Of a stretch of DNA of 64,000 nt, positions 1-64,000 are shown piece by piece. The stretch comes from Paracoccaceae bacterium (GTDB lineage: Bacteria; Pseudomonadota; Alphaproteobacteria; Rhodobacterales; Rhodobacteraceae): positions 55,797 to 119,796 of the forward strand of contig JAQWUC010000068.1 in the NCBI GenBank assembly GCA_029242355.1. The letters run 5' to 3'. Each line of letters opens with the position of its first letter. Positions within the stretch are counted from its first letter, which is position 1. A program made the position numbers and the translations under genes. Under the pieces are notes generated by a model. That model saw only the letters and a list, made by a program, of their open reading frames with translations, was not told the origin of the DNA and ran no database searches.

Positions 1-859
1 ATAAATATATGGCGAGAGGTAAACCAAAAGCCGTATGCGTGACCCATAATGTTGCAAACGACTTAGATGCAACCTGACAACTACTTGTAACTTCGCAATT
101 GGTAAACCAATGATTTAAGGCCGTAGCCCAAGAAGCAATGCCACTAAAACCTTTAAGGATAGGCAAAAAAGCTAATTGAGTTGGAACAACCATTAAACAA
201 ACTATTAGAATAAACAACCAATCACGACCAGGGAACTGCATCCAAGAAAACGCATATGCTGCAAATGCCGCGATGGTAATCGGGATAATAGTTGCAGGAA
301 TAGTTACTATAAACGATGATATAAGTGCATTCGGTACTTGCTTATCCTCAAACAGAACCTCGACATAGGCTTTAGTTCCAAAAACTGCATCTTGATTGAT
401 AAAAGCATCTAATTTTTTAGGTTTCGGTAATGTCTTCTCAGGAAAGGTCCAAATAAAATCGCCATTAGCCTGAAATACAAAACTTCCTCCGCGGACTACC
501 ATTGGCTCACCAGGCGGTACAAGTTTGCGGATAAGCTTTGTTTTATCTGGATTTTCTGGATCTTGAACTCGTCTCTTTATAAAAATAGATTTTACATTAC
601 CAGACACCGGAAAGCTGTTATCTTCATCATTTAATCGGTCAAAAATATTGCCTGTTAATTCAATAACTTCCATTTCCTGGCCTTTGTCATGAGTACTAAA
701 ACGATGCCCAAGTTCCGTTGGAGTGAACGCGGTCCAAAATCCAGAGGTTTTAGAAGCAATTTCGGATCTAAGTGACGTAGTTACAAGAGCTACGAAGGGT
801 ACAATCCATACAAAGACGATCAATGCTAAAACAGTATGGCTTAATGTTCGACTTACCAT
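1..859 (-). CDS. ABC sugar transporter permease (MalG/UgpE-like), 3' end cut by window edge
   Basis: Absent from the ORF track because it runs off the window. Hand translation from the ATG at 859 gives MVSRTLSHTVLALIVFVWIVPFVALVTTSLRS, then a ~140-aa hydrophilic loop, then ...IPATIIPITIAAFAAYAFSWMQFPGRDWLFILIVCLMVVPTQLAF..., typical of a type-1 ABC permease core. It starts 14 nt downstream of the MalF-like gene on the same strand. Confidence 0.7.
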   Translation of the reverse strand, partial: MVSRTLSHTVLALIVFVWIVPFVALVTTSLRSEIASKTSGFWTAFTPTELGHRFSTHDKGQEMEVIELTGNIFDRLNDEDNSFPVSGNVKSIFIKRRVQDPENPDKTKLIRKLVPPGEPMVVRGGSFVFQANGDFIWTFPEKTLPKPKKLDAFINQDAVFGTKAYVEVLFEDKQVPNALISSFIVTIPATIIPITIAAFAAYAFSWMQFPGRDWLFILIVCLMVVPTQLAFLPILKGFSGIASWATALNHWFTNCEVTSSCQVASKSFATLWVTHTAFGLPLAIYL

Positions 860-872
860 CAATATATATCCT

Positions 873-2138
873 TCAATCTAAAAACTCTTTTTGTTCACGT
901 CGCATCCGCCATGCATTAAAAATCATCACAGGAGAGACAGTGAGCATGAGTAAAATAGCAATAGAGGCGAAGAGATTATCAACATTATCACCACCAATTG
1001 ACCATGTATTGCGAGCGGCCTCCATCATAGTTGCAAGAAGTAATTTGTCATCATCATTTGCAGATAATGCATAAGGTATATCAAAAACTTTCAATACTTG
1101 AATTACGAGATAAGTCCAAACTACGACCACCGTGGAGTATATTTGGGGTAACTTAACTCTGAAAAATAATTGAAAAGGACTAGCCCCATCAATAATTGCG
1201 GCTTCAATCGTGTCTTTTGAAACTCCGCGTAAAGCAGCAGAAAAAATAACCATAGCGAACCCAGTTTGAACCCAAACCATAATCGACATTAAAAAAAAGT
1301 TTCCCCAAAATTTTAAGTTATAGAGAGGTTCATTATACTTAGCGGTATGCCCTAATAAAGCTTTCAGCAAACCAATTTGATATGATGGCGTAAGGCCATT
1401 TATTGCTTCTTGAGGCTCTATTCCACCTCCAGAATAAATATTCTTCCATATAACAGCCGCACCAACAAATGAAATCGCAAGCGGAATAAAGACAAAAGTT
1501 TTTGCAACTACGCCCCACCTTACTGAATCTGCTAGCACAGCAATAACCATCCCCAAAACTATGCACACAGACGGTACAAATATTAACCAGAGGACGCTGT
1601 TCCGCAATGCGAGTCTAATTTGAATATAACCCAACGCAGAGGGGTCCCATAAAAATGCATAATTTTGCGTCGAAAAACTTCCATCAGCTTCACGAAAAGA
1701 AAGGTTTAATGTTGAAAATGCAGGAAATAATAAAAACAATGACAATAAAAGAATTGCTGGACCAACAAAAATCCATGGTTGGATTGCCTCTATTATCGTT
1801 GATTGCCTGCCTAATGAATCTTTTTCTCTGTAGCGGGCAAAACTCATGTTAAGCCAATTAGTAATCCAGAAATAAAAGAATGATATGCCAACAGATAGAA
1901 AGATCACTCGTATTGCAAAACCAATTTTTTCAAACCGCTCTTTAGTATCAAACTCAGGTAAAGACCACTGAAAGAATTTATGCAGCCATAGACCAACGTG
2001 CCCAACAGCACTATCGAGTGGTGCTGTGGCGATAAAACCTAAAATCGATATAATAGGCAAAAAGCACCCAACCGTGAGTATGATAGCTAGGCCGTTACTT
2101 GCTATAATTGGCGTTAACGAGCGCATTAATGAATCCAA
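873..2138 (-). CDS. ABC sugar transporter permease (MalF/UgpA-like)
   Basis: 421-aa polytopic membrane protein with an EAA-loop-like segment (EAAIIDGASPFQLFFRVKLPQI). It lies in an operon with a family-1 SBP and a second permease. Confidence 0.85.
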   Translation of the reverse strand: MDSLMRSLTPIIASNGLAIILTVGCFLPIISILGFIATAPLDSAVGHVGLWLHKFFQWSLPEFDTKERFEKIGFAIRVIFLSVGISFFYFWITNWLNMSFARYREKDSLGRQSTIIEAIQPWIFVGPAILLLSLFLLFPAFSTLNLSFREADGSFSTQNYAFLWDPSALGYIQIRLALRNSVLWLIFVPSVCIVLGMVIAVLADSVRWGVVAKTFVFIPLAISFVGAAVIWKNIYSGGGIEPQEAINGLTPSYQIGLLKALLGHTAKYNEPLYNLKFWGNFFLMSIMVWVQTGFAMVIFSAALRGVSKDTIEAAIIDGASPFQLFFRVKLPQIYSTVVVVWTYLVIQVLKVFDIPYALSANDDDKLLLATMMEAARNTWSIGGDNVDNLFASIAILLMLTVSPVMIFNAWRMRREQKEFLD

Positions 2139-2181
2139 GATTAAGTTAGTATTAAGAAATAATTATTTAAATAATTATCCT

Positions 2182-2214
2182 CAAAACAGGAGTACGAGCA
2201 CTAGCCCGTACCCC
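2182..2214 (-). terminator. Intercistronic hairpin plus U-tract after the SBP gene (partial terminator or mRNA stabiliser)
   Basis: On the minus-strand RNA, GGGGUACG-N10-CGUACUCC is followed by UGUUUUG. One stem position pairs only as G-U on the minus (sense) strand and is an A-C mismatch on the plus strand. Confidence 0.45.
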
Positions 2215-2240
2215 CTCAATTTTTTACCATAAAATTAAAC

Positions 2241-3575
2241 TTATTTAATGGCATCCCATGCTGCTTGAATATTGTCAGCAGTAGTTTGAGCGTCTTGTCC
2301 GTTCGCAAAATTTGTCATTTCTGACCAAAATGCTCCCGCACCAATAGCACCTGGCATTAAGTCCGAAGCATCAAATCGAAATGTTGTTGCATTTGACAAA
2401 ATTTCACCTTGTTTTCTAAGTGCAGGGGTAGCATAAGCCGACAAATCTGCACCCTTGTGAGCCGTCAAGAAAGTTCCCTGTTGCATCCAAGCTTCATGAG
2501 CGGAAGCCTCAGACATAAACTTGAAGAAAGCCCTCGTTGCGGGTGACTCCTTTGTCATCGTCCACAATGTACCCGCACCAAGAACAGGATTACCTAAATT
2601 CGCAGATGCATATGGTGGAAAGTAGAAAAAGTCAGCTTCTCCACTTGCAACTTCTTCTCCTTTTTTTGGAAAAAACGCTGGAATGAAAGAAGCCTGACGG
2701 TGCATCATACAGCTCGCTGGTGATGAGAAAAGTCCCTTAGGAGCATCCCCAAAAGATGTCGTTGCAACTGCGGCGGCACCACCAGCTACATAATCATCAT
2801 TTCTAGAAAATTGGCCGTATACTTCCATTGCATTTAGAACTTCAGGGCTGTTGAACGGTAAATCGTTTGAAACCCACCGATCATAATTTTCTGGCGATGT
2901 TGTACGAAGCATCAAATCTTCCATCCAGTCCGTTGCGGTCCACCCGGTTGCATTGCCCGACTCAACTCCTATGCACCATGGTGTATTCCCGTCTGATACC
3001 ATTTGATCTGATAGAGCTATTAGCTCCTCCATTGTAGACGGAATCTCATAGCCATTATCTTCAAATTGTTCTGGTGAGTACCAAACAAGGGATTTCAGAT
3101 CCATTTTGTAAGCAAAACCATAAAAATCTTTTTTACCAGATGCATTTGCGTAAGTACCAAGATCAACCCAAGACGAACCAGCACCATAATTTTCTGTCAT
3201 CCATGCCGCCAAATCATCTCCAAGTGGGACCAAATGACCCTCTTTTGCCATATCTCCTGCGAGTCCTGGCTGCGGGAATATTGCTATATTAGGCGCGTTA
3301 TTTGAACGCAGATCTGCGACGATTAACGCAGCAAAATCTCTTGAACCAGAATATTTGATAACTGCACCGGTTGCCTTTTCGAAGCAACTCAAAGTGTTCG
3401 TCATCATTTCTTCATCTCTTTCCATCAATGAACCAGAAATGGTTATAACTTCTCCCGGAAAGCTGCCCATATCACCCAGTTTAGATGGTGTATCACAGAC
3501 ATCAGCTTGCGCCGATCCTGAAACCAGTGCTGTGATTGACGCAGCAAACGTCACAGCAGTTAAAATTTTCTTCAT
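2241..3575 (-). CDS. ABC sugar transporter substrate-binding protein (family 1)
   Basis: 444 aa with an N-terminal signal peptide (MKKILTAVTFAASITALVSGSAQA). The size and composition fit an extracellular solute-binding protein, and it sits upstream of two permease genes. Confidence 0.85.
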   Translation of the reverse strand: MKKILTAVTFAASITALVSGSAQADVCDTPSKLGDMGSFPGEVITISGSLMERDEEMMTNTLSCFEKATGAVIKYSGSRDFAALIVADLRSNNAPNIAIFPQPGLAGDMAKEGHLVPLGDDLAAWMTENYGAGSSWVDLGTYANASGKKDFYGFAYKMDLKSLVWYSPEQFEDNGYEIPSTMEELIALSDQMVSDGNTPWCIGVESGNATGWTATDWMEDLMLRTTSPENYDRWVSNDLPFNSPEVLNAMEVYGQFSRNDDYVAGGAAAVATTSFGDAPKGLFSSPASCMMHRQASFIPAFFPKKGEEVASGEADFFYFPPYASANLGNPVLGAGTLWTMTKESPATRAFFKFMSEASAHEAWMQQGTFLTAHKGADLSAYATPALRKQGEILSNATTFRFDASDLMPGAIGAGAFWSEMTNFANGQDAQTTADNIQAAWDAIK

Positions 3576-3834
3576 TTAAACCTCCCATTTAAATAGATAG
3601 ATCTAGATATATAATTTTTTAGTTTAACGTCTAGAACATTCACAATAAGTGGCGTAATAATGCACCGGTTAAACTTAGAGTCAAGACATGTTTGGAACGC
3701 TTAAAATAAAGAAATAAACTAACTTACTGAAGAAATAACATTTAGTGCAAATTAGCTTAATTTATGACCAAAAATACAAAAATAGACAAATCCGGTTACC
3801 ACTGAAGCACCAAAATAATGAAGATGATTTAAAT

Positions 3835-5175
3835 ATGAACCCCTTGAAGATAATCGAATCATTCCCACACGACTTCATTTTTGGAACTGCCACATCGAGC
3901 TACCAAATAGAAGGCTCGTCATTTGGTGGATGTGGTCGTAGCCATTGGGATAGTTTTGCACAAAAACCTAATGCAACTTACAAGGGCCAAAATGGAAATA
4001 TAGCATGCAATCATATCCAATACTGGGAAAAAGACCTAGACTTAGTTGCAGATGCCGGCTTTAAAGCATATAGGTTTTCATTTTCATGGCCAAGACTTTT
4101 TATCGATGGTAAAACCACAAGGAATAATAATGGATTTAGTTTTTATGATCGTTTGATAGATGGAATGCTCGCCAGAGAAATTCTTCCCTTTAGCACTCTC
4201 TATCATTGGGATTTACCACAAAATCTTGCTGACAAAGGTGGATGGACAAATAGAGATACGTGCAAATGGTTTGCTGATTATACGGAGGCCATCATGCAAA
4301 GATTTGGCGATCGGCTACACTCAGTTGCCACAATAAACGAACCTTGGTGCGTCTCCTGGTTAAGCCATTATTTAGGACATCACGCACCAGGATTGCGAAA
4401 CTTAGAAGCAGCAGTACGAAGTATGCATTACATTTTAGTCGCTCATAGCAACGCAACTGAAGTCATGCGAAGTTACAATCAAAAAAATCTGGGTATTGTT
4501 CTTAACAAGGAACACATGATGCCAGCATCAAATACAGACGAAGATGTAGAAGCATGTAAATTATCTGATGAAATTTATAATCTTTGGTTTGATGAGGCAA
4601 TTTTCAAAGGTCAATACCCGAAAAAAACTTTAAAACTCTTCCACCAGTATATGCCAGAGAATTTTGAGATTGACTTGCCACAAATTAATCGAAAAATTGA
4701 TTGGATTGGTATTAATTATTATACGAGATCAATTATCAAAGCAGATCAATATGAACCAAATACAAAATTTATCACGGTTGCGGGAGACCTACCAAAGACT
4801 GACATGGGATGGGAAATATTCCCTGCAGGCTTAACCAAAATCTTAACCCGACAAGTAGAAAGTTATTCGAAAACCATTTCAATTCATATTACCGAAAACG
4901 GAATGGCTAGCCATGATGTGTTAGTCAACGGATCTAAAGTGATAAATGATCAAGATCGTATAAAATACTACCAATTACATTTAGAAGAACTAAAAACCCT
5001 CATCGATAACAAAATTCCAATTAAAAGTTACTTTGCATGGTCTCTCCTTGATAACTTTGAATGGGCTTTTGGATATAACAAAACATTCGGTTTGGTTAGT
5101 GTTAACTATGACACCCAAATAAGAACACCTAAAAATTCTTATTATGCCTTTCAAAGAGCTCTCAAATTTTTATGA
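3835..5175 (+). CDS. Glycoside hydrolase family 1 (beta-glucosidase-type)
   Basis: Motifs FIFGTATSSYQIEGS, acid/base TINEPW and nucleophile ITENGMA. I prefer the ATG at 3835 (MNPLKIIESFPHDF) over the GTG at 3745 used by the ORF track, because family homology begins there. Confidence 0.9.
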   Translation: MNPLKIIESFPHDFIFGTATSSYQIEGSSFGGCGRSHWDSFAQKPNATYKGQNGNIACNHIQYWEKDLDLVADAGFKAYRFSFSWPRLFIDGKTTRNNNGFSFYDRLIDGMLAREILPFSTLYHWDLPQNLADKGGWTNRDTCKWFADYTEAIMQRFGDRLHSVATINEPWCVSWLSHYLGHHAPGLRNLEAAVRSMHYILVAHSNATEVMRSYNQKNLGIVLNKEHMMPASNTDEDVEACKLSDEIYNLWFDEAIFKGQYPKKTLKLFHQYMPENFEIDLPQINRKIDWIGINYYTRSIIKADQYEPNTKFITVAGDLPKTDMGWEIFPAGLTKILTRQVESYSKTISIHITENGMASHDVLVNGSKVINDQDRIKYYQLHLEELKTLIDNKIPIKSYFAWSLLDNFEWAFGYNKTFGLVSVNYDTQIRTPKNSYYAFQRALKFL

Positions 5176-5214
5176 TGGGTGAAAAAAAGTGTCTTCCAAT
5201 TTAAGAAATAAAGC

Positions 5215-6273
5215 TTACCAAACCTGACCCCGAGCAGCAACTCTTTGTTCAAATTCAAATTTTTCGTGACTAACAAAAATAACATGATCAAGCATATTAC
5301 TGACCACGCAAGCATGATTAGGAATAATTTGCAGTTTTTGTCCAATAGACAATCCAGTCGGTCCGTCACAAGTGATACAACCATGTTCCTCTGATAAGCT
5401 AGAAATTTTAAGATTAGGATAACCAACAATATGGCCATGACCAACTAAGTCAGATAAGTCTGAAGTAAGAACTTTTGAACCAGCATCTACCACAGCTCGT
5501 TCCTTAGTCGGGGTTGAAACTACAGTAACGAGAACAGTAAGAGCACAATCTTTTTCCTTACACACTCCTCGACTGATCAAAGAGCGATCATTATAAATAT
5601 AAGTTCCTATTCTATACTCCGTTGCAACAGAGAGCTTTTCAGCATTCCACATATCCGGTGAACCCCCAACTGATATAACAGGAACCTTAATATCATGCCG
5701 TTCAATAAGTAATTTAGTTTTGCGCAAGAAGCTATCTACCTTTGAACTCTTTCCGATGGGGGGATATGTCATCAACCCACCGAAGCGTATTCCCGGAAGC
5801 TTAATTATTGCATTAGCGAGATCAAGTGCTTCCTCGGGCGAAATGACACCGCACCGGTTAGCACCCGTGTCACACTCCACCAATACACTTAATTCCATTC
5901 CAGATTTCTCAAATGCATTGGAAAGGCCTACAATACAAATCATATTATCAGCAACAACCGATAACGACACTCGCTTAGCAAGAGCGAGTAACTTGTCTAA
6001 TTTTTGTTCACCAAGAATATTATACGCTATTAAAACATCATCAATTCCACCTTCAGAAATCATTGCTTCAGCTTCGCTAATTTTCTGACATGTGATACCT
6101 ATTGCTCCTTCTAGCAGTTGCAGTTTTGCGAGCATTGGTATTTTATGCGTTTTTATATGTGGCCTCAACTTTAAACCAACCGAATCACAGTAACTTTGGA
6201 ACTTTTTAATATTCAATTGGACAATGTTTAAATCAATCAAAACTGCTGGCGTGTCTATTTCAGAATAATCCAT
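5215..6273 (-). CDS. PLP-dependent D-threonine aldolase / DSD1-type D-serine dehydratase-like enzyme (alanine-racemase N-terminal fold)
   Basis: N-terminus TPAVLIDLNIVQLNIKKF...LRPHIKTHK carries the PLP-lysine context. 352 aa. Its start is 5 nt after the uxuA stop on the same strand. Confidence 0.65.
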   Translation of the reverse strand: MDYSEIDTPAVLIDLNIVQLNIKKFQSYCDSVGLKLRPHIKTHKIPMLAKLQLLEGAIGITCQKISEAEAMISEGGIDDVLIAYNILGEQKLDKLLALAKRVSLSVVADNMICIVGLSNAFEKSGMELSVLVECDTGANRCGVISPEEALDLANAIIKLPGIRFGGLMTYPPIGKSSKVDSFLRKTKLLIERHDIKVPVISVGGSPDMWNAEKLSVATEYRIGTYIYNDRSLISRGVCKEKDCALTVLVTVVSTPTKERAVVDAGSKVLTSDLSDLVGHGHIVGYPNLKISSLSEEHGCITCDGPTGLSIGQKLQIIPNHACVVSNMLDHVIFVSHEKFEFEQRVAARGQVW

Positions 6274-6278
6274 GATTC

Positions 6279-7457
6279 TTACCTATTATTGATAGCATGT
6301 ATAACACCTCTGAGCTCTGACAATCCTCTCAATCTTCCTACAAGTGGATACCCTGGGTGAGTATTTTTTTTCTTATCAGAAAGTAGTTCATGCCCGTGGT
6401 CCGGACGAAAAGGCACCTCTCCTTGACTTATACCTGAAGCTATTCTTCTTTTTTCTTCGTTTAAGACTACGGTAATTAATTCTGTCATGTTGATATCGCC
6501 ATTTAAGTGGCTCGCCTCTTCAAATGACCCATCGTTTTCCTTACTTACATTTCGTAAATGGGCAAAAAATATCTTTTTAGAAAACTTCTTTGCAATTGCT
6601 GTTACATTGTTGTGAGAACCCGCACCTAAAGAACCACTACAAAGTGTCAATCCATTTGATTCTGATTTATGATAATTAATAACCCAATCTAGATCATCTT
6701 CACTCGATACTATTCTTGGTAAGCCTAAAATATTCCTTGGTGGATCATCTGGATGAACGCACATCTTTATGCTAAACTCTTCCGCAGTCGGTATTACCTC
6801 ATTTAAAAACCGACCATAATTCTCACGGAGTGATTTTTTATCAATTCCATTATATAAAGCTACTGCTTTCTTTAAGCCATCAATATTGTACCGTGTAAAT
6901 TTTCCTGGAAGACCTGCCATAATACTCGCTAACAAGGTGGTTTTATCTTCTTCAGTTGCTCTTGATATCCAATCCAATCCATTTTCAATCGCTTCATCGG
7001 TATACTCTTGCCTCGCCTCCTCACGTCCCAACATATTAATTTCGAAAGCGGCCATGTGAGCTGCTGAGAACCGTAAGGCCGTCCCGCCACGAGGTAAATC
7101 AGCCTTAAGATGCGTGCGAGTCCAATCTAATATGGGCATAAAATTATAGCAAATTGTTTTAATTCCAGCATTAGCTAAGTTTTTCAAAGATCTCCTATAA
7201 TTACCAAATAATGTTTTTAAATCTCCCGTCCCCATTTTGATATTTTCATGAATTGGAAGACTCTCAACTACATCCCAATGAAGATCTAAACCAGAGCTTG
7301 AAATTTTATCTCTTAACATACAAACCTGCTCAGGGTTCCATATTTCTCCGTAAGGAATTTCATGCAACGCCGTCACGATGCCTTTTGCTCCAGTTTGTGC
7401 AATTTCTGATAAAGAAATTTTATCTAATTCACCGTACCAACGCCATGTTTCCTTCAT
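6279..7457 (-). CDS. uxuA: Mannonate dehydratase
   Basis: MKETWRWYGELDKISLSEIAQTGAKGIVTALHEIPYGEIW closely parallels the remembered UxuA N-terminus (MEQTWRWYGPNDPVSL...GVVTALHHIPNGEVW). 392 aa. Confidence 0.9.
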   Translation of the reverse strand: MKETWRWYGELDKISLSEIAQTGAKGIVTALHEIPYGEIWNPEQVCMLRDKISSSGLDLHWDVVESLPIHENIKMGTGDLKTLFGNYRRSLKNLANAGIKTICYNFMPILDWTRTHLKADLPRGGTALRFSAAHMAAFEINMLGREEARQEYTDEAIENGLDWISRATEEDKTTLLASIMAGLPGKFTRYNIDGLKKAVALYNGIDKKSLRENYGRFLNEVIPTAEEFSIKMCVHPDDPPRNILGLPRIVSSEDDLDWVINYHKSESNGLTLCSGSLGAGSHNNVTAIAKKFSKKIFFAHLRNVSKENDGSFEEASHLNGDINMTELITVVLNEEKRRIASGISQGEVPFRPDHGHELLSDKKKNTHPGYPLVGRLRGLSELRGVIHAINNR

Positions 7458-8905
7458 CTTATAACCTCTTTTAACGATTTAAGCGTACCAATTTCTATTT
7501 GCCGTGCTAAAGCTTTTTCTAACATTGATTTAAACACATCATTTGTTCTTAAACTTAAACAGAAAATGTCTTCTAAATTAATGAACGAATCAACCAGCTC
7601 CTTGGAATTCCGGGCTGAATTATGTATCTCCAAAAATTGATTCGCCTTTGGATCCATTACATCAAATTTATTACAAGCCTCATCTTCACCGCGCGTATAT
7701 CTAATCCAAGCTCCAATCACTTCACACGATAACTCAATACTACGTCCTAATTTTAAATTATCCTCAATAGTTCCTAAAATCCGTTGTGGTAATTTCTCTG
7801 AACCATCCATAGCTATTTGCTTGGTTAAATGTTTAATATTTGGATTCTTATAACGATCTAGTAACTCTTGGACGTAATCTGAAATTTCAAAGTCAGGTGG
7901 AGCAATTACTGTTGGGACAATTTCATTTTTCCATAAATAATCCAGAAATGATTCTAATATAGGATTTGAAACTGCCTCGAAAACTGTTTTAAAACCACTT
8001 AAAAAACCCAAATAAGCGAGCGCACTATGAGTGCCGTTTAAACAACGCAGTTTTAAGTGTTCAAATAACCCGACATCAGAAACAACTTTTACACCAGCTT
8101 TCTTAAAGTCAAACTTTGCCTCAATCGTGAACTGGTTTTCGATTACCCAAAGTGAATAGCTCTCATGTACCACTGGAGCCATGTCCCGATACGAGGTCAA
8201 AGTAGAAATATAATTTACTTCCTCATTTGATATAGATGGTACGATCCTATCAACCATGCTTGACGGAAACGCACCAAAATTTAATATCCATTCTCCAAGT
8301 TTGGGATCCAATCTATTTGCAAAACCCAATACAGCATTAGAAAGCGCCTTACCATTACTTGGAAGATTATCACACGACAAACATGTAAATGGAGGGATAC
8401 CCCTTTGCCTTCTTAAATTAAGCCCATAGACCAAAAATCCAATAGCTGAACGAGGAGTTGTCGGATGTTTCAAATCATAAATAATATCAGGATTGTTTAG
8501 ATCTAACTCCCTAGAACTTGGGATTAAACAATAAGCTTTTTCAGTCACAGTCAAAGTTACTAAGTTCACCCTTGGTCGAGCCAAGGCTTCCAATAAATAG
8601 TGGGGATTATCGGGTGCAAAAACTAAATCATAAATACAGTCGAATACTTGAGAGGATAATTGATGTGCTCCTTTTTCAAACGCTGTAAAAAGACCATCTT
8701 GCCGTTCTAGAGCCCTTATTTTGTCTGGAGTTCTTAAGCACACGCCCATAACGCGGATTGAATTAGTAGCAAACTTGTTCATTCGCTGAAAATAATCACA
8801 CGTAAAGGCTCTAAAGAAAGCTCCTAAGCCCAAGTGAATAACATTTACATCTTTTTGATATGAGTAATCACGCGATAAAATAGGTTTTTGGTTTATTTCG
8901 TTCAT
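7454..8905 (-). CDS. uxuB: Mannitol-dehydrogenase-family oxidoreductase, probable fructuronate reductase
   Basis: 483 aa, the long-chain mannitol dehydrogenase family size. It overlaps uxuA and uxaC by 4 nt at each end. The function is inferred from operon context. Confidence 0.7.
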   Translation of the reverse strand: MNEINQKPILSRDYSYQKDVNVIHLGLGAFFRAFTCDYFQRMNKFATNSIRVMGVCLRTPDKIRALERQDGLFTAFEKGAHQLSSQVFDCIYDLVFAPDNPHYLLEALARPRVNLVTLTVTEKAYCLIPSSRELDLNNPDIIYDLKHPTTPRSAIGFLVYGLNLRRQRGIPPFTCLSCDNLPSNGKALSNAVLGFANRLDPKLGEWILNFGAFPSSMVDRIVPSISNEEVNYISTLTSYRDMAPVVHESYSLWVIENQFTIEAKFDFKKAGVKVVSDVGLFEHLKLRCLNGTHSALAYLGFLSGFKTVFEAVSNPILESFLDYLWKNEIVPTVIAPPDFEISDYVQELLDRYKNPNIKHLTKQIAMDGSEKLPQRILGTIEDNLKLGRSIELSCEVIGAWIRYTRGEDEACNKFDVMDPKANQFLEIHNSARNSKELVDSFINLEDIFCLSLRTNDVFKSMLEKALARQIEIGTLKSLKEVIR

Positions 8906-10323
8906 AACTTATAGGCTTTTTTTGCAAGGCCGTACGTTAATTCATAACTTAACTTTTCTCCCTCTTCCTCTGAAATTTGACCAGAAACCACTAACTCTGC
9001 CAAATATGAACAATCAACGCGCCGAGCTACGTCATGTCGTGCAGGAATTGAACAAAATGCACGCGTATCATCGTTAAAACCCACGGTATTAAAAAATCCA
9101 GCAGTTTCCGTTACTGCTCGCCTAAACCGCTGCATTCCTTCAACACTATCAAAAAACCACCACGGAGGTCCTATCTTCAGACATGGATACACACCACATA
9201 GAGGAGCAAGTTCTCGTGAGAGTGCAGTTTCATCAAGGGTAAATAAAATTAAAGAAAATCGGTTATCTAAACCCACTTCATCGAGTAAAGGCTTTAAAGC
9301 TTGAACGTAATCAGTTCTACGAGGTATATCGAACCCTCTATCACGCCCCAATGCACTCAATATTTTTGGAGAATGATTGCGGAAGGACCCTGGATGTAAT
9401 TGCATCACCAAATTATCTTCAAGGCTCATTCGGGCCATTTCTAAAAGCATATGCCCTCTGAATTTTTCAGACTCTAATGCACTCAAATTCTTTGTTAGGG
9501 CTTTATCAAATAATTTCGTTACCTCAGAAGATGACAAGTTTTCTGTGTTGGCAGTTGGATGCCCGTGGTCAGTGCTAGTCGCGCCCAAAGACTTAAAAAA
9601 ATTTCTTCTTGAGAATTGTGCTGCAAGATAGCCACTAAATTTTTCAGTATTTTCTCCTGTAATCTCTCCAAGTTTTTGAATATTTTCAGTAAAATTTTCA
9701 TTGTCAGGATCTATGACATTATCGGGCCTGTAAGCAGGTATAATTCTTCCAGCCCAATCCGAATTAATTATATTTTTGTGCGCCTCAAGATTGTCTAGTG
9801 GACTATTGGTTGTAGATAATACTTCGATATTGAACTGCTCAAAAAGAGCTCTCGGTTTAAATTCAGGTTTTTTTAAAGCCTCATCAATAACATTATAGTA
9901 CAATTCTGCAGTTTCAGCATTTAACGAAACTTTGAGTCCAAATAAGTTTTGAAAAACAAAATTTAACCAAAGCCGCGTGGGTGTTCCTTGAAAAAGATAA
10001 TAGTTTGACGCAAAAACGTTCCAGATTTCTCTCTTAGTTTCACTTAAATGAATTTCACCATCAGAACTAAGTCCGATTGACGCTGGATCTATACCGTGAG
10101 AAATTAACATTCGATAGACATAATGATCTGGAGTGACAAATAAATCAGTTGGGTTTTCAAATGCGGCATTTTCAGAAAACCAATGGGCCTCAGTATGACC
10201 ATGCGGACTAATAATAGGAATATTTTCTACTAACCGAAATAACTCTAATGCTATTTTAGCGGTCGATGGATCTGTCGGTAACAATCTATTTTCAGTCAAA
10301 ATTGACATAGTATTTACTTTCAA
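8902..10323 (-). CDS. uxaC: Glucuronate isomerase
   Basis: 473 aa. The N-terminal LLPTDPSTAKIALELF...PIISPHGHTEAHWF matches the remembered alphaproteobacterial-type UxaC pattern (PIISPHGHT). Confidence 0.8.
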   Translation of the reverse strand: MKVNTMSILTENRLLPTDPSTAKIALELFRLVENIPIISPHGHTEAHWFSENAAFENPTDLFVTPDHYVYRMLISHGIDPASIGLSSDGEIHLSETKREIWNVFASNYYLFQGTPTRLWLNFVFQNLFGLKVSLNAETAELYYNVIDEALKKPEFKPRALFEQFNIEVLSTTNSPLDNLEAHKNIINSDWAGRIIPAYRPDNVIDPDNENFTENIQKLGEITGENTEKFSGYLAAQFSRRNFFKSLGATSTDHGHPTANTENLSSSEVTKLFDKALTKNLSALESEKFRGHMLLEMARMSLEDNLVMQLHPGSFRNHSPKILSALGRDRGFDIPRRTDYVQALKPLLDEVGLDNRFSLILFTLDETALSRELAPLCGVYPCLKIGPPWWFFDSVEGMQRFRRAVTETAGFFNTVGFNDDTRAFCSIPARHDVARRVDCSYLAELVVSGQISEEEGEKLSYELTYGLAKKAYKL

Positions 10324-10364
10324 TTCATTCGGTGTTTTGGCTTTTTATTTATCCTACGAATGTC

Positions 10365-11474
10365 TTACCCAAAAATCCGTTTTTCAATATTGTTGATCTT
10401 ACCCGAAACAAAATCATTAAATTCTTTTGATGGCTGCTGTCCATCAATTCTTGACTTTAAAGGGTCAAAAACTTCTATTACAGATCCTGACATTTCTTGA
10501 AGAACTGCGTGACCACAAAAAGGTACATGCAACTCAGAATACCCCCCCTCATGAGCCATAACAAATTTACCATCACAATGATTTTCAGCAAGGTGTATTA
10601 TTGACCTTGTCATTTCTCGAAATGTATTGGCACCACAAAGCATACGACTTAACGGATCAACGCCAGATGCATCAAAACCACAGGCGACAATAATAAGATC
10701 AGGTTTATAGAGGTTAATAGAAGGCTCAACTAATCTCTTCATTGTTTGCACATAAACCTCATGCCCACTTCCAGGGGGTAACGGAATATTTAAATTAAAT
10801 CCCAAACCGCCGGCCTCCCCTCTTTGGCTAATATCCCCAGTATTCAAAGGATAATTGCGTTCTTGATGTACAGAAATAGTGAGAACATTAGGATCTGTGT
10901 AAAAAATATTTTCAGTTCCATTTCCATGATGGACATCCCAATCAACAATCGCTACACGCTCAACCTCTTTATTAGCCTGAGCGGCCCTAACCGCCACTCC
11001 GATATTATTTAGCAAACAAAAACCATTTGGTACATCAGGTAAACAATGATGACCTGGGGGCCTTGATAAAGCATAAGCATTATTGAAATCGCCACTCATT
11101 ACAGAGCTAACAGCGGATACGACAAGTCCTGCAGATCGAGATGCAATCTCAAAACCACCAGGGCCAAAAGGAACTTGACGGCCAAGTTCACCGCCTCCCT
11201 CTTCACTTAAAGACATAAATTCTTTAATATATTTTTTTGTGTGTACAAGCATAAGTTCTTCTACGGTCGCTCTGCGGGATGACAAAATATCAATATCTTT
11301 AGCTAATCCAGATACCTCAATCAAATTTTTAAAACGCCGTTTTGTCTCTGGGTTCTCAGGCAATCCACCGGCCGCTAAAGGTTGAACAAATCCACCAACA
11401 GGAACGGTAAATGCATAATTACCGCCACTATGCCATAAGCACTCCTCATGAAAGAAAAATCCTGTTTTATTCAT
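10365..11474 (-). CDS. Histone-deacetylase-family amidohydrolase (acetylpolyamine/acetoin-utilisation type)
   Basis: Motifs RPPGHH, DWDVHHGNGT, CGFDA and EGGY. The start is taken at the ATG at 11474 (MNKTGFFFHEEC); the upstream 23 codons of the track ORF are judged non-coding. Confidence 0.85.
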   Translation of the reverse strand: MNKTGFFFHEECLWHSGGNYAFTVPVGGFVQPLAAGGLPENPETKRRFKNLIEVSGLAKDIDILSSRRATVEELMLVHTKKYIKEFMSLSEEGGGELGRQVPFGPGGFEIASRSAGLVVSAVSSVMSGDFNNAYALSRPPGHHCLPDVPNGFCLLNNIGVAVRAAQANKEVERVAIVDWDVHHGNGTENIFYTDPNVLTISVHQERNYPLNTGDISQRGEAGGLGFNLNIPLPPGSGHEVYVQTMKRLVEPSINLYKPDLIIVACGFDASGVDPLSRMLCGANTFREMTRSIIHLAENHCDGKFVMAHEGGYSELHVPFCGHAVLQEMSGSVIEVFDPLKSRIDGQQPSKEFNDFVSGKINNIEKRIFG

Positions 11475-11633
11475 AAAATCACCAAAACTAAGAGAAACAT
11501 CTAGATAATGATTAATGTAACCAACAAAACCTAAGCGCCACAAGAAATAAAATTATTTCCTAGACAATTACTATGCTTATTGCCTTATGTTAAAACAAAA
11601 CCTTACTACAAATACCAAAATAAGGAAATTCGT

Positions 11634-12617
11634 ATGTCAACCAAATATGAAAAATCAATGATGGAAAATTTATATTGGTGGGGTGTTCCGACTCTCTTTC
11701 GATGCCCACAACAATCATTAAAAGCGCAGGATATTGCTTTGATTGGGGTTCCTCATTCAAGCGGAAATGGGACAACTGAGAGAGATCAACACCTAGGACC
11801 AAGAGCGGTTAGAAACATCTCAAGCCTGCAAAGGCGAGCTCATAGCAAATTTAAACTCGACCCTTGGGCATCAATAGATATTATAGACGCTGGAGACGTT
11901 CCATTTCCAAAAGCAAATGATAACGAAGATTGCATAAACCAAATAACTAAATTTTACAAAAGAGTTGATAAGAAAAAAATTTCACCTGTATCAATCGTCG
12001 GTGATCACTCTAAAACTGGTGGAATACTTCAAGCATTAGGCAATGGAGCCTTAAGTAATGGACAACCTATTTCTATACTGCATTTAGATGCTCATACTGA
12101 TGTTTTTACAAAAGTGCCCCATTTTTTAGGAGCAAAAAAATCAGCAGCCCACTGGGGAGCATATTTAGTGGACCAAGGAAATGTAAACCCTAAGAGTTCG
12201 ATGCAGATTGGCTTGAGAGGACATCCTAGAACACTAGACTGGTTAGAGCCATCTTATGAATATGGTTACAATGTCATAACTATGAAAGAATATAATGGAA
12301 GAGGATCTGCGGACGTTATAACTGAAATTAAAGAATGCTTGGCTGATAATCCCATATACATTACTTTTGATCTAGATTGTCTTGATCCTACAATTGCTCC
12401 TGGCGTATCCAACCTTGAACCAGGAGAGGACGGATTTGGAATGAACCAAGCGGTCGAAATTTTACAGTCAGTGCGTGGTTTGAACGTTATTGGTGGTGAC
12501 GTTGTTTGTCTAATGCCAACAAAAGATTCACCAAATCAAATTACGGCAATGCGGGCTGCAGCAATAATGTTCGAGATGATTTGTTTAATTGGCGAAAATA
12601 AAATCAAATCAAAATAG
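11634..12617 (+). CDS. Arginase-fold ureohydrolase (agmatinase / guanidino-acid hydrolase family)
   Basis: Mn-ligand motifs VGDHS, HLDAHTD, FDLDCLDP and GGDVV. The ATG at 11634 is preceded by AAGGAA. Confidence 0.85.
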   Translation: MSTKYEKSMMENLYWWGVPTLFRCPQQSLKAQDIALIGVPHSSGNGTTERDQHLGPRAVRNISSLQRRAHSKFKLDPWASIDIIDAGDVPFPKANDNEDCINQITKFYKRVDKKKISPVSIVGDHSKTGGILQALGNGALSNGQPISILHLDAHTDVFTKVPHFLGAKKSAAHWGAYLVDQGNVNPKSSMQIGLRGHPRTLDWLEPSYEYGYNVITMKEYNGRGSADVITEIKECLADNPIYITFDLDCLDPTIAPGVSNLEPGEDGFGMNQAVEILQSVRGLNVIGGDVVCLMPTKDSPNQITAMRAAAIMFEMICLIGENKIKSK

Positions 12618-12631
12618 ATGACCTTTATTCA

Positions 12632-13234
12632 TCATACCCCCGCTGGATTATCAACTTTTCGTCCTATCGATTTAAGGTCGGAATATCGGTCTCCAATTCG
12701 GTGGTGGGGTCTTCCACCTGTTGCCCCGCCAAGGGCAACAACAATCTCATCCGGTGCTGGAGCATCGTAAATCGAAAATTGTACAGTTATATAATGCGAT
12801 CTTCGTCCTGTATCATGTTTATCCATCAAAGGAATATTGATTTGAGTATTTGCAGGGCCTCTGGAATTAGTAAACCCTAGATAACTTTTAGCCTTTACGG
12901 CTTCTCTATAAAAATTTCCAAACCTTAAAGTATGAATTATGGCAGAAGCATGTTCAATTTCACAGCACGAACCCGCTATCGCTGCCTTCCCATACGCTTC
13001 TATGTTATTGCCAGACCCAGCTAAATTTATTATTTTATCTGACAAAAGCTTCCCAATTACTGGAGCAATGCGATTTATTTCCGGTGATAAATCTTCCACA
13101 AAATCCCTACCTTTCCAAGGATTTTCTAACACAGCTGCAACTCCAAAAATTTTAAGTTGATCTTTAGCATCTCGGCCACCCTCGCGAAATATCTCTTCCT
13201 CAAAAGCTATCACTTTTCTTAATTCAGTAACCAT
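12632..13234 (-). CDS. 'Amino acid synthesis' family protein (DUF1185-like), function unknown
   Basis: 200 aa. LRKVIAFEEEIFREGGR...VLENPWKGRDFVEDLSPE resembles my memory of this family. Not verified by search. Confidence 0.55.
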   Translation of the reverse strand: MVTELRKVIAFEEEIFREGGRDAKDQLKIFGVAAVLENPWKGRDFVEDLSPEINRIAPVIGKLLSDKIINLAGSGNNIEAYGKAAIAGSCCEIEHASAIIHTLRFGNFYREAVKAKSYLGFTNSRGPANTQINIPLMDKHDTGRRSHYITVQFSIYDAPAPDEIVVALGGATGGRPHHRIGDRYSDLKSIGRKVDNPAGV

Positions 13235-13285
13235 TATTATTATACCTCTCAGTTCTTTAGATCTAATGTTCTTTGTAAATATATT

Positions 13286-14944
13286 TCATTCTTGGTTGTT
13301 CACATATCCACCCTTAAAATATAGTAAAGGGTCTCCTGTTTTAAATTTTAAATCAACTACTCTTCCTATTAAAATTGTATGATCCCCAGCATCAATGATT
13401 TTTTCTCGCGCACAAACAAATTTTGACAAAGACCCACGAAGAATAGGTATATCTTTAAACCCCCTTTCCCAATCGTCAGAGAGGAATTTTTTATCACTTT
13501 GCGTTGAAAATAATGTAGAGACACCCCTCTGCTTTTTATTCAACACATTAATCCCAAAATAGTTAGCTTTATTAAAAACTTCATAACTTAAAGCTTTCTT
13601 AGAGAGACAGACTAATAAAAGTGGTGGATCAAGAGATACTGACGTAAATGAATTCGCCGTAAACCCCCGAGGGGTTCCATCAGCCTGAAGCGTAGTGATG
13701 ACTGTAACGCCTGTCGTGAAGTTTCCAAATGCTTCACGTAATTTTGAAGGAGTTACATTACCGTTATAGACCTTATCTCCTGAAGAAAAATAATCGGTAT
13801 TGTGTTCGCCTAAGCTGGGTGGGGATGTTAATTGTGGCTTTTCGCTTAAGTTAAAGTTTAATGGGTTTGATGCTACCAGCCAAGATTCAGAAGGCTTGTA
13901 TGGTTTCGCAACCTTACTAATCATTTTTCTTTTGACGGTATGAGAGTCGTTTATAATATCCTTTACATTGTTCACTGGCCCAAAAGGAACAATACCGCCA
14001 AGTCTTTCAAAAAGCTCTTCCTTAGACAGTACAGAAGTCCATTTAGAGACAGTTTCGTTAACTTCTTCAATATTTTTTTTCCGTGCTAAAAGAGTTGCAA
14101 ACTTTTCATTCTTGATAAACTCTGGAGATCCAATTGCTGTCACTAGCTCCACCCAGAAACGGTCTTCAACTACGCCGATTGCGACCTTTCCATTGGAGGC
14201 AGGGAATATCCCGAATGGAGCAAGAAAAGGATGGCTATTACCTCCAGCACTTGGAATTTTTCCTTCGATGTCATATTGATAAACCGCGCGTTCGCATAAG
14301 CTAATCATGGCATCATACATTGAAATATCAACAAACTGCCCTCTTCCAGTAGATTCTGCATCTCTTAGAGCAGCGACCACACCGAAAGATAAAAAAAGAC
14401 CACTGAAAATATCTCCAATTCCAGGTCCTACCTTTACCACTTTTTCTGGATTTTCTCCAGTAAGATTAATCACCCCGCCCATGGCCTGTGCTACAACATC
14501 GTAGGACGGCCATTGCATATATGGGCTACCACCAGAACGTGGGTCACCAAATCCGCGAATTGCTCCATAAACTAGTTTTGGATTAATCTTTTGAAGTTCT
14601 TCGAATGACAGTCCCAAGCGCTCCATAACTCCTGGACGAAAATTTTCAATCAAAATATCTGTTGTTCGAACTAATTCACAAAAATTGTTTTTCCCATCTT
14701 TGGTCTTAAGATCAAGCTGTACACTTTTTTTATTCCGATTTAAACTAACAAAATAGCCAGCCCACTTTTTTTCCGTGTCGCAGGCGTCATATGGACCATT
14801 AAACCGACTTGTATCGCCATTCTTATCTTCAATTTTTATAACCTCTGCACCATGATCAGCTAAGACCATAGTTGAATAAGGCCCTGATAACATTCGAGTC
14901 AGGTCTAAAACACGAACACCTGATAAAATACCTTGTCTCTGCAA
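13286..14944 (-). CDS. Fusion protein: family-III (CaiB/BaiF) CoA-transferase with a C-terminal flavin-reductase-like domain
   Basis: N-terminus GILSGVRVLDLTRMLSGPYSTMVLADHGAEVIKIE is a CaiB/BaiF signature. The C-terminal ~150 aa (LREAFGNFTTGVTVITTLQADGTPRGFTANSFTSVSLDPPLLLVCL) are HpaC/flavin-reductase-like. The start is a TTG 1 nt from the upstream stop. Confidence 0.8.
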   Translation of the reverse strand: MQRQGILSGVRVLDLTRMLSGPYSTMVLADHGAEVIKIEDKNGDTSRFNGPYDACDTEKKWAGYFVSLNRNKKSVQLDLKTKDGKNNFCELVRTTDILIENFRPGVMERLGLSFEELQKINPKLVYGAIRGFGDPRSGGSPYMQWPSYDVVAQAMGGVINLTGENPEKVVKVGPGIGDIFSGLFLSFGVVAALRDAESTGRGQFVDISMYDAMISLCERAVYQYDIEGKIPSAGGNSHPFLAPFGIFPASNGKVAIGVVEDRFWVELVTAIGSPEFIKNEKFATLLARKKNIEEVNETVSKWTSVLSKEELFERLGGIVPFGPVNNVKDIINDSHTVKRKMISKVAKPYKPSESWLVASNPLNFNLSEKPQLTSPPSLGEHNTDYFSSGDKVYNGNVTPSKLREAFGNFTTGVTVITTLQADGTPRGFTANSFTSVSLDPPLLLVCLSKKALSYEVFNKANYFGINVLNKKQRGVSTLFSTQSDKKFLSDDWERGFKDIPILRGSLSKFVCAREKIIDAGDHTILIGRVVDLKFKTGDPLLYFKGGYVNNQE

Positions 14945-14945
14945 G

Positions 14946-15755
14946 TTATCGTTCCTCCAATTGGATCATTGCTAGAAAGTTATTAAGATGCTCATACATC
15001 TCTTGAGGCCGTTCAAACAACGCCATGTGCCGCAGACCATTTATAATTACAACTTTTGAGTTTGCAATTTCAGCTGCAATCGATCGTGCCATTTCAGGGC
15101 CATTTCCATAATCTTGATCAGCTGTAACAACCAAGGTTGGACACTGTATCATTTCTTCAAGGCCAATCACCTCAGTGACCCCATCAACTAAAACTTTATA
15201 ATTTTTACTGTAAATATCAGTATCATTGGCAAGGACCCAGGAACGCACTAAGTCGATCTTCCTTTCATTATTTTTTGTAAATTTTACGGTGAACCAACGT
15301 GTGATTGCGTCATCTATTGTAGCTGACGGACCATACTCTTTTACCTGATAATATCGCTTAAGGACCGCATCTTGGGCTAGACTAGTTCTTTTGTAGGGGG
15401 AGTTGAGAATAGCCAATCCTTTTACCATAGAAGTGTGGGTTTTACAAAAATGGCGAGCAATCATGCCACCAAGCGAAAAACCCATTATTATAACTTTTGA
15501 GAATTGTAATTCAATTAAAAGAGAATAAAGTTGTTCAGTAAAGGTTAATAGCGATGGATCTTCTTTTGATCTTCTCGACAACCCATGCCCGAAAAGGTCA
15601 TAGCTTAGCACACAATAATTCTCTTTAAGTTTATCAACATGATAGCTCCACAGATTTTTATTTAATCCCAAACCGTGAATAAGAACTACTACGGGTCGAC
15701 TTTTCGTTCCCAAAAGACTATACGAAGTTCCGTTATTGGACATATAATTTTTCAT
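14946..15755 (-). CDS. Alpha/beta-fold hydrolase
   Basis: HG oxyanion motif (VVVLIHGLG), nucleophile elbow GFSLGG, 269 aa. Confidence 0.8.
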   Translation of the reverse strand: MKNYMSNNGTSYSLLGTKSRPVVVLIHGLGLNKNLWSYHVDKLKENYCVLSYDLFGHGLSRRSKEDPSLLTFTEQLYSLLIELQFSKVIIMGFSLGGMIARHFCKTHTSMVKGLAILNSPYKRTSLAQDAVLKRYYQVKEYGPSATIDDAITRWFTVKFTKNNERKIDLVRSWVLANDTDIYSKNYKVLVDGVTEVIGLEEMIQCPTLVVTADQDYGNGPEMARSIAAEIANSKVVIINGLRHMALFERPQEMYEHLNNFLAMIQLEER

Positions 15756-15767
15756 GCTGCGATTTAC

Positions 15768-16157
15768 CTATGAGCCAACATAGGCTACCACTTCAATTTC
15801 AACTCGAACATCGACAAGTAATTCACTTATGACTGCCGAACGTGCAGGTGGATCGTTGGGGAAATACCTGCCATAAACTTCGTTAAAACCAGCAAAATCT
15901 GACCGTTCTCGTAGCCAGACCATGGCTTTAACAACATCAGTAAGATCACAATTAGCTTCCTTGAGTGTCTTTTGGATTTCCTTTATCACTACCTCAGTTT
16001 GCTCTTCAACTGAACCACTCGTCATCGGCGCTCCATCTTTAAACGGTATTTGTCCAGTCAAAAAAATAAAATCGCCAGCCCTAATCGCCTTTGACAGAGA
16101 TAATTTACGGCCGTTAATAATTATAGGATCTCCAATAACTTTCTTTTTCTTTTTCAT
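15768..16157 (-). CDS. RidA/YjgF-family enamine/imine deaminase
   Basis: FIFLTGQIPF...ARSAV...VEIEVVA pattern. The ATG at 16157 (MKKKKKVIG) has AGGAGA 8 nt upstream, so I prefer it to the track's GTG at 16175. Confidence 0.8.
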   Translation of the reverse strand: MKKKKKVIGDPIIINGRKLSLSKAIRAGDFIFLTGQIPFKDGAPMTSGSVEEQTEVVIKEIQKTLKEANCDLTDVVKAMVWLRERSDFAGFNEVYGRYFPNDPPARSAVISELLVDVRVEIEVVAYVGS

Positions 16158-16294
16158 AGTAATTTCTCCTGACACGATTACGCATCAAAAAAATAAAACT
16201 TATAAGTTTTTTTCGACTTAATGTGTCGAATTTTCTTACAAATTTTTATTTTTAACGATCACAATGAGAGATGATAACTAGGAGGTTACTTTCG

Positions 16295-17776
16295 ATGGAT
16301 AATATAACCACATATCAAATGCTTATTAATGGTGACTGGACAGACGCATCTGATGGTAAAAATTTTAACAGCACCAATCCATCAACAGGAGAAATCTGGA
16401 GTACTATCCCTGAAGCTACAGAACAAGACGTCAATAGAGCAATAGAGAGCGCTCATGAAGCTTTCACAGAGGGTCCATGGTCAAAAATGACGCCAACTGA
16501 ACGAGGAGAGTGTTTGCGAAATCTGGGAACACTTCTTGCTGAAAATTCAGAACACTTAGGAAAAATTGAAAGTATTGATACTGGAAAGATGCTAAAAGAG
16601 ACCCGATGGCAAGCAAAATACATTTCTCAGTTTTTTAATTTTTTTGGAGGAAGTGCTGATAAAGTAAGTGGAGAAACTCTGCCTATTGATAAACCAGACC
16701 TATTTGTATTCACTAGCCGCGAGCCTTTAGGTGTTATTGCTGCTGTTGTCCCCTGGAACTCCCAACTATTCCTTGTTGCTGTTAAAATTGGACCGGCTTT
16801 AGCTGCTGGAAATACTGTGGTGTTGAAAGCCTCTGAGCATGCATCGGCGGCGATGTTAGAATTTGGAAAATTGATAGATCAAGCGGGCATTCCGCCAGGC
16901 GTTGTGAATATTATCACAGGACACGGTGATCCGTGTGGAAAAGTCTTGACGTCCCATCCGAAGATAGCAAGAATTTCATTTACAGGAGGGCCCCAAGCAG
17001 CAAGAGAGGTTGTATTAAATTCAGCAGAAAATTTTGCTGAAGTTTCGCTCGAATTGGGAGGGAAATCGCCCTTTATAGTCTTTAACGATGCAAATCTCGA
17101 AAGCGCTGTAAATGCCTCTATTGCAGGAATATTTGGTGCGACTGGCCAAAGTTGCGTTGCAGGATCACGATTATACCTTCAAGAAGAAATTGCAGATGAA
17201 TTCCTCAATAAAATTGTTCAGCAAGCCAATGAGATTATACTGGGAGACCCTCTGGAAGAGGCTACCCAAATGGGGCCTCTTTGTACAAAAAGTCAATTAA
17301 GTCACATTAAAAATCAGATTTCCACTGCGCTTAGGGAGGGAGGCAAGATTCTTTGTGGTGGTGAGGCATGGGGAGATGGGGAAAGTTTATTCTTTAAACC
17401 AACAATCATTTCGTGCCCAAAGCAAAACCTTGAAATAGTTAATACGGAACTATTCGGACCAGTTTTGACAGTAATTAGATTTAAAACAGAGTCTGAAGTA
17501 ATTGAACTTGCGAACGATACCAAATACGGGCTTGCCGCAGGAATTTTCACAAAAGATGGCGCTCGATCCCTGAGAATGACAAAAGCTATAAAAGCTGGAA
17601 TTATTTGGGTAAATACCTATCGGGCGGTTTCTCCCATCGCACAATTTGGAGGATTTAAGCACTCAGGATTTGGTCGAGAAAGTGGTTTTCAGGCAATTTA
17701 TGATTATACCAGACCAAAAACAGTTTGGATAAATACATCCGATGAACCCATTAGTAACCCATTCGTAATGAGATAA
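16295..17776 (+). CDS. NAD(P)-dependent aldehyde dehydrogenase
   Basis: Motifs ELGGKSP, catalytic GQSCVAGSR and FGGFKHSGFGRE. AGGAGG lies 8 nt before the ATG at 16295. Confidence 0.9.
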   Translation: MDNITTYQMLINGDWTDASDGKNFNSTNPSTGEIWSTIPEATEQDVNRAIESAHEAFTEGPWSKMTPTERGECLRNLGTLLAENSEHLGKIESIDTGKMLKETRWQAKYISQFFNFFGGSADKVSGETLPIDKPDLFVFTSREPLGVIAAVVPWNSQLFLVAVKIGPALAAGNTVVLKASEHASAAMLEFGKLIDQAGIPPGVVNIITGHGDPCGKVLTSHPKIARISFTGGPQAAREVVLNSAENFAEVSLELGGKSPFIVFNDANLESAVNASIAGIFGATGQSCVAGSRLYLQEEIADEFLNKIVQQANEIILGDPLEEATQMGPLCTKSQLSHIKNQISTALREGGKILCGGEAWGDGESLFFKPTIISCPKQNLEIVNTELFGPVLTVIRFKTESEVIELANDTKYGLAAGIFTKDGARSLRMTKAIKAGIIWVNTYRAVSPIAQFGGFKHSGFGRESGFQAIYDYTRPKTVWINTSDEPISNPFVMR

Positions 17777-17794
17777 TAAAATAAAGGAAATCAC

Positions 17795-18832
17795 TTGAAA
17801 TTTCAGCTCGCAATAAACTTAGAGAGAGTAGACGACACCATTGATATGCAGGACGTTGCCAAGCATACCTTGGAAATGGTGCAGATGGCCGATAGAAATG
17901 ACTTTAACATAGTATGGGCAGCTGAACACCACGCATTAGAAATGACAATTGCCCCTAACCCATTTCAAATACTCACGTGGTGGGGCGCACATACAAATAA
18001 AATTAGATTAGGAACTGGCGTAGTAGCGGCACCCTATTGGCACCCTATTAAACTAGCTGGGGAAGCCGCTTTTACTGATTTAATAACTGATGGACGATTA
18101 GAGTTCGGAATTGGTTCAGGAGCTTACCAACGAGAGTTTGATCGAATGAAACCAGGATTAAAGCAGACAGATGGTTGGCGTTATATGCAAGAACTTTTAC
18201 CGGCTGTAAAACAACTGTGGAAAGGAGACTACGAACACAAAGGTGATTATTGGAAGTTTCCAACCTCAACATCAGTTCCAAAACCAATTCAAAAACCTCA
18301 TCCTCCCATTTGGGTAGCTGCAAGATCACCAATAACTTATGATTACGCCTTGAAAAACGATTGCAATGTAATGTGCTGGCCGTTCACTCGACCGCATGCA
18401 GAAGCCGAACTTTATAAGCGTTTATTTGAGGAAGCCATAGAAAAAACTCCTGGAGTGAGACGACCTACATTTGCTTTGATGCGGCATACTGCCGTTTATT
18501 CTAAAGAAGAAGATAAAGATATACCCATTACAGCAATTCAAAGAGTTTTAGGCCAGTTTGAAAACCTCTACAAAAACTTAGGAGACGTATCCAATGGATT
18601 TCCAAAACAAATACCCTTGGAAACTCTTACAAATAGGGCTGAATTTGATCCAAATATGCTACGAGAAAATCTTATGTTTGGAACTCCAAAGACAATTATT
18701 TCCAAATTAAAGAAATATGAAGAGCTTGGTGTTGACGAATTTATATATTATGCATCAATGGGGCTTGGGCTGAAGGAACAAAAAAAATCACTTGATCTAT
18801 TTTGTTCTGAGGTTATGCCCGCCTTCAAATAA
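17795..18832 (+). CDS. Luciferase-like (LLM) flavin-dependent monooxygenase/oxidoreductase
   Basis: 345 aa with the TIM-barrel LLM pattern (WAAEHH..., GRLEFGIGSG, PPIWVAA). TTG start. Confidence 0.8.
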   Translation: MKFQLAINLERVDDTIDMQDVAKHTLEMVQMADRNDFNIVWAAEHHALEMTIAPNPFQILTWWGAHTNKIRLGTGVVAAPYWHPIKLAGEAAFTDLITDGRLEFGIGSGAYQREFDRMKPGLKQTDGWRYMQELLPAVKQLWKGDYEHKGDYWKFPTSTSVPKPIQKPHPPIWVAARSPITYDYALKNDCNVMCWPFTRPHAEAELYKRLFEEAIEKTPGVRRPTFALMRHTAVYSKEEDKDIPITAIQRVLGQFENLYKNLGDVSNGFPKQIPLETLTNRAEFDPNMLRENLMFGTPKTIISKLKKYEELGVDEFIYYASMGLGLKEQKKSLDLFCSEVMPAFK

Positions 18833-18849
18833 AATTATAAGGATTACAT

Positions 18850-19653
18850 ATGACTAAAAATGTTGAAGTCACCCGAAATGGTCGGATTCTCGAAGTAAAA
18901 TTAGACCGACCAAAAGTAAATGCGATTGATGTTCAAACAAGTCGCGAACTAGGTGATGCCTTCGCATTGTTGAGAGACGACCCCGAACTTTGGGTAGCAA
19001 TTCTTACAGGCGGTGGAGATCGAATTTTTTCAGCGGGTTGGGATTTAAAGGCATTAAATTCAGGTGATATGACACTTGATAATTGGTGGGAAAATGATGA
19101 TTACGGCATTGGAGGATTTGCCGGCTTAACAGAAAATTGGAATCTAAATAAACCAGTTATTGCTGCTCTTAATGGACTTGCAATTGGAGGTGGTTTTGAA
19201 TTAGCAATCGCGTGTGATCTAATAATTGCAGCAGACCATGTTGAGTTTGGCCTCCCAGAGATGCCTTTGGGAATTGTTCCTGATGCCGGAGCACTGCAAA
19301 GACTACCACGCCTTATTCCGAAAAATATTGCTACTGAAATGTTCCTTCTAGGAAGAAGAATGGGTGCTTTAGAGGCAGCCCATTATGGTTTGATTAATAA
19401 AGTTGTTCCTGCAAAAGAATTAATGAATTCAGCACGAGATTGGGCAAGTCAATTAGCGCGATCAGCTCCTCTGGCACTCCAATCCGTGAAAGAGGTTGAA
19501 AGAGAAATTGAATGTATCCCTCTCGAGAATTCATTCAAAAAAATGAGAACTGAAAACCTACCAACTTATAAGAAAATGTTACAATCATCTGATGCCGCCG
19601 AAGGCGTTGCAGCATTTGTAGAAAAACGAGAGCCAAAATTTAAAGGCGAGTAA
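18850..19653 (+). CDS. caiD: Carnitinyl-CoA dehydratase / crotonobetainyl-CoA hydratase-like crotonase
   Basis: Collinear with remembered E. coli CaiD: TRNGRILEVKLDRPKVNAID, FSAGWDLKA, GGFAGLTE, LNKPVIAALNG..GGGFELA, EKREPKFKG at the C-terminus. Confidence 0.8.
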   Translation: MTKNVEVTRNGRILEVKLDRPKVNAIDVQTSRELGDAFALLRDDPELWVAILTGGGDRIFSAGWDLKALNSGDMTLDNWWENDDYGIGGFAGLTENWNLNKPVIAALNGLAIGGGFELAIACDLIIAADHVEFGLPEMPLGIVPDAGALQRLPRLIPKNIATEMFLLGRRMGALEAAHYGLINKVVPAKELMNSARDWASQLARSAPLALQSVKEVEREIECIPLENSFKKMRTENLPTYKKMLQSSDAAEGVAAFVEKREPKFKGE

Positions 19654-20594
19654 TGTATATAGACATCAATAAAGTAACCACTATATCAAGCCTTGGAGGA
19701 GGGCCAATTGGTGCAGGTTGGGCCGCACATTTTTTGTCAAAAGGGTTTAAAGTAAAAAGTTATATTCACGACATTGAAGAAAAATCAAGTTACGAAACTA
19801 TTATTAAAACAGCATGGAAAAGTTTGAAAGAAATGGGGTTACATGAAGAGGCTTCATTAAAAAACTTAACAATAAGCTCTAGCCTTGAAGAAGTTCTTCA
19901 CGAAACACATTTTGTGCAAGAAAGTATTCCCGAAATACTAGAATTGAAATCAAATTTCTACAAGATACTTGGGGAACTACTTCCAGAGCAAATTATAATA
20001 GCATCATCCACCTCAGGTCTGACGATGACGGAGATTCAAAAACTCTGTGGGACACCAGAGAGAACGGTTATAGGACACCCTTTTAACCCTCCTTACCTCT
20101 TACCTTTAGTTGAAATAGTTGGTGGAAAAAAAACTGCTGCATCAACGATTGACTGGGCATTCTCTTTTTATCAAAGTGCTGGGAAAAAACCTCTTGCCAT
20201 GAAAAAAGAAATTCCAGGTTTTGTTGCTACCCGTCTTCAAGAGGCTCTCTGGCGAGAAGCCTTGCACATGGTGGCCGCCGGAGAGGCAACACCAGAACAG
20301 ATTGATACTGCTTTGATAAATGGACCCGCTCCAAGAATGGCTGTACAAGGGCAATGCATGGCTTTTCACGTAGCATGTGGGTCTGGAGGCATGGCAACTA
20401 ATTTAGATCAGTTTGGACCAGCATTAAAGTTACCATGGACGCGGCTTAAAGCTCCTGAGCTCACAGATAGCTTGCGAAATCAAATGGTCGAAGGTTGCGA
20501 AACTATGTCAAAAGGAAAGGGTTTTGAAGAAATGGCCCGCCAACGTGATAAATCAATCGTAGCTATTCTAAATGCAATTAAAGACAGCAGATAG
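19653..20594 (+). CDS. L-carnitine-dehydrogenase-family 3-hydroxyacyl dehydrogenase (short form, no thioesterase domain)
   Basis: GGGPIGAGWAAHF Rossmann motif, SSTSGL, IGHPFNPPYLLPLVEIVGG, EIPGFVATRLQEALWREALHMV, FGPALKLPWT. TAATG overlap with caiD. Confidence 0.75.
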   Translation: MYIDINKVTTISSLGGGPIGAGWAAHFLSKGFKVKSYIHDIEEKSSYETIIKTAWKSLKEMGLHEEASLKNLTISSSLEEVLHETHFVQESIPEILELKSNFYKILGELLPEQIIIASSTSGLTMTEIQKLCGTPERTVIGHPFNPPYLLPLVEIVGGKKTAASTIDWAFSFYQSAGKKPLAMKKEIPGFVATRLQEALWREALHMVAAGEATPEQIDTALINGPAPRMAVQGQCMAFHVACGSGGMATNLDQFGPALKLPWTRLKAPELTDSLRNQMVEGCETMSKGKGFEEMARQRDKSIVAILNAIKDSR

Positions 20595-20616
20595 TGCGGA
20601 TTTTCTTAGATACAGG

Positions 20617-21660
20617 TCAAAGGCTTCTCTTTGCTTTGCCTTCTAAATTTTCTAAATACCTGGATAAGGTGCCAGGCCAGCTTGGTTTTTTCTCTGACTC
20701 AGGCCACGCCATTCGATAATCGCTAGGTCTTCGACCAAAACAATTTTTAAATGCATATGCGAAATGAGACAAAGTGTTAAACCCAGAGGCTGTAGCAATT
20801 TCTCTTACACTTAGCTTTGTTGCGATCAAAAGAACTCGTGCGTGCTGCAAACGAGCTAACAATCCAAATTGCACAACAGAGCACCCAATCGACTTATTAA
20901 ACTGCCTCTCTAACTGGCGTTGTGAAACTCCAACAAAATGAGCAAGTTCAGGAACAGTTGCTGGCTCACTAATATTTTGTTCGATATACTTAATCGTTTT
21001 TGCGACTAAAGGTAAAAGTTCATCACTATTTCGACCTAGAATTTGCCTTTGTGGACTGCCTCCACTCCGAGGTGGATGATACAACATTTGATCAGCAATT
21101 TCTCCTGACAGCCTTGATCCATGTTCATCTCGAATCAATTTAAGCATCAAATCAATGCCAGAAAAACCGCCGGCACAAGAAATTATTTTATCATTAATTG
21201 TAAAAAGCTGTTCAGATACTTCAATTTCTGAAAATTGTTCTTGAAAGCCTGGGAGCCATGACCAATGAGTTGTTAATTTTTTTCCTGCCAACAGGCCAGC
21301 ACGAGCCACAATATAACACCCTAATTCGACGGAGCATATTTGAGCCCCAAGCGAATATTGTTTTCTAACCCAGGCTGTAAGTTCTCGCCTTGCGTAGTGT
21401 TCACAACCCCAACTGCCCACAATGAAAATTAAATCTTGTCTTTTAATCGTCTCGATAGGCGTTACCGTAGAGATTTCCATCCCATTACTTGCCAATACGA
21501 CTGGACCTTCAAAAGACGAAATCTCCCAAGAATAAAGTTCCTTTAAAGATAAATAATTTGCGACACGCATTGGCTCTATAAGACTGACGAGAGTAGCCAT
21601 ATTGAATCGTGGAACTACAATGAAGGTGGCATTTAATGTCTTATTGCCTTTTTTTTCCAT
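20617..21660 (-). CDS. GlxA-family transcriptional regulator (DJ-1/PfpI-like domain plus AraC HTH), CdhR/GbdR-like
   Basis: 347 aa. The N-terminal amidotransferase-like domain is followed by an AraC-type HTH (VPELAHFVGVSQRQLERQF...SGFNTLSHFAYAFKNCFGRRPSDYR). It is divergent from the BKACE operon. Confidence 0.85.
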   Translation of the reverse strand: MEKKGNKTLNATFIVVPRFNMATLVSLIEPMRVANYLSLKELYSWEISSFEGPVVLASNGMEISTVTPIETIKRQDLIFIVGSWGCEHYARRELTAWVRKQYSLGAQICSVELGCYIVARAGLLAGKKLTTHWSWLPGFQEQFSEIEVSEQLFTINDKIISCAGGFSGIDLMLKLIRDEHGSRLSGEIADQMLYHPPRSGGSPQRQILGRNSDELLPLVAKTIKYIEQNISEPATVPELAHFVGVSQRQLERQFNKSIGCSVVQFGLLARLQHARVLLIATKLSVREIATASGFNTLSHFAYAFKNCFGRRPSDYRMAWPESEKKPSWPGTLSRYLENLEGKAKRSL

Positions 21661-21745
21661 TACACCAACACATACGAATAAATTTCCAAAGTAAATTCGC
21701 CTAATGGGTCAACATTTTGTCGAATTAACGATACTATATCGTGCT

Positions 21746-21764
21746 CACTAGTTCAAAACTAGTG
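21746..21764 (+). promoter_or_regulatory. Perfect 8-bp inverted repeat (CACTAGTT-caa-AACTAGTG) just 5' of the BKACE ribosome-binding site
   Basis: Read directly from the sequence. It ends 2 nt before AAAAGGAG and 18 nt before the TTG start at 21782. It could be an operator or an RNA hairpin. Confidence 0.3.
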
Positions 21765-21781
21765 GAAAAGGAGTATTAGTA

Positions 21782-22678
21782 TTGAATTTTAACGTAATCG
21801 TAACGTGCGCAGTAACAGGTGCTGGAGACACAACAGACAAAAGCCCTCATGTTCCAGTAACTCCTAAGGAAATAGCTAATTCGGCAATTGACGCCGCTAA
21901 AGCTGGAGCATCAGTAGTGCATATACATGTAAGAGATCCGAAAACTGGAAAAGGCTCAAGGGATCCAGAGTTATTTCATGAGGTAGTAACGCGAATACGA
22001 GCAAGTAACACAGATGTCGTTATTAATTTAACAGCCGGAATGGGTGGCGATTGGGTTCCAGACCCTCAAAACTTATCAATGCCTGGCGCCGGGACAGACA
22101 TGATTGGACCAGAAGACCGTTTACGACATGTCCAAGAGTGCCTTCCTGAAATATGCTCTCTAGATTGTGGAACACTTAATTTTGGAAATGACAACAGTAT
22201 TTATATTTCAACACCCCCAATATTACGTAAAATGGCTGAATTGACACAAAAATGGAATGTTAAACCTGAACTTGAAGTTTTTGAACTAGGCCACATCAGA
22301 TTCGCCACGCAAATGATTGCGGAGGGCCTCATAGATTCTCCACCAATGTTCCAGATTTGCTTAGGAATTCCATGGGGGGCAGATCAAAGTGTCGACACAA
22401 TGAAAGCAATGAAAGATCATTTGCCCTCAGAGGCGAGTTGGGCTGGCTTTGGAATTTCAAGAATGCAAATACCAATGGCAGTCGCCGCCGTCACACTTGG
22501 AGGAAATGTCCGTGTTGGGTTGGAGGATAACATATTTTTAGAAAAAGGTATTTTAGCCTCAAATGCTGAATTGGTAGAAAAAGCAATCAAACTAATCGAA
22601 ATGATGGGAGCAAAAGTACTTACACCAGCACAAACCAGAGAAAAACTAAATTTAAAAAAAATGAACCCTCAAAGATGA
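21782..22678 (+). CDS. BKACE-family (DUF849) beta-keto acid cleavage enzyme, dehydrocarnitine-cleavage-type
   Basis: [26 protein letters not shown] and [14 protein letters not shown] are hallmark BKACE motifs. TTG start. Confidence 0.85.
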
Positions 22679-22724
22679 TCGATTATAAATTTACAAAAAC
22701 TAGTTTGTATCAGGCTTTTCTAAA

Positions 22725-23879
22725 ATGAATCACACTCACGAAAACCAATTGTTATTAAAAACTGTTAAATCCTTTATGGAGAAAGAAATCTACCCTCATG
22801 AGGCGGGCGTAGATAAGGATGGGTACGTATCAGACGAACTCGGACGGCACATTGAAAAAAAATCAATTGAGATTGGCCTTTATGCAGCCAACCTACCAGA
22901 AAAAGTCGGTGGTGGCGGTTTAGATTATCACGGGATGGCTTTGCTTGAAAGAGAATATGGAAAAACTAGCCACGCACTGCACTCCTGGATTGGTCGACCA
23001 ACAGAAATTTTATTGGCGTGCGAAGGCGAGCAAATACAAAAATATCTTACCCCATGCGTGAAAGCAGAAAAGCGAGAACTGTTTGCCCTAACAGAACCAG
23101 AGGCTGGATCAGATATTATGAGTATGAAATCTAATGCAAAAAAAGATGGAGGAGACTGGATCCTAAACGGTTCAAAACATTTTATCTCAGGCCCATGTCT
23201 CCCAGACTTTGCAATTGTTTTTGCGAGTACAGGAGAAAATAATACACCTAGAGGAACTCGAAAAAGGATCACCGCCTTTCTTGTGGATGTGGGAACAAAA
23301 GGGTTCGACATCCAAGAAGGAAATAAGTGTGTGAGCTACCGCGGATATAAAAATTTTCAACTCAGCTTCAATAATGTTCGCCTAAGCTCGGACCAAATCT
23401 TGGGTCAAGAAGGTTTGGGGTTAGAGTTATCATCCAAATGGCTCAGTATGGGAAGGATATGGGTTGGAGCAACCTGTTGTGGCAAAGCAGAACGTATATT
23501 TGAGTTAGCGAAGGACTGGGCGGCAACTCGAAAACAATTTGGAAAATCTATTGGATCATTTCAAGCTACCGGTTTTCGTTTAGCCGATATGGCAATTGGA
23601 TTAAAAACTGCTGACTTGTTAGTAACTGATGCAGTAACTCAGGCAAACGAAGGCAAAATGAGTGATGCCGATGCAGCAATGGTAAAAGTATATTGTTCTG
23701 AAATGCTGAATAAGGCAGCTGATGATACTGTGCAAATTTTCGGAGGCATGGGGCTTATGGAAGAGTTGCCCATTGAACGCTTGTGGCGAGACTCTCGGTT
23801 AGAACGAATTTGGGATGGAACTTCCGAAATTCAGAAACATATAATAACTCGTTCAATTCTAAGACCCTTGGGCGGATGA
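22725..23879 (+). CDS. Acyl-CoA dehydrogenase
   Basis: ALTEPEAGSD, KHFISG, QIFGGMGLMEE and RIWDGTSEIQ motifs. 384 aa. Confidence 0.9.
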   Translation: MNHTHENQLLLKTVKSFMEKEIYPHEAGVDKDGYVSDELGRHIEKKSIEIGLYAANLPEKVGGGGLDYHGMALLEREYGKTSHALHSWIGRPTEILLACEGEQIQKYLTPCVKAEKRELFALTEPEAGSDIMSMKSNAKKDGGDWILNGSKHFISGPCLPDFAIVFASTGENNTPRGTRKRITAFLVDVGTKGFDIQEGNKCVSYRGYKNFQLSFNNVRLSSDQILGQEGLGLELSSKWLSMGRIWVGATCCGKAERIFELAKDWAATRKQFGKSIGSFQATGFRLADMAIGLKTADLLVTDAVTQANEGKMSDADAAMVKVYCSEMLNKAADDTVQIFGGMGLMEELPIERLWRDSRLERIWDGTSEIQKHIITRSILRPLGG

Positions 23880-25969
23880 ACCCTGTTAAAAAAGAAAATC
23901 TTAAAAGGTTGATGTCTCCAAAAAATATAGCATTTTTTGGAGGAAATGACGTTGAGGTTGCAATTGCAGAAGCTCAAAGACGTGGTTTTAAAGGCCCAAT
24001 CTGGCCAGTAAACCCAAACAGAAAAAATATTTTAGGTATAAAGTGTTTCAAATCCGTCAACGAATTACCAGCTTCACCAGATGCAAGCTTTATCGCAGTA
24101 CCCTCAAGGTATGTTACTACAATAATCAAAGATTTGTCTAACGTAGGGGCTGGTGGGGCAGTTTGCTATTCAGCAGGATTTGGTGAAACTGGAACACAAG
24201 GAAAGCTTTTAGAAAAAGAATTAGCTGCCATAGCCGATAATATGCCAATTATCGGTCCAAATTGTTACGGATTCATTAACTACCTAAGCAACGTAGCATT
24301 ATGGCCCTTTGCCCATGGAGGCATGTCACCAGGGTACGGCGCCGCCATAATTACACAAAGTGGTATGCTGTCTTCAGACATAACCATGACAGATAGATCA
24401 ATACCATTAACTCATATGATTTCAGTAGGAAATCAAGCATCCGTGAGTATAGAGGACTTAATCGATCTTCTCTGCGAAAACCCAAAAGTCAAAGCTATAG
24501 GGGTTCACATTGAAGGAATAAAAAATATTAGGAAACTACATGACGTAGCTTTAAAAGCACTCAAAAAAAATGTTCCCATTGTCGCCCTGAAAACAGGAAC
24601 TTCCACCGTTGGAGAAAAACTAACGGCTACACACACTGGTTCTTTATCAGGAGAAGATAGACTCTATGACGCGTTATTTGAAAGAACTGGAATTATAAGA
24701 GTTGGAAGCCCCATACTCTTCCTTGAGCTTCTTAAGTTATTATGCGTGTCAGGAGTTCCAAGAAACAATACATTAGTGGCATTTACCTGTTCTGGAGGCG
24801 GTGCGACCATGATAGCCGATTATTCAGAAAAAACTGGCCTTATCCTACCGCCTCATAATCAAAATAGTAAAATAAAACTTCAAAATTTGTTACCAAATAT
24901 TGCAACAGTTTCAAATCCGTTAGATTATACGACACCAATTTGGGGCAATCAGGAAAAAACTGGCCCCATATTTTTAACAGCGATGAGAGGATCTCGAGCT
25001 TCGACGGCACTCTTGTTACAAGATTACCCAGCTCAAGGTTTAAACGAATCAGAAACATCTTACTCTAACGACGCCACTGCGTTCATAAAAGCTGCAAAGG
25101 CTTCAAATATGCCCGCCATCATCTGTTCCACCTTTCCAGAAAATATGAAAGGTACAATTAGAGAAAATTTCCTAAAACAAAACATTTCACCAATGCTGGG
25201 CATAGAAAATACTATAGAATCAATCAAACTAGCCTCTGATTATAAAGCAAAGCAGAGGCGTGTAGAGCAAATATCCGTAGAGCCTCTTTCAAAAATACCG
25301 AATTATAAAAAGTTAACATTCTTAAACGAGTCAGAAAGTAAGTCTGCATTGAACAAAGTTGGAGTATCAACTCCCAAAGGACAACGAATAACTTTTCAAG
25401 AAATAGAAACAACCAAAATTATATTAGAATTTCCCGTAGCACTCAAACTAATTAATAAAACAATTATCCATAAAACTGAGTATGGAGCTATCAAGACCGA
25501 CATTAAATCAAAAGATCAGCTTGTTAAAGAAATAAGGTTTATGCATGATCATCTCAAAAAAACTTTAAAAAGCGATTTTGACGATAAATTCCTGATTGAG
25601 GAAATGCAACCAACTCCCATTGTAGAAATGATTATTGGCATAGAACCAAACCCACAATTTGGATATTCACTTTTAATTGGTACTGGTGGTATACAAGCAG
25701 AGATTATGAATGATACTATTTCACTTTTAATTCCAACCAACAGAGATGAAATAATTAAATCAATAAAAAATTTAAAACTTTACAAATTGATGGATAATTT
25801 TCGGTCAAATAAAAGAGTTGATCTTCACAAATTGGCGTCAGATATAATAAAGATTGCTTCTATGATACAGACGAGCAACAAGTCTTATTCAAGTATAGAA
25901 ATAAATCCTCTTTTTGTTTACGCAACTGCAACTTGCGCAGTGGATGCAGTGATCGGATCTGTCGCGTAA
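23876..25969 (+). CDS. ADP-forming acyl-CoA synthetase family protein (CoA-binding plus ATP-grasp domains)
   Basis: N-terminal CoA-binding pattern (KNIAFFGGND...IWPVNPN...SPDASFIAVP), IIGPNCYGFIN, and a C-terminal ATP-grasp-like region. The ATG at 23876 overlaps the ACAD stop (ATGA), so the track's upstream extension is rejected. Confidence 0.8.
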   Translation: MNPVKKENLKRLMSPKNIAFFGGNDVEVAIAEAQRRGFKGPIWPVNPNRKNILGIKCFKSVNELPASPDASFIAVPSRYVTTIIKDLSNVGAGGAVCYSAGFGETGTQGKLLEKELAAIADNMPIIGPNCYGFINYLSNVALWPFAHGGMSPGYGAAIITQSGMLSSDITMTDRSIPLTHMISVGNQASVSIEDLIDLLCENPKVKAIGVHIEGIKNIRKLHDVALKALKKNVPIVALKTGTSTVGEKLTATHTGSLSGEDRLYDALFERTGIIRVGSPILFLELLKLLCVSGVPRNNTLVAFTCSGGGATMIADYSEKTGLILPPHNQNSKIKLQNLLPNIATVSNPLDYTTPIWGNQEKTGPIFLTAMRGSRASTALLLQDYPAQGLNESETSYSNDATAFIKAAKASNMPAIICSTFPENMKGTIRENFLKQNISPMLGIENTIESIKLASDYKAKQRRVEQISVEPLSKIPNYKKLTFLNESESKSALNKVGVSTPKGQRITFQEIETTKIILEFPVALKLINKTIIHKTEYGAIKTDIKSKDQLVKEIRFMHDHLKKTLKSDFDDKFLIEEMQPTPIVEMIIGIEPNPQFGYSLLIGTGGIQAEIMNDTISLLIPTNRDEIIKSIKNLKLYKLMDNFRSNKRVDLHKLASDIIKIASMIQTSNKSYSSIEINPLFVYATATCAVDAVIGSVA

Positions 25970-25981
25970 GTTAGATAAAAA

Positions 25982-27028
25982 TTACTTGTAACGCTCGGAT
26001 ACTGCACTTTCATCTCTTCGAACCAAAGCACCTATTGCTGAGTCAAGAGTAACACTGCCTAAATTTTTATTTTCCTCATCAATAACAGCAAATGATTTTG
26101 TTTTTGCTTTATTTAACAAGGGCAACGCTTCCTCTACAGACATTTTATGACTAAGACCAGTCCCAGTACCTTTAGTTTTTGAATCCATGATTGAACGTAA
26201 TTCAATAACACGACTTCTATTAATATCCTTGATAAAATCGGTTATGTATGCATCAGCGGGGTTCATTATAATATCTTGAGGATCTCCCTTTTGGATCACT
26301 TTTCCGTCTCTCAATATTGCAATATTATCGCCAATTCTTAAAGCCTCATCAAGATCGTGAGTTATAAATATGATCGTTTTGTGCAATTCTTCTTGAAGTT
26401 CGAGAAGGATGTTCTGCATATCAGTCCTTATTAGAGGATCAAGAGCAGAAAATGCCTCATCCATCAAAAGTATTGGGGCATCGGTAGCTAAAGCTCTCGC
26501 CAAGCCAACTCTTTGTTGCATCCCCCCTGAAAGCTGTGCAGGAAATCGGTCTTCAAAGCCACCAAGCCCAACTCGGTCAATCCATGTGTGGCTTTGATCT
26601 TTTGCATCTTTCTCTTTTACCCCTTGAATTGTGAGACCATAAGCAACATTTTGTGAAACAGTTTTATGTGGCAAAAGTGCAAACTTTTGAAATACCATTG
26701 ATGTAACTTTTCTACGAAACTCTCTAAGCTGGGCGGGCGACATTGCTAATACATTTTCTCCGTCCACAAAGAGCTCGCCCGACGTAGGCTCAATTAATCT
26801 ATTTATATGTCGAATTAATGTTGACTTGCCCGAACCAGAAAGGCCCATTATTACTTGTACTTTGCGCTCTGGAATCGATAAGTTGATGTTATTCAGACCA
26901 AGCACATGATTATGCTTATCAAGGAGTTCCTGCTTGGACATTCCTTCGTTCACGGAGTTTACATACCTACCAGCATTTGGGCCAAAAATCTTATAAAGGT
27001 TTTTAATTATTAACTTAAAGTTACTCAT
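25982..27028 (-). CDS. proV: Glycine betaine/proline-type ABC transporter ATPase with C-terminal CBS domains
   Basis: MSNFKLIIKNLYKIFGP parallels the E. coli ProV N-terminus. Walker A is GLSGSGKST, the signature is LSGGMQQRV and Walker B is LLMDEAFSALD. The start ATG overlaps the proW stop. Confidence 0.85.
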   Translation of the reverse strand: MSNFKLIIKNLYKIFGPNAGRYVNSVNEGMSKQELLDKHNHVLGLNNINLSIPERKVQVIMGLSGSGKSTLIRHINRLIEPTSGELFVDGENVLAMSPAQLREFRRKVTSMVFQKFALLPHKTVSQNVAYGLTIQGVKEKDAKDQSHTWIDRVGLGGFEDRFPAQLSGGMQQRVGLARALATDAPILLMDEAFSALDPLIRTDMQNILLELQEELHKTIIFITHDLDEALRIGDNIAILRDGKVIQKGDPQDIIMNPADAYITDFIKDINRSRVIELRSIMDSKTKGTGTGLSHKMSVEEALPLLNKAKTKSFAVIDEENKNLGSVTLDSAIGALVRRDESAVSERYK

Positions 27029-27911
27029 GTTCTTTACCATATCTGTGGGCTTGGAGCCTCTTACCATACCTTTGAGAAACACGATCAAAAATTATTGCTA
27101 GCGCCACAATAGCTAGTCCATTCATTAATCCAAGAGTTAAATACTGGTTCTGAATTGATTGTAGTACTGGCATTCCTAACCCCTTAACACCAATCATAGA
27201 GGCAATAACAACCATTGCTAAAGCCATCATGATGGTCTGATTAACCCCCGCAAAAATGTTTGGTAAAGCCAAAGGTAGTTGTACCGAAAAAAGCTTTTGC
27301 CGATAATCAGATCCAAAGGCTTCAGCCGCCTCAAGAATTTCTTTATCTACTAAACGAATACCTAAATTCGTTAGCCTGATAACTGGCGGAACAGCGTAAA
27401 CACAAACAGCAATTAGTCCAGGGACACGTCCTATTCCCAAAAGCATTACAACTGGAAGCAAATAAACAAAAATTGGAATAGTTTGCATAAGATCTAATAT
27501 TGGTGTTATTGCAGACTGAACTCTGTCGTAGCGAGACATAATAATACCAATCGGGATACCTACGGCAATACACATTATAGTTGCCACCGAAATAAGAGAA
27601 ATGGTAGCCATCATATCTTTCCACATACCGAAGTACCCAATTACCATGAAAGCTAGAATTGACCCAATTGCAAGCTTTACACTTCTAGAACCTAGATAAG
27701 CCAATCCACCAACTAAAACTAATATTAGAGGCCATGGAGCTGCAATTAAGAGTTTCTCTAACCTTACTAAAAAGAAATACAAAGGATCAAAAAAAGCCTC
27801 TATCCCGTCGCCATAGGTTCTAGAAAACTTTTTAAATGCGCCATCTATTCCTTTTTTTAAATCGCGCAAATCACGCTTACCGAGGCTCGGAATTTCAGTC
27901 CAAAAATCCAT
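27021..27911 (-). CDS. proW: Glycine betaine/proline-type ABC transporter permease
   Basis: 296-aa polytopic protein between proV and the SBP, with a typical OpuAB/ProW-like core. Confidence 0.85.
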   Translation of the reverse strand: MDFWTEIPSLGKRDLRDLKKGIDGAFKKFSRTYGDGIEAFFDPLYFFLVRLEKLLIAAPWPLILVLVGGLAYLGSRSVKLAIGSILAFMVIGYFGMWKDMMATISLISVATIMCIAVGIPIGIIMSRYDRVQSAITPILDLMQTIPIFVYLLPVVMLLGIGRVPGLIAVCVYAVPPVIRLTNLGIRLVDKEILEAAEAFGSDYRQKLFSVQLPLALPNIFAGVNQTIMMALAMVVIASMIGVKGLGMPVLQSIQNQYLTLGLMNGLAIVALAIIFDRVSQRYGKRLQAHRYGKEHE

Positions 27912-27954
27912 CTCAAGTTTCCCAGTTGTCTTTATTTATATTATTTAAGAAAAT

Positions 27955-27982
27955 GCTCGAAGTGCCCTCAAGCACTCCGAGC
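27955..27982 (-). terminator. Intercistronic hairpin plus U-tract after the betaine-type SBP gene
   Basis: 11-bp stem (GCUCGGAGUGC / GCACUUCGAGC on the minus RNA) followed by AUUUUCUU. One position is G-U on the sense strand only. Confidence 0.45.
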
Positions 27983-27995
27983 CTAAAACGTACCC

Positions 27996-28997
27996 TTAAA
28001 GAGCTGCTTTTACTTTAGCAGCAACTTCTGCGGTTACCCAGCTAGTCCATACATCCTCATGTGCGCTTAAAAATTCTAATGCGGCATCAGGACCGTCTGC
28101 TTGGTTATCATCCATGTAAACGAGCATTTGACCCATAATTGGACCTGGAAAGATTCTCTTTGAGAAATAATCCATTGCTTCCGAAGCTTGGTCCTTAAAA
28201 TTTGTCGTTACAACTGTATGTACTTCAGATTCTGTCCAAGAAGATGGCTTTGGATCATCACACTCTTGCTCTGATTTAGCGATACAACCATCCCAATTAT
28301 CAGCTCCTGCAAAAGGAACTCCAAAATCCATCATTTGCATGTTATATCGTCCTATTGGAGCAGTTGGAGCCCAATAGTAACCGAACCAATTGTCTCCTCT
28401 TTCGACAGCTTTCGCCATTGAAGCATCCAAACCTGCTTGAGAACCTGGATCTACCAAAATCCAACCCTTCTTTTCCATTTCGAAGGCGCGGAAGAGGTTT
28501 ATGTTAGATAGCTGGCACCCCCAACCTGCAGGACACCCTATAAATTCTCCCTTGGACGGATCCTCTTTTGCTGGGAAAAGATCTGGTCTATCAAGGATAT
28601 CAAGTACAGTCTTTAACCCAGGATTCTGCTCTTTTGTATATGAAGGAACCCACCAGCCCTCTCCGAGGTCAGTTATTGGCATTTTTCTTGCTGAATGAAG
28701 GCGCCCTTCATCCATTGCCGCAAAGAGTGGCTCTCTGACTGCATTTATCCATAACTCTGCCGCCACATCAGGTTGCCCTTTTTCGTTCATGGAAGCAAAA
28801 GTAGTTGTAGTAGCTCCCGCAATCATTTCGATTTGACAACCGAAACCTTCTTCCAATATTATTTTATCTACGTTAGCCATTAATGTAGCTGAAGGCCAAT
28901 TCATATCAGCCATCGATATATCGCCACATGCTGCGAAAGCTTGCCCTGAAAGGGTCATAGTAGCCGCTGCAATACTAGAAAATAGAATTTTCTTCAT
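27996..28997 (-). CDS. Quaternary-amine (glycine betaine/carnitine/choline-type) ABC substrate-binding protein
   Basis: Signal peptide MKKILFSSIAAATMTLSGQAFA, a Trp-rich ProX-like protein of 333 aa, first gene of the proXWV-like operon. Ligand identity cannot be read from the sequence. Confidence 0.8.
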   Translation of the reverse strand: MKKILFSSIAAATMTLSGQAFAACGDISMADMNWPSATLMANVDKIILEEGFGCQIEMIAGATTTTFASMNEKGQPDVAAELWINAVREPLFAAMDEGRLHSARKMPITDLGEGWWVPSYTKEQNPGLKTVLDILDRPDLFPAKEDPSKGEFIGCPAGWGCQLSNINLFRAFEMEKKGWILVDPGSQAGLDASMAKAVERGDNWFGYYWAPTAPIGRYNMQMMDFGVPFAGADNWDGCIAKSEQECDDPKPSSWTESEVHTVVTTNFKDQASEAMDYFSKRIFPGPIMGQMLVYMDDNQADGPDAALEFLSAHEDVWTSWVTAEVAAKVKAAL

Positions 28998-29218
28998 TAG
29001 TTTTACTCTCCCAATTTATTTTAAAAAGGATATTTTTTTAATCCTGACCAACCATATAGCAAACTTTCAAGAAAAAGCAAAACTTGTTATTTATTTTTTC
29101 AATTGAACATAATTGTCTTAAGAAAATTCCAGTAAGGAATAACCCACTAAAGTCGCATTTACTGAATCTTTATCTCAAATAACTAGTTTTTTTCAATCTC
29201 ACTTAATTTAAAAAATCA

Positions 29219-29246
29219 TTGACACACGTCCTACTCGCAATAATGA
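29219..29246 (+). promoter_or_regulatory. Candidate sigma70-type promoter for the uronate-dehydrogenase-like gene
   Basis: TTGACA, a 16-nt spacer, then TAATGA, about 55 nt upstream of the ATG at 29302. Confidence 0.3.
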
Positions 29247-29301
29247 CTAAGTTAGCGACAGAATTTTTTTAAGAATTTTACAAGTAAATCAGGAGAAACG
29301 A

Positions 29302-30141
29302 ATGTTAACAAAAATTGTATTAACTGGCGCCGCTGGAAGATTGGGGTCGTATCTTCGAGAACCTTTGAATCAATTAACAGAGCAATTAATTTCGACGGAT
29401 ATAAATGACGATGTTGGTAAACTTTACTCAAAGGAAACATTTATAAAGGCAAACCTTGAGGATTTACCGGCACTTGAAGAAATATTTAAAGGCGCTGAAA
29501 TGATTGTTCACTTTGGTGCGATTGTAGACGAAGCTCCTTTTGAAATGTTACTCGGTCCCAATTTTATTGGAGCTTACAATGTCTGGGAAGCTGCAAAAAA
29601 AAATGATGTAAAAAGGGTAATTTATGCAAGCTCAATTCACGCCGTGGGTATGTATCCAACAAATGAGACAATTGGTGTAAATGTTCTTCATAGACCGGAT
29701 ACTTTTTATGGGTTGGCAAAGTGCTTTGCTGAGGATCTAGGGAGAATGTACTGGGAAAAATGTGGGATTGAGTCTGTCTGTTTGAGAATAGCGTCATGCG
29801 CGCAAGTGAATTCCACTAGGAGCCTAAGTAGTTGGCTATCTTATGACGATCTCATTCATCTGGTAACGCGCGCCATTGACTCGCCAACTACTGAATTTTC
29901 AATAATTTATGGCGTCTCCAATAATGACCGCGCCACACTCAGTAACGACGAAGTTACTTTTCTTGGATATAAACCAAAAGATAACGCAGAAGTTTTTGCA
30001 AAAAATATTTTTGCCACCGCCGCTCCGAGTGACCCATACGACATCTCACAAACGCGCGTCGGGGGTCCATTTGCTTCGGTTCCATTAGGTGAAAGCGGTT
30101 TGGCGCGAATGACCATAGTGGATGATAAAAAGAAAAACTGA
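29302..30141 (+). CDS. udh: NAD-dependent epimerase/dehydratase-fold enzyme, uronate dehydrogenase-like
   Basis: Collinear with remembered Agrobacterium Udh: VLTGAAGRLG, IVHFGA, ASSIHAVGMYP, YGLAKCFAEDLGRMY, SSWLSYDDL, LGYKPKDNAE. Confidence 0.7.
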   Translation: MLTKIVLTGAAGRLGSYLREPLNQLTEQLISTDINDDVGKLYSKETFIKANLEDLPALEEIFKGAEMIVHFGAIVDEAPFEMLLGPNFIGAYNVWEAAKKNDVKRVIYASSIHAVGMYPTNETIGVNVLHRPDTFYGLAKCFAEDLGRMYWEKCGIESVCLRIASCAQVNSTRSLSSWLSYDDLIHLVTRAIDSPTTEFSIIYGVSNNDRATLSNDEVTFLGYKPKDNAEVFAKNIFATAAPSDPYDISQTRVGGPFASVPLGESGLARMTIVDDKKKN

Positions 30142-30157
30142 CTATTAACCCTTTTAC

Positions 30158-30189
30158 GGGTTGCTGGCACATTCACTTACCGGCAACCC
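30158..30189 (+). terminator. GC-rich hairpin between the convergent udh-like and Lin0512-like genes
   Basis: GGGTTGCTGG-N12-CCGGCAACCC. The single non-Watson-Crick position is U-G on the plus RNA and A-C on the minus RNA. There is no strong U-tract. Confidence 0.45.
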
Positions 30190-30286
30190 TTAGCATACGA
30201 GGATGTTCAAAAAACTCTTTAGCTTAATTTCATCTTACCGCGAAATCTCGTCTTGCCAAAATGGCATTGTGTCGCAGGTAAAATAT

Positions 30287-30649
30287 CTATGTTCGTTTAA
30301 AATTCTGCTTTTTAATTTCATAAAAAGCCTCGACGGCGGCTGTGGCAATCACTGATATTGTGCCATTTTCAGAATCGGTAATATTTAATCCGCCACATAC
30401 TGCTTTTACAGATACCACCCCATGAGGAAGAACTTCTGCGACTAATTTAGCATCGACTAAATCGGGCTTTTTAACGCCAATTGTGACTTTAACTTGCATT
30501 TTTCTACTATCTAAACTCAGTGATCTAAACATTATAATTGAACTATGATGAATTGCATCGTGAACTGCACGGCAGGCCGCTTTGGTATAATCCTCACCAT
30601 AGAGGTCACTTCCCATCCCAGTTTCCAAAATCAATCGGCAGGTATCCAT
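30287..30649 (-). CDS. Lin0512-family-like small protein, function unknown (paralogue 2)
   Basis: 120 aa. LILETGMGSDLYGEDYTKAA fits the remembered GxGxDxHG family motif with H->Y. TAATG overlap with the upstream paralogue. Confidence 0.5.
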   Translation of the reverse strand: MDTCRLILETGMGSDLYGEDYTKAACRAVHDAIHHSSIIMFRSLSLDSRKMQVKVTIGVKKPDLVDAKLVAEVLPHGVVSVKAVCGGLNITDSENGTISVIATAAVEAFYEIKKQNFKRT

Positions 30650-30996
30650 TAAGAAACCTCCATTTCAAAAGAAACAATTACAGCTGCAGTAACAATAATA
30701 GTTTTCCCACCACCGTCGGGTTTGCAAACATCGAGACCCCCAAACGCACTCTCAATCGTTACAACGCCATAGGGGAAAATATCCTTAATTTTATCTCGAT
30801 CAATCTTCTCAGGTTGTTGAGACCCCAAAAGAACCTCAACAATCATATCACTTTTGTCAAAACCAAAAGCCTCCGCAACGTTAAGTGAATTCTGCCATAG
30901 AGCATTTTTGACCGCGCGTTCTGCCGCTTTCGAGTAATCCTCCCGTCTCAGGGATGTTCCTTGACCAAGCTCCAAAACAATTCTTTTTTTTGCCAC
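30649..30996 (-). CDS. Lin0512-family-like small protein, function unknown (paralogue 1, degenerate motif)
   Basis: 115 aa, roughly one-third identical to its neighbour by eye. The motif region reads GQGTSLRR, so the D and HG positions are lost. Confidence 0.5.
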   Translation of the reverse strand: MAKKRIVLELGQGTSLRREDYSKAAERAVKNALWQNSLNVAEAFGFDKSDMIVEVLLGSQQPEKIDRDKIKDIFPYGVVTIESAFGGLDVCKPDGGGKTIIVTAAVIVSFEMEVS

Positions 30997-31160
30997 AAAC
31001 TATCCTTTTTGTAAAAATTCTTCTTTATTTAATGATAAATGTCTTTTTAATGCCAAAATTAACGAAAGATTACAACTGATAGCTTGACGGTTTGGCTTTC
31101 TTAAATAACAATCACCCTACAGGAAACTAATTTCAGTCCGAACAATTTAAAGGAGCTAAT

Positions 31161-31898
31161 ATGAAAAACATTTTATCAACAGCGCTAGCTGTTGCATTGC
31201 TGGCAATCCCAGTATCAGCAGCTGATCTCAGTGGAAGGACACTAAACATTGGATCAGATACCACCTATCCTCCCCATGAGTTTATTGAAGACGGAGTAGT
31301 TAAGGGATTTGACGTCGACGTAGTCGCATCTATCTGTGAAGAAATTAACTGTAAACCTAATTGGGTGACTACAGCCTGGGACGGCATATTCGCTGCCCTA
31401 GCCGATGGAGAGTTTGACATGGTTGTGTCCGGAGTTACGATAACCGATGAACGTGACAAGATCGTAGATTTCTCAGATCCTTACATAATTGTTCAACAAG
31501 GCGTCTTAATGCGAGTAGAAGATGAAGGAGCTACAATCGAAGCCTTCAAGTCTGGCCAAATGAAGCTAGCATCTCAAACAGGAACAACTAACGCAGCCCT
31601 TGGAGAAGAGCTTGTAGGAAGAGAAAATTTAAATCTATTTGATACTTTTTCAAACGCAGTACTAGCTGTAAGAAATGGAGATGTAGACGGAGTAATTATC
31701 GATAGCACCTCAGCCGCGGCTTACGAGCAAGAATTCGCAGGTGAACTGACCGTTGCAATTAAAGGTCTCTCATCTGATCCGCTAGGCCTAGTATTCCAAG
31801 AGGGAGATGCACTGCAAGATGCGTTCAATGAAGGTTTAGCAACTATTAAATCAGATGGGACTCTGAAAAAATTAATGGTTAAATGGTGGCCAAAGTAA
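31161..31898 (+). CDS. Polar amino-acid ABC transporter substrate-binding protein (family 3)
   Basis: Signal peptide MKNILSTALAVALLAIPVSA. GSDTTYPPHEF and GFDVDV are HisJ/ArtJ-like patterns. 245 aa. Confidence 0.85.
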   Translation: MKNILSTALAVALLAIPVSAADLSGRTLNIGSDTTYPPHEFIEDGVVKGFDVDVVASICEEINCKPNWVTTAWDGIFAALADGEFDMVVSGVTITDERDKIVDFSDPYIIVQQGVLMRVEDEGATIEAFKSGQMKLASQTGTTNAALGEELVGRENLNLFDTFSNAVLAVRNGDVDGVIIDSTSAAAYEQEFAGELTVAIKGLSSDPLGLVFQEGDALQDAFNEGLATIKSDGTLKKLMVKWWPK

Positions 31899-31911
31899 TA
31901 TCCTATCATTA

Positions 31912-31952
31912 ATCGAGAACTCTAACTAATTGAAAAATGGAGAGTTCTCGAT
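31912..31952 (+). terminator. Perfect 12-bp-stem hairpin between the SBP and permease genes
   Basis: ATCGAGAACTCT-N17-AGAGTTCTCGAT, read directly from the sequence. Confidence 0.45.
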
Positions 31953-31972
31953 CAAATGTCTTGAGTAAATGA

Positions 31973-33667
31973 ATGGAAAAAATTTTAGACGGGTTGCGCC
32001 AAGTTCGCGCTAGCAACATCATATTTCTTTTTATGATTCCTATAATTATTTACTTTCTTGCTACATCAAGGAATTACTTACCAGCATTGCATTCAGTGCT
32101 CGGCGTTGAGAATAATGCAACGTCATTATTGATCAGCTTTCTAACAGTCTGTCTGACTGCAACCCTAATTTTAACAGGTTCGATTTTTTTACTTAAATCT
32201 GTTAGAATTGATCAAAAACAACCGATTATTGTGAGATCACGTAAGCTAGCAGCAATGTGTTTCTTGCTTTCATTTTTAATTAGTTTTGCATTTCATTTCA
32301 ATCAGTTTTTAGACAACTATGCAGTATCAATTCTAGCAAATTCAGCAGACCCAAGAAAAGTTGACTGGATAGTTGTTGTGAACCAAAGTTTTACTTTGAC
32401 TCCAGAATTTCAAAAAGCTCTACTAGCTAAAGTAGAATTCGCCAGATACTTTGTTTCTATAGTGGGTTTAGGAATTTTAGCTTTTGCACTGCTACCAACC
32501 ACATATCACGCAAGTAGATTTGGGAAATTATTAATTTTAATTATTTTAAGTTACGGCTTTTTGACATCATTTTATTTTCTAATGATTGCTCACGCGGGTT
32601 TCGCTGTTGGATTAATGATTACCCTAAGAGCCGCATTCTTTGCTTATTTTGGGGCAAGTGTTTTAGGTCTGCTCTGGGCCCTTTTGACAAAGCTTTCACC
32701 TTCGCATCGTGCAACAAAAATTTATACTATGTTAGGGATTGGGTTGATTTGCCTCGGGACAATTTTCTTTCTACAAAAGCATAAAGAAGTTGCACTAATT
32801 GGAACTACTAATGGTAAAATTGGAGTAATTTCAGGAACCCCTCAATGGGTAGCTGATACTGTCCGTTATGGAGATTTTTTGGATCAACCTCCTGAAAAAC
32901 CTTTTAAAATAAGATCTCTAAATAATTTATCAAAAGGGTTATCTTTGTTTGAAAAACAGACGCTATCTGGCTTAATAGTACCAATTTCCGCCGTTGAAGA
33001 TTATTCACCGATTTGGACAACATCTTATCTCCCAACAAAGCAAAAAACTTTAGGAATTGCAGCTGTCTCGATTGGATTTTTAATCCTCCTTTTAACTGGC
33101 ATTGGTGCAATTTCAAACTTGCACCCTTTAGCTGTTTTTTCTGATTTTTTTGTAGATACTATTAGGGGAATACCAATGATTGTTATTATACTTTACATTG
33201 GGCTTCCTCTCGCTGGAGCATTAAAGAACGCCTCCGGTGGTTACATGAATATTGAAATGCTAACTCGAGGTATTATTGCTATAGCTATCGGCTATTCAGC
33301 ATACATGGCTGAAGTGTTCAGAGCTGGAATTGAAGCTATTCCGAAAGGCCAAATAGAAGCAGCCAGAACACTAGGATTGAGAGAACACCAGGTGGCTAGA
33401 TTTGTGATAATTCCACAAGCCATTGCTATTGTTCTACCTGCTTTAGGAAATGAATTTATCGCGATGCTCAAAGATACATCCCTACTATCTATTCTTTCAA
33501 TAAGAGATGTAACTCAACGCATGAAAGAATTTCAAGCCCAGAGTTTCTTGGCTTTTGAACCATTTAATACTGCTGCTCTTCTTTATGTCTTTTTAACTCT
33601 CTTGGCAGCAAGTGGAATAAAGTCTCTCGACAATATTGTAAATAAAAACCGAATATCAGAAAAATAA
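31973..33667 (+). CDS. Amino-acid ABC permease (HisM/HisQ-type core) with a ~370-aa N-terminal membrane extension
   Basis: The C-terminal ~200 aa carry the polar-amino-acid permease pattern (TIRGIPMIVIILYIGLP...YMAEVFRAGIEAIPKGQIEAARTLGL...). The N-terminal part has about 8 hydrophobic segments plus a ~90-aa soluble insert. Confidence 0.8.
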   Translation: MEKILDGLRQVRASNIIFLFMIPIIIYFLATSRNYLPALHSVLGVENNATSLLISFLTVCLTATLILTGSIFLLKSVRIDQKQPIIVRSRKLAAMCFLLSFLISFAFHFNQFLDNYAVSILANSADPRKVDWIVVVNQSFTLTPEFQKALLAKVEFARYFVSIVGLGILAFALLPTTYHASRFGKLLILIILSYGFLTSFYFLMIAHAGFAVGLMITLRAAFFAYFGASVLGLLWALLTKLSPSHRATKIYTMLGIGLICLGTIFFLQKHKEVALIGTTNGKIGVISGTPQWVADTVRYGDFLDQPPEKPFKIRSLNNLSKGLSLFEKQTLSGLIVPISAVEDYSPIWTTSYLPTKQKTLGIAAVSIGFLILLLTGIGAISNLHPLAVFSDFFVDTIRGIPMIVIILYIGLPLAGALKNASGGYMNIEMLTRGIIAIAIGYSAYMAEVFRAGIEAIPKGQIEAARTLGLREHQVARFVIIPQAIAIVLPALGNEFIAMLKDTSLLSILSIRDVTQRMKEFQAQSFLAFEPFNTAALLYVFLTLLAASGIKSLDNIVNKNRISEK

Positions 33668-33676
33668 ATATACTGT

Positions 33677-34441
33677 TTACCATCGTAAACTCATACATGA
33701 TAAACCAGCGTCAAGCTTAGAAACTTCAAAAATATCAATAATTTTCACTTCAAATTTATCTGATAATAATTCGGCAGTTTTAGGGTAACCATTCGGAACC
33801 AGTAAAACTTCATTTACTCTGAGTGCATTAGCTGCACCGTACTCTCCTTCGGGTGTGACAATTAACTCATGATTATTAAAAATTTCTGATTTTGCCAATC
33901 GAGGCGTTACTAAGACGGTCTCTTCATCTAAAGCCGAGCAATCAGATTTGAAATGCAGAACGCCCTTCGGTGTTTCCACGATTCTACTTTGATAATCCAA
34001 TTGTGAAAGCAAATTTTGCAGTTCAACTGCTCCTAATTGATTAGTTCTATCAGAAAGACCTATTAAAATTTCGTCATTGAGACGTAAAATGTCTCCTCCT
34101 TCGGCATAACCCTTTTTTAATTCATGCACGCGATCAAAAGTTTCCATTAAATGGGGCTTTATTAGGGCTCTTTCCTTCTTTCTACTGTGAGCTCCAGGGT
34201 GAAGTAAAATTGCTCCATTTTTAAATGTCAGAGCTGGATCTTCTACAAACACAGAGTCTGGTAAAGAATCTTCTGATTCCAAAATATCTATAGTTAATCC
34301 AAGATTTTGAAGGCTTTTGATATAACTCAAATGTTCATTTTTTAGGGTCAGGTAGTCAGGTTTAATACCAGTTTCACTCAAACCGTTAATAACTGTCTTA
34401 CCAGGCGAACGCACTATAGCTCTTGAAAATTCATAAAACAT
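33677..34441 (-). CDS. N(G),N(G)-dimethylarginine dimethylaminohydrolase (DDAH)-family amidinotransferase-fold enzyme
   Basis: Collinear with remembered P. aeruginosa DDAH: AIVRSP, KPDY, PDSVFVEDPAL, GGDIL, VLHFKS, and a C-terminal GLSCMSLRW containing the catalytic Cys. The start is taken at the ATG at 34441. Confidence 0.85.
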   Translation of the reverse strand: MFYEFSRAIVRSPGKTVINGLSETGIKPDYLTLKNEHLSYIKSLQNLGLTIDILESEDSLPDSVFVEDPALTFKNGAILLHPGAHSRKKERALIKPHLMETFDRVHELKKGYAEGGDILRLNDEILIGLSDRTNQLGAVELQNLLSQLDYQSRIVETPKGVLHFKSDCSALDEETVLVTPRLAKSEIFNNHELIVTPEGEYGAANALRVNEVLLVPNGYPKTAELLSDKFEVKIIDIFEVSKLDAGLSCMSLRW

Positions 34442-34554
34442 GTGTAAGCGATTACAGAAACATTTTAGAAATAACAAATAATATTTTGGATAAATACTGG
34501 TGGAAGCCACCATTTTATTTATTTAGGTTAAAAGAAAATCATTCAGGATCTTTC

Positions 34555-35727
34555 ATGCATTATGCCTCAGTAACAAATAATTTAAAAAACTTGGGATCAG
34601 AGAAGTGGGCAGTCCACCTTAAAGCAAGAGAACTAATAGCCGCCGGCTCTGAAGTGATCGAACTCACTATTGGTGAACCCGACATGCCTCCTGAGGATGA
34701 TCTGATTGATGAGTGCATAAGATCAATGCAAGCAGGTCGAACAAAGTATTCAAATGGCCGTGGAGAAAGTAACTTACTTTTAAAACTGAAGCAAAAATAC
34801 GTTAAAGTTTCAAACATACCAATCACCGAAGAAAACATCCTCTGTTTCCCGGGCACACAAACTGCACTTTATGCAACAATGCGATCACTCGTTGAACAGG
34901 GTGATGAGGTTATTGTTGGAGATCCCCTTTACGCAACTTATGAAGGTATAATTAGAGCTTCAGGCGCTACAATGGTTCCTGTCCCACTTCGAAGAGAGTA
35001 TAATTTTATTTTACAAGCGCATGATCTTGAAAAAGCTATCACACCTCGAACAAAAGTGGTTCTTTTAAACAGTCCTCATAATCCAACCGGCTCTGTAATG
35101 TCTAAGCAAGATTTTTTAAATATAGCTAAGCTATTCGTACAGAATGATTTATGGTTAGTTTCTGACGAAGTTTACGAAGATCTGATTTTTGAGGGTGAAT
35201 TTTATTCTCCGCTATCCAATGAGAAATTAGCGCCTCGAACCGTGGTCGTTTCTTCTATTTCAAAAAGTCATGCCGCTCCGGGTTTTCGTTCCGGTTGGGC
35301 TGTTGGGCCTAGAGAGTTTTGCATTAAAACACTGCCGCTATCAGAAACTATGTTGTTCGGAAGTCAACCTTTCATTGCTGACATGACCGCGCTTGCCCTA
35401 TCTCGACCTTCTAAAGTTTCAATTAAAATGAAAATTGCGTATGAAAGAAGAGCAAAACTGATCTGTCATAATTTGCAATCAGTTGAGCACATCAATCCAC
35501 TCATGCCAAATGCAGGAATGTTTATTTTAATTGATATTGAAAAAACTAATCTAACTTGTTCAAATTTTGCATGGAAACTTTTGAATGAGCAACTTGTAGC
35601 CGTTATGCCAGGAGACTCATTTGGCCATCAAGCACGGAGTTTTATTCGCATGAGCCTAACTGTGCCCGACAAATTATTATTAAAAGCGTGTAACCGTATC
35701 TCCTTATTTATCAAAAACCTAAAATAA
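34555..35727 (+). CDS. Class I/II aminotransferase, arginine:pyruvate transaminase (AruH)-like
   Basis: GEPDMPP, GDEVIVGDPLYATYEG, LNSPHNPTG, SDEVYEDLIFEG and SSISKSHAAPGFRSGW (PLP Lys). Collinear with remembered AruH. Start at the ATG at 34555. Confidence 0.75.
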   Translation: MHYASVTNNLKNLGSEKWAVHLKARELIAAGSEVIELTIGEPDMPPEDDLIDECIRSMQAGRTKYSNGRGESNLLLKLKQKYVKVSNIPITEENILCFPGTQTALYATMRSLVEQGDEVIVGDPLYATYEGIIRASGATMVPVPLRREYNFILQAHDLEKAITPRTKVVLLNSPHNPTGSVMSKQDFLNIAKLFVQNDLWLVSDEVYEDLIFEGEFYSPLSNEKLAPRTVVVSSISKSHAAPGFRSGWAVGPREFCIKTLPLSETMLFGSQPFIADMTALALSRPSKVSIKMKIAYERRAKLICHNLQSVEHINPLMPNAGMFILIDIEKTNLTCSNFAWKLLNEQLVAVMPGDSFGHQARSFIRMSLTVPDKLLLKACNRISLFIKNLK

Positions 35728-35739
35728 AGAGTAAAGCTA

Positions 35740-37347
35740 TTGAATGAAATTAATTTAGGAGAAATTATAGTAAAAACGCTTGAAAACCATGGTGTTGAAT
35801 TCATTTTTGGGATTCCAGGTGTTCATACGGTAGAACTTTACAGGGCGCTATCGAACTCAAAAATTCAACATATAACGGCTAGACATGAACAAGGTGCTGG
35901 TTTCATGGCTGATGGATATGCTCGGATCAGCGGGAAACCAGGAGTCTGTTTTGTTATAACAGGGCCAGGCGTAACAAATATTCTCACAGCAATGGCTCAG
36001 GCACGATCAGATTCAATTCCAATGTTGGTTTTCTCTGGTGTTAACAAATTGAAACCACCTCTAATTAGTAGGGCTCCATTACATGATCTACCAAATCAAG
36101 AAAAGCTCACAAAACAAGTGACGATTGCAAGTTATACCATCAATAATATAAACGATACTCAGTCAATTATTAACAAGGCTTTTGCAAAAATGACTTTAGG
36201 GAAACCTGGTCCCGTGCATATTCAAATTCCTGTTGATGTGATGACACAAACGATCACTCAAGAAAGTTATTTTTACTATAAACAGAAAAAACTTCTAACT
36301 CCTAAGAAATCAGAAATTTTGGAAGCCATAAAGACTATTAACAAAAGTAATAATCCTTGTATAATTCTTGGTGGAGGAGCCAGATCAGCAAAAGCAACTA
36401 TCAAAAAATTTGTTGAATTTCTGAAAGCACCAACTGTTTCTACTGTAAACGCACGAGATCTTCTTGGTCAACATCCTCTCCATATACCTGCAAGCCCCAG
36501 TTTGGCGTCTGTAAGAAAACTTTTAAAAGAAGCTGATTTAGTAATCGCACTAGGTACTGAAATGGGACAAACAGATTATGATATGTATGAGAATGGTCTT
36601 TTCCCTACCCTGAACAACTTGATAAGAGTGGATATCGATACTGATCAACTAAGGCAAAGTCACCCAGGGACAAAAAACATAAAAGGAGACGTAAAGGTAT
36701 TTTGTGAAGAAATTCTAAAAAAGGTTAGAAGTAAAGAAAATACAAAAAGTAAAGATCGTGTCACGATTTGTACCAATTCTGTTCAACTCGAAATTCCATC
36801 CGACTACGACTCATGCAAATTACTTATTTCAACTATAATTACACACCTACCAAACGCTATTCTCGCCGGAGATTCCACGCAGCCAACATATTATGGAAAT
36901 CTCTATTGTGAAATTACGAGCCGTAACCGATGGTTTAATTCGGCTACCGGTTTTGGAACGCTCGGATACGCGCCCCCAGCATCAATTGGTGCAAAACTCG
37001 CAAACCCTGATAAACCTGTAGTCTGTATAGTCGGAGACGGTGGTCTGCAATTCAGTATAGCTGAATTAGGAACAGTAATCGATGAGAATGTTGCTGTTCT
37101 TTTTTTGATTTGGAATAATAATGAATATAAAGAAATCAGAACATATATGGAGTCTAAAGCAATTAAGCCAATCGGGATCACCCCAAAGCCACCGAATTTA
37201 CAACTCACCGCAAAATCGTATGGCATTCAATTCACACGTGTACGAACCGTAACCGATTTATCAAATGCACTTTTAAAATTTTCCATAGAACCAGTCCCAC
37301 TCATAATTGAAATCAATGAAACTACTTTTAGCAAGTCACAAAAATAA
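35740..37347 (+). CDS. ThDP-dependent decarboxylase, 2-ketoarginine decarboxylase (AruI)-like
   Basis: FGIPGVHTVELY, RHEQGAGFMADGYARISGKPGV, and the ThDP motif GDGGLQFSIAELGT...NNNEY. 535 aa, directly after the AruH-like gene, as in the remembered aruHI arrangement. TTG start. Confidence 0.7.
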   Translation: MNEINLGEIIVKTLENHGVEFIFGIPGVHTVELYRALSNSKIQHITARHEQGAGFMADGYARISGKPGVCFVITGPGVTNILTAMAQARSDSIPMLVFSGVNKLKPPLISRAPLHDLPNQEKLTKQVTIASYTINNINDTQSIINKAFAKMTLGKPGPVHIQIPVDVMTQTITQESYFYYKQKKLLTPKKSEILEAIKTINKSNNPCIILGGGARSAKATIKKFVEFLKAPTVSTVNARDLLGQHPLHIPASPSLASVRKLLKEADLVIALGTEMGQTDYDMYENGLFPTLNNLIRVDIDTDQLRQSHPGTKNIKGDVKVFCEEILKKVRSKENTKSKDRVTICTNSVQLEIPSDYDSCKLLISTIITHLPNAILAGDSTQPTYYGNLYCEITSRNRWFNSATGFGTLGYAPPASIGAKLANPDKPVVCIVGDGGLQFSIAELGTVIDENVAVLFLIWNNNEYKEIRTYMESKAIKPIGITPKPPNLQLTAKSYGIQFTRVRTVTDLSNALLKFSIEPVPLIIEINETTFSKSQK

Positions 37348-37350
37348 AAA

Positions 37351-38964
37351 TCATGACCGTTTCTTCAAAATATTTGTTAACCAATCAGGATCCATTTCAG
37401 GCACAGATGATAACAAAAGTTGAGTATAATCTGGATGAGGCGGAGAAAATACAATACTTTTCAAACCTTGTTCAACAACTTTGCCTTCCGACATAACGAC
37501 CACCTGATCTGATATAGCCTTAACCGTTGAGATATCGTGGGTGATAAACAAATAAGAGATTTGAAATTCCTTCTGTAGCCGCATCAATAACTGTAGAATG
37601 CCCTCCTGAACAATTTGATCTAAAGCAGAGGTCACCTCATCACAAATTATAACCTCAGGATTTGCAGCTAGTGCTCTAGCAATACAAATTCGTTGTTTTT
37701 GCCCTCCAGATAACTCACTTGGAAGTCTATCAATAAAACTTTCATCCAGATCGATCAATTCAAGTAACTCGATTGTTCGAGATCGGTTTAGCTCGCCCTT
37801 CATACCCAAATAAAATTCTAAAGGTCGACCAATAATTTCCCTCACTGTTTGTCTTGGATTCATGGCAACATCTGCCATTTGATATATCATTTGGATTTTT
37901 TGTAATTGCTCGCGTGTTCGGTTCTTCAATTCAGCTGGGAGCGACTCGCCACTGAACATAACAGAGCCTTCCGATGGTGGAAGAAGTCCAGTAATAACGC
38001 GAGCAGCAGTAGACTTACCAGAACCACTTTCTCCAACAACAGCAACAGTTCTTCCTCTTGGAAGTTTTATACCTACATCAAACAGCACTCTTGCTGCACC
38101 ATATGCCGCTGATATTGATTTCATTTCTAAGACTATGTCTTCCTCTACTTCCTCTTTCTTTTGTAGAGATCGTACCGACCACAAAGACTTAGTATATTCT
38201 TCTTTCGGAGATTCGAGCATTACTCGCGTTTCTGCTTCCTCAACTTGTTCTCCGTACCTTAGTACCTTTATCCTATCTGCCATTTGTGCAACAACAGATA
38301 AATCGTGCGTAATATAGATTGCTGCAGTATTAAACTCTTCAACAATAGATCTCATAGCTCCAAGCACTTCAACTTGAGTCGTCACGTCTAGAGCCGTGGT
38401 AGGCTCATCAAAAACTATCAGATCTGGGTTAGGCGACATTGCCATAGCGGTCATAATTCTTTGTAATTGTCCACCGGAAACCTGGTGAGGATATCTATTT
38501 CCAATGTTGTGCGGATCTGGAAGGTTAAGTGCTTCATAAAGTTTTCGAGCCTCTTTAAATGCATCGTTTCGATTCTTTAGTCCAGCACGCACTGTGGAGT
38601 CAGTAGTCTGGTTGATCAAACGATGTGCTGGATTGAAAGACGCGGCAGCAGATTGCGCCACATATGTCATCCTATTCCCCCAGTATTTACGCTTTTTAGA
38701 CTCACTTAGCCTAGCTAGGTTTTCGCCATTAAAGAGTATTTGGCCACCAGTAATACGACATCCAGGTTGCGTATAACCCATAGCGGCGAGACCTAAAGTT
38801 GATTTTCCAGCACCTGACTCTCCAATTATTCCAAGCACCTCCCCTTTAAAGAGAGTTAAATCTACACCTTTTATTATTTTATGCCATTTCTCGTCTGAAA
38901 ACCCCTCTATTTGCAATTCTTTAACCTGGAGAAGGATATTTTGGCTTGTTTTATCTTTACTCAT
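37351..38964 (-). CDS. Peptide/opine-type ABC transporter ATPase with duplicated nucleotide-binding domains
   Basis: Two Walker A motifs (GESGAGKST, GESGSGKST) and two signatures (VSGGQLQR, LSGGQKQR). 537 aa. Confidence 0.9.
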   Translation of the reverse strand: MSKDKTSQNILLQVKELQIEGFSDEKWHKIIKGVDLTLFKGEVLGIIGESGAGKSTLGLAAMGYTQPGCRITGGQILFNGENLARLSESKKRKYWGNRMTYVAQSAAASFNPAHRLINQTTDSTVRAGLKNRNDAFKEARKLYEALNLPDPHNIGNRYPHQVSGGQLQRIMTAMAMSPNPDLIVFDEPTTALDVTTQVEVLGAMRSIVEEFNTAAIYITHDLSVVAQMADRIKVLRYGEQVEEAETRVMLESPKEEYTKSLWSVRSLQKKEEVEEDIVLEMKSISAAYGAARVLFDVGIKLPRGRTVAVVGESGSGKSTAARVITGLLPPSEGSVMFSGESLPAELKNRTREQLQKIQMIYQMADVAMNPRQTVREIIGRPLEFYLGMKGELNRSRTIELLELIDLDESFIDRLPSELSGGQKQRICIARALAANPEVIICDEVTSALDQIVQEGILQLLMRLQKEFQISYLFITHDISTVKAISDQVVVMSEGKVVEQGLKSIVFSPPHPDYTQLLLSSVPEMDPDWLTNILKKRS

Positions 38965-39874
38965 CTCTGATACCGCTAGTCTTATGTAGAAACCAATCTA
39001 CCACAAAATTTACTGCTACAGTTAAAAGCGCTATTGCAGCGGCAGGTAATAAAGGTGTTATACCTGCTTTTAAATCATATTTTGCGAATTGAATAAGTGA
39101 TGCATTTTCTCGAACCATAGAGCCCCAATCAGCAGTTGGCGGTTGAATCCCAACTCCTAGAAAAGAAAGTGCCGCTATAGAGAGAAATACAAAGCAAAAT
39201 CGTAAGCCAAATTCTGCAATTAAAGGAGGTAAAATATTTGGGAGTATTTCTTTACGCATGACCCAACCTAATCCTTCGCCCCGAAGGCGTGCCGCCTCTA
39301 CATAATCCATCACCACTACATTCAATGAAACAGCCCGCGTAAGTCGAAACACACGGGTTGAATCCAAAATAGCTATTATCATTATTAAATTAATAACCGT
39401 TGAACCAAAGATGGATAAAAGGACTAAGGCAAAAATGAGTTGCGGTATTGCCATGAGGACATCAACTGTTCTACTGAAAACCAAATCTAAATATGATCTG
39501 TTTATAGCCGCAGCTAAACCAAGGCTACCTCCTATGAGAAATGCTAACAAAGTTGTGGCAACAGCAATTCCAACCGTATTGCGTGCCCCGTAAACCATTC
39601 TCGAAAAAATATCTCTTCCGATCTGATCGGTTCCAAAAATAAATTCAGAACTCCAAGGTGCATACGGTATAGGGAACACCTCAGCTTCACCGTAAGGTGC
39701 TATTAATGGAGCAAAAATAGCTACAACCGCATAAATCAGAATTACAACCATTCCGAATCGAGCCGTCAATGGTGACTTTAGCAAAGAAATTTTTATATTG
39801 GCGAAAATTGTACGGTTTTCTCTGATGGCACCAACTTCAGATAGTGCCGAATATGTGTTTGGTTTTTCGGTCAT
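38957..39874 (-). CDS. Peptide/opine-type ABC permease (DppC-like)
   Basis: 305-aa polytopic protein with an EAA-like loop (YVEAARLRGEG). Its ends overlap both neighbouring genes. Confidence 0.9.
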   Translation of the reverse strand: MTEKPNTYSALSEVGAIRENRTIFANIKISLLKSPLTARFGMVVILIYAVVAIFAPLIAPYGEAEVFPIPYAPWSSEFIFGTDQIGRDIFSRMVYGARNTVGIAVATTLLAFLIGGSLGLAAAINRSYLDLVFSRTVDVLMAIPQLIFALVLLSIFGSTVINLIMIIAILDSTRVFRLTRAVSLNVVVMDYVEAARLRGEGLGWVMRKEILPNILPPLIAEFGLRFCFVFLSIAALSFLGVGIQPPTADWGSMVRENASLIQFAKYDLKAGITPLLPAAAIALLTVAVNFVVDWFLHKTSGIRDE

Positions 39875-40851
39875 TTTGGATGTAGCAGCCTAGGATTAGT
39901 GATAATTCCGATGATATCGGCGATTAAATTTAACAATATGTAAGTTACGGCAAAAATAAGGGCACATCCCTGAACTACAGGGATATCTCGCGTTCTAACG
40001 GCATCTACCATTAACTGCCCTATGCCTGGATATACAAAAACGACTTCAACTACCACCACTCCAACAACAAGGTAAGCTAAATTAAAAGCAATTACTGTAG
40101 CAATGGGAGCCCACGCATTAGGCAAAGCGTGCTTTATAATGATTTCCAATTGTGATGCTCCTGACAATCGTGCCATTTGAATATAGGGACTTGCTAATAA
40201 ATTAATGATGGCTGCCCGCGTCATCCGCATCATATGAGCCACAATTACCAGTGTAAGCGTTAAAGCCGGTAGTGCAGTTCGATACACTCGCTCACCAATT
40301 AAAGTATCCGCATCGACATTTGCCAAAGAAGGGAAAACTGGATAAAGCGAAGCCATTAACAAAATAAGGATGTATGCGACAAAAAATTCTGGAAATGAAA
40401 TAGTTGTTAAAGTCGCCGTGTTTACGGATCGATCAAATACAGAATTTCTAAATAAAGCCGTCGTTATACCTAGAGCTAGGGAGATAGGAACAGCAATTAT
40501 AGCCGTCATCGACGCGAGGAACATAGTGTTCCATAGTCGTGGAGCGATCAAGCCAACCACTTCTCGAGATCTATCAACGCCAGAAGCATTTCGACCAGAA
40601 AACGAAGTTCCAAGATCCCCTTGAATAGCCCCCAACACCCATTGAATGTAACGAACGAAGGGATGTTGATCTAGGCCAAGCTGCCGCCGAAATGCTGCGA
40701 CTGTCTCTGGTGTTGCCCTCTGACCTAAAATAGCCTCACCAAAATCACCTGGAAGCATCTCGATTGCTGAAAAAATAATAATGGATACGGCAAACAGAGT
40801 TAATACACCCAAGCCAAGACGCTCAAGTATTGTTTTTACAATGGAATGCAA
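39871..40851 (-). CDS. Peptide/opine-type ABC permease (DppB-like)
   Basis: 326 aa with a DppB-like N-terminus (ILERLGLGVLTLFAVSIIIFSAIEMLPGD). Confidence 0.9.
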   Translation of the reverse strand: MHSIVKTILERLGLGVLTLFAVSIIIFSAIEMLPGDFGEAILGQRATPETVAAFRRQLGLDQHPFVRYIQWVLGAIQGDLGTSFSGRNASGVDRSREVVGLIAPRLWNTMFLASMTAIIAVPISLALGITTALFRNSVFDRSVNTATLTTISFPEFFVAYILILLMASLYPVFPSLANVDADTLIGERVYRTALPALTLTLVIVAHMMRMTRAAIINLLASPYIQMARLSGASQLEIIIKHALPNAWAPIATVIAFNLAYLVVGVVVVEVVFVYPGIGQLMVDAVRTRDIPVVQGCALIFAVTYILLNLIADIIGIITNPRLLHPK

Positions 40852-40888
40852 AGAAATTCCTCGTTTAATTGGTTAAATTCAAATAATT

Positions 40889-40913
40889 TGGGCGGGCAAA
40901 AAAGGCCCACCCA
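40889..40913 (-). terminator. Intercistronic hairpin after the family-5 SBP gene
   Basis: On the minus RNA, UGGGUGGGC-cuuuuuu-GCCCGCCCA is followed by an A/U-rich tail. One position is G-U on the sense strand only. Confidence 0.45.
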
Positions 40914-40934
40914 AACAAATTTTGTTTTATAATT

Positions 40935-42530
40935 TTATGCGAACCACCAGCGCTCAACACATTTAGCGCCGTCACTATCCCAGTTAGCTGCAACTTCACC
41001 CATAGCGACTGATTTACTATTAGCACTAACATAGCTATTAAAAAGAGGCACCATCGCACCACCATCATCGCTAATAAGCCGTTGGCATTCATAATAAATT
41101 TCTCTACGTTTGGCTTCATTCAGCTCAGCTCTAGCCTCTTTCACAAGCCTATTGAATTTTTTAGCCCCATCTGTGGTTTTCCAGTTAGTATCATTCCACT
41201 TGGTATCATCGGTGTATGCAGCTGAGAACATCCAATCCTCTGTTGGTCTTCCTCCCCAGTAACATGCACACCAACCTTTAGCGTCATTATTCCAGACATT
41301 TGACCAATAGCCATCACTTGGTTCACGAACAACTTCAATCTCCATGCCCGCTTTGCTTGCTGAATTAGCAATTAGCTGAGCTGCATCAACTGCCCCAGCA
41401 AAAGCCGCATCAGAAGCTGACAATGGTATCTTTCCTGAGTGCCCCGATTTTTTATAATGGTGCGCCGCCTTATCAATATCTATTTCACGCTGCGGCATGT
41501 CACTATTATGATACCTATTGGCAGTAGAAATCGGATGATCATTTCCAACAGCACCATATCCTAATAGAATTTTATCTACCAGTTCCTGACGATTAACGGC
41601 TAATTTTAAAGCCATTCTAAGATCATAGTTACCAAATGGATCTACGTTTAATCTCATAGGAAAAGTATAATGCGCTGTTCCTGTAACATCCATGATATTT
41701 ATATTTGGATCTCGTTTGAAGAGATTAATCGTTTTTAGATCGACACGATCCATAGCATCAATTTCACCAGTCATTAATGCATTTTGTCTGGCCGTAGGAT
41801 CTATTATTGATATTAATTCTACCTCATCAAAGTGAGCCCGACCCTCTTTCCAGTAATTTGGATTTCGTTTTAAAACGCTTTTCACGCCTGGTTCAAAAGA
41901 TTGGACAATATATCCACCAGTTCCAATCCCTGAGGTCATATCACCTGCGGGTCGTATTGAAATGTGGTAATCGCTAACAATAAATGGAAAGTCAGCGTTT
42001 GCGCTTTCAAGATCAAAAATTACTCGATGGTTACCATCGGCTTTAATCGATTTCACAGCAGTCAGCAAACCCTTCGCTGCAGAAGTTGAGTCTTCACCCA
42101 TATGGTGACCATAAGATGCTAAAACATCTTCAGATGAAAATGACTTTCCATTATGGAATTCAACACCTTTTCTTAGATTAAAAATCCAAGTTTTAGCATC
42201 GTCGGACTCATAGCTTTCAGCTAACTCTCCAATAAGCTGCCCGTTATTATCAACCTCTGTCAAATGATTCCCAAAAGTATAACCATTTATAAGTGTAAAG
42301 TGGTTTTCAGAAGTAGCAGAATCAAGCGTATCCGTTGTTGAACCATGCGCCACACCAAACCTAAACAGTCCACCTCTCTTTGGCGCGGCAGCTACTGCTT
42401 GCCCAGCAAGGGTCAGAGCCGCAGGAACTGCAAGTCCTGTAGCTAACGCAGACATCATAAATTGACGTCGGTCTATTTGGCCAGCCGTTAGCTGTCCTGA
42501 AAGATGATTAATATAATTTTTTTTATTCAT
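40935..42530 (-). CDS. Family-5 (DppA/OppA-like) ABC substrate-binding protein with a Tat-type signal
   Basis: Twin-arginine leader (IDRRQFMMSALATGLAVPAALTLAGQAVAA). 531 aa. First gene of a 4-gene transporter operon. Confidence 0.9.
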   Translation of the reverse strand: MNKKNYINHLSGQLTAGQIDRRQFMMSALATGLAVPAALTLAGQAVAAAPKRGGLFRFGVAHGSTTDTLDSATSENHFTLINGYTFGNHLTEVDNNGQLIGELAESYESDDAKTWIFNLRKGVEFHNGKSFSSEDVLASYGHHMGEDSTSAAKGLLTAVKSIKADGNHRVIFDLESANADFPFIVSDYHISIRPAGDMTSGIGTGGYIVQSFEPGVKSVLKRNPNYWKEGRAHFDEVELISIIDPTARQNALMTGEIDAMDRVDLKTINLFKRDPNINIMDVTGTAHYTFPMRLNVDPFGNYDLRMALKLAVNRQELVDKILLGYGAVGNDHPISTANRYHNSDMPQREIDIDKAAHHYKKSGHSGKIPLSASDAAFAGAVDAAQLIANSASKAGMEIEVVREPSDGYWSNVWNNDAKGWCACYWGGRPTEDWMFSAAYTDDTKWNDTNWKTTDGAKKFNRLVKEARAELNEAKRREIYYECQRLISDDGGAMVPLFNSYVSANSKSVAMGEVAANWDSDGAKCVERWWFA

Positions 42531-42567
42531 GTGTTTCTCCCTTGTTGCGCGATAAGCGCTATCCTTA

Positions 42568-42601
42568 GATTTCTTTACATACTATTGGATTTCTTTACAT
42601 A
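42568..42601. repeat. Two copies of a 14-bp direct repeat GATTTCTTTACATA, starts 20 bp apart
   Basis: Copies at 42568-42581 and 42588-42601. They sit immediately downstream of, and abut, the predicted minus-strand -10 box, which is an operator-like position. Confidence 0.6.
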
Positions 42602-42628
42602 TTATAATGTCACAGTCTTTTTGATCAA
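42601..42628 (-). promoter_or_regulatory. Candidate sigma70 promoter for the Dpp-like transporter operon
   Basis: On the minus strand, TTGATC, a 16-nt spacer, then TATAAT, about 70 nt upstream of the SBP start codon. Confidence 0.45.
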
Positions 42629-42746
42629 ATGACTGATTATCCTCCAACAATTCTACGGTCTAAATCAACTGAAATAAAGTAGAACCTAATGCGATGATAA
42701 GCAATTAGACGATTCCTGCAACAATATATTTAAAAAATATTACCTC

Positions 42747-42800
42747 TATTAAGTATTCTTCCCATTATCTTCCTATTAATATTAAGTATTCTTCCCATTA
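42747..42800. repeat. Two copies of a perfect 21-bp direct repeat TATTAAGTATTCTTCCCATTA, starts 33 bp apart
   Basis: Copies at 42747-42767 and 42780-42800, about 80-130 bp upstream of the predicted plus-strand promoter. Confidence 0.6.
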
Positions 42801-42877
42801 AACGTTATCCTGAATTTTGAAGAAAAATATATTTATCGAACTACATCGAACAAATACTAATAAAAATTAGTAAAAGA

Positions 42878-42905
42878 TTGAATCAATCCTTGGCAAACGT
42901 ATAAA
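42878..42905 (+). promoter_or_regulatory. Candidate sigma70 promoter for the ThDP / transthyretin-like / DmdA-like operon
   Basis: TTGAAT, a 16-nt spacer, then TATAAA, about 55 nt upstream of the TTG start at 42960, which itself has AGGAG 7 nt upstream. Confidence 0.4.
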
Positions 42906-42959
42906 TACACGACAATAGTTAAAATAAAGTATCTAATCATAATAAATCAGGAGATCGTT

Positions 42960-44705
42960 TTGAGCGACGTACAAAAACTTCGTGGAGGGCAAATTCTAGC
43001 TCGGGCTTTGCGTGAAAAAAAAATTAAACATGTATTCACCCTCGCAGGCGGTTTTTGCAATCCTGCTCTCGAAGGCTTTATGGATTGTCAAATTCCTGTG
43101 ATCAACTGTCCCCATGAACAAATAGCAGGTCACCTAGCTGACGGACACGCTAGGATAACCCGCCAACCGACAGTATGTCTTGTCGGCCCTGAAGGGTTTT
43201 CCAATGCCGTTCCAGCCATGATGGAGGCCTGGGGCGAGAGATCCCCTGTTATTTTTATTACTGGTTCTTCAACAAAAAAAAGAGAGGGCTCTGGAGGATT
43301 CAAAGAGATAGATGATGTAGCTATAGCTGCACCTTTAACAAAGTACAGTGTATCAATATCAGATGGAACCCGCATTAAGGAATTCGTAGACCGCGCTTGG
43401 AAAATGGCAATCAATGGATATCCCGGCCCAGTACACCTTAGCTTACCTGTCGATATAATGTTTGCATCTTTCGATGAAAATGCTACATCAAAAGAAAGAC
43501 CTTTCAACTCGGTATCAAAACCCGCCCCTCGGGCTTGGCCAGACCCTGAAATTTTAGACAATATTATCGCTATAATTAAAAATGCTAAAAAGCCAATCTT
43601 GATTGGTGGACACGGTGTTTGGTGGTCTAAAACTGAACAAAAACTTAGCGCCGCGGCCGAAAAAATCAACATTCCAATATTTAACATCCCATATCATCAA
43701 AAATTGCTCGATGAAACTTGTCGAGCCTACATGGGACTAGCAGATATTCATCAATATGCACCTTCAAAATTTGCTCTTCACTCAAGTGATTGTATTATTA
43801 TGGTTGGGTGTCGGCTAGATAATCAAATGAATTTTGGAAATCCGCCGTTAATTCCAGCAGAATCAAAACTTATTTGTGTAAATGGAAGTGATGAGGAAAT
43901 AAACTATAACAGGTCAGCAGACGAGCTCTTGTTAAGCGATCCAGGAGCATTCTTTGATGGTTTGGCAGAAAATTTTTCACCATCGGAGTGGGCTATTAAA
44001 GAAGATTGGCTAGAGCAAAATATCAAAGCACGCGAGGATTGGGTGCAAACCAGTCTTCAACAACTTGATTCTGAAACAAGCGAAAAAGATTGGTCAGGCG
44101 GAATCATACATCCCTTGAAATTATCTCTTGAGGTTCAAAATGCTATGAGTGATGGTGATTGGTTGGTTTTTGACGGTGGGAATACACACTTTTGGTCAGA
44201 AATTGCTGTGAATATTGCTTCAAAAAATGGTCGAAAATTTGGTGGGATTTTACATCCCGGATCATATAGTTTGCTTGGGGTGGGCGTATCATTCGCGCTC
44301 TCTGCTAAAAATACCAATCGAGATAAAACAGTTGTTCTTATTTCTGGTGATGGTGCATTTTTGTCAGGCGGACTATCAATCGAAGCAGCTTTTCAAGAAA
44401 ATTTACCGATAGTGGTGGTTATTGATAACAATGGAGGTCTGGATTGTATATCACAACAACAAGAAAGACTATTTTCAAGTGGAACACATTTTGCCACCGA
44501 CTTTCGGGACATTCCTTTTCATAACTTATTTGAAGGAATGGGGGGGCATGGAGAACTCGTAACCCATCGTGCTGATATATCCGCCGCTGTAAAACGCGCC
44601 ATTGCAAGCGGTAAACCCGCCTGTGTTAATGTAAAGGCAAGAGGCGTGATTAGTCCTATTGTGGCGGCAACCAGCGACAAACGCGATAAAGCATCAATTG
44701 AATGA
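42960..44705 (+). CDS. ThDP-dependent enzyme of the acetolactate-synthase / oxalyl-CoA-decarboxylase / 2-hydroxyacyl-CoA-lyase superfamily
   Basis: PHEQIAGHLADGHARITRQP (catalytic Glu context), GSSTKKREGSGGFKEID, and the ThDP motif GDGAFLSGGLSIEAA...IDNNGG. 581 aa. Confidence 0.85.
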   Translation: MSDVQKLRGGQILARALREKKIKHVFTLAGGFCNPALEGFMDCQIPVINCPHEQIAGHLADGHARITRQPTVCLVGPEGFSNAVPAMMEAWGERSPVIFITGSSTKKREGSGGFKEIDDVAIAAPLTKYSVSISDGTRIKEFVDRAWKMAINGYPGPVHLSLPVDIMFASFDENATSKERPFNSVSKPAPRAWPDPEILDNIIAIIKNAKKPILIGGHGVWWSKTEQKLSAAAEKINIPIFNIPYHQKLLDETCRAYMGLADIHQYAPSKFALHSSDCIIMVGCRLDNQMNFGNPPLIPAESKLICVNGSDEEINYNRSADELLLSDPGAFFDGLAENFSPSEWAIKEDWLEQNIKAREDWVQTSLQQLDSETSEKDWSGGIIHPLKLSLEVQNAMSDGDWLVFDGGNTHFWSEIAVNIASKNGRKFGGILHPGSYSLLGVGVSFALSAKNTNRDKTVVLISGDGAFLSGGLSIEAAFQENLPIVVVIDNNGGLDCISQQQERLFSSGTHFATDFRDIPFHNLFEGMGGHGELVTHRADISAAVKRAIASGKPACVNVKARGVISPIVAATSDKRDKASIE

Positions 44706-44714
44706 AAGTTTAAA

Positions 44715-45056
44715 ATGATTTCATTAAGTACCCACACACTTGACTCTTCGACTGGGACCCATGCGGCTGGAATAAGTGTGAAATTATTTGCAAACAGCAA
44801 TAATAAACTCATTGAATTATGGAGTAGACTTACAGATGAAGGCGGTCGATTAAAGGTTGAATTTGAAATAGACCCTCAACACCAAAATTGCGAATTGCTA
44901 CTCTCATATAACATTGCTAGCTATTTTATGAAAACTGCAAAAGGCGTTCAAACCAAGTCTGTAAGTTTAACTATCAAATTACCTGACCCTAATGGGACCT
45001 ATCATTTGCCAATAATTATTTCGCCACATGGCGCTTCTTTATGGTGGTCAAATTAA
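44715..45056 (+). CDS. Transthyretin-like protein (5-hydroxyisourate hydrolase family) with a non-canonical C-terminus
   Basis: LSTHTLDSSTGTHAAGISV, TDEGGR and YHLPIIISPHG align with HIUase patterns, but the C-terminus is LWWSN instead of the diagnostic YRGS. Confidence 0.75.
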   Translation: MISLSTHTLDSSTGTHAAGISVKLFANSNNKLIELWSRLTDEGGRLKVEFEIDPQHQNCELLLSYNIASYFMKTAKGVQTKSVSLTIKLPDPNGTYHLPIIISPHGASLWWSN

Positions 45057-45072
45057 AATAAAAGGGATTTAA

Positions 45073-46191
45073 ATGACATTGAGTAATTTAAAAATGTCAC
45101 GGCGAATTAGGCGAACTCCGTTCACTGACAAAGTTGAATGGCATGGCGTAACAGGTTTTACCGTAGTAAATCATACATTGCTTCCAAAATCATTTCAAAA
45201 TACAGTTGAAGAAGATTATTGGCACCTTCGAGATAAAGTGCAGATTTGGGATGTTGGGTGTCAAAGACAAGTACAAATTTCAGGTCCTGATGCAAAAAAA
45301 TTAGTGCAGTGGATTACCCCTCGTGATCTAACTAGAGCAATACCTGGTAAATGTTTATACGTTCCGCTAATTACAGAGGATGCAGGGTTTATCAATGATC
45401 CAGTACTTTTAAAATTATCAGAAAGTAAATATTGGCTATCGATTGCTGATTCTGATGTACTACTTTGGGTAAGAGGACTAGCTTTGGGTGCTAAGCTCAA
45501 AGTCGAAATAATCGAACCAGACGTGTGGCCACTTGCAATACAGGGCCCTAAAGCAGTTCACGTTATGGCAGAAGTCTTTGGTTCAAGAGTTCGAGACATA
45601 AAATTTTTTAATTTTGATTGGTTCGATTTTGAAGATTCTAAACAGTTAATTGCTCGATCTGGGTACTCAAAACAAGGTGGCTTTGAGATTTATTTACAGG
45701 GTAGCAAATATGGGTCACGGCTATGGGAGAAAATATTTGAAGCTGGAATAAAATACGATATACGCCCAGGATCACCAAACATTATTGAAAGAATAGAGGC
45801 GGGATTGCTTTCCTATGGAAACGAGATGACCATTCAAGACAATCCGTTAGAATGTGGCTTAGATAAATATTGTGATCTATCTGATCAAATAGAATATATT
45901 GGAAAAAAAAAACTTCACTCAATTGCAAAAAATGGATTAACAAAACGAATAAGAGGGGTTCGTTTTACCGGGAAGCCGATGGCAGCGTGCAGTATTCCCT
46001 GGCCAGTGATGTCAAAAGCAACAAATAAAACTATTGGTAAAATTACTTCTGGAATTTATTCGCCGAGGCTCAAAATGAATATTGGTCTTTCAATGATCCA
46101 AAAAGATCATTGGGATCCTGGAACAAAAGTACTTGTTCAGACTGAACATGGAAAAGTTATCAATGGTGAGATCTGTAGTTTGCCATTTTAA
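45073..46191 (+). CDS. GcvT-family aminomethyltransferase, DMSP-demethylase (DmdA)-like
   Basis: SRRIRRTPF, VVNHTLLP, VQIWDVGCQRQVQISGPDA, ARSGYSKQGGFEIY and NIIERIEAGLLSYGNEM parallel my memory of DmdA-clade sequences. 372 aa. Confidence 0.7.
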   Translation: MTLSNLKMSRRIRRTPFTDKVEWHGVTGFTVVNHTLLPKSFQNTVEEDYWHLRDKVQIWDVGCQRQVQISGPDAKKLVQWITPRDLTRAIPGKCLYVPLITEDAGFINDPVLLKLSESKYWLSIADSDVLLWVRGLALGAKLKVEIIEPDVWPLAIQGPKAVHVMAEVFGSRVRDIKFFNFDWFDFEDSKQLIARSGYSKQGGFEIYLQGSKYGSRLWEKIFEAGIKYDIRPGSPNIIERIEAGLLSYGNEMTIQDNPLECGLDKYCDLSDQIEYIGKKKLHSIAKNGLTKRIRGVRFTGKPMAACSIPWPVMSKATNKTIGKITSGIYSPRLKMNIGLSMIQKDHWDPGTKVLVQTEHGKVINGEICSLPF

Positions 46192-46214
46192 AATCAAAAC
46201 TAATCCAATATTGA

Positions 46215-47186
46215 CTAATCCACCATTGAATAACGAAAAACCACCGGTGCCTGACCGGAAAACTTTTTAAAAGATCGTGAAAAAGAAGCAGTAGAGGAAT
46301 ATCCCGTTCGTAATCCAATTTCCTGAACCGTAAGATTCGTATCTTTCAATAAACGTTCGGCCGACTTTAATCTTAACCGATTAAAATAAACAGCTGGGCT
46401 TAAACCAACCTGCGCATTAAATAATGTTTCAAGACGCCTTGAAGAAATTTTCACATTTTTCGCAATAGCAGCAATTGTAATTGGACAATCTATTCTAGCT
46501 TCCATCAATCTTATAGCATTGGCCACGCGTGGTTCTCTTTCTTCTAGGCACCCAAATGAAACGAACGGTTGAGGATCCGCCGGGTGGCTCGTAGACGAGT
46601 ATATAAATACGCTAGAAACATCGTAAGCTAATGCCGCGACAAATTTTTCTTCAATAAAAGCCAAAAGGAAATCAAACGATGGGGATGCGCCTCCAACTGT
46701 TACGTATTTTTTGCCTGCAACGAAACGATCAGCCACAACATCAATTTTCGAAAACTCATCCGAGAAACGTTCCAGGTCTTCCCAGTGGGTTGTCGCCTTC
46801 TTACCGTCAAGAGCTCCTGTTTTTGCCAAAAGCCAAGTTCCTCCTTCAATTGAAACAACTTTGTGAAAACTAGACAGGACCCTTTTCAACCGAATTGGCG
46901 TTACAGGTAAAGCCTTATTTAAGGCATCAAATCCTCCAATAATAATTAACAAATCACCTCGCTCATTATCTAAAAAGCGGCCGTTTACCGGTAATGAAAT
47001 ACCGCAGGTTAGATCTACCGATAAGCCTCTTGGAGATACCAGCTTCCAACGAAAAATTTCTTTACCCGCTATTCTATTTGCAGCGCGCATTGGATCTATT
47101 GTAGAGGCAACCGTCATCAGTGAACTTGAGGGAATAAGCAAAATAGTTACTGTAAGATACTCTAAGCTTTGAATTTTCTTTTCCAT
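46215..47186 (-). CDS. GlxA-family transcriptional regulator (DJ-1/PfpI-like plus AraC HTH), CdhR/GbdR-like, second copy
   Basis: MEKKIQSLEYLTVTILLIP...DPMRAANRI parallels the regulator at 20617-21660, with a C-terminal AraC HTH. The start is taken at the ATG at 47186, because the track's longer ORF would overlap the divergent BKACE gene. Confidence 0.85.
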   Translation of the reverse strand: MEKKIQSLEYLTVTILLIPSSSLMTVASTIDPMRAANRIAGKEIFRWKLVSPRGLSVDLTCGISLPVNGRFLDNERGDLLIIIGGFDALNKALPVTPIRLKRVLSSFHKVVSIEGGTWLLAKTGALDGKKATTHWEDLERFSDEFSKIDVVADRFVAGKKYVTVGGASPSFDFLLAFIEEKFVAALAYDVSSVFIYSSTSHPADPQPFVSFGCLEEREPRVANAIRLMEARIDCPITIAAIAKNVKISSRRLETLFNAQVGLSPAVYFNRLRLKSAERLLKDTNLTVQEIGLRTGYSSTASFSRSFKKFSGQAPVVFRYSMVD

Positions 47187-47272
47187 TTCGTAAAATAACA
47201 ATAAAAGTGCGGAAAATGTCAATAAAATTTTAAATATCAATTTATCATAAAAAAACTCAGAAAGTATGAACG

Positions 47273-48181
47273 ATGCCATTAGAACCAAATAAAGAAGTAT
47301 TCATTACATGCGCTGTCACTGGATCAGGAAGCACACAAGAACGAAGCCCGTATGTTCCCAGAAGTCCTAAAGAAATTGCGACTAGCGCAATAGAAGCGGC
47401 AAACGCGGGAGCAGCAGTAGTTCATTGCCATGTCAGGGACCCTCAAACAGGTAAGCCATCACGAAATCTGGAATACTACAGAGAAGTAACCAATTTAATA
47501 AGGGCGTCATCAACAGATGTAATTCTAAACTTGACTGCTGGAATGGGAGGAGATCTCGTCTTAGGCGGAACGGAATCTCCTCTTCCACCGATCTCAGGAA
47601 CTGATATGATCGGTGCTAAGGCTAGGATTGAACACATCGAAATGTGCCTACCAGAACTTTGTACTCTTGATTGTGGAACAATGAACTTTGCTGAAGCTGA
47701 TTACGTAATGACCAATACACCAGGAATATTGCGTGAAATGGGTTCCATGATGACCACAATTGGTGTTAAACCTGAGATCGAGGCATTCGACACTGGACAC
47801 TTATGGTTCGCAAAACAACTTGTTCAGGAAGGCATACTCGATTTCCCAGCATTAGTTCAGCTATGCATGGGAGTTCCTTGGGGAGCTCCAGATGATTTGA
47901 ACACATTTATGGCGATGGTTAATAACGTGCCAAAGGAGTGGAATTGGTCAGCTTTCTCCTTGGGGCGCCACCAAATGTCTTATGTCGCTGCGTCAGTTCT
48001 GGCTGGGGGGAATGTCCGAGTTGGTCTAGAAGATAACTTATGGCTTGAAAAAGGCGTTTTAGCAACAAACGCACAACTTGTAACAAAGGCCGTAAACCTT
48101 ATTGAAGGGCTAGGATCCAAAATTATGACGCCAAGTGAAGTTAGATCAAAGTTGGGGCTTGTTAAAAGGTCTCCAAAATGA
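47273..48181 (+). CDS. BKACE-family (DUF849) beta-keto acid cleavage enzyme, second copy
   Basis: [40 protein letters not shown]. Confidence 0.85.
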   Translation: MPLEPNKEVFITCAVTGSGSTQERSPYVPRSPKEIATSAIEAANAGAAVVHCHVRDPQTGKPSRNLEYYREVTNLIRASSTDVILNLTAGMGGDLVLGGTESPLPPISGTDMIGAKARIEHIEMCLPELCTLDCGTMNFAEADYVMTNTPGILREMGSMMTTIGVKPEIEAFDTGHLWFAKQLVQEGILDFPALVQLCMGVPWGAPDDLNTFMAMVNNVPKEWNWSAFSLGRHQMSYVAASVLAGGNVRVGLEDNLWLEKGVLATNAQLVTKAVNLIEGLGSKIMTPSEVRSKLGLVKRSPK

Positions 48182-49686
48182 ATTCTTCACTCAATTTATT
48201 AAATATCGCGTGCATTGGCTGCGGTGTGATTGGTGCTGGTTGGATAGCACGATTCATCGAAAATGGTGTAAACGTCAGTATTTTCGATCCCGGACCAAAA
48301 GCAGAATTAAATGTCAAACGAACATTGGAAAATGCTGAAACCGCATATGCAAATTTAACATCAATTCCAAGGATAAAAAAAGGTACGATCAGTTTCAAAA
48401 AATCAATAAATGAAGCTGTTAAAAATGTTGATCTAATAATTGAAAGTGTTCCAGAAAGAGTTGATATAAAACAAAAAGTATACTCAGAAATTGAACAATA
48501 CTGTGATAAGTCCACACTTATAACTTCTTCAACATCAGGTATTATGCCGTCTGAGCTGCAAAAAAATTTAAAATCTCCTGATCGCTTCTATGTAGGCCAT
48601 CCTTTCAATCCAGTTTACTTACTTCCATTAGTAGAAATTGTTGGAGGGAGAAATACCTCCAAGGCAACTATTTCAAGAGCTAAGTCAATTTACAAACAAA
48701 TTGGAATGCATCCAGTCCATATAAAAAAAGAAATTGACGCATTCGTTGCTGATAGACTTCTTGAAGCTATATGGAGAGAATCTTTATGGCTTATTAAAGA
48801 TGGAATTTGTACTACCGCGGAACTTGATGATATAGTTAGATTTGGATTCGGTCTTAGATATGCTCAAATGGGTGTTTTTGATACTTACCGAGTGGCAGGT
48901 GGCGACGCTGGAATGCGTCATTTTATGGCGCAATTTGGCCCTTGCTTAAAGTGGCCATGGACAAAGCTCATGAATGTTCCTGAATTCAATGCAGAATTAG
49001 TCGAATTAATCTCATCACAATCTGATGAACAATCTGGTCACTTAAATATTCGCGAAATGGAAAGACTTCGAGACTCAAATTTAATCGAAATACTAAAAGG
49101 TCTAAAGAAAAATAATTGGGGAGCTGGAAAAAATTTAAGAGACTATGAAGCATCTTTAAAGGCATTTAATGATAAAAATACGTCTACCACTAACATGGAA
49201 TCAAATACAATAAAAACGTTAAAAACGCGCGTTCCTTCAGATTGGGTCGATTATAATGGACACATGAATGAAGCTAGGTATCTAGATTGTTTTTGTGAGG
49301 CCACGGACCAATTTATGAAAATAATTGGTTGTGATGCCGACTATGTTAAAAAAGGAGGCTCTTACTTTACGGTTGAAACTCATATTCGACACATGGCAGA
49401 AACAAAAATTGGAGAATCCTTGTCGATAGAAACACAATTAATTTCTGGTACGGGAAAAAAGATGCATTTATTTCACACTATGAGAAACAGTAGCAACGTA
49501 ATAACTGCTACAGGAGAACATATGCTAATACACGTGTCGTTGAAGACAAGATCTGCTAGCGAACCGTCCTCAAATATCTTAAAGAACCTTAGCACAATAT
49601 TTAACCGGCACTCAAAATTGCCTTGGCCCAAAGGCTTAGGAAACGCCATAAATAATCCAAAACCTGATCAGAGTTTTAAAGAGTAA
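48178..49686 (+). CDS. lcdH: L-carnitine dehydrogenase fused to a C-terminal hotdog-fold thioesterase-like domain
   Basis: The N-terminal ~320 aa are collinear with remembered Pseudomonas L-carnitine dehydrogenase (GCGVIGAGW, VGHPFNPVYLLPLVEIVGG, EIDAFVADRLLEAIWRE, AGGDAGMRHFMAQFGPCLKWPWT). The C-terminal ~150 aa (DWVDYNGHMNEARYL...YFTVETHIRH) are 4HBT-like. Confidence 0.85.
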   Translation: MNSSLNLLNIACIGCGVIGAGWIARFIENGVNVSIFDPGPKAELNVKRTLENAETAYANLTSIPRIKKGTISFKKSINEAVKNVDLIIESVPERVDIKQKVYSEIEQYCDKSTLITSSTSGIMPSELQKNLKSPDRFYVGHPFNPVYLLPLVEIVGGRNTSKATISRAKSIYKQIGMHPVHIKKEIDAFVADRLLEAIWRESLWLIKDGICTTAELDDIVRFGFGLRYAQMGVFDTYRVAGGDAGMRHFMAQFGPCLKWPWTKLMNVPEFNAELVELISSQSDEQSGHLNIREMERLRDSNLIEILKGLKKNNWGAGKNLRDYEASLKAFNDKNTSTTNMESNTIKTLKTRVPSDWVDYNGHMNEARYLDCFCEATDQFMKIIGCDADYVKKGGSYFTVETHIRHMAETKIGESLSIETQLISGTGKKMHLFHTMRNSSNVITATGEHMLIHVSLKTRSASEPSSNILKNLSTIFNRHSKLPWPKGLGNAINNPKPDQSFKE

Positions 49687-49694
49687 GAGGGAAA

Positions 49695-50858
49695 ATGGAC
49701 TTTAAAGTTTCAGAAGAACAAGAAATGATTATAACTACAACAAAAGCATTTGTTGAAAAGGAACTATATCCTCACGAAGAATTAATAGAGAAAACTGGAA
49801 CTTTACCTTCGGAGCTAATAAAAGAAGTTCAAAAAAAAGCCATAACAGCCGGTTTATATGCCGCAAACATTCCAGAAGAATTTGGTGGTGGTGGCCTCGA
49901 TACACTCAGTTGGCTATTGTTTGAAAAAGAGCTGGGACGAGCTAATTATGCCCTTCACTGGACTTGTGTGGCACGACCCTCAAATATTCTCTGCGCAGGA
50001 ACTCCAGAACAACGAAAGAAGTACTTAGAACCGTGCATCCGCGGAGATACCTGGGACTGTCTCGCTATGACAGAACCAGAGGCTGGATCTGATTTACGAG
50101 GGATGAAAGCCTCGGCACAAAAAGATGGTGATGACTGGATACTAAATGGTACAAAGCATTTTATTTCACACGCAGACATAGCTGATTTTTCCATTGTATT
50201 TATGGCGACTGGTGAAGAAACAACTCCTCGTGGACCAAAAAAACTCATAACGGCATTTTTTGTAGATAAAGGAACGCCTGGATTTGAAATAAGAGGCGGT
50301 TATAAAAACGTATCCCATCGAGGATATACAAATTCTATTTTGGAATTTAATGATTGCCGATTACCGAATGAAAATATTCTAGGCGAAATCCATGGTGGAT
50401 TTGAAGTTGCTAATAACTGGCTCGGAGCTACAAGATTACAAGTCGCAGCCACGTGCATCGGACGCGCCGAGAGAGCATTTGAGCACTCAATAAACTGGTC
50501 TGCGAACCGAAAACAATTCGGACAATCGATTGGAAAATTTCAAGGCATTTCGTTTAAATTAGCCGATATGGCTGTAGAGATAAAGGCCTCTAATCTGATG
50601 GTCCTAGAAGCTGGTTGGAAATATGATCAAAACACCGTTACCGACGCAGATATGGCAATGGCTAAACTCAAAGCAACAGAAGTTCTGGCTATGGTGGCTG
50701 ATGAATCAATTCAAATTCATGGAGGCATGGGGCTCATGGAAGAACTTCCACTCGAAAGAATCTGGCGCGACGCGCGTCTAGAGAGAATCTGGGAAGGAAC
50801 CTCAGAAATACAACGACATATAATAAGTCGATCACTACTGAGGAATGTGGGTGGCTAA
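49695..50858 (+). CDS. Acyl-CoA dehydrogenase, second copy
   Basis: Paralogue of 22725-23879 (AMTEPEAGSD, QIHGGMGLMEE, RIWEGTSEIQ). Confidence 0.9.
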   Translation: MDFKVSEEQEMIITTTKAFVEKELYPHEELIEKTGTLPSELIKEVQKKAITAGLYAANIPEEFGGGGLDTLSWLLFEKELGRANYALHWTCVARPSNILCAGTPEQRKKYLEPCIRGDTWDCLAMTEPEAGSDLRGMKASAQKDGDDWILNGTKHFISHADIADFSIVFMATGEETTPRGPKKLITAFFVDKGTPGFEIRGGYKNVSHRGYTNSILEFNDCRLPNENILGEIHGGFEVANNWLGATRLQVAATCIGRAERAFEHSINWSANRKQFGQSIGKFQGISFKLADMAVEIKASNLMVLEAGWKYDQNTVTDADMAMAKLKATEVLAMVADESIQIHGGMGLMEELPLERIWRDARLERIWEGTSEIQRHIISRSLLRNVGG

Positions 50859-50863
50859 TTATA

Positions 50864-52993
50864 ATGAGCAACCTTAAAAGACTGCTTCAGCCAAAATCGA
50901 TTGCACTATTAGGCGGTATTTGGGCAGAGAATGTTTATAATCAGCTCAAAAAATCTCAATTTGATGGCAAGATTTGGCCTGTTCACCCAACAAAAGAGAA
51001 ATTGGGTGAGCACGATTGCTATAAAAATCTAGATTCCCTTCCTAGTCCGCCTGACGCAACGTTTGTTGGAGTTAATCGGTTTAAAACAATAGAATTAGTT
51101 CAACAACTTGATAAAATGGGTGCAGGTGGAGCAGTTTGCTTTGCATCTGGATTTTCGGAAATAGGTTCAAAGAACAATGCTCAAAACGGTCATAAACTTC
51201 AAAAAGAGTTAATTAGTGTAGCTGCAAATTTAGCAATACTAGGACCAAATTGTTATGGTTTTTTAAATTATCTCGATAATATAACCCTATGGCCGGACCA
51301 GCATGGAGGTCATAGGGTAAAAGAAGGTGTTGCTATAATTGCACAGTCATCAAATATAGCCATCAACTTGACCATGCAAAAACGAAGCCTTCCAATAGCC
51401 TACGTTCTAACAGTCGGAAATCAAGCAAAAAGTGGCATTTCAGACTTAATCGACGTATTATTAGAAGATACTCGTGTGACAGCCATAGGTTTTTATATTG
51501 AAGGTTTTGACAATGTACAGAATTTTGAAACGGCAGCAACTAAAGCAGCATTTTTTAAAAAGCCCCTTGTAGTTCTAAAAGCTGGCAAAACTGACCATTC
51601 TATGGCTACTACCTTATCCCATACGGCTTCAATAGCAGGAAGCAATACTGTCGGAAGTGCATTTTTAAAGCGTCTTGGTTGTATTGAAGTTTCCAGCCTA
51701 AGCAATTTACTAGAAACACTTAAGGTTTTCCACTTTCTGGGCTATCTTAAAGAACCAAATATTGCTTCAGTGAGCTGTTCAGGTGGTGAAGCGAGCCTGA
51801 TCGCGGACCAAGCATTGGGAACACAAATACAATACAAACCGTTCAAAAAAGCGACCAAAGAAAATCTTGAAACGATTTTGGGTTCAATTGTTACGGTTTC
51901 CAATCCATTCGATTATCATACATTTATTTGGGGTGATGTGGAAAAAATGACGAAAACGTTTTCAACAGTTTTAGAAAATCCTTTCGAACTCGTTTTATTT
52001 CTATTGGATGTTCCTAGAAATGACATCTGTGACGATACAAGTTTTCAATGCGCTATTGAGGCTATTATAAAGACAGCTAAAAACTCAGCGCGAAAAGTAG
52101 CTGTCGTTGCATCACTCCCTGAATCTATGCCAGAAGCTCTAGCAAAAACTTTCATTTCCTCTGGTGTTATTCCACTATGTGGTATTGATGATTCGATACA
52201 AGCAATTAATAACGCAATACTACTTGGCCAATTTTATGAAAAAAATACCATAGAATCTCAGGAAAAAGTATATTTCAATGGGGAACGTCTAACCGAAAGT
52301 ATTAAGTTAATAAACGAAAAAAATAGTAAAGATTTACTTAAATCATTTGGTTTAAAGGTACCAAAATCAATATCAGCAAAGTCAGTAGACCAAGCTATGA
52401 CTCTAATAGAATCTAACAATATAGCTTTTCCAGTAGCGGTTAAAGGTTTAAATGTTCCGCATAAAACCGAAAATAATTTAGTTAAACTCAACATTAAGAA
52501 TACAGAAGCGTTACGAAAATCTTTAAACGACATGTTTAAGCGTTCGAATGACATACTTGTTGAAGAAATGATACTCGAAAGTCTAGCTGAGTTATCGATT
52601 GGAATAATGCGCGATGATATTGGAGTATTTTTATTAACAATAGGAGCGGGTGGAATACTTACCGAATTATTTAATCAAAGGGTAAACTTAATTTTACCTG
52701 TAACAAATAAAGATATAGAGTTAGCACTTAGTAATCTTCCTATCTCGAACATATTAGATGGCTACAGAGGCGCGGCACCAGTGAACAAGAAAAAAATTGT
52801 CGAGGCCATTCAAGCTTTAAGTAGATATACGCAAGAAAATTTATCATTGATTTCAGAAATTGAAATAAATCCACTTATTGTGGGTAAAACTTACGCAATG
52901 GCTGCGGACATTTTATTAACACATGCCCTTAAGGAGAGCAGAGATGAGCACAGAAACCCCGATCAAGACAGAGATAACCGGAAAAATACTTGA
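50864..52993 (+). CDS. ADP-forming acyl-CoA synthetase family protein, second copy
   Basis: Paralogue of 23876-25969 (KSIALLGG...IWPVHP...PPDATFVGV, ILGPNCYGFLN) with a ~25-aa charged C-terminal tail. Confidence 0.8.
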   Translation: MSNLKRLLQPKSIALLGGIWAENVYNQLKKSQFDGKIWPVHPTKEKLGEHDCYKNLDSLPSPPDATFVGVNRFKTIELVQQLDKMGAGGAVCFASGFSEIGSKNNAQNGHKLQKELISVAANLAILGPNCYGFLNYLDNITLWPDQHGGHRVKEGVAIIAQSSNIAINLTMQKRSLPIAYVLTVGNQAKSGISDLIDVLLEDTRVTAIGFYIEGFDNVQNFETAATKAAFFKKPLVVLKAGKTDHSMATTLSHTASIAGSNTVGSAFLKRLGCIEVSSLSNLLETLKVFHFLGYLKEPNIASVSCSGGEASLIADQALGTQIQYKPFKKATKENLETILGSIVTVSNPFDYHTFIWGDVEKMTKTFSTVLENPFELVLFLLDVPRNDICDDTSFQCAIEAIIKTAKNSARKVAVVASLPESMPEALAKTFISSGVIPLCGIDDSIQAINNAILLGQFYEKNTIESQEKVYFNGERLTESIKLINEKNSKDLLKSFGLKVPKSISAKSVDQAMTLIESNNIAFPVAVKGLNVPHKTENNLVKLNIKNTEALRKSLNDMFKRSNDILVEEMILESLAELSIGIMRDDIGVFLLTIGAGGILTELFNQRVNLILPVTNKDIELALSNLPISNILDGYRGAAPVNKKKIVEAIQALSRYTQENLSLISEIEINPLIVGKTYAMAADILLTHALKESRDEHRNPDQDRDNRKNT

Positions 52994-53732
52994 AGTCAGG
53001 ATAAATAGACCGAAAGCAAACGCTATTGATCTCAAAACTTCTCGTAAAATGGGAGAAATTTTTGCTGATTTTAGAGATAACCCCAAGTTGCAGGTTGCTA
53101 TACTCACTGCAGAGGGTGAAAAATTCTTTTGCCCTGGTTGGGACCTCAAAGCGGCGGCTGAGGGCGATGCAGTCGATGGTGATTACGGGGTTGGAGGCTT
53201 CGGTGGACTACAAGAACTACCCCAACTGAACAAGCCAGTCATTGCAGCCATTAACGGTATTTGTTGCGGAGGTGGACTAGAAATTGCACTTTCATGCGAT
53301 ATTATTCTTGCGGCAACGCACGCAAGCTTTGCCCTACCAGAGATACGTTCAGGCACCATCGCCGATGCTGCTTCAATTAAACTTCCAAAGAGAATACCAT
53401 ATCACATTGCAATGGAGCTTTTGTTGACAGGACGGTGGCTAGATGCCTTAGAAGCTCATAAATGGGGCTTTGTCAACGAAATTATTGACCCCGCAAATTT
53501 ATTAAGTCGAGCCTACGAACTTGCAACCTTAATTTCTTCAGGACCTCCATTAGTGATAAGTGCGATCAAGCAAGTAGTACGAGAAGCGGAAGATAAAAAT
53601 TTTCAAGATATGCTTAACCGAATAACAAAACGTCAAGTTGAGACAGTAGATAAACTTTACAGCTCTGAAGATCTCCTTGAAGGTCAATTAGCATTCACGG
53701 AAAAACGAGAGCCAAAATGGCAAGGAAAATAA
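52944..53732 (+). CDS. caiD: Carnitinyl-CoA dehydratase / crotonobetainyl-CoA hydratase-like crotonase, second copy
   Basis: GKILEVRINRPKANAID, FCPGWDLKAAAEG, GGFGGL, LNKPVIAAING..GGGLEIA, EKREPKWQGK. The ATG at 52944 has AAGGAGAG upstream and overlaps the ligase 3' end by 50 nt. Confidence 0.85.
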   Translation: MSTETPIKTEITGKILEVRINRPKANAIDLKTSRKMGEIFADFRDNPKLQVAILTAEGEKFFCPGWDLKAAAEGDAVDGDYGVGGFGGLQELPQLNKPVIAAINGICCGGGLEIALSCDIILAATHASFALPEIRSGTIADAASIKLPKRIPYHIAMELLLTGRWLDALEAHKWGFVNEIIDPANLLSRAYELATLISSGPPLVISAIKQVVREAEDKNFQDMLNRITKRQVETVDKLYSSEDLLEGQLAFTEKREPKWQGK

Positions 53733-54676
53733 ACACTATTAATTATAGCAACCGACTAGATAATGATCTGAAACTTTTTATAAAGAAACTCCAAGAGAAC
53801 TCTGATCATCACACTGCTAATGATATTACAAAAATTAGAAACTCTTACGCTCGGACATGTGATCTTTTCAAATCCGAACACCCACCAGGTATCAAAATCG
53901 AAACGACGTCTGTAACTTCAAAAAGTAAAGAGATTAATGTCAGAATCTATAAGAAAAATTCCAATCTGAAAGCCCAAATCTTATATGCCCACGGTGGAGG
54001 TTTTATTATGGGAGGACTTGAAAGTCATGACGGAATATGTGCTGACATCTGTGACCTTACAGGATTTAAGGTAACAGCCGTTGACTATCGACTATCCCCT
54101 GAATATCCACATCCAGCTGCCTTTGAAGATGTGTTAGAAATTTATAAATCTCTAAATAAAGAAATACCAGTTATTGGAGTCGGAGACAGTGCAGGAGGCA
54201 CTCTCATTGCCATGCTTGCAAATGAATTAAAGAACACAGCTAGCTCGTTGAAGGGACAAGTGCTAATCTACCCCTACTTAGGTGGAAATATGGAGTCAGG
54301 AAGCTACCTAACTCACGCAGAGGCTCCTTGCTTAACAACAAACGACATGAAGTTCTATTTGGAATGCTGGAACCATAATCAAGATGACTCTGTTAAGATA
54401 CCGTTAAATGAGATTAACTTTGAAGGATTACCTCCAACAGTGGTATTCACTGCCAGCGATGATCCCTTGAATTCAGATGGAATTTCTTATGTAAAAAAAA
54501 TCAATTCGTCTAATGGGAAAGCTATTCATATTGAAGGAGAGCATCTTGTACACGGTTTCTTAAGAGCAAGAAACATTGTAGAAAAAGCAAAGATTTCATT
54601 TGCTAAAATAACACAATCTATAATCATACTATCGCAGAATGAATGGATATCAAAACAAACATTGAGGAGTCTGTAA
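53717..54676 (+). CDS. Alpha/beta hydrolase, hormone-sensitive-lipase-type esterase
   Basis: HGGGF oxyanion motif (YAHGGGFIMGG), nucleophile GDSAGG, C-terminal HGF. 319 aa. Confidence 0.8.
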   Translation: MARKINTINYSNRLDNDLKLFIKKLQENSDHHTANDITKIRNSYARTCDLFKSEHPPGIKIETTSVTSKSKEINVRIYKKNSNLKAQILYAHGGGFIMGGLESHDGICADICDLTGFKVTAVDYRLSPEYPHPAAFEDVLEIYKSLNKEIPVIGVGDSAGGTLIAMLANELKNTASSLKGQVLIYPYLGGNMESGSYLTHAEAPCLTTNDMKFYLECWNHNQDDSVKIPLNEINFEGLPPTVVFTASDDPLNSDGISYVKKINSSNGKAIHIEGEHLVHGFLRARNIVEKAKISFAKITQSIIILSQNEWISKQTLRSL

Positions 54677-55582
54677 ATGAAATTTGGATTTGTTGGTTTA
54701 GGGCAAATGGGTGCGCCGATGGCGATAAATCTTTCACGCGAGAATGATGTCAGAATCTTTGATAAAAAGAAAAAACCAATGGTAGAACTTGTTAATAAAA
54801 GGGCTCAAGCTGTTAATACTATCGAACAGTTTTCAGATGTTAACGTTTTAATTCTATGTTTACCTAATGTAGAGACAGTTCAACAAGTACTCTTCAACTC
54901 TGAAGATGGTCTAACTAAATATCTCAAAAAAGGAACCATTGTGATTGATACAAGTACTAGCGACTATAGCGCTACTTTGAATATCGCTAATGAACTTAAT
55001 AAATTAAAAATTGACTTTTTGGATGCTCCAGTGTCTGGGATGCGTCATCGGGCGCAGAATGGAACACTAAGCATGATGGTCGGTGGAGATAGTAAAATAT
55101 TAGAAGTGGTTAAACCCGCCCTTTCCACGATAGCTTCGAAAATAATCTTTATGGGAGCTTCTGGTAGTGGCCAGTTAACAAAACTCATAAACCAACTACT
55201 CTTTGACATTAATATGGCAGGGCTTGCAGAAATTCTGCCAATGTCAAGAAAGCTTGGGCTTGATCCTGAACAAGTGACGGAAATTATAAATTCTGGCACT
55301 GGCCGGAGCTATGCTTCAGAATTTTTCTTGCCAAATATAATAAAGGGAGATTTTGAAAAAGGTTATCCTATGCAAGCCGCTTACAAAGATCTTATAAGTG
55401 GAGCTAATATTTCATCACAACAAAAAATCCCTACACCAGTTCTTGCAGCAGCAACAGCTAATTACCAAAAAGCGTTGCAGGAAGGACATGGCACAAAAGA
55501 CAAAGGAGCCATGATTCTTGTTTATGAACGCTTGCTCAAAGTCGCATTTCGTGCTTCAGGCAAAATAAATAAAAACTTATAA
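54677..55582 (+). CDS. 3-hydroxyisobutyrate-dehydrogenase-family NAD(P) oxidoreductase
   Basis: MKFGFVGLGQMGAPMAINL Rossmann motif, DAPVSG, GSGQLTKLINQ. Confidence 0.85.
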   Translation: MKFGFVGLGQMGAPMAINLSRENDVRIFDKKKKPMVELVNKRAQAVNTIEQFSDVNVLILCLPNVETVQQVLFNSEDGLTKYLKKGTIVIDTSTSDYSATLNIANELNKLKIDFLDAPVSGMRHRAQNGTLSMMVGGDSKILEVVKPALSTIASKIIFMGASGSGQLTKLINQLLFDINMAGLAEILPMSRKLGLDPEQVTEIINSGTGRSYASEFFLPNIIKGDFEKGYPMQAAYKDLISGANISSQQKIPTPVLAAATANYQKALQEGHGTKDKGAMILVYERLLKVAFRASGKINKNL

Positions 55583-55615
55583 AAAAATACCTAGATGAAA
55601 ATAAGAAAAACTCAT

Positions 55616-57565
55616 TCAAACAAATTTTCTATCAATTATTTCCTTAAAACTCTTTTCAAAAACTTCCTTATCACCTTCATAAGCGAATATTGAAGCTTCA
55701 ATAAAAAACGACTTATTGTCACATTTTACCATAAATTTTGACCTAGTGCTAACCAACCAATCTTTTCTTTTTAAGCTTTGAAACCAGTCAATATCTATTC
55801 TGGCAGATAAAGGGTCATCGTCCTTAATAGTCCATCGCTCGATTACAAAACTATCCGTTTCCAGTCCATGGTCAAGATCAAGAAAACAACCAGAATCATG
55901 TTTCACTTCAACAACCCTAGATTCAGAGGATTTGTCAAAAAACTCTTTTCGACTAGATGTCGGTGAGCTTTTAATTTTGCAGTTCGAAGGTTCTCCGGTG
56001 ACCGGATTATCCAAAATATTAGTTTCTTCATATTTAGATATGTCAATTTTACTTATATTAAGTGAGCCAGAAAAAATTTTTATTTTAGTGAGCTCTGGTG
56101 ATGGCCAGATGAAAGGCCAGTAAGAACTAGAGATAGCCAATCTAAACCTGTGTCCTTTGGGTATAAAATATGCTATGTGATCTAGTGTTATGCCTACATT
56201 TATACGTTTGCCGATCTCAAGTTCTTTGGGTTCTTCAAAAGAGTCTACCATTGTCAAATTTATAAACCCATGAGTAATTAGAGCTGAAGTCCCATCCGGT
56301 CTCAAATCACAAAGCCTGATAGCTAACTGTGCTAAAGGCTTGTCTGACGATAAAACCAAATTCAACAAAGGAGCTCCAATCAGATTAATACCCTCTTTTA
56401 AAACCATTCCATCAAAGCAAAGTGATTTCTCATCATCTGAGATCTGATCCGCGGGTAGCTCTGGACCAAAATTGTAAGGAAAAAACTCTCCTGCTTGAGT
56501 GCCGACAATATTACCAGATGGCACTTCTAAAAAGTCTGGACGAATTTTTTCGTCGGCCCCCAATATCCCATTACCAAGAAGCAGGGTATCTAATGGGATT
56601 ACCTGTTTAAAATCACTATCTATACTTTTCCATTCTCCCGGTCTCAATTTCAGTCGTCGCTGTGGTTTGACACTATCCATAATATAAAGCCGGTAATCAG
56701 GATCGTTCTCAACATTAGTATCAATATTCTTTAACCATTTATCCCACCATCTAAGAGCCTCTTGAAGAAATCCTATCTTTGGCTCTGGTTCAGCTAAATG
56801 CGGGTATCTATGATTCCACGGACCCAATATACCTTTTACAGGTGACTCTAAATTAGAAACTAATTTTGATACTGTATTCCGATAGCCGTCATGCCATCCT
56901 CCGACAGCAAGAACTGCAGCCTTAATTGACCCATAATCCTCACATACGGATCCATGTTGCCAATACTCATCTCTTTTTTGATGCAAAAGCCACGTATCGG
57001 CCAAAAGTGGAATATTCTTAAGTCTGTAAATCCATTCGTATCGCCAATCTTCCCCAAATATTTTTGGGTCTGGTGGCCGTGACGAATACGATAACATCCG
57101 CCCAGCCCACGTAAAATTCACACCAAGCAAACATCCCCCTTTATAGTGTATATCATCCGCAAAACGGTCCACACTAGAACAAACCGTAATGATCGCTTTC
57201 AATGGATCTGGCCTCATCGCTGCAACTTGAAGGCTATTAAAACCACCCCATGAAATTCCCATCATCCCAATTTTACCAGAACACCACGGCTGTTCTACAA
57301 GCCAATTAATTGTATCCACAGCATCATCTAATTCTTGCTGTAAATATTCATCGGCCATAAGACCCTGACTGTCTCCGTTGCCTCGTGTGTCTGTTCTGAC
57401 ACAAGCATAACCATTTTTTGCAAACCAACTATGATTAAGAGAGTCACGTGATGCTGTCCCATCCCTTTTTCGGTAAGGGAGATGTTCTAATATAGCAGGA
57501 ACCGGTTGAGAGTTTGCATTTTTTGGGAGCCAAACTCTTGCTGACAGAACGCAACCATCACGCAT
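55616..57565 (-). CDS. CocE/NonD-family (peptidase S15-like) hydrolase
   Basis: MRDG..L.A.VWLP start, nucleophile GISWGG, a large C-terminal beta-sandwich-sized region. 649 aa. Confidence 0.8.
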   Translation of the reverse strand: MRDGCVLSARVWLPKNANSQPVPAILEHLPYRKRDGTASRDSLNHSWFAKNGYACVRTDTRGNGDSQGLMADEYLQQELDDAVDTINWLVEQPWCSGKIGMMGISWGGFNSLQVAAMRPDPLKAIITVCSSVDRFADDIHYKGGCLLGVNFTWAGRMLSYSSRPPDPKIFGEDWRYEWIYRLKNIPLLADTWLLHQKRDEYWQHGSVCEDYGSIKAAVLAVGGWHDGYRNTVSKLVSNLESPVKGILGPWNHRYPHLAEPEPKIGFLQEALRWWDKWLKNIDTNVENDPDYRLYIMDSVKPQRRLKLRPGEWKSIDSDFKQVIPLDTLLLGNGILGADEKIRPDFLEVPSGNIVGTQAGEFFPYNFGPELPADQISDDEKSLCFDGMVLKEGINLIGAPLLNLVLSSDKPLAQLAIRLCDLRPDGTSALITHGFINLTMVDSFEEPKELEIGKRINVGITLDHIAYFIPKGHRFRLAISSSYWPFIWPSPELTKIKIFSGSLNISKIDISKYEETNILDNPVTGEPSNCKIKSSPTSSRKEFFDKSSESRVVEVKHDSGCFLDLDHGLETDSFVIERWTIKDDDPLSARIDIDWFQSLKRKDWLVSTRSKFMVKCDNKSFFIEASIFAYEGDKEVFEKSFKEIIDRKFV

Positions 57566-57615
57566 TGTAATCTTAAAGTTAGGAAACTCTGTTACATCTA
57601 AATAATTACTTTGTT

Positions 57616-58122
57616 TTATAGGAATCCTCCATCAAGAAATTGTCCCGTAACTCCTACCTTCGAATTGACCAAATCCTTAAAACGATTAAGCGTGTCATCA
57701 TTATCTAATGCCCATCCAGTTGGTGATTGAGGAACAGTTTTTGAACGTAATGCAAATACATAAGCCTTGAAACTTTTGACCGCTTTATCTGAAGAATACT
57801 CTTTTTTCTTTTCTGGTGCTTCAAGAGATCCAAATAAGGGTTTTAGCTTTCGAGGTTTTCTTGGATTCACGTAATACATTCGAAAATATGAAAAATCCTT
57901 CAATAACTCTACTGCCATGTGCTGGGCCTTAACTTCAGATAGGAACCGAAGTATATCTTCAGCAGGTTCAAGAATTTCTTCAAAATAGACTTCTCTGTAA
58001 ATCTCTGACAGCCCAACGGCATACTTTTTGGCCAAACTATCCATAGGCTGCGTCAGCGATAAATATTCGCTGGCAGTTCTCACAATAGAAATATCAAAAA
58101 TCCAATCAGGAGCGTAACTCAA
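57616..58122 (-). CDS. Hypothetical protein, no recognisable family
   Basis: 168-aa ORF with a TTG start and no motif I can place. Coding status rests only on ORF length and its fit in the gap between flanking genes. Confidence 0.4.
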   Translation of the reverse strand: MSYAPDWIFDISIVRTASEYLSLTQPMDSLAKKYAVGLSEIYREVYFEEILEPAEDILRFLSEVKAQHMAVELLKDFSYFRMYYVNPRKPRKLKPLFGSLEAPEKKKEYSSDKAVKSFKAYVFALRSKTVPQSPTGWALDNDDTLNRFKDLVNSKVGVTGQFLDGGFL

Positions 58123-58217
58123 AGGCCCTCACAATTATTTAAATTAAATTACCACAAGTTTATAGACTCTACTTTGAAAATATAAAGTAATAAGAATGAA
58201 AATAAAGGAAATATTGT

Positions 58218-59249
58218 TTAATATGGTGCTGATACCTTGATAGACGTTAACTGCTTATAGGGATTGTCAGGTGTGGAAATAATACTTGGGAAGGATGGAA
58301 TAGTTAAACTGGAGGGAAATTTTTGAGGTTCAAGGCAAAATCCCTCAAAAGATTTATATTGCTTACCATTGCACCCAAGGTGTGCACTAGACAAATTTTT
58401 TCCTGAGTAAAATTGAAGTCCAGGTTGATCAGTAAATATCTCTAAAATCATACCATTTTTTACACAAACAGTCGCTACTGGCGCAGACAGACTCCTGTCA
58501 GAAGGTAAAACAAGATTAATATCTATACCTATTTTTTCAGGATCGAGTTTTTTAAAAGTTTTTGGCGTTCTAAGATCCCAATTACTTTTCTGACCTTGCG
58601 TTCGATACATCTCCAAAGATAAGATTTTCCCATTGGGAATTAGCGTTTTATCTGTCGGCGTGTATGACGAAGCTATGCTTTGAAAACTATGTTCCCAAAT
58701 ATTTCCACTTCCCATCAAATTATAATAATTGTGCTGAGCCAAATTTATTGGAGTTGGTCTATCAGGAATTGCGCTCATTTCGTACGAAAGCGTATTCCCT
58801 TTAAGACTAACAACTACTGTAACATCGACTGATCCAGGATAACCTTCCTCTAAGTGCGAGGAACCATACGTCATCTGGACAGCACAGTTTTTGGAATCAA
58901 ATTCAAAATCCCAATTCCGTTTGCCAAAACCAGAATGTCCACCATGAAGGTGGTGTGGGTAACTATTTATAGGTAACCGATATTCAAAGTTGTCAAGCTT
59001 AAATCGACCATTTTGAGTTCTATTAGCCACCCGCCCCGCAATAATCCCAATATAATTATCATCTGACTGGTATGCCTCTAATGAGTCAAATCCAAGCAAA
59101 ATAGGAATGCGAGAATCCTCGGCCTTGACGAACCAATTTTTTGTTATTGCACCAAAACTTAAGATTGACACAGAGCTTGTATCGCTCTGTAATAACGCCT
59201 CTTTAACGGCAAAGCCATCAATACTCCCAATTTCTTTTACCGAAATCAC
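58218..59249 (-). CDS. galM: Aldose 1-epimerase (mutarotase)
   Basis: GRVANRTQNGRFKLDNFEYRLPIN...HHLHGG and the FCLEPQ pattern. 343 aa. Directly downstream of xylA. Confidence 0.85.
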   Translation of the reverse strand: MISVKEIGSIDGFAVKEALLQSDTSSVSILSFGAITKNWFVKAEDSRIPILLGFDSLEAYQSDDNYIGIIAGRVANRTQNGRFKLDNFEYRLPINSYPHHLHGGHSGFGKRNWDFEFDSKNCAVQMTYGSSHLEEGYPGSVDVTVVVSLKGNTLSYEMSAIPDRPTPINLAQHNYYNLMGSGNIWEHSFQSIASSYTPTDKTLIPNGKILSLEMYRTQGQKSNWDLRTPKTFKKLDPEKIGIDINLVLPSDRSLSAPVATVCVKNGMILEIFTDQPGLQFYSGKNLSSAHLGCNGKQYKSFEGFCLEPQKFPSSLTIPSFPSIISTPDNPYKQLTSIKVSAPY

Positions 59250-59251
59250 CT

Positions 59252-60577
59252 TTAGACAAACCTATTCACAACATTTTCTAAATATTCCTGCTTTCCAGAC
59301 TTCGGTTTAGGATTAATATCTTGGTTTTTTACATTTTCATAGATTTCAGATAGGCCCATGTCACCTGACAAAATGCTTCTTGATATAGGATCATTCCATC
59401 CACTGTAGCGGGCTTCAATAAAGCCAGCTAGTTCACCATCTTCAATCATTGAAGCAGCAGCACGAAGTGCGCGTGCACAAATATCCATAGCGCCAATATG
59501 GGCTAACAACAAATCTTCGGGATCGAGCGATTGCCTTCTTAATTTTGCATCAAAATTCGTACCACCCGACTGGAATCCACCATTACTTAAAATATGAAAA
59601 TATGATAACGCAACCTCTTGCGCATTGTTGGGAAATTGATCTGTGTCCCATCCCGATTGATAATCATTACGATTCATATCAATCGAACCAAATATTCCGA
59701 GTGAATTAGCTAAAGCGATCTCGTGTTCAAAGCTGTGTCCAGCCAATATTGCATGTCCTTGTTCAATATTGACTTTAACTTCATTTTCAAGACCGTGCCG
59801 TTTCAAAAAACCATACACCGATGCTACATCATAATCATATTGATGTTTTGTTGGCTCTTGAGGTTTTGGCTCAATTAAAATAGATCCGCCAAAACCAATC
59901 TTATGCTTATAATCAACCACCAGATTTAAAAAGCGCCCCATCTGTTTATCTTCGCGAGATAAGTCTGTGTTTAAAAGAGTTTCATAGCCTTCTCTTCCAC
60001 CCCAAAGAACGTAATTCTGGCCTCCTAATTTATGGGTAGAATCCATACAAGTTTTTACCGTTGCAGCCGCGAAAGCAAATACCTCCGGGTCAGGGTTTGT
60101 AGCAGCCCCAGACATATAACGACGATGTGTAAATAAATTAGCCGTACCCCAAAGTAATTTTCTACCTGTTTCATCCTGCTTTTTTAAGAAGTACTCAGTA
60201 ATTTCTTCTAAATTTCGAGTATTTTCGGAAAAAGTTTTACCTTCAGGCCTAACGTCAAAATCATGGAAACAATAAAAAGGTACATTTAAAATCGAAAACA
60301 TTTGAAAAGCTATATCTGCTTTAAGCTTTGCCGCTTCCATTGTATCGCCATGCATTTGGTCAGCAAACCAAGGTCGTTCAAACGTCTGGCCACCAAAAGG
60401 ATCATTGCCAGGCCAACCAAACGAGTGCCAATAACAAACAGCAAATCGCAAATGATCTTCCATCGTTTTTCCAAAGACCTCTGCATTAGGGTCATAGTGT
60501 CTAAAAGCCATCGGATTACGTGATTCTGGACCCTCGTATTTTATTGATTCTATATTGCCAAAAAAACTATTACTCAT
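59252..60577 (-). CDS. xylA: Xylose isomerase
   Basis: 441 aa. [38 protein letters not shown] and the FEHE metal-site pattern. Confidence 0.92.
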
Positions 60578-62025
60578 TTTAATTCCTTTATACTGGGGTA
60601 TATTTTCTTAAAAACTTGATACGCATCATCATATACAGCTTCAAGCCTTGAATTGGGTTCAATCACCTTATCTACGCTCGGCTCTGTTATGATTTCTTCA
60701 GGAGAGGCACCTTCGCCAGCAATCAACGCCAACCGAGCAGCTCCTAATGCAGCACCTAATTCTCCTTTTTTAGGAAGTAAAACAGTAAGATTTAAAATAT
60801 TCGCTATTGTCCTCAACCAAAAATTTGATTGAACACCCCCTCCCAACGCATACAACTTTTCAATTTTTGCGCCAGTTTTCTTCAAAGCACTTAAATTTTC
60901 TTTTAAAGCAAATGCCACGCCCTCAAAAACTGCCTGAGTTAGAATGGAATTATCGTGACCAATATCTAAACCTATAAAAGCTCCTCTGGTGATCGAGTCA
61001 TTATGCGGTGTCCGTTCTCCAGCTAAATAAGGTGCAAATTTTAATTTAGTTGGTCCATTCGGTTCTTCCGGCACTAAACTTGCCAACTCAGCTGGCATTT
61101 TCCCAGAAATTTTTGATAACCAATTTAAACTATCTGTCGCCGCTAAAATAACTCCCATTTGATACCACTTGTGTGGAACCGCATGACAAAATGTATGAAC
61201 AGCTGTTTCAGGTGATGGGAAACAGCCGTCGCGGGCAGCAAGTAATACTCCAGAAGTTCCAAGCGAAACAAAACCTTGACCTTCAGACATTACACCGCAA
61301 CCACATGCAGCTGCCGCATTATCTCCAGCTCCTCCTACGACAACAACATCACCTAAAATATTCCATTGCTGTTTAAACTTTCTTTTTAAAAGCCCCCCAA
61401 CCTCAGAGCCTTCAATCAATTTAGGCATTTGTTCGACATTTAAGCCACTTAAATTTATCAATTGCTCGGACCAGTAACGATTTTTTAAATTAAGCCAACT
61501 GGTACCTGAAGCATCCGACATTTCTGAAATTAAGTCTCCGGTCAACCAAAAACGTAAATAATCTTTCGGTAAAAGTACTTTTGCTATTTTTTTAAAATTA
61601 TTCGGCTCATGTTCTTTAATCCAAGAAATTTTTGGTGCGGTAAATCCAGGGAACACGATATTGCCAGAAACTTCTCTAAATACTCCATTATCATCCATTT
61701 TTTGAGCTTGATCGAAGGAGCGTGTATCGTTCCAAAGAATGCAAGATCTGATAACCTTACCATCTTTATCCAGCAGCGTTGCACCATGCATCTGACCAGA
61801 TATTCCGATACCCCTAAGCGCTGATACTTGCGATGAAAATCGACTGGAAAGAGAATTCATTACGCTTTCGCAGGCTTTTATCCAATCTTCTGGGTTTTGC
61901 TCAGACCAGCCAGTTGCGAAATTTTCAACTCCATAACTTATTTCAGCGCTACCTATAAGTTCCTGGTTCTCCGATATTAAAAGACCTTTCAAACCAGACG
62001 TGCCAAGATCTAATCCAAGATACAT
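60574..62025 (-). CDS. xylB: Xylulokinase
   Basis: [17 protein letters not shown] and the FGGY-kinase pattern. 483 aa. ATGA-type overlap with xylA. Confidence 0.9.
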
Positions 62026-62129
62026 ATAAAACCTTTCCTCAAGTATAAAACTTATATTTCATTGTGCGGTTTCGTAAAGCACTATATAAAACTATGTAAT
62101 AAAAATTTTTAAATAAAAGAAAGATAAGA

Positions 62130-63119
62130 ATGATACGGTGGGGAGTTTTATCAACTGCAAAAATCGCACGGGAGCACGTTGTTCCAGCAATTCTTGAAGC
62201 TAAAGGAGCTCAATTAATAGCGATAGGAAGCCGTAGTATTCGAAAAGCTACGGAGATGGCAGAGCATTTTGGCGCGCCACAAAGTTACGGTAGCTATGAA
62301 GAGCTCTTATCAGCAAAAGACATTGACGCCGTTTATATTCCATCTCCTACATCTAGCCACGTTCAATGGTCAACCAAAGCTGCTCAAATGGGAAAATATG
62401 TGCTTTGCGAAAAACCCTTGGCACTAAAAGCTGAGGATATTGATACTCTCATAGAAATAGAGGAAAAAAATAAAGTCTTCATCTCGGAAGCCTTTATGGT
62501 TGCTTACCACCCTCAATGGCACCGCGTCAAGGAGCTGATACAAGATGGTAGCATAGGATCACTCAGGCATATTCAAGGAGCTTTCACCTATTTTAACAAA
62601 GATCCAAATAATATGAGAAATCAACCAGAATTAGGAGGCGGTGGCTTGCCTGATATTGGCGTCTATCCAGTCGTTACAACTCGTTTGACAACTCTTAAAG
62701 AACCCCATTCTGTGATAGCGTCGATTAAGTACGACAAAGATTTCAAAACTGATATGTTTGCATCTGCACAAGTTCAGTTTGATAATTTTGATTTAAGTTT
62801 TTATTGTTCAACTCAAATGGCTCTTCGACAGCATATGACTTTTCACGGCGAGACTGGGAGGATAGAAGTTCACGCCCCATTTAATGCAAGAGTTTATGGG
62901 CACGCCAGAGTAACGCTCCATTCTCAAGATAATTTAAAAATTCAAGAATTTAAATTTGGAGATGCAAATCAGTATAAACTCCAAATAGAAAAATTCAGTT
63001 TTGCAATTAAATCTGGATTGCGAGACTCTATTTTCAATTTGACCTCATCAAAAAATAATCAAAAGGTAATCGACGCTATATATGCGGCAGACAAAAGTGG
63101 TCAGGTAAGTAAAATCTAA
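62130..63119 (+). CDS. Gfo/Idh/MocA-family NAD(P) oxidoreductase
   Basis: IRWGVLSTAKIAREHVVPAI, the CEKPLAL motif, 329 aa. Confidence 0.85.
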   Translation: MIRWGVLSTAKIAREHVVPAILEAKGAQLIAIGSRSIRKATEMAEHFGAPQSYGSYEELLSAKDIDAVYIPSPTSSHVQWSTKAAQMGKYVLCEKPLALKAEDIDTLIEIEEKNKVFISEAFMVAYHPQWHRVKELIQDGSIGSLRHIQGAFTYFNKDPNNMRNQPELGGGGLPDIGVYPVVTTRLTTLKEPHSVIASIKYDKDFKTDMFASAQVQFDNFDLSFYCSTQMALRQHMTFHGETGRIEVHAPFNARVYGHARVTLHSQDNLKIQEFKFGDANQYKLQIEKFSFAIKSGLRDSIFNLTSSKNNQKVIDAIYAADKSGQVSKI

Positions 63120-63127
63120 CGCGACTA

Positions 63128-64000
63128 TTATCTATTAAAAAAAATAAATCCAAGAAAATTCATAAGAATTTGTGCAGCAAGTATTTGTGTTGAACCAGTA
63201 GGATCGTAATCAGGCGCGACTTCGACCAAATCTATCCCAATAACATGGTGTTGTTTAGATACCTCTTGTAGCAACTCCAATACTTCATAATACAAGAATC
63301 CACCATGACTCGGAGTACCAGTACCTGGGGCAATTGAAGGGCAAAAAGCATCAATATCAATTGTCACGTATACATTAGATTTGTTTGGAAATCGCTTAGC
63401 TACCTGTCGCATACCGATCTGACGTGCTTGTCTAACGGACAAGATATCGCTTCCCATTTTTTTTGCATCTTCATAACCAACCTTTGCCGTAGATGATACG
63501 TTACGAATACCCACTTGAAGTAGTCCTTCCACGTAATCTTTCTCCGCCGCCCGTCTCATCGGGTTTCCGTGTCCGTTTTTAACTCCATGTCGTACATCTA
63601 CAAAGTCAAGATGAGCATCAATTTGAAGAACAAAAAAAGATTCAGAGTTATCAAAAGCATTTATACAAGGGATATTTACTGAATGGTCTCCCCCGATTAC
63701 AACAGGAAGAGCACCTGAATTTAAAGCACACCTGACGGCATATTCAATATTCTTATGACTCTTCTCCGATTGAGTATGAATTATGTCTGCATCACCAAGA
63801 TCAACCATACGAACGCTTTCATCAAGATAAACTGCATCGTCCTCATGATCATATGCACCAGCATGACCAAACGAAAATAGCGTTGACCCCTCTCGTACAC
63901 CTCGAGGACCAAATCGCGCTCCAGATCGATACTGAGTGCCTGCGTCAAATGGCGCTCCAATAATAGCAATATCAGCGGAAATTTTTTCCCAATTGGCAAC
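63128..64000 (-). CDS. Arginase-fold ureohydrolase (agmatinase/guanidinobutyrase family), 5' end beyond window
   Basis: The track shows only the Met-initiated part (63128-63808). Hand translation of the same frame stays open to nt 64000 and reads ...ADIAIIGAPFDAGTQYRSGARFGPRGVREGS...VRMVDLGDADI..., the typical family N-terminus. Downstream motifs are GGDHSV, QIDAHLD and DIDAFCP. Confidence 0.8.
   Translation of the reverse strand, partial: VANWEKISADIAIIGAPFDAGTQYRSGARFGPRGVREGSTLFSFGHAGAYDHEDDAVYLDESVRMVDLGDADIIHTQSEKSHKNIEYAVRCALNSGALPVVIGGDHSVNIPCINAFDNSESFFVLQIDAHLDFVDVRHGVKNGHGNPMRRAAEKDYVEGLLQVGIRNVSSTAKVGYEDAKKMGSDILSVRQARQIGMRQVAKRFPNKSNVYVTIDIDAFCPSIAPGTGTPSHGGFLYYEVLELLQEVSKQHHVIGIDLVEVAPDYDPTGSTQILAAQILMNFLGFIFFNR

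Follow-up and report, generated by a model that had tools for sequence, protein, structure and literature searches.

The trigonelline monooxygenase TgnB depends on free flavin that is reduced by NAD(P)H:flavin reductases of the TgnA type. In the trigonelline (tgn) pathway, ring opening is carried out by TgnA and TgnB (PMC8269262, PMC13236597), of which TgnB is a luciferase-like monooxygenase (LLM; PMC11354265), and TgnF is a DUF1185 protein (PMC7913881). Here, we describe an island, within a 64-kb stretch of DNA (the window), that combines two modules, one oxidative and trigonelline-like, the other CoA-based and carnitine-like, and contains a gene in which a CoA-transferase is fused to a flavin reductase. 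The island is widespread and uncharacterised, and the fusion is found in many marine bacteria. In the reading we favour, to which we give a probability of roughly 60%, the fusion protein is bifunctional, its reductase half feeds the LLM, and the trigonelline-like module is tied to the CoA module. The two-domain architecture is common in databases; we found no characterised member and no paper on the fusion or the gene island.

The oxidative module closely follows the tgn gene set. On the minus strand, a TgnF-like AA_synth (DUF1185) protein (12632..13234; PF06684, E 3.7e-65) is 57–63% identical to its counterpart in canonical tgn-type clusters, and an alpha/beta hydrolase recognised by domain and profile matches (14946..15755) occupies the TgnD position, with a PcaD-like sequence just 25–27% identical to canonical TgnD-position hydrolases. 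This hydrolase is the commonest neighbour of the LLM clade found in the window (clade W; 55 of 84 clustered loci), and a RidA-family enamine/imine deaminase (15768..16175, minus strand; PF01042, E 2.2e-27) is kept at the same position in most window-type loci. On the plus strand, a TgnC-like aldehyde dehydrogenase (ALDH; 16271..17776; PF00171) is 53% identical to the LLM-adjacent ALDH of the S. meliloti and A. junii tgn-type clusters. The earlier note had placed the LLM (17795..18832, plus strand; PF00296) across the divergent promoter. It does belong to that divergent operon, but the first gene past the intergenic region encodes the ALDH, and the LLM gene comes second, 18 nt after it. Pfam bore out the families named for the remaining genes, which are AA_synth, alpha/beta hydrolase, RidA, ALDH, ECH and 3HCDH. 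The earlier note did not recognise the tgn gene set, which this half has; it is a paralogue of the tgn pathway and not an unprecedented assembly.

In sequence comparisons, clade W is sister to the canonical LLMs of tgn clusters. Identity inside each LLM clade is ~70% (71% between Acinetobacter and Sinorhizobium in the canonical clade), whereas the window LLM is 41–42% identical to canonical, TgnB-type LLMs and 49% identical to the pAt clade. Its clade W relatives, at 67–89% identity, come from Alpha- and Gammaproteobacteria and from Actinomycetota MAGs. Since the roseobacter Leisingera encodes a canonical GntR-regulated tgn cluster, clade W is a separate orthologous group.

The fusion gene (13286..14944, minus strand) encodes 552 amino acids, and its start codon lies 1 nt past the stop of the upstream hydrolase gene. 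As the earlier note had claimed, one frame holds a CoA-transferase and a flavin reductase, and all of its open reading frame coordinates were confirmed. Pfam detected an N-terminal CoA_transf_3 domain (residues 7–382, 13799..14926; PF02515, E 8e-114) and a C-terminal Flavin_Reduct domain of the HpaC/TgnA type (residues 407–549, 13298..13726; PF01613, E 5e-38), both on the minus strand. The linker between them (residues 383–406, 13727..13798, minus strand) is unconserved, with a mean identity of 0.27 and none of 24 positions invariant among 38 distinct fusions; in an AF2 model, pLDDT is below 50 at residues 389–394. Overall, the model is of only moderate confidence (pLDDT 75, pTM 0.58) and uninformative on domain coupling. 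Two independent scans of genomes and metagenomes yielded 38 loci with an uninterrupted frame across both halves; these contigs share ancestry, and their counts are not counts of independent events. The two locus scans gave no locus with intact orthologous (at least 50% identical) CoA-transferase and reductase as separate genes, and clustering at 50% reduced the fusion family to about two full-length representatives. Most fusions are ~700 aa and carry the CoA-transferase together with a reductase C-terminal domain, making the window form a short one. Given the conservation of both halves, we take the gene product to be truly bifunctional and maintained by purifying selection.

The best PDB match of the reductase domain is 3rh7 (E 1.3e-38), the reductase of an S. 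meliloti tgn-type cluster with the order AA_synth-hydrolase-reductase-LLM-ALDH. The window reductase half is 46–52% identical to the reductases of tgn-type clusters and is also their positional ortholog. Its motifs SLDPP (SxxPP) and GDH are invariant in the 38 distinct fusions. It amounts to the core of a TgnA-type reductase, without the C-terminal domain of ~150 aa that is found in the ~700-aa homologues and that, in these long fusions, is homologous to the 3rh7 C-terminal domain. In Aminobacter pSR3 and at four other loci, a stand-alone two-domain flavin reductase fills the slot of the fusion, between AA_synth and hydrolase. The presence of a stand-alone TgnA-type reductase in this syntenic slot argues that the LLM has its cognate source of flavin in the reductase half. 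Synteny thus agrees with the partnership that had been proposed, as does the linkage of fusion and LLM: of eight contexts obtained with the fusion itself as seed, seven have the LLM two genes across the divergent promoter, the eighth being broken by insertion sequences, and the LLM is present at all 23 fused loci seeded on the dehydrogenase. The earlier observation that no stand-alone reductase is nearby also held, as tblastn of the 64-kb window with three PF01613-type queries matched the fusion alone, a result that applies to PF01613-type reductases.

The CoA-transferase half is an intact family-III enzyme. Its Asp178 (codon 14411–14413) matches the catalytic Asp in alignments with PDB 4ed9 and YfdE and is invariant in the 38 distinct fusions; 125 of the 376 positions of the CoA_transf_3 domain are invariant. 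The earlier label of CaiB-type does not fit specifically, as the succinyl-CoA:mesaconate CoA-transferase (Mct) profile scores 389 bits versus 127 for CaiB. The top Foldseek matches are SUGCT, YfdW, YfdE and BbsEF. These comparisons place the domain nearest to succinyl-CoA:dicarboxylate transferases rather than CaiB. Its nearest unfused relative, 49% identical, sits in a PrpD-MaoC-ACAD-CoA-lyase dicarboxylate cluster. Relatives of this half use dicarboxylates, not betaines.

The divergent intergenic region between RidA and ALDH (95 bp, 16176..16270) contains the palindrome TTCGAC-N7-GTCGAA at 16212–16230, a candidate operator. Among 51 orthologous intergenic regions, 19 contain the hexamer, compared with ~11% expected. 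A half-site, TGTCGAATT, lies at 21718–21726 in the divergent intergenic region of the AraC regulator described below, and the GTCGAA/TTCGAC motif is common to both promoter regions of the island.

The LLM gene is followed on the plus strand by genes for a CaiD-like enoyl-CoA hydratase (ECH; 18850..19653) and a carnitine-dehydrogenase-like 3-hydroxy-acid dehydrogenase (3HCDH; 19653..20594), and the hydratase lies between LLM and dehydrogenase in every locus. The carnitine-type identity once given to this pair was not supported: both score under the NCBIfam carnitine equivalog cut-offs (NF002936, 326 bits against 500; NF005471, 283 bits against 414), and the dehydrogenase is 33–37% identical to annotated carnitine 3-dehydrogenases. 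Within the 3HCDH family it falls in the free-acid branch, with lambda-crystallin and FHMPC dehydrogenase as nearest PDB entries. Such scores and identities mark the "carnitine" genes as paralogues of carnitine genes. Beyond them lie a GlxA/GbdR/CdhR-type AraC regulator with a DJ-1/PfpI domain (20617..21660, minus strand; GbdR model 239 bits, cut-off 480), a PF05853 gene (21782..22678, plus strand; E 5e-99) that reaches no NCBIfam equivalog cut-off, an acyl-CoA dehydrogenase (ACAD; 22725..23879, plus strand) recognised by domain and profile matches, and an ADP-forming acyl-CoA synthetase (23783..25969, plus strand) with CoA_binding, Succ_CoA_lig and ATP-grasp_5 domains, which probably begins downstream of its annotated start, past the 97-nt overlap with the ACAD gene. 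Domain matches identify an OpuA-type ABC transporter (ATPase, permease and OpuAC binding protein; 25982..28997, minus strand), which is conserved at 82–96% identity in another locus, L005. Together, the ADP-forming acyl-CoA synthetase, ACAD, CaiD-like hydratase, free-acid 3-hydroxy-acid dehydrogenase and BKACE make up the CoA module, which shares a single betaine-type regulator and transporter.

The LLM-hydratase-dehydrogenase triad is found repeatedly in Rhodobacterales, in Hyphomicrobiales and in single-cell genomes of uncultured Alphaproteobacteria, and so is the island as a whole. Among the 17 dehydrogenase-seeded metagenome loci that extend 8 kb to either side, the LLM is present in all 17, in keeping with the earlier note's link between the LLM and carnitine-type genes; ALDH is present in 16, hydrolase, AA_synth and RidA in 15 each, and a reductase in 14. 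At five loci in single-cell genomes, the island is rearranged with every gene kept. Five islands have the reductase without the CoA-transferase (among them the four loci with the stand-alone enzyme), seven have neither fusion half, and one retains a decayed CoA-transferase remnant. Islands without the CoA-transferase, or without both halves, imply that neither half is indispensable and that reduced flavin can be obtained elsewhere. Since the CoA-transferase, or even the entire reductase gene, is absent from some lineages, the fusion, which occurs in Rhodobacterales and in uncultured lineages of Alphaproteobacteria, is a refinement of accessory nature and is not essential to the island. Clade W also occurs without the CoA module, in Pelagibius (FR-ALDH-LLM-AA_synth-hydrolase-TPP-CMD) and in Gammaproteobacteria MAGs (hydrolase-TPP-CMD-LLM), and three loci have the CoA module without hydrolase, ALDH or reductase; the genes may therefore not form one linear pathway.

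How might the fusion function? Synteny suggests that the LLM encoded across the divergent promoter draws its reduced flavin from the reductase half. On the model of the Tgn and Rut pathways, the LLM would open or cleave an N-containing cationic substrate by nucleophilic flavin-peroxide attack, and the hydrolase, RidA, ALDH and DUF1185 protein would then turn the product into an acid and a small amine. Comparative genomics shows that the LLM shares a transcription unit with the carnitine-like CoA module and is, almost without exception, linked to it. The CoA-transferase half could shuttle CoA between CoA-module intermediates, or from succinyl-CoA, and would stand in for the thioesterase of the canonical carnitine pathway. 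The substrate may be a betaine or N-heterocyclic osmolyte that is related to trigonelline and carnitine and probably distinct from both.

It is conceivable, although we consider it unlikely, that two independent pathways, a marine tgn pathway and a gamma-butyrobetaine/carnitine pathway, lie side by side, the fusion being a neutral stop-codon loss with no mechanistic coupling. Such a split would assign LLM, reductase, ALDH, hydrolase, DUF1185 and RidA to one pathway and synthetase, ACAD, hydratase, dehydrogenase and BKACE to the other. All five tgn families are present, LLMs 72–74% identical to that of the window bear the JGI label [quoted passage not shown], and the best NCBIfam matches of the right-hand genes are CaiD and carnitine dehydrogenase. 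Pelagibius has the modules apart, with one LLM copy each, and several lineages do without the fusion. However, the window LLM is only 41% identical to a canonical clade that is itself 71% conserved, and the Leisingera cluster sets clade W apart as an orthologous group. Independent pathways also leave unexplained the type-D loci, where the LLM is part of the hydratase-dehydrogenase operon and all other tgn-like genes are absent, and the dehydrogenase subfamily essentially never occurs without the LLM. Finally, recent stop-codon loss predicts a separate neighbouring orthologous CoA-transferase, which was present at 0 loci, and both fusion halves are under strong constraint.

The CoA-transferase half could instead act mainly as a sensor that binds a pathway acyl-CoA or acid, as does the C-terminal effector domain of HPAH C1 and TgnA-type reductases, restricts NAD(P)H oxidation to times when substrate is available and limits wasteful H2O2. 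The C-terminal effector domain of the HPAH C1 reductase is autoinhibitory, TgnA-type and C1-type reductases have a second, non-catalytic domain (PDB 5zc2, 3rh7), and the short window form, without the reductase C-terminal domain, retains the CoA-transferase. We nonetheless find this improbable, as invariance of the catalytic Asp and a third-of-a-domain's worth of positions (125/376) exceeds the needs of a binding module. Most fusions, at ~700 aa, have both the CoA-transferase and the C-terminal domain, so the former is no simple substitute for the latter. Slightly less probable again is that the reductase half is general, or the partner of another enzyme, and that the LLM draws on the cellular pool of reduced flavin. 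Two-component systems generally use freely diffusing flavin, four islands without a reductase gene presumably work, and type-D loci lack one within 10 kb; against this stand the positional and sequence orthology (46–52%) to tgn-type cluster reductases, the status of the fusion as sole PF01613-type gene in the window, and its presence alongside the LLM in all of the intact fusion contexts examined. That a sequencing or assembly frameshift or missed stop joined two genes, for which we found nothing beyond the a priori caution of the earlier note, is excluded by the same unbroken frame on 38 contigs from genomes and metagenomes and by both domains in 120/120 best database matches, and the fusion is also encoded in isolate genomes and a closed plasmid.

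We therefore return to a bifunctional fusion that feeds the LLM and ties the two modules together. As in the tgn pathway, an LLM, a reductase, an ALDH, an alpha/beta hydrolase and a DUF1185 protein are all present in the window; unlike in canonical tgn clusters, the LLM falls in a sister clade and the hydrolase is PcaD-like by sequence.

The 552-aa protein encoded at 13286–14944 on the minus strand joins a family-III CoA-transferase domain (CoA_transf_3, PF02515; residues 7–382, spanning profile positions 1–366 of 366, E = 8e-114) to a C-terminal flavin reductase domain (Flavin_Reduct, PF01613; residues 407–549, E = 5e-38), as the earlier note had proposed. A frameshift or missed stop codon is disfavored by two independent scans, in which the luciferase-like monooxygenase (LLM; 17795–18832, plus strand) served as seed for species-representative genomes and the carnitine-dehydrogenase-like gene as seed for metagenome contigs. 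In the scans combined, 38 loci carry both halves in a single unbroken frame, and no locus encodes an intact orthologous CoA-transferase (at least 50% identical) and the reductase as separate genes. Both Pfam domains are present in 120 of the 120 best database matches, which are 55–99% identical to the fusion. Across 38 distinct fusions, 125 of 376 positions are invariant in the CoA-transferase and 29 of 143 in the reductase, with none in the 24-residue linker. An AF2 model (pLDDT 75) predicts both folds joined by a disordered linker; AF2 and Foldseek confirm the folds alone and are uninformative on coupling between the domains. The combined architecture is absent from all 50 Foldseek matches listed, no PDB or NCBIfam entry joins a CoA-transferase domain to a flavin reductase, and our literature search found no paper on such a fusion or on the composite island that carries it. 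Clustering at 50% identity collapses the fusion family to about two full-length representatives, and its next relatives are unfused CoA-transferases of ~400 aa or tandem ones of ~800 aa (30–46% identity), a pattern that fits a single fusion event.

All genes originally listed around the fusion are present by ORF mapping and Pfam, in two operons that diverge from a 95-bp intergenic region. The leftward operon encodes, in order, RidA, an alpha/beta hydrolase, the fusion (which starts 1 nt after the hydrolase stop codon) and an AA_synth (DUF1185) protein. The rightward operon encodes an aldehyde dehydrogenase (ALDH) and, starting 18 nt past its stop codon, the LLM, followed by a CaiD-like hydratase and the carnitine-dehydrogenase-like gene, the start of which overlaps the hydratase stop. 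The island continues past the stretch first delimited, with a GlxA/GbdR-type regulator (20617–21660, minus strand), BKACE (21782–22678), an acyl-CoA dehydrogenase (ACAD; 22725–23879), an ADP-forming acyl-CoA synthetase (ending at 25969) and an OpuA-type ABC transporter (25982–28997, minus strand). The mechanically called synthetase ORF begins at a GTG and overlaps the ACAD gene by 97 nt (23783–23879); its true start is probably further downstream. The fusion is both the sole PF01613-type reductase of the 64-kb window, in keeping with the original remark that no stand-alone reductase is nearby, and its sole family-III CoA-transferase; the gene at 17795–18832 is its sole LLM. The G+C content is 0.35–0.43. 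The nearest genome locus, in the Rhodobacteraceae MAG NAT185, is collinear for 18 of 18 query sequences at 63–96% identity. Together these point to a streamlined roseobacter lineage of low GC as the probable source of the window.

HDAC-like amidohydrolase and agmatinase-family ureohydrolase genes (10365–12617) adjoin the DUF1185 gene. Both are kept beside it in the closest genomes (L005 and L006), and the ureohydrolase occupies the same place in three other loci (L062, L066 and L067). These genes may be part of the island, for example for a guanidino or acetylated precursor. At 33677–37347, an amidinotransferase/DDAH-like gene, a class I/II aminotransferase and a TPP-dependent decarboxylase form a group similar to an arginine-transaminase-type route. 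Taken with the agmatinase-family gene at 11580, this group points to catabolism of guanidino compounds nearby. Upstream, at 5215–10323, a hexuronate catabolism block (UxaC, a mannitol-dehydrogenase-family oxidoreductase and UxuA) and a D-serine-dehydratase-like gene have no relation to the fusion.

If the fusion is a single protein, what does each half do? In the reductase half, S437/P440/P441 (SxxPP) and G520/D521/H522 (GDH) are invariant across the aligned fusions; we take these motifs to be marks of HpaC/TgnA-type flavin reductases. The top PDB match is 3rh7 (E = 1.3e-38), which itself gives a full-length match (E = 1.1e-204) to the 311-aa flavin reductase of the S. meliloti plasmid cluster. 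The reductase half is 46–49% identical to the reductases of the S. meliloti and Acinetobacter junii clusters, our stand-ins for the tgn proteins of A. baylyi ADP1, and it groups with TgnA by gene set, by its slot beside the hydrolase and DUF1185 genes and by homology. On plasmid pSR3 of Aminobacter sp. SR38, where the entire island is syntenic with the window, the slot between the AA_synth and hydrolase genes holds a stand-alone 326-aa reductase; a stand-alone reductase is found in the same slot in four other loci (L040, L055, L127 and L135). Because it is orthologous and shares this slot, the reductase half is the island's TgnA equivalent. The supply of reduced flavin to the LLM, first suggested in the earlier note, would follow from the same orthology and position.

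The CoA-transferase half belongs to family III, as do all of its top Foldseek matches (SUGCT, YfdW, YfdE and BbsEF, each of ~400 aa). Asp178, in a GIGD motif, falls at the position of the catalytic Asp in alignments with 4ed9 and YfdE and is invariant in sets of 38 and of 36 fusions; in this family the catalytic Asp (Asp169 in Frc/YfdW) forms an acyl-aspartyl anhydride. The CaiB-type identity first given to this half fails, with 127 bits for the CaiB model NF002914 against an equivalog cut-off of 413. All NCBIfam equivalog cut-offs lie above its scores, including that of the best model, succinyl-CoA:mesaconate CoA-transferase (Mct, NF041294; 389 bits, cut-off 700). The succinate-glutarate CoA-transferase model follows at 259 bits, an order that makes succinyl-CoA:dicarboxylate transferases the nearest enzymes. 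The nearest unfused relative, 49% identical, is in a PrpD/MaoC/ACAD/CoA-ester-lyase cluster of Tistrella. We infer that this half would move CoA among the acids of the island. One possibility is that it activates a dicarboxylate produced by the ALDH; it is also possible that it recycles CoA from a product thioester, which is the role of the thioesterase domain in the canonical carnitine pathway.

Homologues of the fusion fall into two length classes, of ~555 aa and ~700 aa. The longer class (L089, L090, L092 and L175–L177) ends in an extra domain of ~150 aa, a homologue (32% identity, E = 3e-21) of the C-terminal domain of the 3rh7-type reductase, and the 552-aa form in the window has lost it. 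Seven islands (L053, L062, L066, L067, L122, L130 and L142) have neither reductase nor CoA-transferase. One locus, L145, contains a 516-aa ORF (3632–5182, minus strand) made up of a truncated, decayed N-terminal CoA-transferase piece, the reductase and the C-terminal domain, and appears to be a fusion now losing its CoA-transferase half. Given these seven islands and the decayed form, the fusion is an accessory of the island. Public databases name it 'CoA transferase' (PGAP) or a 'CaiB-like/flavin reductase' protein. Some ~700-aa fusions (matches P0083 and P0094) are named '(E)-2-((N-methylformamido)methylene)succinate hydrolase' by JGI, the name of TgnD. Since the Pfam domains on record for these two proteins are the CoA-transferase and reductase alone, the name is probably an annotation slip from the neighboring gene or KO.

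The linkage originally proposed between fusion and LLM is borne out by gene neighborhoods. The same island surrounds the fusion in 7 of 8 fusion-seeded contexts, among them Shimia gijangensis, Roseovarius spongiae and plasmid pW43B of Parasedimentitalea marina; the eighth is interrupted by insertion sequences. In the dehydrogenase-seeded set, the 17 loci flanked by 8 kb or more in each direction all contain the LLM and the hydratase, and nearly all contain BKACE, ACAD, the synthetase and ALDH (16 each) and the hydrolase, DUF1185 and RidA (15 each); a reductase is present in 14 and the fused CoA-transferase in 11. All genes are also kept in a rearranged architecture found in alphaproteobacterial single-cell genomes (L043, L046, L047, L059 and L064).

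The LLM matches PF00296 over profile positions 14–314 of 314 (E = 4.6e-49), and LLMs 67–89% identical to it occur in Alphaproteobacteria, Gammaproteobacteria and Actinomycetota MAGs. Its identity is 49% with a third clade (Agrobacterium pAt) and 41–42% with the LLMs of A. junii and S. meliloti; those two share 71% identity. These values place it outside the TgnB orthologous group of the canonical tgn (trigonelline-type) clusters, in a sister group, clade W, whose members are 69–89% identical to the window LLM. Since Leisingera is a roseobacter with the canonical clade, clade W is a distinct group and not simply the roseobacter version of it. The KO-based JGI name 'trigonelline monooxygenase', found on relatives 72–74% identical to the LLM, is an extension by similarity. 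Both this label and 'MFMS hydrolase', the latter on the fusion, are over-extended for clade W.

Clade W LLMs occur in several other contexts. A Pelagibius arrangement reads FR / ALDH / LLM / DUF1185 / hydrolase / Xsc-like TPP enzyme / CMD, and Gammaproteobacteria MAGs have hydrolase / TPP / CMD / LLM beside a GbcA-like Rieske oxygenase. Three loci (L088, L010 and L084) have LLM / hydratase / dehydrogenase / regulator / BKACE / ABC / ACAD / synthetase, with hydrolase, ALDH and reductase absent within 10 kb. Pelagibius sp. Alg239-R121 (L087 and L088) has both arrangements, with one LLM copy in each (82% identical), and the window-type island looks like a merger of two such units at the LLM. LLM similarity clusters track taxonomy, not gene context, so context-specific LLM subfamilies are not definable. 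The hydrolase, beside the LLM in 55 of 84 clustered loci, is among its most consistent partners; in one large group the hydratase/dehydrogenase/BKACE set is also consistent. These varied contexts complicate a single linear pathway.

Other neighbors hint at the substrate. In Gammaproteobacteria MAGs (L085/L086, 7041–13794), a clade W LLM has a GbcA-like Rieske oxygenase beside it, accompanied by an Xsc-like TPP enzyme, CMD and a class II aldolase, and a Rieske oxygenase of the same Pfam type lies between ALDH and LLM in one roseobacter-type island (L176, 3038–4180). These may be a further pointer to a quaternary-amine or N-methyl substrate. In Shimia and one metagenome contig the island is bordered by genes of the MTTB family, a quaternary-amine:corrinoid methyltransferase type (L089, 13171–14724; L091, 599–2167 and 12135–13670), which would agree with demethylation of a betaine product in the vicinity.

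Are the two halves of the island expressed together? The 9-mer TGTCGAATT is present in both promoter-bearing intergenic regions (3 matches in 64 kb; 0.8 expected). The RidA/ALDH region contains a palindrome, TTCGAC-N7-GTCGAA (16212–16230), and the regulator/BKACE region a TGTCGAATT half-site (21718–21726). Among orthologous intergenic regions, 19 of 51 and 30 of 56 contain the hexamer, where about 11% would be expected. A motif common to both regions hints at one regulator for both halves, and the palindrome is a candidate operator of the GlxA/GbdR-like regulator. Counts from a generic promoter/terminator scan were not above those of shuffled sequence.

As an observation, the pairing of fusion and LLM stands in full. 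The interpretation first placed on it is partly supported: the reductase-to-LLM link has good support, whereas the CoA-transferase role is argued from family and gene context. We consider it possible, with a probability of roughly 0.3, that the ~16-kb island (12.6–29.0 kb) encodes a single pathway, as yet undescribed, for the catabolism of a nitrogenous osmolyte that is abundant in the sea and is neither trigonelline nor carnitine. Oxidative cleavage by the LLM would be obligatorily coupled to CoA/BKACE chemistry, the fusion would link flavin supply to CoA transfer, and major groups of ocean bacteria would carry the pathway, among them Planktomarina, other streamlined roseobacters and uncultured alphaproteobacterial single-cell genomes. 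The island is widespread: its hosts include Planktomarina and other roseobacters, uncultured alphaproteobacterial single-cell genomes, Hyphomicrobiales, sponge- and worm-associated Gammaproteobacteria and Acidimicrobiales MAGs. A search with the LLM returned 6248 proteins at E ≤ 1e-10, which represent the wider LLM family; the best 120 of the 6248 are all 72–91% identical. Phytoplankton and bacteria exchange carbon and nitrogen in large part through small nitrogenous osmolytes, among them glycine betaine, homarine, trigonelline and carnitine, and the homarine pathway appeared in the literature as late as 2026 (PMC13236597). By tying a two-component flavin monooxygenase to CoA-thioester chemistry, the fusion is a "Rosetta stone" that provides a handle on the substrate, and cultured hosts exist in Parasedimentitalea marina W43, Shimia gijangensis, Roseovarius spongiae and Aminobacter sp. 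SR38.

The known system closest to the oxidative genes is the tgn pathway of A. baylyi ADP1, in which TgnA/TgnB open the ring (PMC8269262, PMC13236597), TgnB is an LLM (PMC11354265), and TgnF, a DUF1185 protein, stimulates the SSA dehydrogenase TgnE (PMC7913881). Five families of tgnABCDEF are common to the island: an HpaC-type reductase (TgnA), LLM (TgnB), ALDH (TgnC position), hydrolase (TgnD) and DUF1185 (TgnF). The genes of the oxidative half were correctly recognized at the outset, but they are the already known tgn set in a different clade. The S. meliloti plasmid (pSymA) cluster reads GntR / AA_synth / hydrolase / reductase / LLM / ALDH / ... / SSADH, an order also seen on the A. junii and Leisingera plasmids. 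Unlike tgn, the island has no SSADH (TgnE) and no GntR regulator, adds RidA, fuses its reductase to a CoA-transferase (without the C-terminal domain in the window form) and places its LLM in an operon with the hydratase and dehydrogenase genes. Set against the clusters of S. meliloti, A. junii and Leisingera, the LLM and hydrolase are not orthologues of the canonical tgn proteins. Identity to the canonical cluster is 53% for ALDH and 57–63% for DUF1185, and falls to 25–27% for the hydrolase. As the LLM and hydrolase, the proteins expected to recognize the substrate, are the most diverged, the chemistry may be similar and the substrate different.

The CoA genes recall the gamma-butyrobetaine/L-carnitine pathway, the outline of which was reportedly given for S. 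meliloti by Bazire and colleagues in 2019. With this pathway and the Pseudomonas cdh genes the island has in common ADP-forming synthetase, ACAD, hydratase, dehydrogenase and BKACE families, a GbdR/CdhR-type regulator and a betaine-type transporter. The "carnitine-type" label of the earlier note is therefore right as to enzyme families, but scores fall below the carnitine equivalog cut-offs. The best model for the hydratase is CaiD (crotonobetainyl-CoA hydratase, NF002936), at 326 bits against 500; the dehydrogenase scores 283 against 414 (NF005471) and 244 against 592 (NF005716) with the L-carnitine dehydrogenase models; and the GbdR-like regulator scores 239 against 480. The dehydrogenase shares 33–37% identity with carnitine 3-dehydrogenases annotated on plasmids, whose thioesterase domain it lacks; the module is therefore carnitine-like, not canonical. 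In contrast to the carnitine pathway, with its dehydrogenase-thioesterase, an LLM heads the operon. The scores and identities rule out the canonical carnitine pathway as an exact identity. The nearest solved relatives of the dehydrogenase, lambda-crystallin (L-gulonate 3-dehydrogenase) and FHMPC dehydrogenase, act on substrates that are not CoA esters, which would fit a partner for BKACE.

The Rut pathway, with RutA (LLM), RutF (reductase), RutC (RidA) and RutD (hydrolase), follows the same four-part logic, recalling enamine processing after oxidative ring opening. However, RutB and RutE have no counterpart in the island, RutA is absent among the 25 best LLM models, and the matches to RutC (48.8 bits against 169), RutD (54.8 against 238) and RutF (87.3 against 255) are weak and below threshold, ruling out membership. 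The homarine hom operon, compared by description, encodes HomA (FAD-binding), HomB, HomC (peptidase) and HomD (PMC13236597), protein types that differ from the LLM/DUF1185/hydrolase set and make it an unlikely identity for the island. No connection was made to the R. pomeroyi carnitine transporter cntTUVW (SPO2995–2998), as the adjacent SPO2994 carries the annotation of a peptide/nickel/opine-type periplasmic transporter component and cntTUVW is probably of that class, unlike the island transporters.

The fusion itself is best compared with enzymes that resemble its parts. Its N-terminal half has the fold and aligned catalytic Asp of Mct, SUGCT, YfdW/Frc, YfdE and BbsEF, and its FMN-binding reductase core is homologous to those of the S. 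meliloti SMa0793-type reductase (PDB 3rh7) and of HPAH C1 from Acinetobacter baumannii (PDB 5zc2, E = 2.6e-34). Unlike these two-domain reductases, it has its extra domain at the N terminus, where it is a complete CoA-transferase with the catalytic Asp conserved; their C-terminal domain is kept in the ~700-aa fusions and missing from the window form. StyA2B is likewise a natural fusion in which the flavin reductase of a two-component flavin system is joined to another enzyme (PMC6017014). There the partner is the oxygenase itself, whereas here it is a CoA-transferase and the oxygenase is encoded by a separate gene.

Follow-up and report, generated by a model that had tools for sequence, protein, structure and literature searches.

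A widespread gene trio of a ThDP enzyme, a transthyretin-like protein and a DmdA-family methyltransferase suggests an undescribed pathway acting on a methylated organic acid that probably contains sulfur

A trio of genes in a 64-kb window (the whole stretch of DNA analyzed here, from a Paracoccaceae bacterium) encodes a ThDP-dependent enzyme, a transthyretin-like protein (TLP) and a GcvT-family protein, and lies at the center of an operon that is widespread among marine and soil bacteria but unstudied. The operon points to an undescribed pathway acting on a methylated, probably sulfur-containing organic acid. Our tentative reading, to which we give somewhat less than an even chance, is that the trio is the conserved heart of a self-contained module that breaks down a methyl-sulfonium 2-hydroxy or 2-oxo acid, with 4-dimethylsulfonio-2-hydroxybutyrate (DMSHB) as the leading guess. 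A literature search found no published description of a ThDP-TLP-GcvT module, in keeping with the first-pass annotation of this DNA, which was aware of no described pathway with this gene combination.

The trio and its genomic setting

The identities of the three genes are observed directly, and they are arranged as follows:
42960..44705, plus strand, ThDP enzyme gene (581 aa)
44715..45056, plus strand, TLP gene (113 aa)
45073..46191, plus strand, GcvT-family gene (372 aa)
The ORF coordinates agree with the three plus-strand genes described earlier at 42960-46191, the gaps being exactly 9 nt (ThDP/TLP) and 16 nt (TLP/GcvT), and the ThDP gene starts with TTG, 8 nt 3' of AGGAG. Identical proteins are deposited as MDG2475142-44 ('Paracoccaceae bacterium' MAG) under the names thiamine pyrophosphate-binding protein, hydroxyisourate hydrolase and dimethylsulfoniopropionate demethylase.

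Synteny is strict and is likewise a direct observation. The order ThDP-TLP-GcvT, on the same strand, is conserved in related genomes at about 22 independent loci of at least two proteobacterial classes, with hosts among SAR11, Roseobacter/Paracoccaceae, SAR116, Rhizobiales, Sphingomonadales and Gammaproteobacteria. In the gene tables neighboring genes overlap by up to 4 nt or are up to 28 nt apart, except at one 70-nt junction in locus L036. All five best GcvT matches that were looked up lie within the module, as do the four ThDP orthologues looked up, each with a TLP gene directly downstream. An FMN_dh gene stands directly upstream of the trio at 11 of 15 clustered loci and also in L032-L036; no FMN-dependent alpha-hydroxy-acid oxidase was found anywhere in the 64-kb window. 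The conserved unit is thus normally four enzymes, with the FMN oxidase upstream of ThDP, TLP and GcvT, plus an importer. That importer is usually of the Dpp-type ABC or the TRAP class, and a LysR regulator gene is usually linked as well. Two exceptions are known: in L036, FMN_dh-ThDP-TLP is followed by an unrelated secreted protein where GcvT is expected, and in L006/L007 (one gammaproteobacterial MAG) neither a ThDP nor a GcvT gene lies near the TLP gene, so the demethylase need not be encoded in cis.

In the window an importer cluster, annotated with Pfam/NCBIfam, is divergent from the trio:
37351..42530, minus strand, Dpp/Opp-type ABC importer (whole cluster)
40935-42530, minus strand, SBP_bac_5 binding protein
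39871-40851, minus strand, permease
38957-39874, minus strand, permease
37351-38964, minus strand, fused double ATPase
It probably brings in the substrate of the module. A homologous SBP_bac_5 system adjoins the module in L003, L009, L010/11, L019 and L020, and in L032 this system and FMN_dh-ThDP-TLP-GcvT make up one co-directional eight-gene operon. In other lineages a TRAP system takes its place; TRAP systems generally transport carboxylates. Between importer and trio lies a 429-nt divergent promoter region (42531..42959) with a perfect 21-nt direct repeat (copies at 42747 and 42780) and a 20-nt direct repeat of 90% match (copies at 42565 and 42585), both of which are candidate operator sites judging by sequence; promoter-like hexamers in this region were no more frequent than in shuffles.

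Downstream of the trio are a regulator gene and a further operon:
46215..47288, minus strand, GbdR/CdhR-like AraC regulator (Pfam HTH_18 + DJ-1_PfpI)
47273..55582, plus strand, carnitine/gamma-butyrobetaine-type operon (Pfam/NCBIfam)
The regulator gene, which scores 189 bits on the GbdR model (below the cutoff of 480), points toward the trio and away from the second operon, and its product probably controls that operon rather than the trio. The TTG taken as its first codon overlaps the beginning of BKACE, and translation therefore probably begins further in. The operon encodes BKACE, a carnitine 3-dehydrogenase-thioesterase (NF005716, 730 bits against a cutoff of 592), an acyl-CoA dehydrogenase, an ADP-forming acyl-CoA synthetase, a CaiD-like hydratase, an esterase and an HIBADH-like dehydrogenase. 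This layout occurs in L001, L002 and L019 only; because the carnitine-type operon is beside the module in no other lineage, it is context and not part of the conserved module.

The three proteins

By its domain content the first product is a ThDP-dependent enzyme of the ALS/OXC/benzaldehyde-lyase superfamily (TPP_enzyme_N/M/C, 109/101/91 bits), with the cofactor glutamate in P-H-E53-Q and the ThDP motif GDG(463)...NN(490). Its nearest solved structures, at only ~190 bits, are benzaldehyde lyase and 2-hydroxyacyl-CoA lyase/oxalyl-CoA decarboxylase, which bears out the earlier description of an oxalyl-CoA-decarboxylase/HACL/ALS-like enzyme, and it falls under every NCBIfam equivalog cutoff (best 262 bits against 587). 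It is the best-conserved member of the module, with orthologues sharing 64-74% identity over SAR11, Rhizobiales, Sphingomonadales and Gammaproteobacteria.

The TLP contains H7-T-L-D, G43-G44-R45 and Y96-H97-L-P and ends in ...SLWWSN, and the translation thus confirms the motifs, and the missing YRGS, reported from the first reading. It scores 56.7 bits on Pfam Transthyretin (PF00576), its AF2 model (pLDDT 92.9) has HIUases as best Foldseek matches, and alignment to PucM, Brucella HIUase and the E. coli TLP shows that His7, Arg45 and His97 are retained. These likenesses, together with the deposited name, are what would favor a standard purine-catabolic 5-hydroxyisourate hydrolase whose position here is coincidental. 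However, the HIUase equivalog TIGR02962 is scored at 61.4, below its cutoff of 87.45, the C-terminal YRGS is replaced by WWSN, and position 16 is His and not Pro (G-T-H-A versus G-x-P-A). The purine genes that such an enzyme would accompany are also absent: uricase, OHCU decarboxylase, allantoinase and allantoicase were not detected by Pfam and/or NCBIfam among window ORFs of at least 150 aa, as had been claimed for purine degradation, and no purine-catabolic gene occurs at any of the about 22 related trio loci. The scan covered every such ORF except one of 185 aa (43130-43687, minus strand) nested antisense within the ThDP gene; two window ORFs had no family match. With its strict synteny with ThDP and DmdA-family genes in addition, an ordinary HIUase placed here by chance is exceedingly improbable, and these signatures indicate that the TLP is not a 5-hydroxyisourate hydrolase.

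The altered residues are a directly observed subfamily signature. Pro16 is mostly replaced by His and YRGS by W-x-S, and in family alignments and the profile search the two co-vary: W-x-S proteins have G-x-H-A, and YRGS proteins have G-x-P-A. Of the best 150 representatives in the profile search, at least 84 end in W-x-S, and His7/Arg45/His97 and W-x-S are kept throughout the subfamily down to ~30% identity. The TLP belongs to a large, distinct and apparently undescribed subfamily of the transthyretin/HIUase fold. The proposal that it was recruited to a non-purine role is well supported, given the conserved synteny, the lack of purine genes and a non-canonical GcvT. Since the His/Arg/His pocket is kept and YRGS is exchanged for Trp-x-Ser, the TLP's probable role is to bind or transform an intermediate of the ThDP step that is specific to this pathway, and an onium head group would fit well into a pocket lined with Trp.

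Alternatively, the TLP might be no enzyme at all but a small subunit that assists or regulates the ThDP enzyme, or a partner of that enzyme that binds a ligand, by analogy with acetolactate synthase, where the gene for a small subunit follows that for the large one; the ThDP enzyme is itself of the ALS superfamily. The TLP gene is directly 3' of the ThDP gene at nearly every locus with visible upstream DNA, spaced from a 4-nt overlap to a 21-nt gap, also in the GcvT-less L036, and the protein evolves far faster (30-38% identity, against 64-74% for the ThDP enzyme at the same loci). We consider this rather improbable, since conservation of the catalytic HIUase residues and the new W-x-S across the subfamily is hard to account for without a functional pocket, and one MAG carries the TLP without a ThDP gene. 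Such a role would be compatible with the preferred reading of the remaining operon genes.

The third product is assigned by its sequence to a trio-linked orthogroup of DmdA-family, THF-dependent methyltransferases of the GcvT fold (GCV_T + GCV_T_C, 135/49 bits). It passes the NCBIfam DMSP-demethylase model NF009133 (546.9 bits, cutoff 410) and stays below the cutoffs of both canonical GcvT models shown (166.7 vs 300; 152.2 vs 235.85); these scores and the tree show that it is not a canonical glycine-cleavage T protein. An 87% bootstrap clade unites trio GcvTs with P. ubique and Roseobacter DmdAs; monophyly of the trio clade has an NJ bootstrap of just 57%. The earlier placement in the GcvT family stands, and "DmdA-like" was too weak a term, as membership of the DmdA family, in a separate orthogroup, is directly observed. 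NF009133 gives 547-580 bits for the trio GcvTs, 600-681 for DmdAs from DMSP contexts and 359-380, under the cutoff, for other GcvT-like proteins. The window protein shares 47% identity with P. ubique DmdA (PDB 3tfh) and 47-49% with Roseobacter DmdAs whose genes accompany dmdB/C/D or acuI. Its diagnostic residues V32, Q64 and Y120 correspond to P. ubique Y32, E63 and W119.

It is distinctly unlikely that the GcvT is an ordinary DMSP demethylase of an environmentally defined dmdA clade, acting on imported DMSP, with the ThDP enzyme, TLP and FMN oxidase unrelated or providing an alternative fate for MMPA. The passed equivalog cutoff, the deposited name and functional DmdAs that bracket the trio GcvT in the tree all fit this, and functional DmdAs may diverge more than the window protein: SAR92 DmdAs that are merely 35-40% identical to ratified DmdAs demethylate DMSP (PMC10746254). 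By the same token, sulfonium methyl transfer is expected for the trio GcvTs, which are 44-51% identical. However, Roseobacter, SAR11 and SAR92 DmdAs adjoin dmdB/dmdC/dmdD/acuI, orthologues of which were found near none of the trio loci examined, and the Pelagibacteraceae trio GcvTs (two single-cell genomes) are just 48-49% identical to P. ubique DmdA and of a different orthogroup. The fixed gene order and tight or overlapping junctions with ThDP, TLP and FMN_dh argue for a single pathway, and DMSP and MMPA are neither 2-hydroxy nor 2-oxo acids, so the FMN and ThDP enzymes would be left without a substrate.

Candidate substrates and a proposed pathway

We infer the substrate, reaction order and TLP chemistry from the enzyme classes and neighboring genes. 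In most bacteria the operon comprises an importer, an FMN-dependent alpha-hydroxy-acid oxidase, the ThDP enzyme, the TLP and the DmdA-family methyltransferase under LysR control. A carboxylate bearing an S-methyl onium group would be imported, the FMN enzyme would oxidize its 2-hydroxy acid function to a 2-oxo acid, the ThDP enzyme would decarboxylate or cleave this to a product one carbon shorter, and the DmdA-family enzyme would pass one S-methyl group to tetrahydrofolate, giving 5-methyl-THF. The window lineage lacks the FMN oxidase gene, so another oxidase or a transaminase would be needed there. For DMSHB, a guess drawn by analogy from the enzyme classes, the route would lead to DMSP and then demethylation, and the FMN and ThDP enzymes would supply the 'DMSHB decarboxylase' activity, whose enzymes are described as still unidentified and as widespread, also in non-producers such as Rhizobium (PMC11306096). 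The first-pass idea of THF-dependent demethylation plus ThDP-dependent C-C cleavage of a methylated onium compound fits this evidence; its conserved operon and non-purine TLP held, and it was incomplete in missing the FMN oxidase and importer and the DmdA-family membership of the GcvT.

Several neighbors touch on this reading. The importer type (SBP_bac_5 ABC or TRAP) is in its favor, as are sulfur-related neighbors: the Hoeflea sp. TYP-13 module has an SBP56 (methanethiol-oxidase family) gene after it, and thiolase and class IV aminotransferase genes lie downstream in Pelagibacterales. An aldehyde dehydrogenase, needed for decarboxylation to DMSP, adjoins the module solely in Hoeflea, where its gene comes before the module. 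Also against it are the absent FMN oxidase of the window lineage, the loci without GcvT in cis (L036, L006/L007), the low bootstrap for trio GcvT monophyly, and a ThDP enzyme whose closest solved relatives are 2-hydroxyacyl-CoA or benzoin lyases and not simple 2-oxo-acid decarboxylases.

The recurring MttB (three lineages), PhyH (two) and, in the window lineage, carnitine neighbors would fit an N-methyl substrate. This could be a quaternary-ammonium relative of carnitine, glycine betaine or butyrobetaine with a 2-hydroxy/2-oxo acid, the DmdA-family enzyme having shifted to N-methyl transfer. In the window lineage the trio abuts the BKACE/carnitine-dehydrogenase operon and its GbdR/CdhR-like regulator, in L002 nothing of the kind separates GcvT from BKACE and the trio runs directly into the operon, and the window holds another cluster of this sort, which includes an OpuAC betaine transporter. 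Planktomarina, Rhizobiaceae and Pelagibius have an MttB-family methyltransferase gene next to the module, in Planktomarina directly upstream of it, PhyH dioxygenase genes are close by at two loci, and the trio GcvTs invariantly carry Y32V and E63Q relative to DmdAs from DMSP contexts. Such a substrate is nonetheless unlikely: betaine or carnitine genes are absent beside the module at most loci, the SBP56 gene adjoins the Hoeflea module, and the GcvT sits inside the DmdA clade, whose sole known chemistry is sulfonium-to-THF methyl transfer. In the known N-demethylations by GcvT-fold proteins (DMGDH, SoxA, Tdm), an amine oxidase takes part as a fused domain or as a partner, and the product is methylene-THF.

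Comparison with known systems

The TLP model superposes on HIUases of E. coli, Brucella, Herbaspirillum and Bacillus (transthyretin fold, TM-score ~0.8), and the protein shares with PucM and HiuH/YedX (TIGR02962) the His/Arg/His pocket, a length of ~113 aa and a cytoplasmic location. It differs in W-x-S-x for Y-R-G-S and G-x-H-A for G-x-P-A and, unlike the HIUases of urate catabolism, it scores below the family cutoff, lacks purine-catabolic neighbors and forms its own large subfamily. Carnitine/gamma-butyrobetaine catabolism (CdhR-type regulator, carnitine dehydrogenase, BKACE and BcoA-D-like enzymes) is represented by the neighboring operon in the window lineage, and its substrate too is an onium carboxylate.

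The ThDP enzyme aligns over its full three-domain length with OXC, HACL and benzaldehyde lyase in the PDB (about 150-193 bits), but reaches only 220 bits on the NCBIfam models of OXC (cutoff 557) and HACL (cutoff 600), and the module has no conserved CoA ligase or transferase. The catalytic His29 of benzaldehyde lyase (BAL) is presumably matched by Phe, from alignment by eye, and benzoylformate decarboxylase is remote kin (70-80 bits). The proposed FMN and ThDP steps follow the logic of the mandelate pair, in which MdlB (FMN (S)-mandelate dehydrogenase) and MdlC (benzoylformate decarboxylase) convert a 2-hydroxy acid to a 2-oxo acid and then to an aldehyde one carbon shorter. Most trio loci likewise have FMN_dh directly 5' of ThDP, but the window has no FMN enzyme, the module adds TLP and methyltransferase genes, and its substrate is only proposed.

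The closest relatives of the trio GcvT are the DmdAs of Ruegeria pomeroyi (SPO1913) and Pelagibacter ubique (SAR11_0246), with which it shares fold, family and a passing NF009133 score, as well as R11, T15, H50, Q56, N249, R293, W344 and the E204/Y206 folate region, which separate DmdA-type from other GcvT-like proteins. It differs as a separate orthogroup of predicted activity, with invariant Y32V and E63Q and with W119F/Y (P. ubique numbering). The trio gene is never beside acuI or the dmdB/C/D genes of the DmdABCD pathway and is found nearly always 3' of the ThDP and TLP genes.

The three-gene module and its conservation

The trio in the window consists of the following genes:

42960-44705, plus strand: ThDP enzyme, 581 aa (Pfam TPP_enzyme_N/M/C)
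44715-45056, plus strand: transthyretin-like protein (TLP), 113 aa (Pfam Transthyretin, PF00576)
45073-46191, plus strand: GcvT-family protein, 372 aa (Pfam GCV_T and GCV_T_C)

These ORF coordinates bear out the first-pass annotation, which had described three same-strand genes with gaps of 9 and 16 nt. The same three proteins are in GenBank (MDG2475142-44, from a Paracoccaceae MAG) as thiamine pyrophosphate-binding protein, hydroxyisourate hydrolase and dimethylsulfoniopropionate demethylase, and the last two of these names are at least partly misleading. The divergent promoter region (42531-42959) contains a perfect 21-nt direct repeat (starting at 42747 and 42780) and a 20-nt tandem repeat (at 42565 and 42585, 90%), which are candidate operator sites. 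An AraC regulator ORF lies at 46215-47288, and its mechanical TTG start overlaps the start of the divergent BKACE gene (47273-48181) by 16 nt; since the homologue at the related locus L001 has 323 aa rather than the 357 aa in the window, the true start is probably further downstream.

Relatives were gathered through TLP homologues and their contigs, through a TLP-alignment scan in which each GTDB species was represented by one genome, and from the contigs on which five of the top GcvT matches and four ThDP matches lie. In a tblastn map of these contigs the ThDP-TLP-GcvT arrangement, constant in order and strand, occurs in about 22 independent loci, so that synteny of the three genes holds in related genomes. 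The sources include Pelagibacteraceae single-cell genomes, Pelagibacterales MAGs, Planktomarina, other Paracoccaceae, Candidatus Puniceispirillum (SAR116), Rhizobiaceae, Hyphomicrobiaceae, Parasphingorhabdus, Granulosicoccaceae and one MAG labelled Deltaproteobacteria, together with Hoeflea sp. TYP-13 and Pelagibius sp. Alg239-R121, whose records name strains rather than MAGs and which both have the full module. Thiolinea MAGs contain close ThDP and GcvT homologues, seen as protein matches only. At their junctions the module genes overlap by as much as 4 nt or lie as much as about 28 nt apart. Identity to the window proteins is uneven across the loci: the ThDP enzyme keeps 64-74%, GcvT 53-62% and the TLP no more than 30-38%.

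Two exceptions to the arrangement were found. In one, L036 (a 775-kb contig), FMN_dh, an FMN-dependent alpha-hydroxy-acid oxidase/dehydrogenase gene, is followed by the ThDP and TLP genes and then, in the place of GcvT, by a gene (12179-13318) for an unrelated protein of 379 aa that is predicted to be secreted, for which no Pfam entry is on record and which has no relative in the PDB. In the other, two TLP copies occur without ThDP or GcvT (L006/L007, one gammaproteobacterial MAG). A search of a plasmid collection did not find an orthologue of the ThDP enzyme, and its GcvT matches were the Roseobacter DMSP demethylases (DmdAs) used as anchors below. A full-text literature search returned nothing on this gene combination or on TLPs ending in W-x-S, in agreement with the earlier remark that its author was aware of no described pathway with these genes. 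All four protein families are known; the operon, the W-x-S TLP subfamily and the trio-linked DmdA orthogroup appear undescribed in the searchable literature.

The three encoded proteins

The GcvT protein had been likened to DMSP demethylase from its motifs, and this resemblance stands: it passes the NCBIfam DmdA model NF009133 (546.9 bits, cutoff 410) and groups with DmdAs in a phylogenetic tree. On this model the DmdA of P. ubique (3tfh) and those of Roseobacter plasmids score 600-681, the trio-linked proteins 547-580, and other GcvT-like proteins 359-380, which is under the cutoff. The Roseobacter plasmid proteins are good anchors because of their genetic contexts, dmdC-dmdD-dmdB-dmdA or dmdA-acuI-SBP56. 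The window protein is not a canonical glycine-cleavage T-protein, as it fails the cutoffs of three GcvT models (NF001567, 166.7 vs. 300; TIGR00528, 152.2 vs. 235.85; NF010093, 119 vs. 459). In a neighbor-joining tree (200 bootstraps) of P. ubique DmdA, Roseobacter DmdAs, 16 trio proteins and other GcvT-like proteins, the trio clade falls with the ratified DmdAs in one clade (87% bootstrap) apart from the other GcvT-like proteins; the three lineages within it are roughly equidistant, and their branching order has only 52-57% support.

Identities follow the same pattern, with 44-51% between trio GcvTs and DMSP-context DmdAs, 42-44% between P. ubique and Roseobacter DmdAs, and 55-72% between trio GcvTs and the window protein. 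The Pelagibacteraceae trio GcvTs are paralogues and not the SAR11 dmdA product, since their identity to P. ubique DmdA is no higher than 48-49%. Residues Y32, E63, W119 and I336 of P. ubique are invariant in DMSP-context DmdAs, where the trio-linked proteins have V32 and Q63 (16 of 16) and, in most cases, F/Y119 and L336. Trp197 of P. ubique DmdA has been cited as DMSP-specific (PMC7487153) and was rejected as a discriminator, as both Roseobacter DmdAs and trio proteins have Tyr at this position. More divergent SAR92 proteins, 35-40% identical to ratified DmdAs, still complement an R. pomeroyi dmdA mutant (PMC10746254), and for this reason methyl transfer from a sulfonium to tetrahydrofolate (THF) would be the default expectation for the trio GcvT. 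A DmdA-like paralogue (40% identical, 380 bits, below the DmdA cutoff) is encoded on a Loktanella salsilacus plasmid (L027, 4001-9100) in the order GcvT-like, OsmC, enoyl-CoA hydratase, acyl-CoA synthetase (47% identical to DmdB) and SBP56, which looks like a further unstudied demethylation-type cluster.

The TLP has a transthyretin fold (PF00576, 56.7 bits). Foldseek matches its AF2 model (pLDDT 92.9) best to the 5-hydroxyisourate hydrolases (HIUases) of E. coli, Herbaspirillum, Brucella, Salmonella and Bacillus (TM-score ~0.8). The motifs reported for it at first pass are exact (H7-T-L-D, G-G-R45, Y-H97-L-P), as is the lack of a C-terminal Y-R-G-S, the chain ending in S-L-W-W-S-N. Aligned with PucM, Brucella HIUase and the E. 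coli TLP, it keeps the conserved His, Arg and His of the pocket as H7, R45 and H97, which are invariant across the subfamily, and does not keep the YRGS end. It falls below the cutoffs of the HIUase equivalog TIGR02962 (61.4 vs. 87.45) and of NF011610 (32 vs. 217). All trio-linked TLPs end in [S/A]-P-x-x-x-[S/T]-x-W-x-S-x(0-5), compared with Y-S-T-Y-R-G-S in HIUases, and have G-x-H-A, rarely G-x-S-A, in place of the N-terminal G-x-P-A.

A TLP profile search of 1.84 billion representatives (E<=1e-3) gave 2234 relatives. At least 84 of the best 150 have the W-x-S ending, and the classic YRGS/G-x-P-A proteins form a separate, lower scoring set, the top-ranked of which have about 260-290 aa, roughly double the TLP length. 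Judged by these counts and by the separate ranking of the YRGS proteins, the W-x-S TLPs are not a degenerate copy but a subfamily in their own right, large and discrete. A role in purine catabolism was rejected. An ORF scan with Pfam and/or NCBIfam, which took in all ORFs of at least 150 aa except one of 185 aa antisense within the ThDP gene, found no family of urate or allantoin catabolism in the window, as had been noted from the sequence, and genes for urate oxidase, OHCU decarboxylase and allantoin metabolism are absent from the 64 kb and from the ~22 related loci alike. The replacement of both the cationic Arg and the small Gly-Ser end by Trp residues would, we infer, give a more aromatic pocket that suits an onium head group. 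A possible role of the TLP is to bind or convert a ThDP-reaction intermediate; another is to partner the ThDP enzyme. A gene-fusion ("Rosetta stone") clue was discarded, as there is just one long W-x-S TLP (P0197), and its fusion to DUF4268 looks like read-through.

The ThDP enzyme contains the cofactor-activating Glu (E53), the GDG463-NN490 motif and the N, M and C domains by Pfam. Its description as related to oxalyl-CoA decarboxylase (OXC), 2-hydroxyacyl-CoA lyase (HACL) and acetolactate synthase (ALS) is right as to superfamily architecture and does not extend to any specific family, since every cutoff failed, the best NCBIfam score being 262 vs. 587 (ALS PRK05858), with 220 vs. 557 for OXC, 220 vs. 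600 for HACL and 178 vs. 620 for Xsc. Among enzymes of solved structure it comes closest to benzaldehyde lyase, 2-hydroxyacyl-CoA lyases and oxalyl-CoA decarboxylases (~150-193 bits). All 120 clusters listed, from diverse taxa, are at least 70% identical to the enzyme, some having hundreds to thousands of metagenomic members, and in the four orthologues looked up the TLP gene directly follows in each. Two analogies for the ThDP-TLP pair were set aside, that with glyoxylate carboligase/hyi (~80 bits to Gcl, no other support) and that with acetolactate synthase/decarboxylase (nothing else in support).

Neighboring genes and the candidate substrate

When all adjoining ORFs at 15 loci were clustered, 11 of these loci had FMN_dh (PF01070) immediately ahead of the ThDP gene, and it is present in L032-L036 as well. 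The module importer is a Dpp/Opp-type ABC system (SBP_bac_5 binding protein) or a TRAP transporter, a LysR regulator is usual, and in L032 the SBP_bac_5-type importer and the module form one co-directional operon of eight genes. For the SBP_bac_5 protein and for a TRAP DctP, the closest relatives of solved structure (<=90 bits) are too distant for a ligand hint. In Hoeflea sp. TYP-13 (L033, 3888-16638) the order is ALDH, TRAP DctPQM, FMN_dh, ThDP, TLP and GcvT, then LysR (minus strand), with SBP56 (methanethiol-oxidase family), ferredoxin and a CoA-binding protein beyond. The Pelagibacterales module has thiolase and class IV aminotransferase neighbors; in L010/L011 from this group a second, distant GcvT-like gene (4414-5640, 31-33% identical) lies between the SBP_bac_5 importer and the module, and Peptidase_S51 is immediately 5' of FMN_dh. 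Peptidase_S51 recurs in four to five lineages and Ldh_2 in two.

The main rival to a sulfonium is a quaternary-ammonium substrate, which is suggested by the window lineage (window, L001, L002, L019 and L020), where the trio adjoins a carnitine/gamma-butyrobetaine-type operon, and by the recurrent MttB-family methyltransferase (three lineages) and PhyH (two lineages) neighbors at other loci. This lineage is a variant of the module: beside having that adjoining operon, it has no FMN_dh gene anywhere in the 64 kb. In the window the importer (37351-42530) is divergent from the trio. The adjoining ADP-forming acyl-CoA synthetase was compared with the DMSP lyase DddX and is uninformative, being equidistant from DddX and 3-hydroxypropionate-CoA ligase (~186-190 bits).

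On the side of a sulfonium, the general scheme is that a carboxylate would be imported, the FMN enzyme would oxidize the 2-hydroxy acid to a 2-oxo acid, a ThDP-dependent decarboxylation or cleavage would follow, and the DmdA-family enzyme would move the sulfonium methyl group to THF; we give this scheme a little less than an even chance. To our knowledge, 4-dimethylsulfonio-2-hydroxybutyrate (DMSHB) is the sole well-known natural compound that literally fits all three activities, and its oxidation and decarboxylation would generate the DMSP skeleton, the substrate of DmdA-type enzymes, although we regard this specific version as unlikely. According to one paper (PMC11306096), the DMSHB-decarboxylating enzymes have yet to be identified and are widespread, occurring also in non-producers, Rhizobium among them, whereas R. 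pomeroyi is without this activity. The module is a concrete candidate for that step. The SBP56 and aldehyde dehydrogenase of Hoeflea and the class IV aminotransferase of Pelagibacterales, each from one lineage, are consistent with methylthio and aldehyde intermediates.

Several other clusters in the window are of note. That at 16271-28997 is a second, paralogous onium-compound cluster with genes for an aldehyde dehydrogenase, a luciferase-like monooxygenase, an enoyl-CoA hydratase, a 3-hydroxyacyl-CoA/carnitine-type dehydrogenase, a GbdR-like AraC regulator (minus strand), BKACE, an acyl-CoA dehydrogenase, an ADP-forming acyl-CoA synthetase and an OpuAC-type betaine ABC importer (minus strand). 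The genome thus has two BKACE/ACAD/ACS sets with different transporters, which perhaps serve different betaines or a sulfonium analogue. Beside the trio's importer is a guanidino/arginine-type cluster (31161-37347) with an amino-acid ABC binding protein and permease, an ADI/DDAH-family protein (33677-34513, minus strand), an aminotransferase and a ThDP enzyme that passes the 5-guanidino-2-oxopentanoate decarboxylase model (662 bits, cutoff 500). L019 has this aminotransferase-ThDP pair beside its importer as well. At 13286-14944 (minus strand), next to an alpha/beta hydrolase, is a gene of unusual architecture in which a family III CoA-transferase is joined to a flavin-reductase domain. A histone-deacetylase-family (acetylpolyamine amidohydrolase-like) gene adjoins an arginase-family gene (10365-12617), and a second arginase-family gene is at the window end (63128-63808).

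Consequences for dmdA as a marker

The dmdA gene serves as a marker for the share of marine DMSP that is demethylated as opposed to cleaved to the climate-active gas DMS. A large and taxonomically broad set of proteins annotated as DmdA, with members in SAR11, SAR116 and pelagic relatives of Roseobacter, is firmly tied to a different and apparently unstudied operon, and the trio-type clusters have hundreds to thousands of member sequences. If these enzymes use another sulfonium, or only DMSP that the cell itself makes from one, the gene-based accounting of DMSP fate would have to be corrected and a new organosulfur flux would appear. In the same way, a large transthyretin-fold subfamily is defined that is now mis-annotated as hydroxyisourate hydrolase.

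The joint reading, that the operon encodes an undiscovered, globally abundant non-DMSP sulfonium pathway in which the TLP has a catalytic function other than HIU hydrolysis and to which a sizeable share of ocean "dmdA" sequences belongs, is in our estimate doubtful. If it is true, the TLP would be the first transthyretin-fold enzyme to catalyze something besides HIU hydrolysis, those ocean-metagenome sequences would lie outside the classical DMSP demethylation route and, in the DMSHB version, the operon would hold the long-sought oxidative decarboxylation activity. These questions are directly testable because the full module is present in two cultured strains, Pelagibius sp. Alg239-R121 and Hoeflea sp. 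TYP-13, the latter being the most suitable organism for experiments. As to the known DMSP systems, orthologues of dmdB, dmdC, dmdD (acuH) and acuI are near the trio at none of its loci, whereas the DmdAs of Phaeobacter, Marinovum, Antarctobacter, P. ubique and SAR92 all have dmdB/C/D or acuI as neighbors.
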